Part shown: positions 1 through 32,000 of the stretch, piece after piece | How positions within the stretch are numbered: the first letter of the stretch is position 1 | Layout: every line of letters starts with the position of its first letter | Assembly (NCBI RefSeq): GCF_000341395.1 | Contig: NC_020304.1 | Coordinates: 30,001-62,000 of the forward strand | DNA from: Desulfocapsa sulfexigens DSM 10523 | GTDB lineage: Bacteria; Desulfobacterota; Desulfobulbia; Desulfobulbales; Desulfocapsaceae | Length of the DNA stretch: 32,000 nucleotides | Direction: 5' to 3' | Position numbers and translations under genes: made by a program | The notes under the pieces: model-generated | The model's input: the letters and a program-made list of their open reading frames with translations, nothing else | Databases searched by the model: none | What the model was told of the DNA's origin: nothing

Positions 1-900
1 TCCGGGATGCGGGCATGGATTGGTGAAGTACTTTATGACTTTCCGTCTCCCTGTTATGGCGATCTGGAGAATGGTTTTTCCTATGTGGAAGAGCTCTTTG
101 GTCTCTATTCAGGCCATTCGCTCATTTCAATCACTGCCGATCCCCACTCAGTTTATACCTGTTCACCGGAACTACTGACGCGGCTCGGGAAAGTTGCACA
201 GAGCCATGACAGTCTCTACGCAATTCATCTCTCCGAGAATGAAGCGGAAGTGAACACCTGCAAAGAGCGCTATAACTGCTCCCCGGTAGACCATCTGGAG
301 CGCTTGGGACTACTTGGCCCCAAAACACTGGCTGCTCATTGCGTTATGCTGGATGACAGAGAAATTGCACTTATGGCTGAGCGGGGTGTAAAAGTATCCC
401 ACTGTCAGGAATCAAACATGAAACTTGCCTCGGGCACCGCGCCCGTTGTCAAGATGATCGAAGCTGGTATAGAGGTTGGAATAGGAACGGACGGTGCCGC
501 GTCAAACAACGATGTGGATATGTTCGGAGAGATGAACACGGTTGCTAAGATCCACAAAGTTGCCCGTATGGATCCTACAGCAATGGGCGCTGAACAGACC
601 CTGCATGCAGCAACACTTGGTGGAGCTACAACTCTTGGGGCCAGTGATCATATCGGAACACTTGCAGTCGGCAAAAAAGCGGATATGATTGTACTCAACA
701 TGAACCAACCGCACCTCACACCACTGTATAACATTCCGTCGCACCTTGTCTACGCAGCTCGCGGGTCTGATGTCATCCATTCAATCATAAACGGCAGGAT
801 CGTTATGGAAGACAGAGTTCTCCAAAGCCTTGATGAAGAGCAGATTCTTGCCCGGATGCGAGAGATCGGACAAAACATTGTCAGGCATGGAAAGGATTGA
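1..900 (+). CDS. mtaD: Amidohydrolase-superfamily deaminase, MTA/SAH deaminase (MtaD)-like; C-terminal ~299 aa only, 5' end lies outside the window
   Basis: The frame is open from nt 1, so the ATG at 7 is probably internal. Motifs HLSENEAEV, HCQESNMKLASG and GTDGAASNNDVDMF, plus a C-terminal VGKKADMIVLN...INGRIVMEDR, are typical of TRZ/ATZ-type metal-dependent deaminases. Confidence 0.7.
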   Translation, partial: SGMRAWIGEVLYDFPSPCYGDLENGFSYVEELFGLYSGHSLISITADPHSVYTCSPELLTRLGKVAQSHDSLYAIHLSENEAEVNTCKERYNCSPVDHLERLGLLGPKTLAAHCVMLDDREIALMAERGVKVSHCQESNMKLASGTAPVVKMIEAGIEVGIGTDGAASNNDVDMFGEMNTVAKIHKVARMDPTAMGAEQTLHAATLGGATTLGASDHIGTLAVGKKADMIVLNMNQPHLTPLYNIPSHLVYAARGSDVIHSIINGRIVMEDRVLQSLDEEQILARMREIGQNIVRHGKD

Positions 901-983
901 CATTCTCGCAGTACTGCTCTACACTCAGTAATCTGTATATAGAAAGTTGTTAACTGTGATTTTATACGTATAGAGGAAGCACT

Positions 984-1169
984 ATGTTTGGACTTGGAAT
1001 GCCTGAGCTAATTGTTATTCTGGTCATTATTGTTATTATTTTTGGTGCTGGCAAACTTCCGGAAATTGGATCGGGAATTGGTAAAGGCATCAAAAATTTT
1101 AAGGATGCCACCAAAAAAGAAGAAACAAAAACGATTGACGAAGACACCAAAGGTGATTCACAGACCTGA
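984..1169 (+). CDS. tatA: Twin-arginine translocase subunit, TatA/E family (61 aa)
   Basis: [40 protein letters not shown] gives an N-terminal TM helix, an FG hinge and an amphipathic helix. A GAGGAAG Shine-Dalgarno lies upstream. Confidence 0.9.
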
Positions 1170-1210
1170 GCCGACGGCTCCCCCCGACTTTACTCTAACT
1201 GGAGAAAACC

Positions 1211-1456
1211 ATGTTTGGACTCGGAACCCCTGAATTAGTTGTTATTCTCGGCATTGCTGTTCTTGTTTTCGGAGGAAAAAAACTTCCGGAAATTGGGTCA
1301 GGTCTAGGTAAGGCAATCTCGTCGTTCAAAAACGGGATAAGTGACGTTGAAGACGGCGGCAAGAAAATTCTGGAAGATGTTCCCGGGGTGAAAGAAGTTA
1401 CAGCCGTAAAAGACAAAGTTGATGCAGTAAAAAACATCGGCAATATTCTCAAATAA
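1211..1456 (+). CDS. Second TatA/E-family paralogue (81 aa); it could serve as the TatB-like partner
   Basis: [40 protein letters not shown] has the same architecture as the upstream gene. GGAG sits 6 nt upstream of the ATG. Confidence 0.85.
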   Translation: MFGLGTPELVVILGIAVLVFGGKKLPEIGSGLGKAISSFKNGISDVEDGGKKILEDVPGVKEVTAVKDKVDAVKNIGNILK

Positions 1457-1489
1457 CCTATCAGTCTGGTCGCCCCAGCAATGAATATG

Positions 1490-1520
1490 AAGGAGAATCG
1501 TAATCGGTTCTCCTTTTTTT
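1490..1520 (+). terminator. Rho-independent terminator after the tatA pair
   Basis: An 11-bp stem pairs AAGGAGAAUCG (1490-1500) with CGGUUCUCCUU (1505-1515), including one G-U pair. The loop is UAAU and the T-run continues to 1520. Confidence 0.8.
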
Positions 1521-1644
1521 GCCCCCATGATTTTCTTTTTTTCACACTTCATCTTTCTTGACAAGTCTCTCCACCTTGACATACTCTAAAAGAGAAAAAA
1601 CTATATTTATGGTTTAGATTTATCTCCTACACCGAAGGGAAATC

Positions 1645-1959
1645 ATGTCAAATCGTCGTAACTATGAGCGCCTGTTGATTCAAAAATTTGCCATTCTGAA
1701 ACTTGCAAATGGCGAAACCATCCAGGGACAAACCCGTGATCTTGGAATGGGTGGAGCCTTTATAGAATGTGCGCCAGATATTCACCTTGAGGAGGGGACA
1801 GAATGTACCATCAGCCTGGTACTCAATGATGAAGAGGAAAGAATGATCACAGAAATATATGGCTGTATCAGCCACTGCGATAACAGCGGGGGACTTGGAT
1901 GTAATTTCCTGAAAATCAACGCCACGTACTACCAGTTCATAGGGGAAGCATCGGATTAA
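1645..1959 (+). CDS. Stand-alone PilZ-domain protein (104 aa), putative c-di-GMP receptor
   Basis: An N-terminal RRNYER (RxxxR) is followed about 23 aa later by DLGMGG, a variant of the D/NxSxxG motif with Ser replaced by Gly. Size and layout are typical of single-domain PilZ proteins. Confidence 0.7.
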   Translation: MSNRRNYERLLIQKFAILKLANGETIQGQTRDLGMGGAFIECAPDIHLEEGTECTISLVLNDEEERMITEIYGCISHCDNSGGLGCNFLKINATYYQFIGEASD

Positions 1960-2022
1960 TGAGAAAACGTGACCACGCCGGGTCAAAACCTGCAAATACT
2001 TGCTGTCATTTCTAATACTTAT

Positions 2023-2313
2023 TCATTTCTTACATTCCTTTTTTATATCAGGCGCAGGCGCCACTAAACAGTCTAAAAGAAATGTTTGCTCTTCTTCATT
2101 AAGGTCGGCACCACGTCGTTTAACCATCCGTTTTATAGTTGCGTCCCAACGACGTTTTGATTTTTCATCCACCTGGCTACAGACACGATCCAGATAGTGA
2201 CAGGACTGGCAACGGTTCAACAAAAGTTCAGCACAACCTGCCTTTGATTCAGCTTGCACACTAAATGGCACCATAAGATAGAGAAATACGACGACAGCAC
2301 TACACCACTTCAT
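2023..2313 (-). CDS. Small secreted monoheme c-type cytochrome (96 aa from the internal ATG)
   Basis: The ATG at 2313 is preceded by AAGGAG at 7 nt spacing. The signal peptide is MKWCSAVVVFLYLMVPFSVQA and there is a single CQSCH heme-binding motif. The track ORF extends to 2361, but that start has no RBS. Confidence 0.7.
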   Translation of the reverse strand: MKWCSAVVVFLYLMVPFSVQAESKAGCAELLLNRCQSCHYLDRVCSQVDEKSKRRWDATIKRMVKRRGADLNEEEQTFLLDCLVAPAPDIKKECKK

Positions 2314-2403
2314 ACATTTGCTCCTTTGATCGCTGAATTCTGCTACACTCTTTGGAATCAATATAACTGTTTACCACGGTAGCACAAAATTCACAAAAAA
2401 CAA

Positions 2404-2581
2404 CCTGATTACCACTAATCCTCAGCCTGCACGCCTGAGGAGGAGTTGGTTCGTGTTGATTATATGGGCATCTGCGGCCTGGACGGCCACAGCAGAGCCC
2501 CCAGGGATGGGTTTATGGCGTCCCTTATAGTCGACACGGAACAGCTCCGGGTTGCAAAGCTGAGTTTCGATGGTAATCAGG
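2404..2581 (-). ncRNA. Candidate ~176-nt structured small RNA, rod-shaped (6S-RNA-like architecture)
   Basis: An 11-bp closing helix pairs 2571-2581 with 2404-2414. A second helix is CUCAGC/GCUGAG. The apical hairpin at 2472-2492 is CUGUGGCC-GUCCA-GGCCGCAG; its U-G pair is valid only on the minus strand and would be C-A on the plus strand. The 3' side is A/C-rich and unpaired. A promoter-like element lies just upstream, and a U6 tract (2395-2400) lies 4 nt after the helix. Confidence 0.5.
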
Positions 2582-2588
2582 AAAAACA

Positions 2589-2617
2589 ATTATTCGGGTG
2601 AAACGATAACATTACAA
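2589..2617 (-). promoter_or_regulatory. Sigma70-like promoter for the candidate sRNA
   Basis: Read on the minus strand: TTGTAA (2612-2617), a 17-nt spacer, AATAAT (2589-2594), then 7 nt to the first base of the closing helix. Confidence 0.4.
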
Positions 2618-2695
2618 AACAAACGCCAGTTTCTTCATGGGGGAACACTAATCAGGAACGACAGGTTCCCCCTGCATGAATACCTGTCCAATCAA

Positions 2696-3967
2696 TCAGG
2701 CAGGAGTAGTTCCCTCCACTCTTGCAATCACCGAAGCAAGTCCTCTCTCTTTTTCCCGGTCTGGAAACAGAACTGCCAGAAGATCACGTCTCTCTTCCTG
2801 ATCACGTCGCCTCAGACGACGTTTTGCAATTTCCCGAACTTCCTCCTGCCGTATTGTCACCATCTGTCGCAGAAAAATCTGTGCCTCGGAAAACTCTCTT
2901 TCTGAAATCGTCCCAGTGCCATTCTCGTCTTTTTCCTTCATGGCAAGTTTTATTTCCTGAACAGGTCTGACCTCCCCATCCTCAGTGAGAAAAAAACCAT
3001 TGGCTGCAACCTCGCCCATAAGTACATTATCTCGATCCCGCAGTTGAAATGCGGTCTTGTCATGGGTCAGACAGATGGCTCCTACGCCAGCCTCCTGAAG
3101 ACTGAGAAGTGCAGCCTCTCCTGATTTCTCGGGAGACCAGATGCGAAGTTTTTTAAAAATCTCATCATTCTCATCAATCCAGCCATTCCTATCCATATCG
3201 TGTAAGGCCAGTTCCTGAAATCCATAGCCAGTGCTTGGTCCAAAAAGTTCGCTTCCGTTATTAATTTTTTTATCATTATTTAAATCAAGAGCGAGAAACC
3301 CACTACCGGGCTGCAATGAAAAAGATTCATCGCTAATCCCGTCACTATCCAGATCAAACTGGAAACTGCGATTTGCTAGATTTTCTAAGTTGCAATCAAA
3401 GTTAAAGACCAGCGGATCCATCAACACCCCGCCTGCCCCACGCCATGCCATGCTCTCGGTAACACGTGCTTGCCGCTCCATACTGAGATCAAGTGAAAAA
3501 TTCAGATCCCGCCCATCTTCCAACTGCACTGAACCGGAAGAGTGAATAGAGACCTTTTCATAGTGGTAGCTAGTAGAAACAGATGCAAAAGAAAACACAG
3601 CAATCTTTCCTGGTGGGTTCAGAGGTTCCGACAAGATAACATTTCCCTGGCCCTCAAGTCCTTGAATCCTCCTTAAGCGGACCCGTTGTCCAACTACCTC
3701 AGTTACCATCTGTTCCAAAGCATGATCGGCAGTGGTTTTGTATTCTTTTTCTCCATCGGTGCAGTGTACCGTACTTATGGCCGTACACTCCTGTGACTGA
3801 CGGCTTTCTTCGACCCTTTCCCTTCGCAGGTCTGGTTCTCCAGAGAGATTAAGCCGAAATTCCGGATCCTCCCCCAACCTGCCTGCCACCATTTGCGCTA
3901 CTCTCCCGGTCACATCCCTGTGTTCTGCCGACGCGTCCATGCTGATGTGGGAAGTGTTAATTTTCAT
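2696..3967 (-). CDS. Hypothetical protein (423 aa) with three EF-hand-like Ca-binding loops and a charged C-terminal tail
   Basis: A strong AGGAGGAG RBS precedes the start. The loops are DLDSDGISDE, DLNNDKKINNGSELFG and DMDRNGWIDENDEIF, spanning residues ~205-275 (nt 3143-3355). I see no N-terminal signal peptide. Confidence 0.6.
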   Translation of the reverse strand: MKINTSHISMDASAEHRDVTGRVAQMVAGRLGEDPEFRLNLSGEPDLRRERVEESRQSQECTAISTVHCTDGEKEYKTTADHALEQMVTEVVGQRVRLRRIQGLEGQGNVILSEPLNPPGKIAVFSFASVSTSYHYEKVSIHSSGSVQLEDGRDLNFSLDLSMERQARVTESMAWRGAGGVLMDPLVFNFDCNLENLANRSFQFDLDSDGISDESFSLQPGSGFLALDLNNDKKINNGSELFGPSTGYGFQELALHDMDRNGWIDENDEIFKKLRIWSPEKSGEAALLSLQEAGVGAICLTHDKTAFQLRDRDNVLMGEVAANGFFLTEDGEVRPVQEIKLAMKEKDENGTGTISEREFSEAQIFLRQMVTIRQEEVREIAKRRLRRRDQEERRDLLAVLFPDREKERGLASVIARVEGTTPA

Positions 3968-4258
3968 GTCACTCCTCCTGCGTCAAATAAATCATTGCGG
4001 CCGTTGGCCATTATTCCCTTTCCTGACAAAAAAGAAAAGGACTCCATTTATTCATATCGACACATCCTGAAAATTGTTAACGACCGTAATGCCCTTTCAT
4101 CTTGACAATGGATGGGTTACGTTGTAAGCATCTTGGTTTGCCTACTTTTTTATCTTTTTTTTACAAAGAGGATAAAAATAAAAGAGAATTCACAAACAAA
4201 CAATCTGTCGTTTTTTATAAACCAGCGGATATATCTTTTAACCAATCAGGAGTAATGC

Positions 4259-5401
4259 ATGTGTCGTTTAGCCCTGAAAACCGCCAGTGAGGCCTTCTCT
4301 CCATATGAAGTTCTCCAGGGCATGGAGGCTATGCAGGAAGGTTACGATGGCTCCGGCCTCGGACTTCTTCTGCGCGGTCTTGATTTTGATGATTACACCT
4401 ACAATACCAAAAACCCAGTTCTTTCAGGTATTGCCCATACTGAAGAGGCGTGGGACCGTCTCAGGAACTATATGGACAGTCACGGTTTTGAACTGAAGTA
4501 TGACCATGACTTTGACACCGCTCCCGGTCATCTGAAAGCACATAACAGATATCGTTATTTTCTTCGTGTTTACAAGTTACCACAATCAATCTCAGAGAAG
4601 TCAGAGGAAGAGATTGAGCATGATTTAATGATGACCCGGCTTGCACTCAGAAAAGACGGAGAACTCCATGGCGACGATCTCACAGTTTTTTCTTTCTGGC
4701 CAGATGTTGCCACTATCAAGGAAGTTGGCTGGCCACTTGAAATTGGTGACGGGCTGAGACTGTTCGACAACCGGATCAAATCCCGGGTCTGTATGGCACA
4801 GGGACGTCAGAACACCAACTACGGGATCAACCTTTATGCCTGCCATCCCTTCTTTATCCAGGGAATCGCCACCATGACCAACGGGGAAAACACTGCTTTT
4901 GTTCCCATCCGTGACTGGCTGCTCGGCAAACATTTTCCAGGATACACCGGATATCAGAGTGACTCGGAGACCTTCACACACATTCTCCACTACACCTTAA
5001 AGCAGCTCAAACTCCCTCTCCAGGCCTACAAACACATCATCACCCCTCTTCGGGGCGATGAACTGGCCAATCATCCTCAGGGAGATTTTTTAAGAGGTCT
5101 TCGTGATTCCTGTCGACGCCTTATCATTGACGGACCCAATGCAGTTATTGGAACCCTGCCCGATGAGACCTGTATGCTGGTTATGGATCAGAAAAAATTA
5201 CGCCCCGCAACCGTGGGTGGAAGGCCTGGTGCCTGGGCAATCGCATCAGAAATGTGCGGTGTTGATGCCATGGTACCCGACCGTGATCCATCACTTGATT
5301 TCCAACCCATGCGTGAACACACAATTCTTGTACCACCAGAACGAAAGGAACTGACAATATGGTCTCAGCACGATCCGTATCCGTTGGGCCAGGCAGCTTA
5401 A
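4259..5401 (+). CDS. Glutamate synthase, class-II glutamine amidotransferase subunit (archaeal-type GltB domain 1)
   Basis: The protein starts MC..., giving the catalytic Cys2 of Ntn-type amidotransferases. A GGAG RBS is present. The gene lies immediately upstream of the FMN and GXGXG subunits. Confidence 0.75.
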   Translation: MCRLALKTASEAFSPYEVLQGMEAMQEGYDGSGLGLLLRGLDFDDYTYNTKNPVLSGIAHTEEAWDRLRNYMDSHGFELKYDHDFDTAPGHLKAHNRYRYFLRVYKLPQSISEKSEEEIEHDLMMTRLALRKDGELHGDDLTVFSFWPDVATIKEVGWPLEIGDGLRLFDNRIKSRVCMAQGRQNTNYGINLYACHPFFIQGIATMTNGENTAFVPIRDWLLGKHFPGYTGYQSDSETFTHILHYTLKQLKLPLQAYKHIITPLRGDELANHPQGDFLRGLRDSCRRLIIDGPNAVIGTLPDETCMLVMDQKKLRPATVGGRPGAWAIASEMCGVDAMVPDRDPSLDFQPMREHTILVPPERKELTIWSQHDPYPLGQAA

Positions 5402-6999
5402 GCTACACTGACCTGCCCTGGATAATCCAGCACCGCGAAGATAGATGTACCCTCTGTGGTCATTGTACCGCAGTTTGTCCTAAAGAGGCAATCTATCTCG
5501 CCTATAGACGCCAGAGGATGCCAAAACTTGACGTCCTCAAGAAAAAACGCGGCAATGAATACCGTACTTTTGTCGGTATCCGCCAGAAAAAGAACATGGC
5601 CAATGCCTGCATCGGTTGCTCCATGTGCTCCATGGTCTGTCCAAACGAGGCAATCCAGCCCGTTCCCAATACTAACGAGCACAGAACTCTCTTCTTCAAC
5701 AACCAGAAGGGTGAGCCCATGAAGCGTGGCGGCAGACGTAACGAAGTCGGCCCCACCCTGCTTGACAGGATCATGTTTAACCGCATTTCAATGCTCACCG
5801 ATCCGGCACTGGATGCCGGACGCCACGAGTTCAGTGTTACCACAACCCTGGGTCGCACTCTTGATCCGGCAGAGTTCCTGAAACGCACGCGCGAGGGGGG
5901 ATGGATTCCGCCAACACGGGAAATATTTCCTTTTGTAATCGGCTCCATGTCTTTTGGTGCGCTGTCGCCAAATATGTGGCTTGGGTTGCTGCAGGGTGTT
6001 GCCTATTGTAATGAAGTACTTGGTATCCCAGTCGTTATGTGTACTGGTGAAGGAGGATGTCCTCCATGGGTTCTGAAAAGCCCCTACCTCAAGTACATTG
6101 TCCTGCAGATTGCATCCGGTTATTTTGGTTGGGATGAGATCATCCGGGCCATTCCCGATATGCAGTGTGACCCTGCCGCCATAGAAATAAAATATGGTCA
6201 AGGTGCTAAACCAGGCGACGGCGGACTGCTTATGTGGTTCAAGGTCTCCAAGTTGATTGCTCGTCTTCGCGGTGTGCCCGAAGGAGTAGACCTTCCGTCG
6301 CCTCCTGTGCACCAGACGCTCTATTCCATTGAGGAATCGGTGATGAAGATGATCCAGACCCTGTCCACCGCCTTTGGTCACAAGGTTCCGATCTATCCAA
6401 AGATCTCGGCCTCAACGAGTGCCAAATCAGTACTGAATAATCTGGTACGTAATCCCTATGCCGGTGGTCTGCTGATCGATGGAATCGATGGTGGAACAGG
6501 TGCTGCTTACAACGTCTCCATGGATGCAACGGGACACCCTATTGCCTCCAATGTGCGTGAGTGCTATCTCGATCTGGTTGCACAGGGTAAGCAGAATGAA
6601 ATTCCCATTTTTGCAGCCGGCGGTATCGGTAAAAATGGTAATGTCACCCAGAATGGTCTGGCACTTATCATGCTTGGCGCATCCGGTGTTCATATTGGAA
6701 AATACGTAATGCAAGCTGCTGCAGGTTGTCTTGGCAACGAGAGAAACCGCTGCAATGTCTGCAACGTTGGTATCTGCCCGAAAGGTATCACCAGTCAGAA
6801 TCCTAAACTGTACCGTCGTCTTGATCCCGATCAGGTAGCGGAACGTGTCGCTGAGGTATTTATGTCCATCCGTACTGAGATGAAGAAGGTCATGGCACCG
6901 CTTGGACGTTCCCAGTCCCTGCCGGTTGGCATGTCCGATGCTCTGGGAATTGGTGACAAGGATGCTGCCGACAGACTAAATATAAAATATGTATGTTAG
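5359..6999 (+). CDS. Glutamate synthase FMN/Fe-S catalytic subunit (GltB domain 2) with an N-terminal 2x[4Fe-4S] ferredoxin module
   Basis: The ferredoxin module shows CTLCGHCTAVCP and CIGCSMCSMVCP. The TIM-barrel signature follows: FVIGSMSFGALS, IEIKYGQGAKPGDGG, LIDGIDGGTGAA, AAGGI. The start overlaps the upstream gene by 43 nt. No later ATG would keep the first Cys cluster. Confidence 0.85.
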   Translation: MVSARSVSVGPGSLSYTDLPWIIQHREDRCTLCGHCTAVCPKEAIYLAYRRQRMPKLDVLKKKRGNEYRTFVGIRQKKNMANACIGCSMCSMVCPNEAIQPVPNTNEHRTLFFNNQKGEPMKRGGRRNEVGPTLLDRIMFNRISMLTDPALDAGRHEFSVTTTLGRTLDPAEFLKRTREGGWIPPTREIFPFVIGSMSFGALSPNMWLGLLQGVAYCNEVLGIPVVMCTGEGGCPPWVLKSPYLKYIVLQIASGYFGWDEIIRAIPDMQCDPAAIEIKYGQGAKPGDGGLLMWFKVSKLIARLRGVPEGVDLPSPPVHQTLYSIEESVMKMIQTLSTAFGHKVPIYPKISASTSAKSVLNNLVRNPYAGGLLIDGIDGGTGAAYNVSMDATGHPIASNVRECYLDLVAQGKQNEIPIFAAGGIGKNGNVTQNGLALIMLGASGVHIGKYVMQAAAGCLGNERNRCNVCNVGICPKGITSQNPKLYRRLDPDQVAERVAEVFMSIRTEMKKVMAPLGRSQSLPVGMSDALGIGDKDAADRLNIKYVC

Positions 7000-7082
7000 T
7001 ACCTTAGAAATTCTTTTTGTTTTTCACTAAAAAGAATTTTCTGAAGGTACCTTACACCGGCCTACTACCCGTATTCCGGTGT
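6999..7082 (+). promoter_or_regulatory. Two intercistronic stem-loops between glutamate synthase genes
   Basis: Hairpin 1 (6999-7050) has ~20 bp with two single-nt bulges and a 10-nt loop, and it starts at the stop codon. Hairpin 2 (7054-7082) pairs ACACCGG with CCGGUGU around a 15-nt loop. Neither is followed by a T-run. Confidence 0.55.
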
Positions 7083-7147
7083 TAATGAGTTAATCGTTTT
7101 TAGTTTTCCTTCATTTAAACTAAGACTTTTTTCATAAGGAGTTTTCT

Positions 7148-9511
7148 GTGAGTGCTACTGTTGTAAAAGGCCTGGACAAAAATGGCCGTAGAATCAGTTC
7201 CATGGACTTTGAAGCCATGGTTCAGGCAGCTGCCAGAACAAGCAGCTCCATCCAGATCGAATCCATGGGCCAACATAACCTTGGAATTCGACTGCAGCAT
7301 GCAGACGGTTTGTCCATTGAAGTATCCGGACCCACCGGACAGCGTCTTGGCTGCATGGGAATGCCTGGAACCACCATCACCTGTAAAGGTGCAGCATCCG
7401 ACGATGTCGGCTACCTGAACATTGGTGCAGAAATCACCGTACTTGGCGATGCCACCAATGGTGTCTGTAATGCCATGGCCAACGGAAAAGTCTATATAGG
7501 CGGATCAATTGGTGCCCGTGGACTGACCATGACCAAATGGAATCCAGATTACGAAAAACCCGAGCTCTGGGTACTCGGCTCTGCAGGTGATTCCTTTGCA
7601 GAGTTTAATTGTGGCGGCGTAGCTGTTATTTGCGGTGAGAATGCAAAAAACCCCGAAAATGTTACCGGCTATCGTCCCTGTGTGGGAATGGTTGGCGGCA
7701 CCATCTTTTTCCGTGGTAAAACAGACAATTCTTATTCCAGAAATAATGCCCGTCTGGCACCTCCGACGGATGAACAGTGGCAGTGGCTCGAAGAAAACAT
7801 GCCTGGCTATCTTGGGAAAATCGGGCGTGAAGATCTAAAAAATTCCCTCCTGGTTCGCGATGAATGGCAGGTATTAAATGCTGTTTCCCCACAGGAAAGG
7901 GCATTGCTTTTCTCAGGCCCCATGCCCATGGCTGAATTTCGCAATAAACACTGGAATCAGGCTTTTGGTGGTGGAGACCCGCTTCGCGATCTGGCACCCG
8001 GCCTTGACCGTAGCCCAATTGGGGCAGTACCCACCGGGGATATGCGCCGCAAGAAACCCTATTGGGCCAACCGTGAGTCAGCAGCTCCCTGTACCTATTA
8101 TTGTCCGGTGCATATTCCCACCGTTGACCGTTTACGATTGATCCGTGACGGACAGATAGACGAAGCTTATGAAATGCTGCTTCAATATACACCGCTGCCT
8201 GCATCTGTCTGCGGTGCTGTTTGCCCGAATCTCTGCATGGAGAACTGCTCCCGCCAGGGAGTGGATGATCCTATTGACGTTCAGGTACTTGGTCGATCCG
8301 TAAGTTCTGCCAGATCTCCTGAAGTTGCAGCTTCACTTGGGAAAAAGGTTGCCATCGTTGGTGGTGGGCCTGCTGGAATGAATGCTGCCTGGCAGCTTGC
8401 TCACGCCGGTGTTGAAGCCCATATATTCGAAAAAGACGATTTTATCGGTGGTAAGCTTGCCCAGGTAATTCCATGGGAACGACTGTCCCAGGCCATATGG
8501 GATCAGGAAGTAAAACGGTTCCTGGAAACTCCAAACATTCACACCAACCTTGGCGTGGATATGAGCAAGGAAACTTTCGCCAAACTTAAAGAAGAATTTG
8601 ATTATGTGATTGTTGCAGTTGGAACCCACGAGCCTCGCAAGATTCCCTTTCCTGGACATGAAACAGTTATCCCGGCACTTGACTTCCTGAAAAAAGCAAA
8701 GAGTGCAACTCCTGAGAAGGTTGGCAAAGAAGTCGTTATTATCGGAGCTGGTAATGTTGGTTGTGATGTAGCCTGTGAAGCCTATCGGCTTGGTGCGGAA
8801 AAGGTAACGCTCGTTGATATCCAGAAACCTCTTGCTTTTGGTAAGGAAAAGGAAGCAGCCGAGGCACTTGGTGCGGAATTTCGCTGGCCCGTTATGACCA
8901 GAGAAGTCACTCCTGAAGGCCTTGTAATGGATACCGGTGAGCTCATTCCTGCTCAGACAGTTATCATCTCCATTGGTGATGTTCCCAAACTCCAGTTCCT
9001 TCCAGACTCCGTTGAAACGCTTAGTATTGGAGGTGCGGCCTGGCTAAAAACCAATGAAGCACATCTCACCACCGATGCCAAAGTTCTTGCCATTGGTGAC
9101 GTTGAAAGACCTGGTCTTGCAACCAATGCTCTTGGTGCCGGTAAGACAGCTGCAGAATATATTATTTCGCAGTTCAAGGGAGAAGAGTGGAAACCTTTTA
9201 CGAAAAAGGTAATCACTCAACAGGCACTGACCATTACTCATTACATTCCCGATCTTGAGCATGAGCATTCCCAGGAAAACTCCGCCGAGCGTTGTCTATC
9301 CTGCGCGTCATGCCGTGACTGCCACCTCTGCGAGACAATCTGTCCAGAAGGTGCTATTAGTCGCAGAGAGCTTGAATTTGCTCACACAAATGGCTACGAA
9401 TCCGGGCTTGGAGCATCCTATGAGTATGTTTCCGATGATAAAAAATGTATAGCATGTGGATTTTGTGCCGATACCTGCCCCTGCGGAATCTGGACACTGA
9501 GACCCTTCTAG
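7148..9511 (+). CDS. Fusion protein: glutamate synthase GXGXG domain (GltB domain 3) + GltD-like FAD/NAD(P)H oxidoreductase + C-terminal 2x[4Fe-4S] ferredoxin
   Basis: A GTG start has AAGGAG upstream. The beta-helix GXGXG region covers residues ~60-190. A GltD-type Cys region follows (CTYYCP...CGAVCPNLCMENC). The dinucleotide folds are VAIVGGGPAG and VVIIGAGNVG. The C-terminus carries CRDCHLCETICP and CIACGFCADTCP. Confidence 0.85.
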   Translation: MSATVVKGLDKNGRRISSMDFEAMVQAAARTSSSIQIESMGQHNLGIRLQHADGLSIEVSGPTGQRLGCMGMPGTTITCKGAASDDVGYLNIGAEITVLGDATNGVCNAMANGKVYIGGSIGARGLTMTKWNPDYEKPELWVLGSAGDSFAEFNCGGVAVICGENAKNPENVTGYRPCVGMVGGTIFFRGKTDNSYSRNNARLAPPTDEQWQWLEENMPGYLGKIGREDLKNSLLVRDEWQVLNAVSPQERALLFSGPMPMAEFRNKHWNQAFGGGDPLRDLAPGLDRSPIGAVPTGDMRRKKPYWANRESAAPCTYYCPVHIPTVDRLRLIRDGQIDEAYEMLLQYTPLPASVCGAVCPNLCMENCSRQGVDDPIDVQVLGRSVSSARSPEVAASLGKKVAIVGGGPAGMNAAWQLAHAGVEAHIFEKDDFIGGKLAQVIPWERLSQAIWDQEVKRFLETPNIHTNLGVDMSKETFAKLKEEFDYVIVAVGTHEPRKIPFPGHETVIPALDFLKKAKSATPEKVGKEVVIIGAGNVGCDVACEAYRLGAEKVTLVDIQKPLAFGKEKEAAEALGAEFRWPVMTREVTPEGLVMDTGELIPAQTVIISIGDVPKLQFLPDSVETLSIGGAAWLKTNEAHLTTDAKVLAIGDVERPGLATNALGAGKTAAEYIISQFKGEEWKPFTKKVITQQALTITHYIPDLEHEHSQENSAERCLSCASCRDCHLCETICPEGAISRRELEFAHTNGYESGLGASYEYVSDDKKCIACGFCADTCPCGIWTLRPF

Positions 9512-9538
9512 TATCAATCCTCCCCATCCCGTTAACAG

Positions 9539-9573
9539 ATCCCTGCAGGTGACCCCCTGTGGGGATTTTGTTT
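9539..9573 (+). terminator. Rho-independent terminator after the glutamate synthase operon
   Basis: An 11-bp stem pairs 9539-9549 with 9556-9566, including two G-U pairs. The loop is 6 nt and the stem is followed by TTTGTTT. Confidence 0.65.
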
Positions 9574-9757
9574 CTTGACTTTTCTGTACCTTTTTGAAAG
9601 ACTTCTAACGCATCACACATTATTTTTTGTTTTTCAAAGAAAATAATCTGGTCAGGTAATTATACTGGCGTATCAAGCGTTCGCCAGTATCGGTCGAGCA
9701 GTTATTTGCGGCTCTACACACTTTATTTTTTTATTTCATAAGCCGGGAGGGTTTTCA

Positions 9758-10642
9758 ATGAAACGCTATTTTTCTATTCTAGCTGTCATTCTTTTTTTCT
9801 TTTGCAGTTTCTCTGCCCAGGCCGCAGGTACCGTTAAAATTGGAGTTCTTGCCAAAGATGGTCCGGCAAAAGCTCTAAAAAAATGGACTGCTACCGGAGA
9901 GTACCTCTCCGCCAAGCTTGGCAAGACAGTGGAGATTGTTCCCCTTGATTTTGATAAGGTCAATCCGGCGATCGAAGCAAATGCTGTTGATTTCTTTCTT
10001 ATCAATTCCTCCATGTATGTGACTGCAAAGGTGAAATACGGTGCCAGCGCTATAGCCACAATGATAAACTCCAGGCAGGGACAGGCTCTTGAATCTTTTG
10101 GCGGTGTCATCTTTACAAGTGCCTACAATGACAGCATCAATTCACTTGCTGACTTAAAAGGAAAAACCTTTATGGCTGTTTCAAAATCATCTTTTGGCGG
10201 CTGGCAGATGGCCTACAAAACAATAAAGGATGCAGGCATGGATCCTTTTACAGACTTTGCCAAAGTGGACTTTGCTGGAAAACATGATAACGTTGTTTTT
10301 GCCGTTCAAAATGAACAGGCTCAGGCGGGAACCGTTCGTACTGACACTCTGGAGCGAATGGTTGCAGCTGGGGCTATTGCCATGGAAGATTTCAAAATCA
10401 TCAACAAACAGAGTTCTGCTTTCCCATTTGTCTATTCCACAACACTCTACCCAGAATGGCCTCTCGCTAAAACCGCTGCAACACCAGATACCTTGGCCCA
10501 GGAAGTTGTGGCTGCATTAAAACAGGTTCAAAAAGACGATCCGGCCGCAAGCAACGCAAAAATAATCGGTTGGACCGATCCTCTCGATTACAGCCCTGTT
10601 GAGGAACTTCAGAAGTCCCTTGGAGTTGGAGCATACAAATAA
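9758..10642 (+). CDS. Periplasmic PhnD-like (phosphonate/phosphite ABC-type) substrate-binding protein, orphan
   Basis: The signal peptide ends in SAQA|AG and a GGGAGGG RBS is present. VKIGVL...LGKTVEIVPLDF and LADLKGKTFMAVSKSSFGGW are typical of the PhnD/SBP_bac_3-like fold. No permease or ATPase gene is adjacent. Confidence 0.6.
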   Translation: MKRYFSILAVILFFFCSFSAQAAGTVKIGVLAKDGPAKALKKWTATGEYLSAKLGKTVEIVPLDFDKVNPAIEANAVDFFLINSSMYVTAKVKYGASAIATMINSRQGQALESFGGVIFTSAYNDSINSLADLKGKTFMAVSKSSFGGWQMAYKTIKDAGMDPFTDFAKVDFAGKHDNVVFAVQNEQAQAGTVRTDTLERMVAAGAIAMEDFKIINKQSSAFPFVYSTTLYPEWPLAKTAATPDTLAQEVVAALKQVQKDDPAASNAKIIGWTDPLDYSPVEELQKSLGVGAYK

Positions 10643-10657
10643 CCCCCCCTCTCTTCT

Positions 10658-10688
10658 ACCGGACAGGCATACATATAGCCTGTCCGGT
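10658..10688. terminator. Bidirectional stem-loop between convergent genes
   Basis: A perfect 11-bp stem pairs ACCGGACAGGC with GCCUGUCCGGU around a 9-nt loop. It abuts the stop codon of the minus-strand gene. There is no clear T-run. Confidence 0.5.
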
Positions 10689-11216
10689 TCACCTCTCACC
10701 CTGCAGAAAACGAATAAGGAGTTGCTCAAGATCCGACTGGGCCGTAAGAACTACTCCTGTCTTGAGTTCCAACTTTCTCAGTTCCTCTGTGTTTGACTCT
10801 TTCCGAATACGTTTACAAAGATAATTTAAACAGAATATTGGCTTAAAGAGCAGAATACAGCCGCCGGTTCCAAGGAAGCAACACTCTACACCATTATCGC
10901 ACACAGGCCTCACGTCCACTCCCGCTAGAATATTCATAAGAAGGAGCAGGGCATCATTGTTTTCATTGCCCATATAAACACTGCAGCAACCACCTTTTGG
11001 AGCTGCAGCGCATCTGGTACAGGTTTTCCCCATATTCATTGCTGTCATATGAGTATCAAGTAACACCACCTTATCCCTGACACTTCTCAGTTGATCCACT
11101 ATCTCTTCCTGTTGTAAGAGTCCTTTTCCATAAACTTCCAATAACTGCCTGGCTTTTTCTAGCTTCACTGCGCCATCACCGCAATAACAGGTGCTGATAA
11201 TCGTCAGATAATTCAT
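10689..11216 (-). CDS. Cysteine-cluster protein, possibly YkgJ/CxxCxxCC-like metal-binding (175 aa)
   Basis: The Cys patterns are CTRCAAAPKGGCC and CCFLGTGGCILLFKPIFCLNYLC. The ATG at 11216 has an AGGTGA SD lying over the PBP stop codon. An alternative GTG at 11225 overlaps that stop as GTGA. Confidence 0.45.
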   Translation of the reverse strand: MNYLTIISTCYCGDGAVKLEKARQLLEVYGKGLLQQEEIVDQLRSVRDKVVLLDTHMTAMNMGKTCTRCAAAPKGGCCSVYMGNENNDALLLLMNILAGVDVRPVCDNGVECCFLGTGGCILLFKPIFCLNYLCKRIRKESNTEELRKLELKTGVVLTAQSDLEQLLIRFLQGER

Positions 11217-11221
11217 AGGTT

Positions 11222-13078
11222 TCACCTGGTACTGACTCCACTCATAAATTCACGCCAGACAGGTGCCGCAACGACGCCCCCGTTTCTTCCATTTCCAAGG
11301 CTTTTATTGTCGTCATAACCAAACCACACTCCAGTAAGTGTTTTGTCGGAAAACCCAACAAACCATGCATCTCTGTTATCGTTGGTGGTGCCAGTTTTCC
11401 CTCCGGAGACGGTTCCTAAACCGCCGGCTCTTTTTCCTGTCCCATTGCGAATAACCTCACTCAACAGTCCTTTCATAACACTGGCGACTGAGGAACTCAG
11501 CACCTGGTTTCCAGTGGGTGTGTCTCGAAAAATTTTCCTGCCACCGTTAGAATCTATTCCGCTGATGAGTGTAGGAGAAAAATACTGTCCCTTACAGACA
11601 AATGGTGAGTACGCCGCAGTAATTTCAAGCAAAGAAACACCGGTGGCTCCAAGTGCAAGAGAGAGATCAGAAGTTATGGGAGGCCTTATCCCAAAGGCCT
11701 CTGCAAGTTTCTGAACCCTTTTAATACCAACCTGTTGCAGTAATTTTATGGCAATGATATTTCTGGATTTCACCAGCGCTACTCGTAATGTGGTCTCACC
11801 AAAATACTTCCCGGAAAAATTTCTTGGCCTCCACTCCTTTCCGTCATGGCCGCGAATGGCAAATGGCGAATCCATCAGGGTAGAGTCCGGTGTAAACCCT
11901 TTTGTAAAGGCTGCGGCATAGAGAAGAGGTTTAAACAAAGATCCTGCTGAACGTCTGGCTTGAGTCGCACGATCAAAAGCACTCGTATTAAAATCACGAC
12001 CACCTACTAAAGCTCTGACCCTTCCATTACAGGTATCAAGTGAAACAATTGCTCCCTGCACCTCCTTATCCCCTGAAAAGGAAGAATCCAACCCACGTGT
12101 AAGGGCCGCAGCAGCCAACTGCTGTTGCCTTGAGTCCATGGTAGTATGGATCCGTATTCCCGCACGATTCAGTGATTTCCCAATTATTTTTTCCGCTTGT
12201 TTTGTTACCAGTTGAATAAAATAGCCATTCACTGCTCTTTTTTGATCTGGCTTTTCGGCAAGTTTCAGAGAACGCAGATAGGCATTTTGGGCAGAGGCTT
12301 CACTTACATACCCGTCTGCTGCCATACGATTCAAGACATAGCGCTGCCTCTCAAGGGCAGCATTCATATTTTTGTGCGGAGAGTACCTGCTCGGTGCCTG
12401 GGGTAAACCGGCTAGGATTGCGGCCTCTCCAAGCTTCAAATCCCGGGCACGCTTCCCAAAATACACCTGTGAAGCTGCCTCCACGCCATAGGCACCACTG
12501 CCAAGATAAATCTGATTAAGATAAATATAGAGAATCTCATCCTTACTGAGGAGGGTATCAATCCGCCACGCAAGAATTGCTTCCTTAAATTTTCGGAGGA
12601 AGGTTTTTTCAGGGGTGAGCAGGAGAGACCGCGCCACCTGCTGCGTAATGGTAGAACCTCCCTGTGCACGACGTCCACTGCGCACGTTATTGATTACAGC
12701 TCGAAATACCGACCAGACATCAAGACCCGGATGTTCAAAAAAACGACCATCTTCTGCTGCGACAAAAGCCTGAGGAAGATAGGCCGGCATCTGTGACAGT
12801 GGAACAACAGTCCGGTTTTCGGTGAAAACTCGTTCAATGACATTTCCGTGCCTATCGAGAATTTCTGTAGCCTGGGCAGGTTTATACTCAGCAACACTTC
12901 TGATGTCAGGAATTTTCAACAAAGACAGAATAAGAAGGAGACTACCAAGAAAAACCGTCAGACTAACACTTATAGCAAAAAGAAAACCAATGATGTGCTT
13001 TTCACCATAGGGCTTTGAATAGACACGTTTCGGTTTCGCCACAGAACGTGGCGGCGTTTCTTTTTTAGCTGCTGGCAC
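11222..13078 (-). CDS. Class A penicillin-binding protein (glycosyltransferase GT51 + transpeptidase), PBP1A-like
   Basis: The GT51 motifs are EDGRFFEHPG and GGSTITQQ. The transpeptidase motifs are SLFKP (SxxK), SRN and KTGTT. An N-terminal TM anchor is present. The GTG start is uncertain. Confidence 0.9.
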   Translation of the reverse strand: MPAAKKETPPRSVAKPKRVYSKPYGEKHIIGFLFAISVSLTVFLGSLLLILSLLKIPDIRSVAEYKPAQATEILDRHGNVIERVFTENRTVVPLSQMPAYLPQAFVAAEDGRFFEHPGLDVWSVFRAVINNVRSGRRAQGGSTITQQVARSLLLTPEKTFLRKFKEAILAWRIDTLLSKDEILYIYLNQIYLGSGAYGVEAASQVYFGKRARDLKLGEAAILAGLPQAPSRYSPHKNMNAALERQRYVLNRMAADGYVSEASAQNAYLRSLKLAEKPDQKRAVNGYFIQLVTKQAEKIIGKSLNRAGIRIHTTMDSRQQQLAAAALTRGLDSSFSGDKEVQGAIVSLDTCNGRVRALVGGRDFNTSAFDRATQARRSAGSLFKPLLYAAAFTKGFTPDSTLMDSPFAIRGHDGKEWRPRNFSGKYFGETTLRVALVKSRNIIAIKLLQQVGIKRVQKLAEAFGIRPPITSDLSLALGATGVSLLEITAAYSPFVCKGQYFSPTLISGIDSNGGRKIFRDTPTGNQVLSSSVASVMKGLLSEVIRNGTGKRAGGLGTVSGGKTGTTNDNRDAWFVGFSDKTLTGVWFGYDDNKSLGNGRNGGVVAAPVWREFMSGVSTR

Positions 13079-13257
13079 AATAATTAAGGACGCTGGTCAA
13101 AGGACTGAAAAAAAAACAATAATGGGGAAAAAGCCCACTCATCAGTTACAAAGGATTTCACGACAAACATTTTCCAGTGCCTCAAAAACGAGCGATCCGG
13201 TCACTTTATAGAAATATGGCCAGATCACTCATTACCAGATGCCGGAGAGGTCACCAA

Positions 13258-14523
13258 TCAACCAAAAACGCCTTTCAGGAAGAAGAAAAATACCATTGCC
13301 ATGATTGCGCCGGCCGGCAGAGTAACAATCCAGGAAACAATAATATTCAGGATCACTCGCAGATCAAGGGCACCAATCCCCCGGGCCAGCCCAACGCCAA
13401 GAACCGCACCAACCAGAATATGTGTGGTCGAAACCGGCAAACCAGTACGGGATGCGAGAACAACCGTACTGGCAGCAGCCAGCTCCGCACAAAAACCACG
13501 TGACGGAGTCAGCTCTGTAATCTTGGTGCCGACGGTCAACATCACTCTATAGCCAAGAGTGACAAGGCCGACAACAATTCCTGTGCCACCAACAAAGAGT
13601 ATCCAGACAGGCATTTCAGACGACTGCATGACTTCACCACCCGATGTAACAATACTGATAACTGCTGCAAGAGGTCCTATTCCGTTAGCAACATCATTGG
13701 AGCCATGAGCAAAGGCCATGGAACAGGCAGTAAAAAGCATCATTGGGGTGAACACCTTTTCCACACTCGCAAAATGAAAATCGCGGTCCGCTTCGGTATC
13801 CTCCTTTACCTTTCTGATAAAAAACATGCCAATAGAGCTGGTAAGAAGACCAATACAGATCGCCAACCCAAAACTCTGTGGTCCTGTAAGTTCTATATGA
13901 AGATGCGCCAAGCCCTTAAACAGGGTCACCAGAGAGATTATAAAGCCTACCAGAAAAATATAGTACGGAGCATATTTTTTGGCATTCCTCAGCGGATTTT
14001 CCGTGTCGAAAATTAATTTCCGAGTCGACAGAACAAGAAGAAACGCGATGGTACCGCCAATGGCCGGAGAGATTACCCAGCTCGCAACAATCTTCCCAAC
14101 CTTTCCCCAGTTCACAGCATCCGGACCGATACCAACAACTGCAAAACCAATTAAAGCACCGACAATGGAGTGAGTGGTAGAGACAGGCCATCCCTTACTC
14201 GATGCGATCATCAGCCACACGGCTGCGGCAAGCAATGCGGCAAGCATTCCATAGACCAGGATCTCCGGTGTTGCAATGATGTTTGTTGGATCTATAATTC
14301 CCTTACGAATTGTTTTAGTGACGTTTCCGCCAGCAAGCACAGCGCCGGCAAACTCAAAAACAATCGCAATACCAATTGCCTGTTTTACCGTTACAGCACC
14401 TGCTCCAACGGATGTGCCCATGGCATTTGCCAGATCATTGGCCCCAATGCCCCATGTCATATAGAGGCCAAAGATTACAGCAAGTGTAATCATAATTGTT
14501 CCATACGCAGCAATAACTTCCAT
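13258..14523 (-). CDS. Inorganic phosphate transporter, PiT family
   Basis: The signature is duplicated (GANDLANAMGTSVG and GSNDVANGIGPL), the protein is polytopic, and it pairs with a DUF47 gene. Confidence 0.9.
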   Translation of the reverse strand: MEVIAAYGTIMITLAVIFGLYMTWGIGANDLANAMGTSVGAGAVTVKQAIGIAIVFEFAGAVLAGGNVTKTIRKGIIDPTNIIATPEILVYGMLAALLAAAVWLMIASSKGWPVSTTHSIVGALIGFAVVGIGPDAVNWGKVGKIVASWVISPAIGGTIAFLLVLSTRKLIFDTENPLRNAKKYAPYYIFLVGFIISLVTLFKGLAHLHIELTGPQSFGLAICIGLLTSSIGMFFIRKVKEDTEADRDFHFASVEKVFTPMMLFTACSMAFAHGSNDVANGIGPLAAVISIVTSGGEVMQSSEMPVWILFVGGTGIVVGLVTLGYRVMLTVGTKITELTPSRGFCAELAAASTVVLASRTGLPVSTTHILVGAVLGVGLARGIGALDLRVILNIIVSWIVTLPAGAIMAMVFFFFLKGVFG

Positions 14524-14594
14524 TTTATCTCTCTTCCCTTAGTGTGAACAGCTTAACGACTTCATTCAATATAACTTTTTCCAGAGTCAATCGT

Positions 14595-15281
14595 CTACTT
14601 AGACAGAAACAACAGCAGACGATCGGCCATGTTTTCAGCGTGATCTGAAATATTACCAATCTCTTCAATGATCCGATACCAGAACATGACAGAAACGGGA
14701 TCCAGTTCTTTTTCAATAGTGAAAAGCGTCCGGTTCACCTTCTTCAGAATTTTATCAAGATTATGTTCTGATTTACGTACACCATCGATCATACGGGATA
14801 CCTTATCATGCTCCCTGCCGCTGAATCCGACATGCACTAATTCATCAAGCTCTTCAACCATGTTCTTTGCCTGGGTGATTATCTCCATGGTTCCCTCAAG
14901 CAACTCATCCAGTCCGCCCTTAATGGCGTCGGGCACCGTCATATCCCGATTTACCAGAAGCTGACTGATTTTCTCAACACCATCTGCTACAGAATCCTGT
15001 TCATGAATCAGACTAAGTAGATCCTTTCTGTCAACGGGAAGCAACAGAGTCTTCGGCATATTGTGCCTGTACGTCGCCTTGATCCCATCCGCTTCAGTTT
15101 CCAGAACCCCTATCTGCCCTGCAAGCTCAGTCACCTCACCCTGCTCTTTTCTATAAAGTGCATCAAAAAGGGCGGGCAGTAACATAACACAGGAAAAAAC
15201 TGTCCGCATATGTTCCTGAATTGGCTTAAACGGTGACTTTCGAAGTAAACCCGCTAAGGGGTTCGTTGACATTGCTACCAT
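14595..15281 (-). CDS. DUF47/TIGR00153-type PhoU-like phosphate transport regulator
   Basis: It is a 228-aa helical protein lying immediately upstream of the PiT gene, which is the classic DUF47-Pit pair. A GAGGGAGAA RBS is present. Confidence 0.75.
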   Translation of the reverse strand: MVAMSTNPLAGLLRKSPFKPIQEHMRTVFSCVMLLPALFDALYRKEQGEVTELAGQIGVLETEADGIKATYRHNMPKTLLLPVDRKDLLSLIHEQDSVADGVEKISQLLVNRDMTVPDAIKGGLDELLEGTMEIITQAKNMVEELDELVHVGFSGREHDKVSRMIDGVRKSEHNLDKILKKVNRTLFTIEKELDPVSVMFWYRIIEEIGNISDHAENMADRLLLFLSK

Positions 15282-15336
15282 AATATATTTCTCCCTCTCT
15301 TGAGAACTGTTAAAGATAAACAGAATTTCATAGGAC

Positions 15337-17418
15337 TCATTTCATTTCATTTATTATTTTCGTTAAGGGTTCCGCCGGATAGCTTAACGGTATCATTTTT
15401 TTATGTATCTGTATAAAAAGACTCGGCCCGTCTTCACGACCACTGTATATAATATGATGCCCCTTGATATTTCCAACATTTTTCCAAAAACTATTAAAGG
15501 GATCAAGGGGTGTATGGCCAACCACAAATGGGGTTCGTTTAGGAAGTCCAAGGCTTCTCCGAAACTGTTTCACATCCCTTTTCTCATAACCGGCTAAGTA
15601 ATGAGATCGCTTGAGCCTGTTCGTTAAAAGTTCATAACATATTTCAGGATAACTTCGAAGATTAATCAGTTTTTCGCGACTGAGTTCCTTCCGCGGAGGA
15701 GCTGCATGACACGCCACACAGGAATCAGTTTTCATTACAATGGGAAGTCCATTGTAAAACTTCTGCATCTCCTCGACATACTCTTCCCCCCGCAATTCCT
15801 GAAGTCTTTTCCGCATCAAAACCCCCTGAAAGACCCCGCTCTTTGCAAGAGAGTTATCAAAGCTGTCATGATTGCCGAGAAGATAAAAGAAATTTTCGGG
15901 AAAATGGCATTTCATTTTAAAAATCAGATCCATCATCAATATGGAGCTATCCATATCTTCCATCTCTTTTGGAAGTTCGGAATGAATTGCATCCCCAAGA
16001 ATAATGAGAGCAGCACGATTTGAGGCCAGGTGAGCAAGAAGGCAATTTTCATTTAGAATTTTCAGAAAATTATCTACCCGGGCATGGAGATCACCAACAA
16101 TCAGTAGTCTTAAATCATCGGGAAGCTCAAGGAGTGCACCAGATGCACCATTGTCATCTTTTTCCCTATAGGGCTCACTGGAAAGGATTGTATTGACCTC
16201 TTTGATACTTTCCATAGCCTCAAGGGGGGGCAGCATGGTGATGGATTCCCCATAGATTTCACGAATACCCAAAATTGCATTATAGCGATTCGTCCCGATC
16301 CGTTCCCGAATATCCTGTTCTCCACTTCGAACAATCTGGATCGGGGTATTGCCATCGAGGGGACTGATTCTTAAATCACCCTTGATATTCATAACCGTCA
16401 AATGTCTTTTCGCCACACTGTTCGGAAAATGAAAAATTTCATCATACTGGTGATTATCGCGACCGATGAGCACCCTTTCTCCAACTCGTATTCTGGCAAA
16501 ACCATTGATAGTATCAGCCGTACACGCCTTAGATGGAGAAATCAGCCAGTTTTTCTGAATATTCTTTTTCTTTACCCCGATGGGAATCTCCGGGTGAAAA
16601 ACAAGCTTCTGCTCCCCAATAATCATTTCAAATGTTTTTCCGTCGTGGGGAATACGACAGTCTTTATCGAGTACCTGTAATTTATCGGTTACTGTGAACC
16701 ACTCTATGGGGTCCCTGCGTAAAAGCAGAGACTTCCAACCGGAGAAGGTCTTCAGATCCCGTTGATGGTCAGACTCTTCTCTGGCCCATTTTGGAACATT
16801 GACGTCATCCTTCCCAGCTATTCGCATGGGGGGCTTATTCAGTCCGCCACGGACATACACCTGCATCTTTGCCTGATGCATATACAAGGCGACTTCACGG
16901 TAAATATCCACTTGACGAATGACCATCTCCAATGTCAGGTTTTTATCCACAGGGAAGTACCCTTCCTTATGTCGCTCCATACGCTGTCTGAATATAGTTT
17001 GAGGATCGGGAAGCAGAAACTCGAAAATATAACGGTTTCTCCAGTCTGTCTGGAAAAAATATTTTTTTTCAGGCGGAATCTGAATTTTTTCAAGCTCTAG
17101 AAATAAAGGCTCCTCCGCTTCCAGCCATTCCTTATCAAAAACAGTTAAGGCCTCGGAAAACCCTTTAAACGGAAAACCAAGGTGCACCTCGCGCGGCCTG
17201 TAGGTAAGTGTTTGATCTTTCCACCATCCCTTGCGGGTTAAATCCACATACCCTTCATTAGGCCAACCATGCACATGATTAATATAATAGGTCTTGCCAG
17301 CTCCAGGAGGACCGGTTACCACCAGTTGAACAAAATTCAGACGAACCGGCAGCTGCACACCACGTATATTCTGAAGATGTTCTATGGGGACAAGATTTTT
17401 TTTCAGGGGATCAAGCAT
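15337..17418 (-). CDS. Multidomain protein: N-terminal P-loop NTPase/kinase-like + FHA-like domain + C-terminal calcineurin-type metallophosphoesterase
   Basis: The Walker A motif GPPGAGKT covers residues 36-43 (nt 17290-17313). The FHA-like stretch is VLIGRDN...VAKRHLTV...ISPLDGNTPIQI, residues ~305-365. The phosphoesterase motifs are GDLHA (442), GDAIHSE (475), GNHD (515), CHAAP (570) and GHTP (634). Confidence 0.7.
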   Translation of the reverse strand: MLDPLKKNLVPIEHLQNIRGVQLPVRLNFVQLVVTGPPGAGKTYYINHVHGWPNEGYVDLTRKGWWKDQTLTYRPREVHLGFPFKGFSEALTVFDKEWLEAEEPLFLELEKIQIPPEKKYFFQTDWRNRYIFEFLLPDPQTIFRQRMERHKEGYFPVDKNLTLEMVIRQVDIYREVALYMHQAKMQVYVRGGLNKPPMRIAGKDDVNVPKWAREESDHQRDLKTFSGWKSLLLRRDPIEWFTVTDKLQVLDKDCRIPHDGKTFEMIIGEQKLVFHPEIPIGVKKKNIQKNWLISPSKACTADTINGFARIRVGERVLIGRDNHQYDEIFHFPNSVAKRHLTVMNIKGDLRISPLDGNTPIQIVRSGEQDIRERIGTNRYNAILGIREIYGESITMLPPLEAMESIKEVNTILSSEPYREKDDNGASGALLELPDDLRLLIVGDLHARVDNFLKILNENCLLAHLASNRAALIILGDAIHSELPKEMEDMDSSILMMDLIFKMKCHFPENFFYLLGNHDSFDNSLAKSGVFQGVLMRKRLQELRGEEYVEEMQKFYNGLPIVMKTDSCVACHAAPPRKELSREKLINLRSYPEICYELLTNRLKRSHYLAGYEKRDVKQFRRSLGLPKRTPFVVGHTPLDPFNSFWKNVGNIKGHHIIYSGREDGPSLFIQIHKKMIPLSYPAEPLTKIINEMK

Positions 17419-17571
17419 GACTCTTAAAAAAACTAAGGTAAACGTGAAAAAACTGTTATATTACGCTATCAGTTAGTGGAATCTGTAATAAGGATATTGC
17501 TTATACAGCTTACCACGAAATTTAAACCCGGGTAAACCAGATTCTCTAAATTCTCAGTTCCTCCTTATCCT

Positions 17572-19413
17572 ATGTCAAAAATTCGTGTCCTTCCTGAACA
17601 ACTTGCCAATCGCATTGCTGCAGGTGAAGTGGTGGAACGCCCGGCTTCGGTTGTTAAAGAACTCATTGAAAACAGTCTGGATGCAGGTGCCACCAGAATT
17701 GAAATTGAAGTTGAGGATGGTGGGACACGACTGATCCGGATCATTGACAACGGTGAAGGCATGGATGAGGACGACGTCCTTCTCTGCCTGGAGCGCCATG
17801 GCACGTCAAAAATCCTCGCCGATGCTGATCTTGAGGCCATCAACTCCCTGGGCTTTCGCGGTGAAGCAATCCCTTCTATCTCTTCAGTCTCACGAATGAC
17901 CATCACTTCAAGGGAACAATCTGCAGATTTTGGCACTACAGCCGTTCTGAATTACGGAAAGCTTTATAAAATCCACGAAACCGGATCTGCACGCGGAACC
18001 ATCGTTGAAATAAGAAATTTGTTCGGAAACACTCCTGCCCGAAGAAAATTCCTCCGCACCAAACGTACTGAGCTGGGACACATTGATGAAGTTGTTAAAA
18101 ATTACGCCCTTGCGGCACCTCAGGTTGCCTTTATCCTCCGAATTGACACCAGGCAGACACTGCATCTGGACCATAGCCAGGGCCTTGCCCAGCGTCTTGC
18201 CACCGTTTTGCACTACAGCGGCTCTTTTATCGAAATCGGCTACTCCGAACCCGGTAGTTCCCTGCCACGCCTCAGCGGTCTTCTGGTGCCACCCGACTCA
18301 CCTCTGACCGGATCTGCCCGTATAAAAATACTGGTTAACGGGAGATCTGTTAAAGACAGGATGCTTACCCACGGCGTTGCTGAAGGATTACGCGGCTTTC
18401 TTATGAAAGGACGAAATCCCGCTGGCCTTCTCCACCTCCACCTTGACCCGGCCGACGTTGACGTTAACGTTCATCCAACCAAACAGGAAGTACGATTCAG
18501 ACGAAGCAGAGACATACATCAGCTTATCGTCCAGGCCATTCAGCAGGGCATGCAGGGGTATCAACAAACCCTGAAGAGTTCTTTTTTCAAATCTCCAGCC
18601 GCTGCAGTATCCCACCCCGAATCATCCAGCAAAGGAAAGCCCTACACCGCCCCTTCTGTTGTGCCACTTCAGACGGTAATCAAAACAGAAGAGCAGATTA
18701 AAACAGTGATACCGGAGACCTTTCCGACTGTCACCACATCTACTGCAGAACCGCTCCCGCAAATAGAAAGATCAACGACAACATCACTGCAAAACCAGTC
18801 GCCAAGACCGACCCCTCTGCCACAGGAACCCCAGGGACACGGTCTGAAGATTATTGGCCAGTACGACAAACTCTATATTTTCTGCCAGTCAAGCGACGGC
18901 CTGGTTGTCATTGACCAGCATGCGGCACATGAACGTCTGCTTTTCGAAAAACTCAAAAAACAATTTCTCAAGGGAAATATCACCCGCCAGACTCTCCTCT
19001 TTCCGGAAACCATCGAACTCTCCGTGGTAGACACCGCCAAGGTTGAACAGTACGGTCAGGAGATTGACAAGATGGGATTTACAATACGTGAATTCGGCGG
19101 TAATTCCTATGTTATTTCTGCAGTCCCCGCCCTGGGAAATCATCTTGCCCCTGCTGAACTGTTTTTCGATATCCTGGAACAGTTCGGTAGCCCGACAGGC
19201 AATCAACGAAAGGGCTCACTCCTCGAAGATGTTCTTGCCTCAATGGCCTGCAAAGCTGCGATAAAATCGGGAGATGCACTCTCATTAAAAGAAATCGAGG
19301 CACTCCTTGACAGCATGGCGCGTGCCGATCTCTTTTCCCACTGTCCTCATGGGAGGCCTGTACTGAAGCAGTTCACGGAAACGGAAATAAAAAAATGGTT
19401 TCACCGCTCCTGA
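17572..19413 (+). CDS. mutL: DNA mismatch repair protein MutL
   Basis: The GHKL ATPase N-terminus reads IRVLPEQLANRIAAGEVVERPASVVKELIENSLDAGAT...DNGEGM. The C-terminal dimerisation domain has QHAAHERLLFE and a CPHGRP end. Confidence 0.95.
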   Translation: MSKIRVLPEQLANRIAAGEVVERPASVVKELIENSLDAGATRIEIEVEDGGTRLIRIIDNGEGMDEDDVLLCLERHGTSKILADADLEAINSLGFRGEAIPSISSVSRMTITSREQSADFGTTAVLNYGKLYKIHETGSARGTIVEIRNLFGNTPARRKFLRTKRTELGHIDEVVKNYALAAPQVAFILRIDTRQTLHLDHSQGLAQRLATVLHYSGSFIEIGYSEPGSSLPRLSGLLVPPDSPLTGSARIKILVNGRSVKDRMLTHGVAEGLRGFLMKGRNPAGLLHLHLDPADVDVNVHPTKQEVRFRRSRDIHQLIVQAIQQGMQGYQQTLKSSFFKSPAAAVSHPESSSKGKPYTAPSVVPLQTVIKTEEQIKTVIPETFPTVTTSTAEPLPQIERSTTTSLQNQSPRPTPLPQEPQGHGLKIIGQYDKLYIFCQSSDGLVVIDQHAAHERLLFEKLKKQFLKGNITRQTLLFPETIELSVVDTAKVEQYGQEIDKMGFTIREFGGNSYVISAVPALGNHLAPAELFFDILEQFGSPTGNQRKGSLLEDVLASMACKAAIKSGDALSLKEIEALLDSMARADLFSHCPHGRPVLKQFTETEIKKWFHRS

Positions 19414-19958
19414 TGCATTTTTTCCAGAAAAAAAAGACTCTCTTCCTCCTTATCCTTCTCTGCATGTTATGTAGTGCCTGCGCTAAACCACCCGTAAGCA
19501 GGTTAATGGAAACCACTGCCTATTGCGGCTGCTCAAAATGCTGTTCCTGGGAACGCGGATCCTGGGCCTACCTGAAGCTGGATTTCTGGAATCGGTACGT
19601 AAGTGCAGGAAAAGGAGCAGGAAGGGATTATACCGGACAGACAGCCAGCGGCTCCTATCCAAATGAGCCCGAAGAGGGCTTTTTCTCGATGGACACCATA
19701 CAGCGACCATGGATGATCCCGACCCGACTGATTTTCTTTCCCTGGTATTTTCTCCCGGAAGATGGAACCATAGCAGCCGATACCAGGTATTATCCTTTCG
19801 GGACACGAATGTATGTTCCAGGCTGGGGCTGGGGGGAAGTAGAAGATCGCGGCGGAGCTATTAAAGGACCGGACCGAATTGATCTCTACTTTGATTCCCA
19901 TTCGGACGCACTGCTGTGGGGACGACGCAAACTTTCAGTAATAATAGAGAAACCTTAA
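19395..19958 (+). CDS. 3D-domain (MltA/RlpA-like) secreted or lipoprotein
   Basis: The hydrophobic leader ends in LCSAC. The C-terminal region GTIAADTRYYPFGTRMYVPGWGWGEVEDRGGAIKGPDRIDLYFDS is typical of the 3D domain. An alternative start at 19413 overlaps the mutL stop as TGATG. Confidence 0.7.
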   Translation: MVSPLLMHFFQKKKTLFLLILLCMLCSACAKPPVSRLMETTAYCGCSKCCSWERGSWAYLKLDFWNRYVSAGKGAGRDYTGQTASGSYPNEPEEGFFSMDTIQRPWMIPTRLIFFPWYFLPEDGTIAADTRYYPFGTRMYVPGWGWGEVEDRGGAIKGPDRIDLYFDSHSDALLWGRRKLSVIIEKP

Positions 19959-19969
19959 AAAAACACACT

Positions 19970-21298
19970 ATGAAAAAACAACATATAAAAATTATAGGGG
20001 GCGGACTCGCTGGATGTGAAGCCGCATGGCAGGCGGCACAGCAGGGAATTGCCGTTCATCTCTACGAAATGAAGCCACAGAAATTCAGTCCGGCGCACAG
20101 CTCATCATCCTTGGCGGAACTCGTCTGCAGCAATTCTCTCCGCTCCAACTCCCCAACGTCCGCTGTCGGATTACTGAAAGAGGAGATGCGAATCATGGGC
20201 TCTCTCCTCATTCAGGTTGCCGATGAAACTGCTGTTCCTGCTGGCCAGGCTCTTGCCGTAAACAGGGAGGATTTTGCTACCAGAGTAACGGAGAAAATCA
20301 CTGCCCACCCTCTCGTCACCATCCATCACGAGGAGCAGACAGAACTCAATCCAGACTCTGACACTCCAATTATTTTAGCCACCGGCCCCCTAACCTCTGA
20401 AGCCATGACGGAATCATTGGTAAAACTCACAGGAAAAGAGCGTCTCGCCTTCTATGATGCCATTGCTCCCATTGTTTCCAAAGAATCACTCAACATGGAC
20501 ATTATTTACTCCAAATCCCGCTGGCAGGATGGCCCTGGAGATTACCTGAACTGTCCCTTTGACAAGGAAGAATACCTCGCTTTTATTGATGCACTGGGAA
20601 AGGGCAAGACGGTACCACTTAAGAGCTTCGAAGACGAGAAGTACTTCGAGGGTTGTCTGCCGATTGAAGTAATGCGGGCAAGGGGTGAGGAAACACTGCG
20701 TTTTGGGCCAATGAAGCCTGTGGGGTTGCGTAATCCCAACACTGGCCAGGACCCGTACGCGGCGGTTCAGTTACGCATGGAAAACAGGGAAGGAACTATA
20801 TACAACCTGGTCGGCTTCCAGACAAAGCTCACCTATCCTGAACAAAAGCGTATTTTCAGAATGATCCCGGGGATGGCAAATGCTGACTTTGTCAGACTTG
20901 GGTCAATTCACCGTAACACTTTTGTCTGTGCTCCGGAAGTCCTGGAGCCAGACCTGCAGTTAAAGAATGCTCCAAATATCTATCTTGCAGGACAGCTCTC
21001 AGGTGTTGAGGGCTACGTTGAGTCAATTGCAATGGGTATGCTTGCTGGACTCAATGCAGCCAGATCCATTTTGGAAAAAGTCGTTATTGCGCCACCACCC
21101 GAAACAGCCCTTGGGGCTCTTATAGGTCATCTCACCCGGTCAGATCCGAAGTGTTTTCAACCGTCAAATGTCAATTTTGGTCTTTTCCCTTCCTGGGAAA
21201 AAAAAGTTCCGAAAAAGTTGCGCGGAGAAAAACGCAATGAACAGTCAATGACAGCGTTGCACCTGTGGCGGGAGCAACTTGGACTGACACCAAGCTAA
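19970..21298 (+). CDS. trmFO: Methylenetetrahydrofolate--tRNA-(uracil-5-)-methyltransferase TrmFO
   Basis: IKIIGGGLAGCEAAWQAAQQGIAVHLYEMKP plus the GidA-like core. The start is set at the internal ATG at 19970, after the upstream stop, rather than at the track start 19916. Confidence 0.9.
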   Translation: MKKQHIKIIGGGLAGCEAAWQAAQQGIAVHLYEMKPQKFSPAHSSSSLAELVCSNSLRSNSPTSAVGLLKEEMRIMGSLLIQVADETAVPAGQALAVNREDFATRVTEKITAHPLVTIHHEEQTELNPDSDTPIILATGPLTSEAMTESLVKLTGKERLAFYDAIAPIVSKESLNMDIIYSKSRWQDGPGDYLNCPFDKEEYLAFIDALGKGKTVPLKSFEDEKYFEGCLPIEVMRARGEETLRFGPMKPVGLRNPNTGQDPYAAVQLRMENREGTIYNLVGFQTKLTYPEQKRIFRMIPGMANADFVRLGSIHRNTFVCAPEVLEPDLQLKNAPNIYLAGQLSGVEGYVESIAMGMLAGLNAARSILEKVVIAPPPETALGALIGHLTRSDPKCFQPSNVNFGLFPSWEKKVPKKLRGEKRNEQSMTALHLWREQLGLTPS

Positions 21299-21307
21299 TA
21301 GTACAAC

Positions 21308-22564
21308 TTACACATCCCCATTTTCTGTTTTTCCACGGAGTTTCCATATCCTTGCAAGTACCGGCGGATGGCTGTAATGGAAGAAGACCATCGCCGGATG
21401 GGGGGTAAGATTTGACAAATTGGCGACAGAGAGCTTTTTCAGCCCGCTAACCAGTGCTGCGCCACGGCTGGGAGAATCTGCAGCATAGCGATCTGCCTGA
21501 TACTCATGTTTTCGTGAAAGAACATTCACCAGAATTCCAAGAAGAAGATTCAGTGGAGAAAAAATAAAGGAAAAAATAATCAACGCACCATAAATGGAGA
21601 CATGCTCCATCTGAAAAGCTGCAAAGAGCTTTTCATTGCCAATAAAAAGGGAAAGGAGGAAAAAGAGGAGGCCGGTATGGCAAACAGAAATCACCATCAT
21701 TTTGAAGATATGTCGATGTTTGTAGTGTCCCATTTCATGGGCAAGAACGGCAACGACTTCATCTTCATCAAGTTTCTCAAGGAGGGTGTCGTAAAAGACG
21801 ATTTTCCTGAATTTTCCAAAACCAGTGAAAAATGCGTTGAGTTTAGTAGATCTTTTTGATCCATCCATGGTGTAGATTCCCTGGATGTTAAATGCAGCAC
21901 TTTTGGCAAACGCGAGTACCTTTTCCTTCAATGTTCCATCTTCGAGGGGAATAAATTTATTAAAAAGTGGCATAATCAGGACAGGCGCAAGAAATTGTAG
22001 AACAATACTGATCAGTGTCAGTCCTATCCAGCAGTACACCCAGGCAAGATCCCCAGCAGTCTCAAAGAACCAGAGGATTAGGTAAAGAACCGGCACTCCA
22101 AGAAGCACACTGAGAAAAAGTGCTTTTAGAATATCGGCACAGTATGTCTTTATGGTTGTTTTATTGAAACCAAATTGTTCTTCAATAACAAAGGTTGAAT
22201 AGAAACTGAAAGGAAGAGAAAGCAGGGAACTGAGCAAGAGGAGAAGAGCGATATAGACGACACCGCTGACAATTGATCCCAGTTGAAAACTACGAACAAA
22301 GAGATCAACCGAATTAAAACCTCCGACCAAAAGGAAACCAAGTACAAACAGGGTACTGACAGTAGATTCTATCAGGCCAAACTGGCTTGTCGCCCTGGTA
22401 TACTCCTGGGATTTACGATATTCCTCTCTATCAAATACATCCTGAAACTCCTTCGGCACCTCATTTAGCAAAGCCTTGATATTGAGGTATGACAAAAACA
22501 GTTCCAGAAGATAATTCCCGACAAGGATTACAAGTATAAAGAGCAACCAGCTATTCGTTTCCAT
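21308..22564 (-). CDS. Ste24-type M48 family zinc metalloprotease (polytopic membrane)
   Basis: HEMGHYKHRH (HExxH) is present with multiple TM helices on both sides. The ATG at 22564 (METNSWLLF...) is preferred, because the TTG at 22606 lies inside the T-run of the upstream terminator. Confidence 0.85.
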   Translation of the reverse strand: METNSWLLFILVILVGNYLLELFLSYLNIKALLNEVPKEFQDVFDREEYRKSQEYTRATSQFGLIESTVSTLFVLGFLLVGGFNSVDLFVRSFQLGSIVSGVVYIALLLLLSSLLSLPFSFYSTFVIEEQFGFNKTTIKTYCADILKALFLSVLLGVPVLYLILWFFETAGDLAWVYCWIGLTLISIVLQFLAPVLIMPLFNKFIPLEDGTLKEKVLAFAKSAAFNIQGIYTMDGSKRSTKLNAFFTGFGKFRKIVFYDTLLEKLDEDEVVAVLAHEMGHYKHRHIFKMMVISVCHTGLLFFLLSLFIGNEKLFAAFQMEHVSIYGALIIFSFIFSPLNLLLGILVNVLSRKHEYQADRYAADSPSRGAALVSGLKKLSVANLSNLTPHPAMVFFHYSHPPVLARIWKLRGKTENGDV

Positions 22565-22603
22565 AGATTCAGCAAATACTTTGATTGTTATTCCGACAAC
22601 AAA

Positions 22604-22639
22604 CAAAAAAAGGCCGTTACAGTAAACTCTGCAACGGCC
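22604..22639 (-). terminator. Rho-independent terminator after the heme-sensor/HAMP gene
   Basis: Read on the minus strand, GGCCGUUGCAG-AGUUUA-CUGUAACGGCC forms 11 bp including one G-U pair, followed by U7. Confidence 0.8.
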
Positions 22640-22662
22640 CTTCCCATCATGTACAGACGATT

Positions 22663-23565
22663 TTATTTCTTCTGTTCCTTACGATCTGGACAGGTACGTT
22701 TCAGCAACTTGTTGACACTGATCCGCATCCGGTCAATGGAATTAGCAAGTCCACCTATCTCATCGTTTGAATCGGTATGAATAGAATCACAAAGATTTTT
22801 ACCAATACTGATATCCTTGGCTGCATCTGACAGGTGGATAATAGGCGCCACAACCGATCTATCAAGAAAAACCCATATACAGATAATTGTTACCAGCAGA
22901 CAGCCAATACCGACAAAGAAGATCTTCATAGCAGACTGCTTGGCATCTGCAAGCGTCTTTGAAATGGAAATATAAATGATGGATGTTCCAACGGTAGAGT
23001 CCATCTTCCAGTTGTAGCCATTCTCAGTACCATAAATATCACGCTGATCAGCAGGGGCATCGGCAGGGTCACCATGACAGGTCAAACAAAACGCCTTATC
23101 GACCTTAATGGGCTTTGCTGTATAAAAATACTTTTTACCGTCCTTATCCATGACACCTTGCTGCTCGGTTGCTTGAGGATTGGAGGCAAAGTACTGAATA
23201 ACACCCTCCTCTTGCGCATTGGCTTTATTATCTGGCCAGAGAGGATCGAGAGTTGCCTGTTTGAAAATATATCCTTCCAGTGTTTCCTGAAAAATCTCAT
23301 ATTCCATACGATTGACAACAAACCTGGACATGAGCTCTGGTATAAAGGTGTCTCTATCGTCTATAAGATCTTTAATGAGAGGGTATTGGTCTTTACCAAA
23401 AAACGTGGAACTGGCTTCAATATAATTATAAATAATCTCGCCTTTGCTTTTAGCTTCAGCAATGGCACTCTGCCGACTGAGCATATAGCTTGTATACCCA
23501 ATGGCTATAGTCGCCAACAGACTCAATACTGTGATAATGATAATAAACTTTGACCGTATCCCCAT
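22663..23565 (-). CDS. Membrane sensor: periplasmic heme-c binding domain (DUF3365/Tll0287-like) + TM + HAMP, with no output domain
   Basis: After an N-terminal TM helix, the periplasmic domain carries a single CLTCHGDPADAP motif. A second TM helix and a HAMP-like segment follow (VVAPIIHLSDAAKDI...NDEIGGLANSIDRM), then a stop. GGAGG lies 9 nt before the ATG at 23565 and directly abuts the ATG at 23574. Confidence 0.65.
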   Translation of the reverse strand: MGIRSKFIIIITVLSLLATIAIGYTSYMLSRQSAIAEAKSKGEIIYNYIEASSTFFGKDQYPLIKDLIDDRDTFIPELMSRFVVNRMEYEIFQETLEGYIFKQATLDPLWPDNKANAQEEGVIQYFASNPQATEQQGVMDKDGKKYFYTAKPIKVDKAFCLTCHGDPADAPADQRDIYGTENGYNWKMDSTVGTSIIYISISKTLADAKQSAMKIFFVGIGCLLVTIICIWVFLDRSVVAPIIHLSDAAKDISIGKNLCDSIHTDSNDEIGGLANSIDRMRISVNKLLKRTCPDRKEQKK

Positions 23566-23863
23566 TTCTTGCATCCTCCATACCTTCGTTTTTCCCTAAC
23601 AAGTTTTTCATTACTACTTGCTGAATTTAGGGCAAGTATAGCACCTCTTCTTTTAAATGAAAGCAAGAAATCGAAAAACTTATTGTTTTTTCAGGACCTT
23701 CAAAGCAATAAACGAAATTCTTTAACTGCTCCATTCTCTCCCTCTACACGCCTTTCTCCTTGACAAACATGCCTAAGCTCTACTAAAAATAGGTTAGGAG
23801 AAAGGAAATTCTTTGATTAAGAATAGTTACCATATGAATATGAAGTTTCTTCGGGGAGAAACC

Positions 23864-25600
23864 ATGATAAAGCGTTACACCATGATCGGTCTTGCTGGCG
23901 CAGTGCTTTCAGCGCAGGTGTTCACAGGGACAGCATTTGCTGGACAAACAGCATTGTCACAGGAAGAACTTATAAATGAAATCAACATGTTGAAAAACAT
24001 TGTTCTGGATCTCAACGAACGTCTTGCCGGAGCAGAAGAGATGCTCCAGATGTCTCTTGAGATGAAAGAACAGCAGGATGCTCAAGTTGCGGATGTTGTA
24101 GAGGTTGTTGATGAACTTGACGAACGACTTGGTGACGCCGAAAAACATACCGCACTGGACAGAGTTACCATGGGTGTAGAACTTCAGACCCAGCTCAACT
24201 CCATTCATATGGACGTAGCAACCATGCCTGCAGCCAGTCAAATAATGATTGGTCAGATGGCTGTTGCAGGGTCACAGTTCTCCTCAGCTGAAATGGCCCA
24301 GATCCAGCAGATGATGAAACAGCAGGGGACTGAAAAACAATCTATTGATAATGATGCTCTTTTCACCAGTCGCATCCGTCTGGATCTTAAAGCAAAACCA
24401 GCCAACTCCCTTTCCTTTGTCGGACGTCTCTCAGCAGCCAAAGTTTTCGGCGATTCTACGGGAGTCAAATGGTACAATGGTGGCCCCAATGCAGTCACAA
24501 TGGATGGCAACATCCACAGTAATGGTAGTGACTCAGCCCTCCGTGTAGAGCGTGCCTTCTTTACCTATTTTGGCGATATGGGTGACGTTCCCTATCACTT
24601 CTCCCTAGGCAGGCGTCCCGCACTCGGTGGTGCCCCTGCTGAATTTTCAACATCCAGTATGGTTGGTGGCTCCCCCATGGCCCATGGTATCAACTGGCAG
24701 TTTGATGGTGCCTCCCTTGGTTTCGGCCTTGCCGACATAACAGGAATTCCTGGAGCGAACTTCAAACTATGCTGGGGGGTTGGCTTTGAGTCCGGAGTCG
24801 GTTCAGGAAACTCCTACTCCATGTCCTACAATTCTGACATCGATGACATGCAGTTTGGAGGATGGATTGCCAATCTGTACCAAGATGAAAACACTACAAT
24901 AACAAACATGTATGCCCATGCGGCAAACGTAACCGATGGATTCTCCGGTCTCGTTGTTACCCCCTTCACTTTGAATGGCCAGGATCTTAATGGTGACGGA
25001 CAATACGACCAATTTCAAATGAACGCCAATGATGGCGCCTATATCAGCCGTACAGAACCTACTGCTAATATCGGCTCCATTGACATCGTCACCCTGCTTG
25101 CACAATCAAAATTTGCCCAGGTTGATTTTTTTGTTGATTTGGCCATGAGCCATGCCAGACCTTCAGGACTTTCAGCAAACCCAACCATGCAACTCCTTGG
25201 TACTGACGCTCTACTTAACTCCAACGGAGAACAAAATGACCGTACTGGTTACTCTATCTGGGCCGGTGTCAAAACTGAGCTTCCATGGCAGGCAAGCATT
25301 GGATTTGAGTACAACTGGGGTTCAGAATACTGGATCGGCTTCACAGGCGGTGAAGACAATCCTGCCGGCTCCAAACTAGCTACCCGTGGATCCGTTTATG
25401 AGGTCTTCTATAACCATCCAATGGTAGAGAACAAGCTCACTCTTTCCATCGGAGCCCAGTACTATGACTACGACTACTCAGGAAGTGGTAATCCCATGGG
25501 CGCACCTGTTAAAATTGGAGAGCTGAGTGCACTTGATGCCTTTCTCCCTGTTACTGAAAGTATGTGGAACTATTACATGAACCTTGTGTATCGCTGGTAA
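23864..25600 (+). CDS. Putative outer-membrane beta-barrel protein with N-terminal coiled coil (DUF3373-like)
   Basis: GGGGAGA lies 5 nt upstream of the ATG at 23864. The signal peptide ends in TAFA|GQ. The coiled-coil stretch LSQEELINEINMLKNIVLDLNERL is followed by a long Gly/aromatic-rich region. The protein ends in ...NLVYRW, a terminal aromatic typical of OMPs. Confidence 0.6.
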   Translation: MIKRYTMIGLAGAVLSAQVFTGTAFAGQTALSQEELINEINMLKNIVLDLNERLAGAEEMLQMSLEMKEQQDAQVADVVEVVDELDERLGDAEKHTALDRVTMGVELQTQLNSIHMDVATMPAASQIMIGQMAVAGSQFSSAEMAQIQQMMKQQGTEKQSIDNDALFTSRIRLDLKAKPANSLSFVGRLSAAKVFGDSTGVKWYNGGPNAVTMDGNIHSNGSDSALRVERAFFTYFGDMGDVPYHFSLGRRPALGGAPAEFSTSSMVGGSPMAHGINWQFDGASLGFGLADITGIPGANFKLCWGVGFESGVGSGNSYSMSYNSDIDDMQFGGWIANLYQDENTTITNMYAHAANVTDGFSGLVVTPFTLNGQDLNGDGQYDQFQMNANDGAYISRTEPTANIGSIDIVTLLAQSKFAQVDFFVDLAMSHARPSGLSANPTMQLLGTDALLNSNGEQNDRTGYSIWAGVKTELPWQASIGFEYNWGSEYWIGFTGGEDNPAGSKLATRGSVYEVFYNHPMVENKLTLSIGAQYYDYDYSGSGNPMGAPVKIGELSALDAFLPVTESMWNYYMNLVYRW

Positions 25601-25651
25601 GCCACTATAAAAAACAAAACATGGCCATTGAAGTAACCGGAGCGGTATAAG

Positions 25652-25698
25652 AGCCGTAACGAAATTGATATAAATGTCTATGGTATTTCGTAACGGCT
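25652..25698 (+). other. Long-stem hairpin in the intergenic region
   Basis: AGCCGUAACGAAAU pairs with AUUUCGUAACGGCU (13 of 14 bp) around a 19-nt loop. Confidence 0.4.
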
Positions 25699-25739
25699 TC
25701 TAAGTTCTTCCTACTTGAGACTTTTTATCACCGCACAAA

Positions 25740-25777
25740 GGGGGCAGGCCGAAATTTTCGACCTGCCCCCTTTTTTT
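25740..25777 (+). terminator. Rho-independent terminator after the outer-membrane protein gene
   Basis: GGGGGCAGGCCGA pairs with UCGACCUGCCCCC (12 bp plus one mismatch), followed by T7. Confidence 0.85.
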
Positions 25778-25805
25778 GCTAATCACCTTAGAAAAACGTT
25801 CTCAA

Positions 25806-25811
25806 TATAAT
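25806..25811 (+). promoter_or_regulatory. Possible -10 box (TATAAT) for the cytochrome-rhodanese gene
   Basis: A perfect TATAAT lies 18 nt upstream of the ATG at 25830. I found no convincing -35 box. Confidence 0.3.
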
Positions 25812-25829
25812 TCATAGCTGGAGATATAC

Positions 25830-27965
25830 ATGCTCTCTGCCAAAAAAGCTGTTTTCTTTATCATTCCCTTGCTCGGCCTTTCCTTCGCACCTGCAAACAT
25901 CGTCAAGGGAGCAGAGCTCAGTCAATGCGCTCTTTGTCATACAGATCCTGAGTTAATAGACGAATTAACAGAAGAAGCCATCATGTATGGCGAGGGAGAT
26001 CCTGAAATTTCCTCCAGACAGATAGGTAATGGATATGGTGTAAAACAGGCACCATTTGATCTTTATGAAAAAATCCTAGTAAGCGAGTCTTTTCTCTCCT
26101 CCACTCATGGACAAATCCCCTGTCAACTCTGCCACCTCGGAAATCCTGACAGCAATGATCCGGCAACCGCCCACGCCGGAATGCTGAGAGATCCAAGTCT
26201 CAGCAGTACGGAAACATGTGGCCAGTGTCATGAAGACATCGTCTCAAAGGCTATCAACTCACTACACATGAACGCCACCCCACTGTACGCATCTCTTGAA
26301 AAAAGATGCAGCAGGGAACAAATGGATAGTATGAAGGAATCCACTCTTCAAAAGCAGTGCCTTAGTTGCCACCAGGGAAGCTGTGGATCATGTCATGTCA
26401 GTAGGCCTGCCGTTTCTGGAGGTGGCCTGCGACAGGGGCATATTTTCAAGAAAAAACCTGACTTTGTTGACCAGTGCCTTCCCTGCCATACCTCCCCTAC
26501 CGGTAATGATTTCATTGGCAAAAACGGGAAAGGCGATGTGCACTATCGCAAACACCAAATGACCTGCTCCGGTTGCCATTCCGGGCCTGAATTACATGCC
26601 TCCGCCGGGAAAGCAACAAACAGATATCATTTTGACCAGCGTCCCCAGTGTATCGACTGCCACACAGACATCTCCACTGGCCCGATTCCCGAGCATGTCA
26701 CTCATAAGAATGTTTCATGCTATGTATGCCATGCAGCACCTTATCAAAATTGCACATCCTGTCACATCGGCTTAGATGAGAACGGTGTTTCCTATTCACA
26801 ATCCTCTCCCCCAAAGCAGAATTTCAAGATTGGACTGAATCCAGACAAAAAAGGTGCGCGTTATGTTCTCATGCGCGAAGTAGGCATTCATCGAGACACC
26901 TTTAAAAATGATATTGGAAAGATGAAGCGATTCTCAGCCCTTCCCACTTACAAAATGGCAACACCCCACACAATCCAGCGGCGGACTTGGCAGACTGCAG
27001 ATTGTAATCACTGCCATGGAAACAAAGACCTTTTCCTGACGCAGGATACTGTGCCCTTTGACGCCATTGTAGCCAACAACCATGTCCTGCTAAAGTCCAC
27101 CGATATCCCAGAAAAAGTTCAGACAAAACGTTCGTTTATCCTTTCCCCAACCCATCCCGACCCAGCCATGCGGGTTTCCGCGGACTGGTTAAAAAAACAT
27201 TATAAGGATAAAAATCTTGTCATTCTAGATACCCGGACCAAAGCACAATACGAAAAAGGACACATTCCAGGAGCCTATCACCTCTGTTTCTGTCTCTTTA
27301 GAACAGGAGCCGAAGCTACTCCACCATACATGATGCTATCTCCTCAAGAGCTCGCCAAAACTTTAGGCGGTCCGCGTCTTGGACTTTCCCCAGATACCCG
27401 CGTGGTTCTCTACGATGATGGGCACAGTGGTCGTGGTATAGTTTTTCTGGCATTACAGATGATTGGCCATCAGAAAATCTCCTTTCTCGATGGCAATATC
27501 TCTTCATGGGAACAGAGTGGTTTCACCCTTGCTAAGGGAAAAGCACCTCAGGCAAAGGTGAACGATTATCCTGTTAAGGCTACAAACCCTCTTGTGGACA
27601 ACCATGGTATTATCGAACTCATGGGTTCCGGACAGGCTATAGTGGTTGATGTCCGCAATGCTGCCCAGCACAATGGTCATATGAAACGATCTGATATCAC
27701 GAAGAAAGGAGGTTCCATCCCGGAATCTCTGAGCTTTCCATTACAGACTGTCGTTGACGGTGAAGGAATGATTCATTCTGATGAGCGTTTATCCTGGTTG
27801 CTCTCCACAGCCGGCATAAACCAGTCTCGAGAAAAAAAGATCATTGTAACCTGCAATACGAATATGCTGGCTGCAGAGTTCTATATGATACTGACCTACC
27901 TCGGATACGACAACGTCAGAATCCACGATGGCTCATGGGCTGAATGGTCTGCAGAATTTCAATAA
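25830..27965 (+). CDS. Secreted undecaheme c-type cytochrome fused to a C-terminal tandem rhodanese (TST/SseA-like) module
   Basis: A Sec-type signal peptide is present. There are 11 CxxCH motifs between residues 33 and 396 (nt 25926-27017). Rhodanese domain 1 (LVILDTRTKAQYEKGHIPGAYHL) has no active-site Cys. Rhodanese domain 2 (IVVDVRNAAQHNGH...GGSIPESLSFP) has Cys675 in the loop CNTNMLA (nt 27852-27854). Confidence 0.85.
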   Translation: MLSAKKAVFFIIPLLGLSFAPANIVKGAELSQCALCHTDPELIDELTEEAIMYGEGDPEISSRQIGNGYGVKQAPFDLYEKILVSESFLSSTHGQIPCQLCHLGNPDSNDPATAHAGMLRDPSLSSTETCGQCHEDIVSKAINSLHMNATPLYASLEKRCSREQMDSMKESTLQKQCLSCHQGSCGSCHVSRPAVSGGGLRQGHIFKKKPDFVDQCLPCHTSPTGNDFIGKNGKGDVHYRKHQMTCSGCHSGPELHASAGKATNRYHFDQRPQCIDCHTDISTGPIPEHVTHKNVSCYVCHAAPYQNCTSCHIGLDENGVSYSQSSPPKQNFKIGLNPDKKGARYVLMREVGIHRDTFKNDIGKMKRFSALPTYKMATPHTIQRRTWQTADCNHCHGNKDLFLTQDTVPFDAIVANNHVLLKSTDIPEKVQTKRSFILSPTHPDPAMRVSADWLKKHYKDKNLVILDTRTKAQYEKGHIPGAYHLCFCLFRTGAEATPPYMMLSPQELAKTLGGPRLGLSPDTRVVLYDDGHSGRGIVFLALQMIGHQKISFLDGNISSWEQSGFTLAKGKAPQAKVNDYPVKATNPLVDNHGIIELMGSGQAIVVDVRNAAQHNGHMKRSDITKKGGSIPESLSFPLQTVVDGEGMIHSDERLSWLLSTAGINQSREKKIIVTCNTNMLAAEFYMILTYLGYDNVRIHDGSWAEWSAEFQ

Positions 27966-28083
27966 AATTGGAGTATTAGTTTTTCTACCCCACCTGAAAC
28001 AGGCCCCACAGGCGACAGGCAAGAACATCCAGCGGGTAGTCTGAACTCAAGGAAAACTTTCCAAATTCTCTCCTTCCCCAAAT

Positions 28084-28124
28084 AAAAAAGGCCCCCTCCC
28101 TGATCCAGGAAGGGGGCCTTTTTT
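28084..28124. terminator. Bidirectional rho-independent terminator between convergent cytochrome genes
   Basis: The order is A6, then stem GGCCCCCUCCC, then loop UGAUCCA, then stem GGAAGGGGGCC, then T6. The stem has 10 bp plus one mismatch. Confidence 0.85.
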
Positions 28125-28149
28125 ACAACAGAATACCAGCTAATTTTCT

Positions 28150-28842
28150 CTATTCACAAGTCTTGGGCTTTTCAGCATCAAGTGCGTACTGCCGAAAAAA
28201 CTGATGGAGATGCTCCAGCTGTGCGATGGAGTAATTATAGCTATCAAATTCTGGCATAGCCTTTTTTAACTTCTTAAAGTCATTGGTAAAGAAACGATCC
28301 CATGCCTTCTTGGTGCGATCAGCAGGAGACAGTATAGGGGCATTATTTTTCTTGTGACAGGCCAGGCATTTTCGGAAGATATAACGTCCCTTACCGGCAT
28401 TACCCGCATCCATATCGAACTTTTCCTGGTTCGTGGCACTGGTCTTACTGGCAGCTTTCTTCATCGCCGAGGAGGACTGTGTTGTTGTTCTCTGGGGCAT
28501 GGCAGCGACAGCAGCACTTCCTGAATTATTTTTCACTGCAGTATCAACAAGATAACGATGAATATTCTCCAGCTGTCTATCATTAATTCCAACAGCAGAG
28601 AAATCATGATCCATCTCCCTTAATTTCTTGTAATCGTTAGCAAAAAAGACTTCCCACGCCTCAGCACTCCGTTCCTGAGGCTGTAAAGATGTCAGTCCTT
28701 TTTCCTTATGACATGAGCGACAGGTCTGAATAGCATACTTCCCCCAAAGGGCATTCCCGCCCATAGAATCAAAGGCAGCCTGAGAATCCTGTACTGCAAC
28801 AAACAACAAGCCAGCAACCATGGCTGACGCAAACATTTTCAT
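28150..28842 (-). CDS. Secreted diheme c-type cytochrome made of two homologous modules joined by a Ser/Thr/Ala-rich linker
   Basis: A GAGGAG RBS is present and the signal peptide ends in SQA|AF. The heme motifs are CRSCH (residue 41) and CLACH (residue 159). The two modules align as FD..GNA..G.Y....C..CHK...L.P..R...AW..FF.ND.KKL...F...QLE..H. Confidence 0.8.
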   Translation of the reverse strand: MKMFASAMVAGLLFVAVQDSQAAFDSMGGNALWGKYAIQTCRSCHKEKGLTSLQPQERSAEAWEVFFANDYKKLREMDHDFSAVGINDRQLENIHRYLVDTAVKNNSGSAAVAAMPQRTTTQSSSAMKKAASKTSATNQEKFDMDAGNAGKGRYIFRKCLACHKKNNAPILSPADRTKKAWDRFFTNDFKKLKKAMPEFDSYNYSIAQLEHLHQFFRQYALDAEKPKTCE

Positions 28843-28963
28843 AAATCACTCCTCAGAAAAACGTTTTTTTATTCACAATGCCCTGCAAAAGGTCATTTTT
28901 TCTACAATAAGAAAGATACATGACTGCAGACAAATTACCAAGTAAATTTACTCCCTTTCTCTG

Positions 28964-30766
28964 CTATTCGTTATATTTTCCACCTGACTGCCTTTCAATA
29001 AAGCCCCAATAGGGGTAATCCACCTCATATTCTGCAATCAGCCCGGGACTATGCTCTCTGCTGGCAACAAGCCAGAGTTTATTTCTTCGTCTCTGCTCGG
29101 TCACAGAACTGAGTGGGTCCCAATCCGGATACAGCACCATGGCGTTATCAGCACTGTACTCTATATCACCTGAACCCTTAAAAACCCCAAGATGCGGCGT
29201 TTCCTTATAGCTCTTCCCATCCCCCCTGGAAAGTTCTGAAATAACAAGGAAAGAGACGTTCAATTCATCACGAATGGATTCCATTTGTCTCAGCCAGGCA
29301 TCAATACCTGTTCTTCGTTCTGAAAAATCCTTAAATGGTAACTTATGCAGGCTATCTATTACGACAATTGTATAATCGCTATGGGTCTCATGGTGGATAA
29401 AATCAATATGACGACGCATAATTTCCGGAGTTACCTGCCTGTCATTGATAACCCTGAAAAACTGCAGCATCTCTTGAAGGCGTTCGCAGGCCCCCCTATA
29501 TCGTGCCGCCTCGTCAGGGCTGAAAGATCCTTTCCGTATTGCCTCTGAAGAGAGTTGACTCAAGCGGCAAAGCGTACGATGATACAGTTTCTGACGACCA
29601 TTTTCGAAGTCATAATACAATACCGGAATGTTGCGCAATGCCATATCAGTGGCTATCTGGATCAAAAAAGTGGACTTCCCTGACTTTGGCGCTCCACCTA
29701 CGACATTAATACCGTGAACGCCATCAAGAGCGTCGTCGAAGAGTGGAAATCCTGTTCTAAGAGCCATGTAGGAGGATCCCCCCTCCATGGAAAGCTGTTC
29801 CTGGAAATGCGCATATTCCCGCGATGGAGTCGTGAAAGGAGAAAAGGCCCTGGCACCCTGAATCAACGCAGAAACAGCAGCACGAAACTGCTTGCCTTTA
29901 TCTTTTGCCAGCTGGCATAGAGTGTAATCTTTTGCCAATCCAACGGGCCACCTGAATGGTCGCACCTTATACCCTATACGAGCGGCGAGTTTTCGCATAC
30001 TTGCTTCAGCCTCGGCACTGTTACTGGTAACTAGAAAAAGGGTTTTGATAAAAGCAAACCTCTGCGGATCGATACTCTCAAGCACATGAGAGTCGGGCAC
30101 TGCTACAGCAGGGTATCCTAATTGCTTTAAGGCGAGAAGTGTCTCTTCCCCTTCACAGAGAAAAAGGCTGCCATTTTCACAACGATTTATGTCCTCCACA
30201 TTAAAAATCTGATACTCCTCACTAAAGAACTGTTCATTACCATGCCAGAAATAATCATCCTGACGGTCAGGAAAGACACAACGGGCAGCGTAGCAGTTTC
30301 CATCCTCCTGGAAATAGGGAAAAACAATATAGCGTCCATTGAAGCCAACATGCAATTGAGACAGAGCATCCTGCCCTATCCCTTTCTCACTAAAGCGATC
30401 CAGCAGTGGTTCTGTGAAATTCCCCTCATAGGATTGTATCTCAAGATTTCTATTTGCGGAGGGATAGTCAGCGGTGCTTAGAATTGGTTCCCGGTCAGGG
30501 TCATAACCAGGAACCTTAGCAAGATCGATACCTGACAGCTTAGCAAACCAGAGAGGAAAGCCACCGGGGACACAGTTGTTCAGACAACGAAAATAACCAT
30601 GAAAGAAACCGCTCTTTTTGAGGAAAACAACTAATCGATCATGGGGGTCAAATCCCCTTTCGTGACAAAAGGGACAATCGGCGGTCAGATGTTTTTTTTC
30701 GCCCCTGGCATTTACAAGATTACGCTGGTAGAATTCCGCAACACTATCATTCAGCTCAGTTACCAT
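28964..30766 (-). CDS. T7 gp4/Twinkle-like protein: Zn-finger + Toprim (degenerate) + DnaB-family RecA-like helicase domain
   Basis: The Zn finger is CPFCH...FRCLNNC. The Toprim region has LCEGEETLLALKQLGYPAVAV, but the DxD position reads TSNS. The helicase domain has Walker A GAPKSGKS, Walker B IVVIDS, SELSR and GSGDIEYSADNAMVLY (DnaB H4-like). Confidence 0.75.
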   Translation of the reverse strand: MVTELNDSVAEFYQRNLVNARGEKKHLTADCPFCHERGFDPHDRLVVFLKKSGFFHGYFRCLNNCVPGGFPLWFAKLSGIDLAKVPGYDPDREPILSTADYPSANRNLEIQSYEGNFTEPLLDRFSEKGIGQDALSQLHVGFNGRYIVFPYFQEDGNCYAARCVFPDRQDDYFWHGNEQFFSEEYQIFNVEDINRCENGSLFLCEGEETLLALKQLGYPAVAVPDSHVLESIDPQRFAFIKTLFLVTSNSAEAEASMRKLAARIGYKVRPFRWPVGLAKDYTLCQLAKDKGKQFRAAVSALIQGARAFSPFTTPSREYAHFQEQLSMEGGSSYMALRTGFPLFDDALDGVHGINVVGGAPKSGKSTFLIQIATDMALRNIPVLYYDFENGRQKLYHRTLCRLSQLSSEAIRKGSFSPDEAARYRGACERLQEMLQFFRVINDRQVTPEIMRRHIDFIHHETHSDYTIVVIDSLHKLPFKDFSERRTGIDAWLRQMESIRDELNVSFLVISELSRGDGKSYKETPHLGVFKGSGDIEYSADNAMVLYPDWDPLSSVTEQRRRNKLWLVASREHSPGLIAEYEVDYPYWGFIERQSGGKYNE

Positions 30767-31985
30767 TAATAAGATCCGTCATTTTCTTAGCTTCAAGTTC
30801 AGTGTCAAAACTGATGTGAACAGAACGGCCAGGCTCAGCAGAGTACAGGTTACGCACGGCAACAACGGTTCCGGAAAGACTCACCTGTTTTTCGTGTCCT
30901 TCACTATCACTAAAAAAAATCTTCACTTGACGCCCAAGAAGCGTTCGTGCCTGTTTCCGCTGGGTTATCCTCGACAGAAATGACAATCCTCCTGTGGAGA
31001 TATCACTCCCTTCTCCGCGGATAGTCGTATCTGTAAGTTCTCCACTGTCATCGAGCAGGATGATGTGGATTGAATCCGCCAGTGGAATTCTCTCTTCTTG
31101 ACGCCGTTCAGCACCCGTGCTAAGAAAAAAATCATTCACCTTATCAAATCTAAGACAGTAGTCCTGGATTTTCGCTTCAATGGCTGGATGCTCTTCCCGC
31201 CACTCATCTACAGACTTCATGGAAAGAGTGGACAACTCTACGCTCCCCATACTTGCCGCATTCAGAGTCCATACTGAATCATCAAAAAAGGAGGCCCCAC
31301 CAAAGACATTTCCAGGACCAACCGTCTTCACCAGCGTTTCATTCTCTTTTTCGTTAAAATAGAGTTTCACCCGTCCCTTATTCACAAAGAAAAGACGCCA
31401 CTGGGGATCCCCCTGTTTAACAATAATGGTCTCTGTAGGGTAGGTTTCATGTTCCAGAGAATGATACAAAACATTAAATTCCTCCGTCGTCAGCAGGTCA
31501 TACAAATCCGACCAGATAAGGATATGCCCCTGATCAATTGAATTACTTTTGGCATCTTCTATAATTTCTGCGGCCCTGATAATCTCAGCCAACGCCATAG
31601 CATCTATATCAATCAGACGGAGACGTAATGCTTCTGCCTCATTAAATTTTCTCAATTGGGCCGTTTTTTCAATCAGTGCACTAAGTATTTTTTTCGCAGA
31701 TTCCGCCTTGTCCTTACCCAGTAAGGCGTACACTTCACGTTCTTCCGGGTAATCTGTAATTGGCTCGTATTCTTTCTCAACAGGAGGCGGTACGCTCTTT
31801 ACCACAGATTCCACTGCGGCAGTTCTAGCCTCCTGGTGCTTCTCTACCCTGGCATCCAGGCCACTCCTTTGTGAGTTCTCCTTCTCCTCAATAAGGGCAA
31901 CTGCCAGTTTTGCAGCACGAACACTCTCCTGACCAAACTGGTTGCGACCACCATCAATGATACTCTGCAGCGGTACCAAGGCCAT
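30756..31985 (-). CDS. Cyclic-nucleotide-binding-like (CAP_ED) + PilZ domain protein
   Basis: The CAP_ED-like beta-roll reads IIVKQGDPQWRLFFVNKGRVKLYF...VGPGNVFGGASFF. The PilZ motifs are RRQEER and DISTGG. The stop overlaps the downstream start by 11 nt (ATGGTAACTGA). The frame stays open to the window end, so the true start may lie beyond 32000. Confidence 0.7.
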   Translation of the reverse strand: MALVPLQSIIDGGRNQFGQESVRAAKLAVALIEEKENSQRSGLDARVEKHQEARTAAVESVVKSVPPPVEKEYEPITDYPEEREVYALLGKDKAESAKKILSALIEKTAQLRKFNEAEALRLRLIDIDAMALAEIIRAAEIIEDAKSNSIDQGHILIWSDLYDLLTTEEFNVLYHSLEHETYPTETIIVKQGDPQWRLFFVNKGRVKLYFNEKENETLVKTVGPGNVFGGASFFDDSVWTLNAASMGSVELSTLSMKSVDEWREEHPAIEAKIQDYCLRFDKVNDFFLSTGAERRQEERIPLADSIHIILLDDSGELTDTTIRGEGSDISTGGLSFLSRITQRKQARTLLGRQVKIFFSDSEGHEKQVSLSGTVVAVRNLYSAEPGRSVHISFDTELEAKKMTDLINGN

Positions 31986-32000
31986 CGAGGAGTCAGTGGC

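Follow-up and report, generated by a model that had tools for sequence, protein, structure and literature searches.

The window analysed here, a stretch of 32,000 nucleotides from Desulfocapsa sulfexigens DSM 10523, carries on its reverse strand a gene for a protein that combines a P-loop kinase-like domain, an FHA-like domain and a PPP-type phosphatase. Two further genes of the same strand follow it, and mutL is its divergent neighbour. The features referred to below are located as follows:

13121..13139, (-): terminator-like hairpin and T-run after the PiT gene (consensus match only)
13258..14523, (-): PiT-family (PHO4) transporter gene, downstream of the DUF47 gene (Pfam PHO4 E = 2.5e-121)
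14595..15281, (-): DUF47/PhoU_div gene, 'Pit accessory protein' (Pap) (Pfam E = 6e-49; NCBIfam TIGR00153)
15337..17418, (-): whole target gene, 693 aa, ATG start; order P-loop kinase-like, FHA-like, PPP phosphatase
15340..16314, (-): PPP-type metallophosphatase domain, residues 369-693 (Pfam, profile, Foldseek)
within it, (-): PPP motifs GDLHA 442-446, GNHD 515-518, H571 and GHTP 634-637 (translation)
15982-15996, (-): GDAIH, residues 475-479 (translation)
16315..16707, (-): middle beta-rich domain, residues 238-368, with 11 predicted strands
16333..16518, (-): FHA-homologous core, residues ~301-362 (family profile match to FHA)
16402-16413, (-): AKRH, residues 336-339 (translation)
16459-16464, (-): GR, residues 319-320 (translation)
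16708..16782, (-): inter-domain linker, residues 213-237, predicted to be disordered; the split point into two genes elsewhere
16783..17418, (-): N-terminal domain, residues 1-212, P-loop domain of putative kinase-class fold
17290..17313, (-): Walker A motif GPPGAGKT, residues 36-43 (checked by translation)
17550..17578, (-): sigma-70-like promoter match, 10 of 12, upstream of the target gene in the mutL-proximal intergenic region (consensus match only)
17572-19413, (+): mutL, divergent neighbour of the target gene across a 153-bp gap

With respect to the target gene itself, translation returns the 693-residue reading frame and places GPPGAGKT, GR, AKRH and GDAIH where an earlier sequence-only reading had located them. 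The 573 full-length homologues (90% clustering) and the 1107 representative clusters matching the protein (E ≤ 1e-3) put the reading frame far beyond chance. The AF2 model of all 693 residues has a pLDDT of 82, which falls below 50 at residues 214-235 of the linker; in relatives in which the protein is split, the N-domain proteins that stand alone stop at about residue 205-210, and the FHA-PPP proteins begin at about profile position 226-250. Three autonomous modules make up the protein: a P-loop domain that is predicted to bind ATP/NTP and seems to belong to the kinase structural class, a beta domain that is a divergent relative of FHA, and a PP1-like PPP phosphatase. No NCBIfam family was matched by the target protein or its split relatives, and no PADLOC defence family by the target or an FHA-PPP relative, the marginal PADLOC matches being Walker-A-type for P0214 and a weak one to PbeC (E = 0.0018) for the DUF47 protein encoded in the window. 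Scans of the window for Rfam families and tRNAs gave no match. Since a tblastn search of the PLSDB plasmids gave no match, the target family is not plasmid-borne there. Literature searches on Pap-Pit/DUF47, on metallophosphoesterase/FHA/polyphosphate and on PPP/FHA/PNK yielded background on Pap-Pit and the PiT signatures only and no description of the family; nor does any Pfam or NCBIfam family cover the N-terminal domain.

For the N-terminal domain (AF2 model with pLDDT 92.9 and pTM 0.90), the best 50 Foldseek matches in the PDB are all P-loop small-molecule kinases, which agrees with the kinase-like P-loop proposed from the sequence, although the matches are weak (E ≥ 1.8e-3, TM 0.24-0.44, probability up to 0.99 at best). 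The structural neighbours in the PDB and BFVD are adenylate, dN, thymidylate and shikimate kinases (BFVD E ≥ 3.6e-4), most of the named BFVD matches being of these same types and likewise weak. Neither polynucleotide kinases nor PPK2- or PPX-type structures occur among the best 50 PDB matches; a putative phage polynucleotide kinase stands at rank 12 in BFVD (E = 0.015, TM 0.38) and scores no better than thymidylate and adenylate kinases. Single-sequence and profile searches against PDB sequences gave only Walker-A-local matches (ABC, AAA, kinases) and therefore allow no class assignment by sequence. Given the weak kinase similarity, the domain could be an ATPase or a switch instead of a kinase. 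In an alignment of 35 diverse N-domains, G36, G41, K42, W65, W66, R149 and R190 are invariant, position 133 is acidic (E or D) in all 35 and R146 is present in 33, the conserved R146-x-x-R149, a candidate for the LID-type Arg pair of such kinases, lying within helix 139-151 of the model. One relative, P0137, carries the JGI label 'broad-specificity NMP kinase'.

The 11 strands of the middle domain span residues 248-364 of the AF2 model (block-mean pLDDT 72-90, mostly 84-90), and the alignment to FHA covers the core only. The FHA relationship claimed for this segment is borne out by its family profile, which matches the FHA domain of Mycobacterium tuberculosis Rv0020c (FhaA; 3po8, 2lc1, 3oun) in the PDB with E = 8e-5 and further FHA structures with E from 0.036 (3gqs) to 0.66. 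Pfam FHA (PF00498) is matched in 8 of 74 relatives (best E = 6.7e-6), the match in relative P0201 falling on the same alignment columns as the FHA-like core of the window protein. As the window protein alone has no Pfam FHA match, its FHA homology emerges only from the family profile; against bona fide FHA domains, the native HMM of the domain reaches about 27 bits. Judged by these profile comparisons, residues ~301-362 are homologous to the FHA core and degenerate at the phosphothreonine site. While the core strands with G-R and x-R-H align to FhaA and other FHA domains, the alignment is limited to about 60 residues, and the C-terminal FHA strands are unmatched in the target family. A circularly permuted HMM, in which N-terminal strands stand in for these C-terminal strands, gained about 6-7 bits on one FHA domain of approximate sequence, a gain that was inconsistent on five bona fide FHA domains when compared with a reversed-segment control. 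Of the phosphothreonine-contacting set the window protein keeps R320, and the family alignment confirms the replacement of Ser by Ala (A336) noticed earlier. The 'L..GN' that had been taken for the Asn-Gly motif was misassigned, for the canonical DL-S-NGT aligns to P353-L-D-G-N-T358-P359-I360, so that T358-P359 occupies the true Asn-Gly position. Among the 74 relatives the Arg is found in 35 and the Ser in 8, and Asn is outside the seven commonest residues of its column. The lack of conservation of Ser and Asn weakens the model of a classical phosphoprotein reader.

The assignment of the C-terminus to the PPP-type phosphatases is confirmed by structure and by sequence profile. Pfam Metallophos (PF00149) is matched at residues 436-573 with 35.3 bits against a cut-off of 21.5, and also in 69 of the 74 relatives. 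All of the best 50 Foldseek matches in the PDB are PPP catalytic subunits (E 3e-12 to 2e-10, TMt mostly 0.57-0.72), including PP1, PP2A, PP5 and calcineurin, and the closest are PPZ1 (5jpe/5jpf), PP1 and BSU1 (9tp7), with E ~ 1e-12 and TMt 0.65-0.72 at an identity of 12-17%. The sequence profile matches BSU1 with E = 1e-5 and PP1/PPZ1 with about 1e-2; neither lambda phosphatase nor Pnkp is among the profile or structure matches listed. As in PP1, PP2A and calcineurin, the metal and catalytic residues of GDxH, GD, GNH[DE], H and GH are all kept, and across 74 diverse relatives the conservation of the metal ligands and the catalytic His is 97% or higher (D443, H445, D476, N516, H517, H571 and H635 in 72-74 of them). 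By sequence and model, the C-terminus thus has a PP1/PP2A-like PPP fold with a catalytic centre complete in its residues. The window protein nevertheless departs from the canonical GDxHG, GDxVDRG and GNHE with GDLHA, GDAIH-S and GNHD. In motif II, which reads GDA(I/V)H-S in the family, His takes the place of the second Asp in 73 of the 74 relatives, and only 13 retain the phosphate-binding Arg. This GDxxH-S in place of GDxxDRG suggests that the substrate chemistry may differ from that of protein phosphatases, whose PPP domain is, moreover, not fused to P-loop and FHA-like modules.

Directly downstream of the target gene, after a gap of 55 nt, lies the DUF47 gene, the product of which has been named 'Pit accessory protein' and described as paired with Pit (bioRxiv 10.1101/2024.05.14.594254). 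The PiT protein encoded next contains the signatures GANDLAN at residue 27 and GSNDVAN at residue 274 and keeps the Asp in both, which is the criterion for phosphate-type members of the family (PMC5840216). A CysP-type sulfate carrier was also considered, as NCBIfam gave a sub-threshold CysP match; it was rejected on account of the two retained Asp residues and of the co-occurrence of PPK1, PhoU and Na/Pi-cotransporter genes. The terminator scan found no terminator-like site between the target, DUF47 and PiT genes, and the arrangement is consistent with a tricistronic unit; the promoter and terminator scan is a consistency check only, since its site counts equal the shuffled expectation.

The linkage to phosphate transporters, which the sequence-only reading missed, is the most informative feature of the target gene. 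PHO4 genes lie within 5 kb of it in 60 of 63 informative Desulfobulbales loci, and DUF47/PHO4 linkage recurs in about 19 of 24 distant or other-architecture loci, including loci from Acidobacteriota (L086), Rhodospirillales (L087) and metagenomic relatives at 33-41% identity. At least five arrangements of target and Pap-Pit genes exist, with upstream, downstream, divergent and convergent orders all seen and a target-to-DUF47 gap of up to about 440 bp in some genera. The Pap-Pit pair is missing from the searched flanks of five Desulfobulbales loci (L035, L047, L067, L082, L083), three of which have 8 kb on both sides, and FHA-PPP genes have no transporter nearby in L114, where a CHAD gene adjoins, and in L115. 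The split form, which many genomes carry as a P-loop gene and an FHA-PPP gene inside Pap-Pit operons, occurs as adjacent genes with abutting or overlapping ends (L093, L097, L103, L106, L110), as convergent genes (L094, L095, L099-L101) and in four-gene operons of the order DUF47, PHO4, N-domain, FHA-PPP (L116, L117). Elsewhere, an N-domain fused to GAF and TM segments is encoded between a Na/Pi-cotransporter gene and a PhoU_div-PHO4 pair (L118), and a DnaJ-N-domain gene comes straight after one for a Na/Pi-cotransporter-PhoU protein and has two PHO4 genes no more than about 3 kb away (L120); Na/Pi-cotransporter(-PhoU) genes are found at further loci as well. In L097 and L106, PPK1 lies immediately upstream of the N-domain gene; neither the N-terminal extension of about 300 aa on this PPK1 nor other neighbours lacking an assignment had a match in Pfam scans. 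The P-loop module is thus found at phosphate-transporter loci in four architectures, with a PhoU-like element present either as DUF47 or as a PhoU domain fused to the Na/Pi cotransporter. That the P-loop and FHA-PPP modules are fused, adjacent or convergent indicates that they act together. Much of the synteny could, however, represent one inherited cassette, and the loci are therefore not fully independent.

Because phosphate-transporter genes, and not DNA-repair genes, adjoin the target across several phyla, its product is most likely an undescribed enzyme or regulator in phosphate/polyphosphate balance. In particular, the target protein might be a cytoplasmic accessory enzyme of the Pap/DUF47 and PiT-family module serving phosphate/polyphosphate homeostasis and not nucleic-acid repair, a proposal that on gene context and domain content we hold to be evenly poised. 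The P-loop domain would use ATP at the transporter/PhoU-like complex, as a kinase or a nucleotide-dependent switch, which would be analogous to PstB acting together with PhoU in Pst. The PPP domain would dephosphorylate a phosphoprotein, or possibly a small phospho-ligand, of the transporter complex, and the FHA-like domain would act as a docking or regulatory adaptor instead of a classical phosphothreonine reader. Together the domains would form a writer/eraser pair that responds to energy and Pi status and adjusts how much Pi passes through Pit, with consequences for polyphosphate turnover. As a rule, PPP enzymes are inhibited by their product Pi, which would give such a pair a built-in Pi feedback. 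The earlier suggestion of a self-contained phospho-signalling module comes closer to this evidence than end healing does, even though the connection with the transporter escaped it.

More tentatively, the N-domain may found an undescribed P-loop family that binds nucleotides, that is a dedicated partner of the PhoU-like domains found with secondary phosphate transporters, whether DUF47/Pap or an NptA-fused PhoU, and that together with the FHA-like/PPP part gates Pi flux. The N-domain would then be the counterpart of PstB-PhoU in Pst, and the pair, with either the transporter complex or a small phospho-signal as its possible target, would be a bacterial writer/eraser switch through which ATP and Pi levels control the import or export of Pi as well as polyphosphate turnover, analogous to the eukaryotic kinase/phosphatase control of Pi transporters. 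Both Pst (PhoU-PstB) and the Streptomyces Pap (DUF47)-PitH1 system likewise have a PhoU-like regulator encoded with a phosphate transporter, and in Pst a P-loop nucleotide-binding protein is part of the same unit, a correspondence we draw by analogy. In contrast to PstB, which is an ABC ATPase, the target P-loop is of putative kinase-class fold; it accompanies secondary transporters (PiT, NptA) and comes together with a PPP phosphatase. HprK/P, PFK-2/FBPase-2 and PPIP5K/Vip1 also combine opposing phosphoryl-transfer activities within a single polypeptide or operon, with a signal linked to transport or phosphate signalling as proposed for the target; the analogy is functional only, and none of them is among the structure or profile matches listed for the target.

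Among the alternatives, a metabolic enzyme of phosphate/polyphosphate or nucleotide turnover seems possible, if on the unlikely side: the N-domain would transfer phosphate between nucleotides or from polyP in the manner of NMP kinases, and the PPP domain would be a hydrolase of some phosphoanhydride or ester, be it polyP, Ap4A-type dinucleotides or nucleotides, thereby making or using up the Pi moved by Pit. This would accord with adenylate and nucleoside-monophosphate kinases as nearest structural neighbours of the N-domain, with the PPK1 genes directly upstream in two loci and the CHAD gene near a third, and with a motif II devoid of the protein-phosphatase Arg; PPP-superfamily members with non-protein substrates, such as ApaH and the yeast polyphosphatase Ppn2, do exist. 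However, the PPP domain is most like protein Ser/Thr phosphatases, and the same PPP clade recurs together with domains of the FHA type, among them canonical FHA in large proteins, which indicates protein targets. The GAF-TM and DnaJ fusions of the N-domain appear regulatory, and the lack of PPK2/PPX-type structures among its best 50 matches argues in the same direction. It is also conceivable, but improbable, that the target is a generic Ser/Thr phospho-signalling protein that hitch-hikes with Pap-Pit in one inherited cassette. The neighbouring PiT genes share 66-75% identity across phyla as compared to 33-41% for the target, which is compatible with lateral spread of one cassette, and some FHA-PPP genes stand alone (L115). 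Yet the linkage persists through upstream, downstream, divergent, convergent, fused and split rearrangements, and it reaches both a second, unrelated transporter family, Na/Pi cotransporter-PhoU, and N-domain proteins without any FHA-PPP part.

The function favoured by the sequence-only reading, a PNKP-like end-healing enzyme (5'-kinase plus 3'/2',3'-phosphatase) tied to mismatch repair, has become highly improbable. Like the Clostridium thermocellum Pnkp of the Pnkp/Hen1 system, the target joins an N-terminal P-loop kinase-class domain to a calcineurin-type binuclear metallophosphoesterase, and like eukaryotic PNKP it unites an FHA-type domain with a phosphatase and a P-loop domain of the kinase class; mutL next door and the phage polynucleotide kinase match in BFVD also speak for this function. 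However, the target lacks the C-terminal ligase/adenylyltransferase domain of bacterial Pnkp as well as a Hen1 or HAD domain, and neither ligase nor Hen1 is found among the neighbours in the window and the related loci. In addition, its best kinase-fold neighbours are adenylate kinases, its phosphatase resembles PP1/PP2A more closely than it does lambda phosphatase or Pnkp, and an FHA-like insert separates the two domains. In comparison with eukaryotic PNKP, the domain order is reversed, a PPP/metallophosphoesterase takes the place of the HAD phosphatase, and the Ser and Asn of the canonical phosphothreonine reader are not conserved. As to mutL, the divergent adjacency in the window was correctly seen, but the functional link drawn from it is not supported: mutL lies within 1 kb in only 19 of the 63 informative close loci, all of the Desulfocapsa clade, where the adjacency arose when the target-Pap-Pit block was locally inverted between mutL and a PBP1A gene. 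More distant relatives have Pi-transporter genes nearby and never repair genes or mutL, so that the conserved context of the target is phosphate transport, as opposed to RNA repair for Pnkp.

The regulation of low-affinity secondary phosphate transporters (Pit, NptA/YjbB-type) in bacteria is poorly understood, and so is the role of the ubiquitous DUF47/Pap and PhoU-like domains. With a predicted ATP-binding kinase-like module and an intact PP1-type phosphatase genetically tied to such transporters, and sometimes to PPK1 or CHAD, the target family is a testable candidate for a missing component of Pit/NptA regulation. If the link is true, it would mean that phosphorylation or nucleotides control Pi flux and the cycling of polyphosphate, with a bearing on sediment phosphorus cycling and polyphosphate-accumulating organisms, and would give a function to the N-domain and to proteins labelled just 'metallophosphoesterase'. 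Carriers, named as in the source records, are Desulfobulbales (cable bacteria included), Acidobacteriota and Rhodospirillales for the fused form, and Magnetococcales, sulfur-oxidising symbionts (Ca. Thiodiazotropha) and 'Deltaproteobacteria bacterium TL4' for the FHA-PPP form.

The open reading frame at 15337-17418 on the minus strand, for which the sequence-only reading had proposed a P-loop kinase-like, an FHA-like and a metallophosphoesterase domain in a single polypeptide, is a real gene: in a protein collection clustered at 90% it has 573 homologues, all full-length at about 693 aa. All organism-named records among them belong to the Desulfobulbales, the most specific annotation they carry is 'metallophosphoesterase' or 'serine/threonine protein phosphatase', and the closest genome record is from Desulfocapsa (86% identity). 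An exhaustive profile search extended the family to 1107 representative clusters (E ≤ 1e-3). The motifs noticed earlier were all located on the translation, with the Walker A motif GPPGAGKT at residues 36-43, the FHA-pattern residues GR and AKRH at 319-320 and 336-339, respectively, and the metal motif GDAIH at 475-479; further metallophosphoesterase motifs are GDLHA (442-446), GNHD (515-518), H571 and GHTP (634-637).

The main finding is the genomic context, namely the linkage of this gene to phosphate transporters:

15337-17418, minus strand: target gene, 693 aa, ATG start
14595-15281: DUF47/PhoU_div gene, downstream of the target gene after a 55-nt gap
13258-14523: PiT/PHO4 transporter gene, downstream of the DUF47 gene

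There is no terminator-like site between these three genes and one after the transporter gene, promoter and terminator matches in the window occurring, however, at chance frequency. DUF47 proteins encoded beside pit go by the name Pap, for Pit accessory protein (bioRxiv 10.1101/2024.05.14.594254, which cites Streptomyces pap-pitH1), and the PiT protein of the window retains the Asp in both GANDxAN signatures, as phosphate carriers do in contrast to CysP-type sulfate carriers (PMC5840216).

Loci that share descent do not count as independent observations; of the 63 informative Desulfobulbales loci, 60 have PHO4 within 5 kb of the target gene and 59 have DUF47. The mutL gene (17572-19413, plus strand), which indeed divergently adjoins the target gene in the window as claimed from sequence, is found within 1 kb in just 19 of them, all from the Desulfocapsa clade. 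A comparison of positions 11222-19413 of the window with L001, L042, L045 and other loci places the block of target, DUF47 and PHO4 genes between PBP1A and mutL in Desulfocapsa. In other Desulfobulbales it is inverted relative to these two genes, lying beyond the divergent PBP1A-mutL pair on its far side, which indicates local inversion or transposition of the three genes as a unit, or it is found in an unrelated region (e.g., in Electrothrix). The Pap-Pit pair is missing from the searched flanks of five Desulfobulbales loci, three of which retain 8 kb on both sides. Another exception is L085, where DUF47 is 5.4 kb from the target gene. The near-identical contigs L084 and L085 (positions 1-1607) differ upstream of the target gene, where L085 has an intact PhoU_div gene and L084 an ISL3 transposase gene and a 36-aa DUF47 remnant.

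Among distant relatives (33-41% identity) the gene order is DUF47, PHO4, target in Acidobacteriota and divergent in Rhodospirillales. In total, about 19 of 24 informative loci from distant relatives or with other architectures show linkage to a phosphate transporter, be it upstream, downstream, convergent or with the protein split, in a sample that is biased towards loci containing the N-terminal P-loop domain (N-domain) since it was retrieved by N-domain peptide patterns.

The representative profile search showed the parts to be separable, in these forms: the full-length protein (~690 aa); the FHA-like and phosphatase domains as a separate protein (FHA-PPP, ~480 aa), which is the commonest form; the N-domain alone (~200-250 aa); the N-domain with a GAF domain and a transmembrane segment; DnaJ with the N-domain; and the phosphatase (PPP) clade embedded in proteins 1-7 thousand residues long, in some cases with a canonical FHA domain after it. 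The split point coincides with a linker predicted to be disordered (residues 214-235). Where split, the two halves are encoded by adjacent genes with abutting or overlapping ends (L093, L097, L103, L106, L110), by genes three and four of a four-gene operon (L116, L117) or by convergent neighbours (L094, L095, L099-L101), a fused-versus-split pattern which is classical evidence that both halves work together. GAF and membrane-anchor fusions are represented by P0226, P0231 and P0262 and J-domain fusions by P0240, P0242 and P0246; the N-domain is a mobile module, and its GAF-TM and DnaJ fusions, too, are encoded beside phosphate transporters (L118, L120). Very large proteins with the PPP clade comprise P0224 (7186 aa), P0247 (5866 aa), P0254, P0263 and, with a bona fide FHA domain as well, which in most of them follows the PPP domain, P0244, P0252, P0264, P0265 and P0268; the N-termini of P0244 and P0252 resemble signal peptides.

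In four metagenomic loci as well as in L118 and L120, the neighbouring genes include ones for Na/Pi cotransporters, several of them with a C-terminal PhoU domain (YjbB-like), so that a second, unrelated phosphate-transporter family is tied to the N-domain module. These (PF02690, ~600 aa) and other recurrent neighbours are:

L093:2796-4604, Na/Pi cotransporter
L097:13636-15456, Na/Pi cotransporter
L106:2548-4344, Na/Pi cotransporter
L110:1645-3438, Na/Pi cotransporter
L118:3729-5558, Na/Pi cotransporter
L120:4046-5875, Na/Pi cotransporter
L097:4876-7923, plus strand, PPK1
L106:4743-7886, plus strand, PPK1
L101:4813-6360, CNNM/CorC-type (DUF21-CBS-CorC) putative Mg2+/metal transporter
L103:1137-2534, the same type, which is also encoded in L106
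L116:9212-9535, CorC_HlyC fragment

In L118 the gene for the N-domain with GAF and transmembrane segment lies between the cotransporter gene and a PhoU_div-PHO4 pair, and in L120 the DnaJ-N-domain gene is directly 3' of the cotransporter-PhoU gene, and two PHO4 genes are no more than about 3 kb away. Both PPK1 genes are immediately upstream of a standalone N-domain gene, their 3' ends being at most about 50 nt away from it (abutting in L097), and code for an N-terminal extension of ~300-350 aa without a Pfam match. The recurrence of CNNM/CorC genes in three loci may be related to Pit carrying metal-phosphate. No transporter gene is nearby in L114 and L115; in L114, from Ca. Thiodiazotropha, the FHA-PPP gene has neither a Pit nor an N-domain neighbour and a CHAD gene beside it, the order at L114:7001-11274 being FHA-PPP, an unassigned 254-aa ORF, another metallophosphoesterase gene (336 aa) and the CHAD-domain gene.

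The C-terminal domain is predicted to be a catalytically intact, PP1-like phosphatase of the PPP fold, because of its structural matches and its conserved metal and catalytic residues. Pfam Metallophos scores 35.3 bits (threshold 21.5), and the family profile retrieves PPP catalytic subunits from the PDB (BSU1 at 1e-5, PP1/PPZ1 at about 1e-2) and no Mre11, lambda-phosphatase or Pnkp entry. In the AlphaFold model of the full-length protein (pLDDT 82; mostly ≥90 in this domain), the best 50 Foldseek PDB matches are all PP1, PP2A, PP5, PPZ1 or calcineurin (E 3e-12 to 2e-10, target-normalised TM mostly 0.57-0.72). Across 74 relatives with identities as low as 28%, conservation is 97-100% at D443, H445, D476, N516, H517, H571 and H635, and equally high at the family-specific H479, K526, Q531, R543, R601 and Y611. 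The domain thus belongs to the metallophosphoesterase superfamily and has the PPP fold, but its motif II departs from the PPP signature, reading GDxxH-S instead of GDxVDRG (His in 73 and Arg in 13 of the 74).

For the middle domain, which is covered by no Pfam or NCBIfam model and gives no Pfam FHA match in the window protein itself, homology to the FHA core is supported by PF00498 matches in 8 of 74 relatives (best E = 6.7e-6; precomputed annotations in P0288, P0384 and P0429) and by profile matches to solved FHA domains. The match in P0201 (residues 108-153) is aligned with window residues ~316-360, and a profile of 56 sequences (residues 238-368) finds Mtb Rv0020c/FhaA (E = 8e-5), CT664 (0.036) and, more weakly, Arabidopsis FHA (0.085) and ArnA (0.66). 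The aligned stretch, profile positions 64-125 or window residues ~301-362, comprises the core only; residues 248-295 form five additional N-terminal strands in the AlphaFold model, which might make up the rest of a permuted sandwich. The corresponding HMM also scores ~27 bits on the bona fide FHA domains following the same PPP clade in very large proteins. As judged from the alignment of 74 sequences, this FHA homologue lacks conserved phosphothreonine-binding residues: 35 have the Arg of G-R and 8 the Ser of S-x-x-H, the Asn of N-G ranks outside the seven commonest residues of its column, and the window protein has R320, A336 and T358-P359. The earlier FHA assignment holds for the core; its 'GN' is a coincidental match, two columns off.

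The N-domain (residues 1-212) belongs to no Pfam or NCBIfam family, and by sequence only its Walker A region is matched (Pfam AAA-type models; ABC, AAA and kinase chains in the PDB). A model from 35 sequences of four architectures (pLDDT 92.9, pTM 0.90) has P-loop small-molecule kinases as all of its best 50 Foldseek PDB matches, including archaeal and eukaryotic adenylate, shikimate, deoxynucleoside, UMP/CMP, gluconate and pantothenate kinases and hCINAP, with weak similarity (best E = 1.8e-3, probability ≤0.99, TM 0.24-0.44). Named BFVD matches are mostly thymidylate, adenylate, guanylate and deoxynucleoside kinases, a putative polynucleotide kinase ranking 12th at best, and one relative bears the JGI label 'broad-specificity NMP kinase'. 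G36, G41, K42, W65, W66, R149 and R190 are invariant in the 35 sequences, position 133 is always E or D, and E55, D59, R76, R146 and D158 are nearly invariant; R146-x-x-R149 is part of the modelled helix 139-151, the placement expected of a LID Arg pair. The most fitting description of the N-domain is that of a divergent P-loop module of the kinase class with predicted nucleotide binding, the class resting on weak structural similarity; for the N-terminal kinase proposed earlier this gives a weak kinase-like similarity and none specific to polynucleotide kinases.

All statements on function derive from sequence, structure models and gene neighbourhoods. P-loop domain and phosphatase occur fused or operonic, and both are persistently co-located with secondary phosphate transporters that carry or are accompanied by PhoU-like domains. 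A function in phosphate and polyphosphate homeostasis together with Pap-Pit is accordingly probable from these patterns. The best explanation overall, held with moderate confidence, is a Pap-Pit accessory in which a kinase or switch and a phosphatase set phosphate flux and polyphosphate turnover. By analogy to PstB-PhoU of the Pst system, the P-loop module might act at the transporter/PhoU-like complex as a kinase or ATP-dependent switch, the PPP domain would reverse or remove phosphorylation there, the degenerate FHA-like domain could serve as a docking or regulatory element, and the output would be control of phosphate flux and polyphosphate turnover. That writer and eraser act specifically on a protein is proposed only tentatively.

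The main rival, in itself rather unlikely, assumes a metabolic enzyme acting on polyphosphate, nucleotides or dinucleoside polyphosphates, for which the small-molecule kinase matches and the PPK1 neighbours speak. Unrelated signalling with hitch-hiking synteny to Pap-Pit is improbable, since the linkage extends to two transporter families. The suggestion of a nucleic acid end-healing enzyme like PNKP is very improbable: although the architecture is similar to that of bacterial Pnkp and loosely to that of eukaryotic PNKP, the ligase or Hen1 partner of the former and the HAD phosphatase of the latter are absent, as are the PNK-type kinase and repair context of both. A kinase-like/phosphatase enzyme of several domains thus comes together with a P-loop domain family that is new and with a well-supported, previously undescribed association with phosphate transporters; no description of the family or its Pit link was found in the literature by a search that largely missed subscription journals, so that an earlier mention is possible.

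Elsewhere in the window, a 178-aa ORF (10689-11225, minus strand) without a Pfam or NCBIfam family follows the PBP1A gene at a position conserved in loci of the Desulfocapsa clade (46-69% identity). ORFs of 423 aa (2696-3967, minus strand) and 380 aa (4259-5401, plus strand) have no Pfam match at 1e-5; the L001 homologue of the former carries PF26745 (SPM), and the latter precedes two glutamate-synthase-like Fe-S/flavoprotein genes (5359-6999 and 7148-9511). At 23813-27965 (plus strand) lie a DUF3373 gene and, after it, a 711-aa ORF in which two rhodanese domains are joined to a cytochrome c7-like multihaem region. Finally, at 28964-31985 (minus strand), a 600-aa ORF is overlapped at its start by the gene for a cNMP-binding and PilZ protein (30756-31985); in this ORF a DnaB_C/AAA_25 match covers the C-terminal half alone and not the N-terminal ~335 aa.

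What the first reader, a model, noticed from the sequence alone, without database searches (positions are those of the whole stretch)
25830..27965. Eleven-heme cytochrome c covalently fused to a tandem rhodanese: an electron wire joined to a sulfur carrier
Residues 33-396 carry 11 CxxCH motifs. Residues ~448-711 form a two-domain rhodanese of the thiosulfate/mercaptopyruvate sulfurtransferase type. Its first domain is inactive (the catalytic position reads DDGHSGRG). Its second domain has Cys675 in an atypical loop, CNTNMLA, where the classical loops are CRKGVTA or CGSGVTA. The Sec signal implies that the whole protein is periplasmic, like the Sud polysulfide-sulfur transferase of Wolinella. 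A persulfide-carrying cysteine tethered to a multiheme chain would allow direct oxidation or reduction of bound sulfane sulfur (thiosulfate, polysulfide). I am not aware of a characterised enzyme of this design.
Basis: partly seen in the sequence, partly recalled or inferred. Interest (0 to 1): 0.75.

Follow-up and report, generated by a model that had tools for sequence, protein, structure and literature searches.

The report
Eleven-haem cytochrome fused to rhodanese
A sulfur-disproportionating bacterium encodes a secreted protein that joins an eleven-haem electron wire to a sulfur-carrying rhodanese; the same two parts sit fused or side by side in anaerobes of three phyla, which makes the pair a testable candidate for a molybdenum-free thiosulfate or polysulfide reductase.

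Summary
Window 25830-27965 (+) is UWK_00046 of Desulfocapsa sulfexigens. It has a signal peptide, 11 invariant CxxCH motifs and an SseA-type tandem rhodanese. The catalytic Cys675 lies in an invariant CNTN loop.

The fusion is not an artefact: more than 40 homologues down to 43% identity keep it. In Desulfuromusa, Anaerolineae and Bacillota the same cytochrome and a rhodanese are adjacent separate genes. A second, independent fusion to a different rhodanese type exists in Bacillota.

In Dethiobacter alkaliphilus, which has no molybdenum or Dsr enzymes for thiosulfate or sulfur reduction, the homologous cytochrome is up-regulated on thiosulfate.

Unexpectedly, most relatives carry an in-frame TGA after haem 1, 28 of 28 at one aligned position, followed by a covarying hairpin. 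They are probably unannotated selenoproteins. Some relatives have Cys there; the window protein has a strictly conserved Tyr69.

Best reading: Cys675 takes sulfane sulfur from thiosulfate or polysulfide, and the haem chain reduces the persulfide to sulfide. The direction of the reaction and the chemistry are inferred, not shown. I found no paper that describes this design.

The parts
25830..27965 (+). Whole gene UWK_00046 (711 aa plus stop): signal peptide, 11-haem cytochrome c domain, linker and tandem rhodanese
   Evidence: ORF. 100% identical to P0001 = AGF76634.1 / WP_015402333.1, annotated 'rhodanese-related sulfurtransferase' of Desulfocapsa sulfexigens DSM 10523.
25830..25913 (+). Signal peptide region (aa 1-28). 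Cleavage is likely after APA22 or KGA28. No lipobox.
   Evidence: Read directly from the sequence; no predictor was run. Export is required for c-type haem attachment (established knowledge).
25926..27017 (+). Multihaem domain with 11 CxxCH motifs. The motifs start at nt 25926, 26121, 26217, 26358, 26382, 26475, 26565, 26649, 26718, 26751 and 27003.
   Evidence: Motif positions; all invariant. Pfam Cytochrome_C7 scores 34.4 bits against a cut-off of 24.8. Haems 2-11 form the core of a family of 418 50%-identity clusters. Nine distal His are conserved: 93, 115, 146, 204, 238, 256, 289, 292 and 380.
26034..26036 (+). Tyr69 codon (TAT). Most relatives have TGA (probable selenocysteine) at this position, and some have Cys.
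   Evidence: 28 of 28 in-frame stops at this aligned position are TGA. A covarying hairpin lies at +14..+30 after the TGA and is absent from the Cys and Tyr genes. Tyr in 36 of 36 Desulfocapsa-type homologues, Cys in 8 others.
26307..26309 (+). Cys160, the only non-CxxCH cysteine of the haem domain. It is specific to the clade that lacks Sec.
   Evidence: Cys in 41 of 47 sequences of A2, but Ala, Ser, Gly or Thr in the wider family. It is therefore not a conserved haem ligand.
27171..27524 (+). Rhodanese domain 1 (aa 448-565), catalytically inactive. Asp529 occupies the Cys position (YDDGHSGRG, nt 27411-27437).
   Evidence: Pfam stretch 450-562; alignment to SseA; alignment of the loop.
27285..27293 (+). 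Cys486-x-Cys488 motif in rhodanese domain 1, found only in the clade that has Cys or Tyr at position 69
   Evidence: Invariant in A1 and present in 42 of 43 sequences. Absent from the Sec-type fused and split relatives L018-L024. Its role is unknown.
27582..27962 (+). Rhodanese domain 2 (aa about 585-711), the active domain. The catalytic loop Cys675-NTNMLA is at nt 27852-27872. Arg609 is conserved.
   Evidence: Aligns with the catalytic Cys of SseA. C-N-T-N present in 41 of 41. Model pLDDT above 90 and Foldseek TM 0.83-0.87 to 3-MST and rhodanese.
23813..25600 (+). Upstream neighbour: DUF3373 putative outer-membrane beta-barrel porin. The true start is probably ATG 23864. It has an N-terminal coiled-coil-like segment and ends in YRW.
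   Evidence: Pfam DUF3373, E 1e-112. DUF3373 is listed under TCDB 1.B.62, a putative 18-strand pore family (PMC4827864). It lies immediately upstream of the fusion in otherwise non-syntenic loci L016, L017, L047 and L048.
25740..25777 (+). Intrinsic-terminator-like hairpin (12-bp GC-rich stem with one mismatch, then T7) between the porin gene and the fusion gene
   Evidence: Read from the sequence; the scan did not list it. It implies that the two genes are separate or attenuated transcripts.
28150..28842 (-). Convergent neighbour UWK_00047: a secreted dihaem c-type cytochrome and candidate electron partner. Its terminator is at 28115-28092.
   Evidence: Two CxxCH motifs; Pfam Cytochrome_CBB3, E 2.6e-10. 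A related monohaem gene lies upstream of DUF3373 in L016 and L048. Only a weak SorB-like match. Terminator.
22663..23574 (-). Divergent neighbour: Tll0287-like (one CxxCH) plus HAMP protein, a possible redox or sulfur sensor
   Evidence: Pfam Tll0287-like E 4.8e-33 and HAMP. Syntenic only in the close Desulfocapsa clade. Other clades have an MCP or a histidine kinase next to the fusion gene instead.

Best explanation
UWK_00046 is a soluble periplasmic enzyme in which a rhodanese sulfur carrier is wired to an 11-haem electron-transfer chain.

Proposed cycle:
1. The protein is exported by Sec and haem is attached at the 11 CxxCH sites. This is inferred from the motifs.
2. Thiosulfate or polysulfide reaches the periplasm, possibly through the adjacent DUF3373 porin. 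This is inferred from conserved adjacency.
3. The Cys675 thiolate takes the sulfane sulfur and becomes a persulfide, releasing sulfite or a shortened polysulfide. This is established rhodanese chemistry. The catalytic Cys is shown to be conserved; the activity is inferred.
4. Two electrons from the periplasmic cytochrome pool, possibly through dihaem UWK_00047, travel along the haem chain. This is inferred.
5. The persulfide is cleaved reductively to HS- and Cys675 is regenerated.

The net reaction is S2O3(2-) + 2e- + 2H+ -> HSO3- + HS-. That is the thiosulfate-reductase step that opens thiosulfate disproportionation. The equivalent reaction on polysulfide would be its stepwise reduction.

In most relatives a selenocysteine or cysteine on a Gly-rich loop after haem 1 probably acts as the resolving nucleophile, or as a haem-proximal catalytic residue. 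The Desulfocapsa clade has replaced it by a strictly conserved Tyr69 and gained Cys160 and Cys486-x-Cys488. The last chemical step in this particular protein is therefore the least certain.
For: Architecture:
- The domain structure and the invariant catalytic residues are shown.

Functional coupling of the two modules:
- They are fused in Desulfocapsaceae and other Thermodesulfobacteriota.
- They are adjacent genes in Desulfuromusa, Desulfobia, Anaerolineae and many Bacillota.
- This includes the isolates D. alkaliphilus, Desulfitibacter alkalitolerans and Gudongella.
- A second fusion, in Bacillota loci L029 and L035, joins the cytochrome to a GlpE-like CYSGQTA rhodanese. That cytochrome is 58-62% identical to split neighbours but only 32% identical to the window.
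- The split rhodaneses carry signal peptides or lipoboxes.

Physiology:
- D. alkaliphilus reduces thiosulfate without any Mo or Dsr enzyme.
- Its cytochrome DealDRAFT_1917 (= WP_008516925.1 = P0213) is 35% identical to the window's haem domain (E 5e-64).
- That cytochrome is significantly up-regulated in thiosulfate-grown versus ferrihydrite-grown cells (PMC10376724).
- D. sulfexigens is an obligate disproportionator for which thiosulfate reductase is the proposed first step (PMC9751629).

Chemistry:
- The Sec/Cys position with a SECIS-like hairpin points to redox chemistry on chalcogen bonds.
- The precedent is MccSep, a multihaem Sec enzyme that reduces polysulfide (PMC13510729).

Context:
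- In Desulfitibacter, an FeS protein and a b-type cytochrome follow the pair, which looks like a quinol-linked module.
Against: - No enzyme activity, haem content or localisation has been measured for this protein or for any fused homologue.
- The thiosulfate/(sulfite + sulfide) couple is very low. I recall E0' of about -400 mV, so a haem-driven reaction needs low-potential haems and product removal.
- The window protein lacks the Sec/Cys found in relatives, having Tyr69 instead. Its mechanism may therefore differ from theirs, or its function may have shifted.
- D. sulfexigens also encodes several molybdopterin oxidoreductases that could be its thiosulfate reductase (PMC3739170).
- The fusion is confined to a narrow clade, and no named disproportionator isolate appeared among the 46 genome loci. 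It cannot be a general disproportionation enzyme.
- The relative position of Cys675 and the nearest haem is unknown.
Confidence: 0.5

Rival explanations
1. Oxidative direction. The rhodanese domain captures sulfane sulfur or thiosulfate. The haem chain carries electrons away from it to periplasmic acceptors and ultimately to Fe(III) or Mn(IV) minerals. This would be either a TsdA-like thiosulfate/tetrathionate reaction or persulfide oxidation in the oxidative branch of disproportionation.
For: - D. sulfexigens grows on S0 only with a metal-oxide sulfide scavenger (PMC3739170, abstract seen).
- Related Desulfobulbales couple sulfide oxidation to iron-oxide reduction through multihaem cytochromes (PMC12545173).
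- Haem enzymes that act on S-S bonds can be reversible; TsdA is cited as such in PMC13510729.
- Nothing in the sequence fixes the direction.
Against: - I know of no chemistry that oxidises a rhodanese persulfide to sulfite using haems alone.
- The only expression data show the homologue up-regulated when thiosulfate is the electron acceptor, and lower on ferrihydrite.
- The host taxa are mainly sulfur and thiosulfate reducers.
- A Sec on a flexible Gly loop is typical of reductive S-S or Se-S cleavage, as in TrxR and MccSep.
Confidence: 0.2
2. Porin-cytochrome conduit. The 11-haem domain sits in or on the DUF3373 barrel and passes electrons across the outer membrane, as MtrAB or Pcc do. The rhodanese domain is an accessory.
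For: - The DUF3373 gene lies directly upstream in five independent contexts.
- The core of 10 haems gives weak DmsE and ExtM-like NCBIfam hits.
- UndA, OcwA and OmhA are among the weak PDB profile matches.
Against: - The partner conserved across phyla is the rhodanese, not a porin.
- Bacillota and Chloroflexota have the pair without any barrel.
- Distant Desulfobacterota loci (L018-L024) have no porin nearby.
- The DUF3373 barrel region is about 417 aa and about 18 strands (PMC4827864). By my inference that is too narrow to sheathe a decahaem; I recall MtrB as having 26 strands.
- A terminator separates the two genes.
- The DmsE and ExtM scores are far below the cut-offs.
Confidence: 0.08
3. 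Selenium or tellurium oxyanion handling. This would be an ExtH-like rhodanese plus cytochrome that reduces selenite or tellurite, or that traffics selenium.
For: - Weak NCBIfam match to ExtH, the rhodanese of the selenite/tellurite reduction operon (37 bits).
- Weak matches of relatives to ExtM and ExtN.
- Relatives are probable selenoproteins.
- MccSep also reduces selenite in vitro.
Against: - All Ext scores lie far below the cut-offs of 200-800 bits.
- The cytochrome of the Ext cluster is now shown to be the polysulfide reductase of sulfur respiration (PMC13510729).
- The host organisms are sulfur specialists.
- The window protein itself has no Sec.
Confidence: 0.07

Closest known systems
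Tandem-domain rhodaneses of the SseA / 3-mercaptopyruvate / thiosulfate sulfurtransferase family (E. coli SseA 1urh, bovine rhodanese, periplasmic YnjE)
   Same: - Two rhodanese domains, with an inactive first domain (Asp at the Cys position) and a catalytic Cys in the second at the homologous position.
- Same fold (TM 0.83-0.87).
- A six-residue active-site loop.
   Different: - Fused to 11 haems and exported.
- The loop is CNTNML instead of CRKGVT or CG[ST]GVT and carries no basic residues.
- Scores 110.8 bits against a cut-off of 250 for the SseA equivalog model.
- Has an extra Cys486-x-Cys488 in domain 1.
Geobacter sulfurreducens ExtH-ExtI-ExtJ-MccSep(ExtKL) cluster: rhodanese lipoprotein, porin and a five-haem selenocysteine polysulfide reductase (PMC5877670, PMC13510729)
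   Same: - The same three kinds of part sit side by side: a periplasmic rhodanese, an outer-membrane pore protein and a multihaem cytochrome.
- Relatives of the window cytochrome also carry Sec.
- S-S bond reduction by haem electrons through a covalent chalcogen intermediate is the demonstrated MccSep chemistry.
   Different: - The families differ. ExtH scores 37 bits against a cut-off of 200. MccSep matches only a 27-residue stretch at E 0.009. The porin here is DUF3373, whereas ExtI is described as phosphate-porin-like.
- 11 haems here against 5 in MccSep.
- Rhodanese and cytochrome form one polypeptide here.
- The window copy has Tyr instead of Sec.
Dethiobacter alkaliphilus DealDRAFT_1917 / 1918 (cluster 5-T): ten-haem cytochrome plus rhodanese, proposed non-canonical determinant of thiosulfate reduction (PMC10376724)
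   Same: - The cytochrome is homologous: 35% identity over 358 aa, E 5e-64, covering haems 2-11.
- A rhodanese is encoded immediately downstream.
- The pair is linked to thiosulfate metabolism by proteomics.
   Different: - Two genes rather than one.
- The rhodanese is a lipoprotein with two active GlpE-like domains (CYSGQTA).
- The cytochrome gene is annotated without its N-terminal 75 codons, which supply a lipobox and haem 1 and end at a TGA (probable Sec).
- The published description calls it an octahaem SirA/Otr homologue.
Wolinella succinogenes Sud plus polysulfide reductase Psr; cytochrome c3 and c7 as polysulfide reductases
   Same: - Concept only: a periplasmic rhodanese-type carrier binds polysulfide sulfur and hands it to a reductase.
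- Low-potential multihaem cytochromes can reduce polysulfide (cited in PMC13510729).
   Different: - Sud is a single-domain homodimer that serves a molybdenum enzyme (my own knowledge).
- No Sud chain appeared among the PDB sequence matches.
- Here carrier and electron source are covalently joined and no Mo enzyme is adjacent.

Membership tests
Tandem rhodanese sulfurtransferases (SseA/MST/TST type) | Two rhodanese-fold domains in tandem | tested here: met
   Pfam PF00581 matches twice, E 1e-32. The PDB profile matches 1urh over residues 450-710. Foldseek TM 0.83-0.87.
Tandem rhodanese sulfurtransferases (SseA/MST/TST type) | Catalytic Cys in the C-terminal domain at the conserved position; Cys missing from the N-terminal domain | tested here: met
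   Cys675 aligns with the SseA Cys and is present in 41 of 41 homologues. Asp529 occupies the position in domain 1.
Tandem rhodanese sulfurtransferases (SseA/MST/TST type) | Active-site loop signature CRKGVT (TST) or CG[ST]GVT (MST) | tested here: not met
   The loop is CNTNML and is invariant. Related clades have CNTG, CNIG or CDTG.
Tandem rhodanese sulfurtransferases (SseA/MST/TST type) | Reaches the curated equivalog score for 3-mercaptopyruvate sulfurtransferase | tested here: not met
   NF008557 scores 110.8 bits against a cut-off of 250.
Tandem rhodanese sulfurtransferases (SseA/MST/TST type) | Thiosulfate:cyanide or mercaptopyruvate sulfurtransferase activity | not testable with these tools
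   Needs an enzyme assay.
Multihaem c-type cytochromes (c7 / NrfB-type haem modules) | Several CxxCH motifs with conserved distal ligands in an exported protein | tested here: met
   11 invariant CxxCH motifs. Nine conserved distal His. Cytochrome_C7 scores above its cut-off. Profile matches to GSU1996 (3ov0, E 4e-15), UndA and NrfB. The signal peptide was judged by eye.
Multihaem c-type cytochromes (c7 / NrfB-type haem modules) | All haems bis-His or His/Met coordinated, meaning pure electron transfer with no catalytic haem | tested here: inconclusive
   Nine conserved His plus a partly conserved Met244 have to serve 11 haems. Residue 69 (Sec, Cys or Tyr) could be a ligand or a catalytic residue. 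The haem half of the model is too poor to decide.
MccSep (multihaem cytochrome c selenoprotein, polysulfide reductase) | Five haems, a Sec residue and a His/Cys-ligated active-site haem, with detectable sequence homology | tested here: not met
   PDB chains 9wt8 and 9wt9 match only a 27-residue stretch at E 0.009. The window protein has 11 haems and no Sec (Tyr69). In relatives the Sec sits after haem 1 in a G-U-G motif.
ExtH (Geobacter rhodanese-like lipoprotein) | Reaches the NCBIfam equivalog score; lipoprotein | tested here: not met
   NF040901 scores 37.2 bits against a cut-off of 200. There is no lipobox.
MtrA/DmsE-type decahaem of a porin-cytochrome conduit | DmsE/MtrA family membership and a partner barrel wide enough to hold it (MtrB-like) | tested here: not met
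   TIGR03508 matches relatives only, at 33-40 bits against a cut-off of 192. The neighbour is DUF3373, a family of about 18 strands. The pairing is absent outside one clade.
Sud (Wolinella polysulfide-sulfur transferase) | Single-domain periplasmic rhodanese homodimer that binds polysulfide sulfur | tested here: not met
   The architecture here is tandem-domain and fused. No Sud chain is among the 53 PDB matches at E<=1; I identify Sud as 1QXN from memory. Polysulfide binding cannot be tested here.

The most novel reading that the evidence does not exclude
UWK_00046 and its relatives define an undescribed class of molybdenum-independent thiosulfate/polysulfide reductases. Each consists of an 11-haem cytochrome, ancestrally a selenoprotein with a G-U-G loop after haem 1, that works on a sulfane sulfur held as a persulfide on a partner or fused rhodanese.

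This class would supply the missing thiosulfate-cleaving step in Desulfocapsa-type disproportionation. It would also supply the unexplained thiosulfate and sulfur respiration of Dethiobacter and other Bacillota.

The Desulfocapsa clade would represent a selenium-independent rewiring: Sec to Cys to Tyr69, with gain of Cys160 and Cys486-x-Cys488 and covalent fusion.
Probability: 0.4. Interest if true: 0.85.

Novelty: new variant of a known kind. Interest (0 to 1): 0.75.

Why it matters
The enzymes that start sulfur and thiosulfate disproportionation are still unidentified, and recent surveys find no reliable marker (PMC12998232, PMC13490349). The way Dethiobacter respires thiosulfate without molybdenum or Dsr enzymes is called obscure (PMC10376724, PMC12998232).

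A conserved pairing of a multihaem cytochrome with a rhodanese gives one concrete, clonable candidate for both problems. It comes with clear point mutants to test: C675S, Y69C and the CxC motif.

The work also shows that a widespread cytochrome family is systematically mis-annotated:
- NCBI gene models are truncated at a TGA and so lack the signal peptide and haem 1.
- JGI names the cytochrome-only proteins 'thiosulfate/3-mercaptopyruvate sulfurtransferase'.
- The family is probably a new group of selenoproteins.

Together these points bear on how selenium availability shapes anaerobic sulfur cycling.

Tried and rejected
- **Structure of the haem domain alone.** AF2 on alignment A3 gave pLDDT 48, too poor for a fold search. 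The full-length model gave only rhodanese matches in Foldseek.
- **Cys160 as a conserved His/Cys haem ligand, as in TsdA, SoxA or MccSep.** Rejected. It is Ala, Ser or Gly in the wider family.
- **The haem domain as a member of the octahaem Otr/MccA enzymes, as suggested for the Dethiobacter homologue.** The PDB profile gave only generic haem-module matches, best GSU1996, UndA and NrfB. Neither MccA nor Otr was among the significant hits.
- **DUF3373 as the ExtI homologue reported for D. sulfexigens in PMC5877670.** Not established. NCBIfam gave no Ext match for the DUF3373 protein.
- **The rhodanese GF1_13980 seen only in thiosulfate-disproportionating Desulfolithobacter.** It is 437 aa, so it is not this fusion.
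- **Neighbours of the abundant DUF3373 protein of Dissulfuribacter.** They are not mentioned in the paper.
- **Rfam.** No family hit in the window and no SECIS family hit in relatives.
- **NCBIfam.** No model exists for the read-through cytochrome.
- **Horizontal-transfer signature.** No GC anomaly around the gene.
- **Assembly or frameshift artefact.** Rejected by the conservation of the fusion.


Full report
**1. What is in the window**

The ORF at 25830..27965 (+) encodes 711 aa. It is 100% identical to AGF76634.1 / WP_015402333.1. By position next to UWK_00047 it is locus UWK_00046 of Desulfocapsa sulfexigens DSM 10523, annotated only as 'rhodanese-related sulfurtransferase'. The genome paper lists it among nine rhodaneses and does not mention haems (PMC3739170).

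The protein has these features:
- A Sec-type N-terminus without a lipobox, judged by eye.
- Eleven CxxCH motifs at residues 33, 98, 130, 177, 185, 216, 246, 274, 297, 308 and 392. About 0.05 would be expected by chance from its composition.
- Two Pfam rhodanese domains (E 1e-32).
- Agreement between the PDB profile search and the structure prediction that residues 448-711 form an SseA/3-MST/TST-type tandem rhodanese. The match to 1urh has E 5e-33, the model has pLDDT above 90 there, and Foldseek TM is 0.83-0.87.
- Asp529 at the catalytic position of domain 1.
- Cys675 of domain 2 aligned with the SseA catalytic Cys, in the loop CNTNMLA.

**2. The fusion is real and conserved**

Forty-two full-length homologues (43-84% identity) share the architecture. 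All 11 haem motifs, Cys675-N-T-N and Arg609 are invariant.

A scan of one genome per species found 46 loci. Close Desulfocapsa MAGs share the whole neighbourhood, which says little. The distant loci L016, L017, L047 and L048 (43-50% identity) keep only two neighbours: the DUF3373 gene directly upstream and a small c-type cytochrome.

DUF3373 (E 1e-112) is listed as a putative 18-strand outer-membrane pore family, TCDB 1.B.62 (PMC4827864). A strong terminator hairpin at 25740-25777 separates it from the fusion gene. The two genes are therefore neighbours rather than a tight operon.

**3. Gene-fusion (Rosetta-stone) evidence**

I built HMMs of the two halves and ran them on six-frame ORFs of all loci. 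The cytochrome and a rhodanese are arranged as follows:
- One polypeptide in Desulfocapsaceae and other Thermodesulfobacteriota.
- Adjacent genes in Desulfuromusa, Desulfobia, Desulfobacterales, Anaerolineae and many Bacillota. This includes the isolates Dethiobacter alkaliphilus, Desulfitibacter alkalitolerans and Gudongella oleilytica.

The Bacillota and Chloroflexota partners are a different rhodanese type, with GlpE/PspE-like repeats and CYSGQTA or CGSGWR loops. They are lipoproteins or secreted proteins.

In L029 and L035 this other type is itself fused to the cytochrome. That cytochrome is 58-62% identical to its split Bacillota neighbours and only 32% identical to the window protein. 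The two modules have therefore been fused at least twice. The rhodanese partner was exchanged while the partnership was kept.

In distant Desulfobacterota the pair stands alone among unrelated genes. In Bacillota it follows the ccm or ResB/CcsA haem-maturation genes. In Desulfitibacter it is followed by an FeS protein and a b-type cytochrome. The conserved unit is cytochrome plus rhodanese. The porin and the small cytochrome are clade-specific additions.

**4. The cytochrome family**

A full HMMER scan of 1.84 billion representative proteins with the haem domain found 418 clusters at E<=1e-3 and 104 at E<=1e-30. Most are stand-alone proteins of 350-500 aa with about 10 haems. Haems 2-11 and nine distal His are the conserved core.

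Against the PDB the family profile matches only generic haem modules: GSU1996, UndA, NrfB, OcwA and OmhA. MccSep matches at E 0.009 over 27 residues. NCBIfam has no model for the family.

**5. An unexpected selenocysteine**

Database gene models of the split cytochromes lack a signal peptide. Translating upstream shows why. In L051 (D. alkaliphilus), L049 and L050, a 'small ORF' lies in frame with the cytochrome gene and is separated from it by a single TGA. This upstream part carries a signal peptide or lipobox and haem 1.

The evidence that the TGA encodes selenocysteine is as follows:
- Across L018-L051 the stop at this aligned position is TGA in 28 of 28 genes, within the motif G-x-G-U-G.
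- A hairpin at +14..+30 after the TGA shows compensatory changes. 77.8% of cells pair against 57% in shuffles. The covariation score is 0.463 against 0.135, with 0 of 500 shuffles reaching it. Slid controls give 0.176 or less.
- In genes with Cys or Tyr at this position only 47% pair in the same register.
- Orthologues with Cys at the position exist: P0038-P0042 and P0044-P0046.

An in-frame TGA, a Cys orthologue and a SECIS-like hairpin together are the standard signature of a bacterial selenoprotein.

Of 266 family proteins fetched, 121 gene calls begin just after this position. A large share of the family is therefore probably Sec-type and mis-annotated.

In the library of papers searched, the only paper holding all four search terms (selenocysteine, multiheme cytochrome, selenoprotein, SECIS) is the one on MccSep, a different five-haem family.

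The window protein has Tyr69 (TAT, 26034-26036) at this position. Tyr is present in 36 of 36 Desulfocapsa-type homologues. The clade without Sec also uniquely carries Cys160 and Cys486-x-Cys488.

**6. Physiological link**

P0213 is WP_008516925.1, the protein listed just before rhodanese WP_008516926.1 in the Dethiobacter proteome tables. It is DealDRAFT_1917. It is 35% identical to the window's haem domain over 358 residues (E 5e-64).

D. alkaliphilus reduces thiosulfate but has no Dsr or molybdopterin enzyme for it. DealDRAFT_1917 is significantly up-regulated in thiosulfate-grown versus ferrihydrite-grown cells. Both strains that reduce thiosulfate carry the cluster (PMC10376724).

For D. 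sulfexigens, thiosulfate reductase is the proposed first step of thiosulfate disproportionation (PMC9751629). Recent surveys state that no marker of disproportionation is established and that the Bacillota mechanisms are obscure (PMC12998232).

**7. Most likely mechanism**

Cys675 takes the sulfane sulfur of thiosulfate or polysulfide as a persulfide, which is established rhodanese chemistry. Electrons then arrive through the haem chain and cleave the persulfide to sulfide.

In Sec- and Cys-type relatives the Gly-loop residue probably forms a Se-S or S-S intermediate next to a haem. MccSep and thioredoxin reductase work in this way (PMC13510729). In the Desulfocapsa clade this residue is Tyr. 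Either Cys675 is reduced directly, or the clade-specific cysteines resolve the persulfide.

A second possibility is that residue 69 (selenolate, thiolate or phenolate) is an axial haem ligand. Nine conserved His plus the partly conserved Met244 leave one of the 11 haems without an assigned ligand.

What is shown: the architecture, the conservation, the gene coupling, the TGA with its hairpin, and the expression of a homologue. What is inferred: localisation, substrates, direction, electron donors and the role of the porin.

**8. Rivals**

- The oxidative direction cannot be excluded from sequence.
- A porin-cytochrome conduit is unlikely, because rhodanese rather than the barrel is the universal partner.
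- A selenium or tellurium role rests only on matches far below the cut-offs.

**9. Comparison and novelty**

The rhodanese half belongs to the SseA/TST superfamily but fails the loop signature and the equivalog score. The haem half is a multihaem cytochrome of an uncurated family.

The closest systems by function are the Geobacter ExtH-ExtI-MccSep cluster and Sud-Psr. None of them is homologous in detail, and none has the carrier and the wire in one chain. I found no paper that describes the fusion.

I rate it a new variant of a known kind: a multihaem sulfur reductase with a rhodanese carrier. Interest is high because it gives a concrete, testable candidate for an unresolved step of the sulfur cycle.

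Noticed in passing
L018-L051 (e.g. L051:4980-4982, L049:4887-4889, L050:4965-4967, L021:7163-7165, L018:7091-7093); corresponds to window 26034-26036: Homologous cytochrome genes carry an in-frame TGA after haem 1 (28 of 28 TGA, motif G-x-G-U-G), followed by a covarying hairpin at +14..+30. They are probably an undescribed multihaem selenoprotein family. Cys orthologues exist, and the window protein has Tyr69.
   Followed up: yes
P0213 (WP_008516925.1), P0221, P0279 and many JGI entries: Public annotation of this family is systematically wrong. NCBI gene models start after the TGA, so they lack the signal peptide and haem 1 (UniRef even calls one 'cytosolic'). JGI names the cytochrome-only proteins 'thiosulfate/3-mercaptopyruvate sulfurtransferase'. 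Some database translations show W at the TGA position.
   Followed up: partly
window 25740-25777: A strong intrinsic-terminator hairpin (12-bp GC-rich stem, then T7) lies between the DUF3373 gene and the fusion gene. The consensus scan did not list it.
   Followed up: partly
window 22663-23574 (-): A Tll0287-like domain with one CxxCH is followed by a HAMP domain and then the protein ends, with no recognisable output domain. It may be a haem-based redox or sulfide sensor. It is syntenic only in close Desulfocapsa genomes.
   Followed up: no
window 28964-30766 (-) and 30756-31985 (-): A 600-aa protein has a DnaB_C/AAA_25 helicase-like C-terminus and a Cys-rich N-terminus. Its start overlaps a gene for a cNMP-binding plus PilZ protein. 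Both genes are conserved next to the cytochrome module in all close relatives.
   Followed up: no
L029, L035, L039, L041, L043, L044 (about 2000-6800); L050:6124-8203: In Bacillota a complete ccmABCEF set, or ResB/CcsA in L050, lies directly beside the cytochrome-rhodanese pair. The maturation system appears to be kept mainly for this cytochrome. A LysR regulator is often nearby, also in Anaerolineae.
   Followed up: partly
L049:7384-8860: In Desulfitibacter alkalitolerans the pair is followed by a 4Fe-4S protein (Fer4_11) and a Ni_hydr_CYTB-type cytochrome b. These could form a quinol-oxidising membrane module that feeds the cytochrome.
   Followed up: no
L048:4966-5739, L016:9120-9869, and the P0039 context: A 257-aa gene lies immediately downstream of the Cys-type fusion genes but is absent from the window. 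Its precomputed Pfam label is 'AbpE_bact' (PF27030) and NCBIfam calls it PRK04334 'hypothetical protein'.
   Followed up: no
L024:8379-10321: In Desulfobia two tandem-rhodanese genes follow the cytochrome. The second has Ser instead of the catalytic Cys (YSNRG).
   Followed up: partly
L041:10655-13732 (also L042, L043): A TAT-signal plus Fe4S4 fragment (204 aa) and a molybdopterin fragment (804 aa) lie next to an FdhE gene. They look like a formate dehydrogenase split by a Sec codon, which would show that these genomes decode TGA as Sec.
   Followed up: no
L033:7118-8089: The cytochrome homologue in this deltaproteobacterial MAG is broken into two short ORFs (170 and 147 aa) and has no rhodanese nearby. 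It may be a pseudogene or an assembly error.
   Followed up: no
window 4259-9511 (+): Three consecutive genes resemble a split archaeal-type glutamate synthase: a 380-aa protein with no Pfam match, a Fer4 plus Glu_synthase protein, and a GXGXG plus Fer4_20 plus Pyr_redox_2 protein.
   Followed up: no

What the first reader, a model, noticed from the sequence alone, without database searches (positions are those of the whole stretch)
28964..31985. cNMP-binding/PilZ protein translationally coupled to a gp4/Twinkle-like primase-helicase
The stop of the 409-aa CAP_ED + PilZ protein overlaps the start of the 600-aa Zn-finger/Toprim/DnaB-like protein by 11 nt (ATGGTAACTGA). They are therefore almost certainly co-expressed. 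Pairing a second-messenger receptor with a phage-type hexameric helicase scaffold is unexpected in a chromosomal setting, and I see no integrase, capsid or replication-origin features. The possibilities are: nucleotide-signal-gated DNA/RNA processing, such as a defence or stress module; a domesticated mobile-element replication protein; or a new regulatory ATPase. The cNMP phosphate-binding cassette lacks the usual Arg (WTLNAASM), so the ligand may not be cAMP or cGMP.
Basis: partly seen in the sequence, partly recalled or inferred. Interest (0 to 1): 0.7.

Follow-up and report, generated by a model that had tools for sequence, protein, structure and literature searches.

The report
Primase-dead phage-type helicase with c-di-GMP sensor
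A sulfur bacterium and hundreds of its relatives carry, as a stable chromosomal gene, a phage-type primase-helicase whose primase site is dead. It usually sits directly behind a large protein predicted to sense the signal molecule c-di-GMP, a pairing I found no description of in the papers searched.

Summary
On the minus strand, a 600-aa gene (28964-30766) overlaps the stop of the upstream gene by 11 nt (ATGGTAACTGA).

The "409-aa" upstream protein is an artefact of the window edge. The true protein is 1123 aa: a HEAT-like helical solenoid, a degenerate cNMP-binding domain and a PilZ domain with intact c-di-GMP motifs.

The 600-aa protein has the T7 gp4/Twinkle architecture. Its four zinc-finger cysteines and its helicase ATPase motifs are invariant. 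The TOPRIM DxD and third Asp are lost and the catalytic Glu is variable, so the primase is predicted dead.

It is not a prophage, plasmid or defence island. At least 428 species genomes encode a relative, and the best 80 are all Desulfobulbales. Synteny is fixed (maf, partner, helicase, trmFO, mutL) and the gene evolves at a housekeeping-like rate. The nearest relative with an intact primase lies in a mobile element.

The partner is ancestral among the loci examined and was lost at least twice, with no relaxation of the helicase.

Best reading: a domesticated, probably self-loading SF4 helicase with an accessory c-di-GMP-responsive regulator. The regulatory link is inferred, not shown.

The parts
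28964..30766 (-). 600-aa gp4/Twinkle-type protein: zinc finger, primase-like TOPRIM domain without its catalytic residues, and an SF4 (DnaB-type) helicase domain.
   Evidence: ORF. 100% identical to P0001, annotated in Desulfocapsa sulfexigens DSM 10523. AF2 model pLDDT 79.9. Foldseek top hits are T7 gp4 (5ikn, 1q57, 6n9x; E 1e-22 to 1e-19, ~500 columns) and human Twinkle 7t8b. PHROG 239 'DNA primase/helicase', 9.3e-29, covers residues 28-595.
30482..30766 (-). Zinc-binding domain (aa 1-95), C4 type: CPFC...C..(x3)C.
   Evidence: C31, C34, C61 and C65 are invariant in 20 and in 80 family members. Outgroups with an active primase carry the DnaG-type CHC2 form CPFH instead.
29837..30481 (-). Primase-like RNA-polymerase/TOPRIM domain (aa 96-310) that has lost its metal-binding acidic residues.
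   Evidence: hhalign against T7 gp4 pairs T7 E157 with E205 (E/V/Q in the family), D207/D209 with L245/T247, and D237 with D280 (D/N/E). In alignment A3, all outgroups and T7 have EGExD, FDNDExGR and D[IV]ND. The family instead has TSNSAEAE, MNHSPES, PKKNENA and similar. Pfam Toprim models reach only E 0.11-0.29.
29732..29836 (-). Interdomain linker (aa 311-345) with a conserved SPFxxPxxE...F motif.
   Evidence: S309, P310, F311, P314, E317 and F321 are invariant. The position matches the gp4/DnaB linker that docks on the neighbouring subunit; that role is inferred from the fold match.
28964..29731 (-). SF4 helicase/ATPase domain (aa 346-600) with all catalytic motifs present.
   Evidence: DnaB_C 9.4e-27. 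PDB profile hits are to DnaB only. Invariant residues: Walker A GGAPKxGKS (K364), catalytic E388 (aligned with the Glu of the E. coli DnaB SLEM motif and with T7 E343), Walker B D471, R514, GSGDIEYSADN, and the Arg finger R570 (aligned with T7 R522).
30756..30766 (-). 11-nt overlap between the stop codon of the partner gene and the start codon of the helicase gene (ATGGTAACTGA).
   Evidence: The same overlap geometry occurs in 11 related loci.
30756..32000 (-). C-terminal 414 codons (aa 710-1123) of a 1123-aa partner gene that continues beyond the window's right end.
   Evidence: The full gene is L001:6640-10011 on a contig 100% identical to window 18964-32000. AF2 model pLDDT 81: helical solenoid aa 1-754, disordered 754-783, helical 794-889, then two beta domains.
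31458..31748 (-). Helical module (aa 794-890) that precedes the cNMP-like domain, with a conserved AAEIIE motif.
   Evidence: The module is conserved in the large partners and in the short paralogues.
31200..31448 (-). Degenerate cyclic-nucleotide-binding (CAP_ED) domain (aa 894-976).
   Evidence: Pfam 2.8e-13. Foldseek hits to CNB domains. In 49/49 homologues the PBC Glu is replaced by G/A/V/T and the PBC Arg by L/V/I/M, while W953 (47/49) and T954 (49/49) are conserved.
30771..31109 (-). PilZ domain (aa 1007-1119) with canonical c-di-GMP-binding motifs.
   Evidence: Pfam 3.6e-06. RRxxxR (R1008, R1009, R1013) is present in 49/49 homologues. In D-h-S-x-x-G, D1042 is present in 48/49, S1044 in 47/49 and G1047 in 49/49. 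Motif definition from bioRxiv 10.1101/814665.

Best explanation
The 600-aa gene encodes a domesticated phage- or mobile-element-type primase-helicase (T7 gp4 / Twinkle architecture). It has become a vertically inherited chromosomal gene across at least the Desulfocapsaceae/Desulfobulbaceae genomes sampled, Desulfocapsa sulfexigens among them.

SHOWN by sequence and structure comparison:
- The zinc finger, the primase fold, the linker and every SF4 ATPase motif are conserved.
- Most TOPRIM metal-binding acidic residues are gone. It cannot be a conventional primase.
- It should still form an ATP-driven ring.

INFERRED, by analogy with vertebrate Twinkle:
- The ring translocates on single-stranded DNA.
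- The dead primase domain and the zinc finger now serve for DNA capture, self-loading or partner docking rather than catalysis.

The gene upstream (1123 aa, cut by the window edge) encodes a HEAT-like solenoid, a helical module, a degenerate cNMP-binding barrel and a PilZ barrel with intact motifs.

INFERRED mechanism:
- c-di-GMP binds at the RRxxxR linker between the two barrels and clamps them together, as in YcgR-type receptors.
- This changes how the solenoid engages the helicase, so that loading or activity follows the cell's c-di-GMP level.

The partner is an accessory regulator, not an obligatory subunit. Two clades have lost it and their helicases show no sign of relaxed constraint.

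The cellular process served (replication restart, recombination or another kind of DNA maintenance) is not determined.
For: Architecture:
- Foldseek hits to T7 gp4 over ~500 columns and to Twinkle.
- Foldseek hits to full-length phage primase/helicase fusions in BFVD.
- PHROG 239 covers aa 28-595.

Dead primase, live ATPase:
-.

Chromosomal and vertically inherited:
- 428 species genomes hold a relative, and the best 80 are all Desulfobulbales.
- Synteny DUF362 / maf / partner / helicase / trmFO / 3D / mutL is conserved.
- Helicase distances track TrmFO distances (r = 0.91). Mean distance is 0.50 against 0.38 for TrmFO and 0.71 for Maf.
- GC is flat and there are no tRNAs.
- No phage or plasmid relative exceeds 28% identity.

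Mobile-element origin:
- The nearest relatives with intact CHC2 zinc finger and DxD share the family's private helicase motifs (DFENG, IDSLQKLP, FKESGDIEY).
- One of these relatives lies among recombinases, an MCM-like ATPase and PolA.

Link to the partner:
- The partner is immediately upstream on the same strand in 63 of 64 helicase-anchored loci that carry it (L081 has a HerA-like gene between them), with overlaps or short gaps.
- This still holds at 46% helicase identity.
- It holds in 2 of 2 partner-anchored look-ups.
- Where a second, short cNMP-PilZ gene exists, it sits next to the helicase.
- Partial correlation of helicase with partner given TrmFO is 0.45, against 0.18 for helicase with Maf. 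This is weak evidence.

c-di-GMP:
- PilZ motifs are invariant.

Precedent for a non-catalytic primase domain that captures DNA and for self-loading:
- PMC9723800.
Against: - No physical interaction, ligand binding, ATPase activity or unwinding has been tested. The regulatory link rests on gene order only.
- The partner has been lost at least twice, and the helicase stays equally conserved in every domain. The helicase's core function therefore does not need it.
- Short cNMP-PilZ paralogues also occur away from any helicase, for example after secA and next to a PatA-type response regulator. The module itself is not helicase-specific.
- A distant family member (39% identity) has no partner at all.
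- The solenoid matches nothing more specific than karyopherin-like repeats.
- I could not check whether the genome also has canonical DnaB and DnaG.
- The sensor position is Glu (E511), where DnaB has Gln and gp4 has His. The effect of this is unknown.
Confidence: 0.5

Rival explanations
1. The adjacency is operonic but functionally unrelated. The HEAT-cNMP-PilZ protein is a c-di-GMP effector for another process (envelope, motility, secretion) that happens to be inserted between maf and the helicase gene, and the helicase works independently of c-di-GMP.
For: The partner was lost twice with no change in helicase conservation. Short paralogues of the cNMP-PilZ module lie near secA, a secretin and a PatA-type regulator. 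A sugar-transferase gene sits in the same interval in some loci.
Against: The large partner was found only next to the helicase: 64 helicase-anchored loci, 2 of 2 partner-anchored look-ups, and 17 or more pairs with identical longest-contig lengths. Start/stop overlap is maintained in 15 loci. Duplicated modules are placed beside the helicase. The arrangement persists down to 46% helicase identity.
Confidence: 0.2
2. The 600-aa protein is not a DNA helicase. It is a RecA/KaiC-like signalling or assembly ATPase that reuses the SF4 fold, and the partner is its signal input.
For: Some databases label homologues as KaiC/GvpD/RAD55 or FlaH ATPases. The sensor residue is Glu, not Gln or His. The primase site is dead.
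Against: Full-length fold and profile matches are to primase-helicases, not to KaiC. The DnaB-type loop region and the GSGDIEYSAD motif align with DnaB's DNA-contacting region. The zinc finger and the primase fold are kept under strong constraint.
Confidence: 0.1
3. The pair is an anti-phage or anti-plasmid defence module, gated by a nucleotide second messenger.
For: Helicase-like ATPases and cyclic-nucleotide sensors are common in defence systems. PADLOC gives weak partial hits: RTasDnaG-like 5.3e-06 for aa 136-230, and mad8 4.2e-04.
Against: No defence-family model matches either whole protein. There is no nuclease or other effector, and the context is not a defence island. Synteny with housekeeping genes is fixed, and both evolutionary rate and inheritance look housekeeping-like. 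Defence genes are typically patchy and horizontally mobile.
Confidence: 0.05
4. The protein is the (or a) replicative helicase of these bacteria and has displaced or duplicated DnaB, much as Twinkle serves mitochondria.
For: Core-gene-like conservation and rate. All helicase motifs are intact. Some records annotate it 'replicative DNA helicase'.
Against: It scores 84.7 bits against the 385-bit equivalog cut-off for DnaB and has no DnaB N-terminal domain. DnaB is universal in bacteria (established knowledge; not checked in this genome). The family is confined to one order plus a few relatives.
Confidence: 0.04
5. It is the replication module of a resident prophage, plasmid or integrative element.
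For: The architecture is typical of phage and plasmid replicases. The closest relative with an intact primase is in a mobile element.
Against: No integrase, structural, partition or origin features lie within 32 + 8.7 kb. There are no tRNAs or flanking compositional shifts. The locus is syntenic in dozens of genomes. The primase is dead. The IMG/VR scan found no close relative: the single hit was 29% identical over the helicase domain only.
Confidence: 0.02

Closest known systems
Bacteriophage T7 gp4 primase-helicase (and phage or plasmid primase-helicase fusions generally)
   Same: Same domain order: zinc-binding domain, TOPRIM RNA-polymerase domain, linker, SF4 helicase. It is the best structural match over ~500 residues and the best profile match over aa 28-595. 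Walker A Lys, catalytic Glu, Walker B Asp and the Arg finger all align.
   Different: The counterparts of T7 D161, D207, D209 and D237 are lost, and the counterpart of E157 is variable. The zinc finger is C4 (CPFC), whereas the closest intact relatives have the DnaG-type CHC2 form. The gene is chromosomal, syntenic and vertically inherited, not viral. Identity is only ~15%.
Vertebrate mitochondrial Twinkle helicase
   Same: A gp4-type helicase adopted by a cellular lineage. [quoted passage not shown] Structural match to 7t8b, 7t8c and 8e2l.
   Different: An independent, bacterial case. The zinc-finger cysteines are retained here. There is no organelle context. The gene is wired to a PilZ protein. 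Function and self-loading are untested.
Bacterial replicative helicase DnaB
   Same: The C-terminal RecA-like helicase domain and its motifs match.
   Different: There is no DnaB N-terminal domain. The score is 84.7 bits against the 385-bit TIGR00665 cut-off. A zinc finger and a primase-like domain take the place of the DnaB N-terminal domain.
YcgR-type two-barrel PilZ receptors, and PilZ adaptors of hexameric ATPases (the PilZ-FimX-PilB system)
   Same: A canonical PilZ barrel is preceded by a second beta-barrel, with the RxxxR motif in the linker. There is precedent for PilZ proteins acting on ring ATPases through protein contacts (bioRxiv 10.1101/814665).
   Different: The N-terminal barrel is a degenerate cNMP-binding domain, not PilZN. 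It is attached to a ~750-aa HEAT-like solenoid. The presumed target is a DNA helicase, for which I found no precedent in the papers searched.
CRP/CAP-type cyclic-nucleotide-binding domains
   Same: Same fold and a Pfam match.
   Different: The PBC Glu and Arg are absent throughout the family, and an invariant SVWT motif appears instead. A small neighbouring protein keeps the canonical GEMAV...PRCAS cassette, which shows the contrast.

Membership tests
gp4/Twinkle-type primase-helicase | N-terminal zinc-binding domain with four metal ligands | tested here: met
   C31, C34, C61 and C65 are invariant in 80 sequences.
gp4/Twinkle-type primase-helicase | TOPRIM RNA-polymerase-domain fold between the zinc finger and the helicase | tested here: met
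   Foldseek aligns ~500 columns with 1q57 and 5ikn. PHROG 239 covers aa 28-595 and PHROG 47 'DNA primase' covers aa 25-273.
gp4/Twinkle-type primase-helicase | TOPRIM catalytic acidic residues (T7 E157, D207, D209, D237; motifs EGExD, DxD) | tested here: not met
   The DxD motif is replaced by L-V-T / TSNS and similar. The counterpart of D237 varies (D/N/E/T/S), and E205 varies (E/V/Q). All outgroups keep these residues.
gp4/Twinkle-type primase-helicase | SF4 helicase motifs: Walker A, catalytic Glu, Walker B, Arg finger | tested here: met
   K364, E388, D471 and R570 are invariant.
gp4/Twinkle-type primase-helicase | Hexameric ring, 5'-3' unwinding and primer synthesis | not testable with these tools
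   Requires biochemistry.
Replicative helicase DnaB (TIGR00665) | Score above the equivalog cut-off | tested here: not met
   84.7 bits against a cut-off of 385.25.
Replicative helicase DnaB (TIGR00665) | DnaB N-terminal helical domain | tested here: not met
   Pfam finds only DnaB_C and AAA_25. The N-terminus is a zinc finger plus a primase fold.
PilZ c-di-GMP receptor | RxxxR motif | tested here: met
   R1008, R1009 and R1013 are present in 49/49 homologues.
PilZ c-di-GMP receptor | [D/N]hSxxG motif | tested here: met
   D1042 in 48/49, I/V1043 throughout, S1044 in 47/49, G1047 in 49/49.
PilZ c-di-GMP receptor | Binding of c-di-GMP | not testable with these tools
   Requires a binding assay.
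cAMP/cGMP-binding CAP_ED domain | Domain fold and profile match | tested here: met
   Pfam 2.8e-13. CNB structures are hit by Foldseek.
cAMP/cGMP-binding CAP_ED domain | Phosphate-binding cassette Glu and Arg (FGE...R[ST]A) | tested here: not met
   The Glu position is G/A/V/T and the Arg position is L/V/I/M in 49/49 homologues.
Known anti-phage defence systems (PADLOC-DB) | Match to a defence-protein model, plus an effector and a defence-island context | tested here: not met
   Only two weak partial hits for the helicase and none for the partner. The neighbourhood is syntenic and made of housekeeping genes.
Prophage or plasmid replication module | Neighbouring integrase, structural, partition or origin genes, and close relatives on phages or plasmids | tested here: not met
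   No such genes in the window or its 8.7-kb extension. No phage or plasmid relative exceeds 28% identity.

The most novel reading that the evidence does not exclude
Desulfobulbales run a second, Twinkle-like, self-loading hexameric DNA helicase. Its loading or activity is gated by c-di-GMP through a dedicated HEAT-CNB-PilZ adaptor, with the degenerate cNMP barrel and the PilZ barrel clamping the ligand between them. To my knowledge this would be the first direct wiring of c-di-GMP signalling to a replicative-type helicase. It would also be a bacterial parallel to the domestication of a phage primase-helicase by mitochondria.
Probability: 0.3. Interest if true: 0.8.

Novelty: new variant of a known kind. 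Interest (0 to 1): 0.6.

Why it matters
Three points would matter if the reading holds.

1. It would be a clear bacterial case of a phage-type primase-helicase being domesticated into a vertically inherited chromosomal gene with a dead primase. This would be a second, independent instance of what happened with vertebrate mitochondrial Twinkle.

2. The conserved operon with a motif-intact PilZ protein suggests that c-di-GMP, best known for motility and biofilm control, may act directly on a DNA helicase. That would link lifestyle signalling to DNA maintenance.

3. The invariant SVWT motif in a cNMP-like barrel that has lost its cNMP-binding residues predicts a new way of building a two-barrel c-di-GMP receptor.

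In addition, database records that label this family 'replicative DNA helicase' are probably wrong and could be corrected.

Tried and rejected
The helicase look-up gave the extending contig instead.
- NCBIfam gave only sub-threshold DnaB hits.
- PADLOC gave nothing usable.
- Pfam Toprim models reached only E 0.1-0.3. Profile, structure and alignment methods were needed to place the domain.
- A sequence search of the PDB with the family profile hit only the DnaB C-terminal domain.
- Rfam found no riboswitch or other RNA family around the operon.
- The promoter and terminator scan was uninformative.
- Fold search of the partner returned only CNB domains and generic solenoids.
- Literature searches for PilZ with DnaB or helicase, for chromosomal Twinkle-like bacterial genes and for HEAT-cNMP-PilZ proteins found no description of this family.
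- Cluster look-ups gave almost no organism names for distant members or for canonical DnaB proteins.
- I could not find a canonical DnaB in the Desulfobulbales DNA I held. I had no way to scan the whole D. sulfexigens genome, so co-existence with DnaB and DnaG remains untested.
- Rejected readings: prophage or plasmid module, defence island, and true DnaB orthologue. Reasons are given under the rival explanations and in the membership table.


Full report
**1. Observation**

The window matches Desulfocapsa sulfexigens DSM 10523: the 600-aa product is 100% identical to a protein annotated in that genome. Both genes lie on the minus strand.

ORF 28964-30766 encodes 600 aa. An ORF ending at 30756 overlaps its start by 11 nt, reading ATGGTAACTGA.

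A contig 100% identical to window 18964-32000 extends the sequence by 8.7 kb. It shows a 1123-aa gene, L001:6640-10011.

Pfam confirms cNMP_binding and PilZ at the C-terminus and adds HEAT repeats. An AF2 model (pLDDT 81) shows:
- an all-helical solenoid over aa 1-754;
- a disordered spacer;
- a helical module at aa 794-889;
- two beta domains.

**2. The 600-aa protein**

Pfam sees only DnaB_C. NCBIfam's DnaB equivalog scores 84.7 bits against a cut-off of 385. There is no DnaB N-terminal domain.

An AF2 model (pLDDT 79.9) gives these structural matches:
- T7 gp4 over about 500 columns (E 1e-22 to 1e-19);
- human Twinkle;
- only then DnaB.

Against predicted viral structures, the best hits are full-length phage primase/helicase fusions. 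PHROG 239 'DNA primase/helicase' matches residues 28-595 at 9.3e-29.

**3. Which parts are functional**

In alignments of 20 and 80 family members the following are invariant:
- the four zinc-finger cysteines (C31, C34, C61, C65);
- the linker motif (S309, P310, F311, P314, E317, F321);
- Walker A (GGAPKxGKS);
- the catalytic E388 (aligned with the Glu of the E. coli DnaB SLEM motif and with T7 E343);
- Walker B D471;
- R514 and the GSGDIEYSADN motif;
- the Arg finger R570 (aligned with T7 R522).

The TOPRIM metal ligands are not conserved.
- A profile alignment to T7 gp4 pairs E157 with E205, which is E, V or Q in the family.
- It pairs D207/D209 with L245/T247, and D237 with D280, which is D, N or E.
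- In alignment A3, the next-closest relatives (P0210, P0211, P0217, P0336, P0341) and T7 itself all carry EGExD, FDNDExGR and D[IV]ND, and the three closest (P0210, P0211, P0217) a DnaG-type CHC2 zinc finger.
- The family proper shows TSNSAEAE, MNHSPES, PKKNENA, TENNVEG or FRNDEEG, and a C4 finger.

The primase is therefore predicted to be catalytically dead while the ATPase ring is intact.

**4. Chromosomal, vertical, and derived from a mobile element**

Distribution:
- A scan of one genome per species found 428 genomes with a relative. The best 80 are all Desulfobulbales: Desulfocapsa, Desulfofustis, Desulfoprunum, Desulfobulbus and Desulfobulbaceae/Desulfocapsaceae MAGs.
- An exhaustive profile search of 1.84 billion representatives found only four full-length clusters at 50% identity. 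Scores then drop sharply towards primase-helicases with intact active sites and towards DnaB.

Synteny:
- Gene order is conserved: DUF362, a small cNMP-binding gene on the opposite strand, maf, partner, helicase, then trmFO, a 3D-domain gene and mutL on the opposite strand.
- In D. sulfexigens and some relatives, a cytochrome c / multihaem-rhodanese / DUF3373 block is inserted between the helicase and trmFO.

Rate and composition:
- Helicase distances track TrmFO distances (r = 0.91).
- Mean distance is 0.50 for the helicase, 0.38 for TrmFO, 0.71 for Maf and 1.21 for the partner.
- GC content is flat and there are no tRNAs.

Mobile-element databases:
- The viral-contig scan, the phage database and the plasmid database hold nothing above 28% identity.
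- P0211, one of the closest relatives with an intact primase, lies among two serine recombinases, an MCM-like ATPase, PolA and PDDEXK nucleases.
- That outgroup shares the family's private helicase motifs (DFENG, IDSLQKLP, RRxxIDxWLR, FKESGDIEY).

This is the pattern expected for domestication of a mobile-element replicase.

**5. The partner and its link to the helicase**

- Of 81 helicase-anchored loci, 64 carry the partner upstream on the same strand, immediately so in 63; L081 has an intervening HerA-like gene.
- The 11-nt overlap recurs in 11 loci. Overlaps of 1-8 nt occur in 4 more. All but one of the rest have gaps of 8-365 nt.
- The arrangement persists at 46% helicase identity.
- Two partner-anchored look-ups both found the helicase directly downstream.
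- In several lineages a second, shorter gene (339-620 aa) carrying the same helical / cNMP-like / PilZ module sits between the large partner and the helicase.
- The partial correlation of helicase and partner distances, given TrmFO, is 0.45. It is 0.18 for helicase with Maf and -0.11 for partner with Maf. This is suggestive only.

Evidence against an obligatory pairing:
- Fourteen loci lack the partner. They form two clades nested among partner-bearing clades, so the partner was lost at least twice.
- Helicase conservation is not relaxed in any domain in those clades.
- A 39%-identical family member has no partner.
- Short paralogues of the module also occur far from any helicase.

**6. Ligand prediction**

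In 49 full-length partners, the PilZ motifs are essentially invariant:
- RRxxxR (R1008, R1009, R1013) in 49/49;
- D1042 in 48/49, S1044 in 47/49, G1047 in 49/49, with I/V at the hydrophobic position.

This matches the definition in bioRxiv 10.1101/814665.

The cNMP-like domain has G/A/V/T where the cassette Glu should be and L/V/I/M where the Arg should be. W953 and T954 are conserved, and the same SVWT signature appears in the short paralogues. A small neighbouring cNMP-binding protein keeps the canonical GEMAV...PRCAS cassette.

c-di-GMP, not cAMP or cGMP, is therefore the likely signal.

I infer that the degenerate barrel plays the role of the N-terminal barrel of YcgR-type receptors, with the ligand clamped at the RRxxxR linker.

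**7. Mechanism: shown versus inferred**

Shown:
- the architecture;
- the dead primase site;
- intact ATPase motifs;
- chromosomal and vertical inheritance;
- the conserved operon-like pairing;
- intact PilZ motifs;
- a degenerate cNMP cassette;
- dispensability of the partner.

Inferred:
- ring formation and ssDNA translocation;
- c-di-GMP binding;
- direct control of the helicase by the partner.

Unknown:
- the cellular process served;
- whether canonical DnaB and DnaG co-exist in this genome. This is very likely from general knowledge, but I could not test it.

**8. Comparison and novelty**

The closest known systems are T7 gp4 (same architecture, but an active primase and viral) and vertebrate Twinkle (same domestication with a dead primase, but eukaryotic and without the zinc ligands).

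The protein fails the DnaB membership tests. It fails the catalytic criterion of a primase-helicase while meeting the structural ones.

No paper in the searched library describes this family or links a PilZ protein to an SF4 helicase.

I rate it a new variant of a known kind, with interest 0.6. The anatomy and distribution are solid and unexpected. The regulatory mechanism rests on gene order alone.

Noticed in passing
window 25830-27965 (+): A 711-aa secreted protein with 11 CxxCH haem motifs fused to two rhodanese domains (Pfam Rhodanese 1e-32). This is an unusual multihaem cytochrome / sulfurtransferase fusion in a sulfur-disproportionating bacterium. It is conserved in 11 of the 81 loci.
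   Followed up: partly
window 28150-28842 (-): A dihaem cytochrome c with a signal peptide lies 121 nt downstream of the helicase on the same strand. It is present downstream in 28 of 81 loci. Together with the multihaem-rhodanese gene and a DUF3373 gene (23813-25600), it looks like a lineage-specific insertion between the helicase and trmFO.
   Followed up: partly
L001:5085-5534 (-), about 6.9 kb beyond the window's right end: A 149-aa stand-alone cNMP-binding protein with a canonical cassette (GEMAV...PRCAS), divergent from maf. It is conserved in at least 26 loci, including loci that lack the large partner.
   Followed up: partly
L001:6326-6420 (just downstream of the maf stop, outside the window): A strongly conserved block (TTTCTTGACTTTT ... 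GTGTAGCTAAAT) in seven Desulfocapsa-group genomes. It looks like a promoter for the partner-helicase pair and is followed by a variable leader of roughly 200-250 nt. Rfam finds no known RNA there.
   Followed up: partly
L026:8988-10007, L032:8228-9958, L089:6305-7993, L094:6001-7692: Second, shorter genes (339-620 aa) with the same helical / degenerate-CNB / PilZ module lie between the large partner and the helicase in some lineages. Close paralogues also sit elsewhere, after secA (L096) and next to a PatA-type response regulator near a secretin (L092).
   Followed up: yes
L084:2986-21695: A mobile element carrying two serine recombinases, an MCM-like ATPase, a family-A DNA polymerase, PDDEXK nucleases and an intact Zn_ribbon_DnaG / Toprim / DnaB_C primase-helicase (P0211). 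That primase-helicase is one of the closest relatives of the family with an intact primase.
   Followed up: partly
L086:11810-12277: In a distant family member's locus (39% identity, no partner), a 155-aa gene 49 nt downstream matches only the C-terminal part of the adenylate/guanylate cyclase catalytic domain (1.4e-05). It could be a truncated cyclase. Its significance is unclear.
   Followed up: partly
L028:12621-13313: A second, partial copy of the helicase C-terminus (aa 363-593, 64% identical to the query) lies about 850 nt downstream of the full gene. It is either a tandem partial duplication or an assembly artefact.
   Followed up: no
L081:6107-8521 (-): A HerA/DUF87-like ATPase gene is inserted on the opposite strand between a shortened partner (757 aa) and the helicase.
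   Followed up: no
L046 versus L045: A MAG labelled Leptospira biflexa carries a locus essentially identical to one labelled Desulfocapsa sulfexigens from the same sulfidic-cave study. The contig is probably mis-binned.
   Followed up: no
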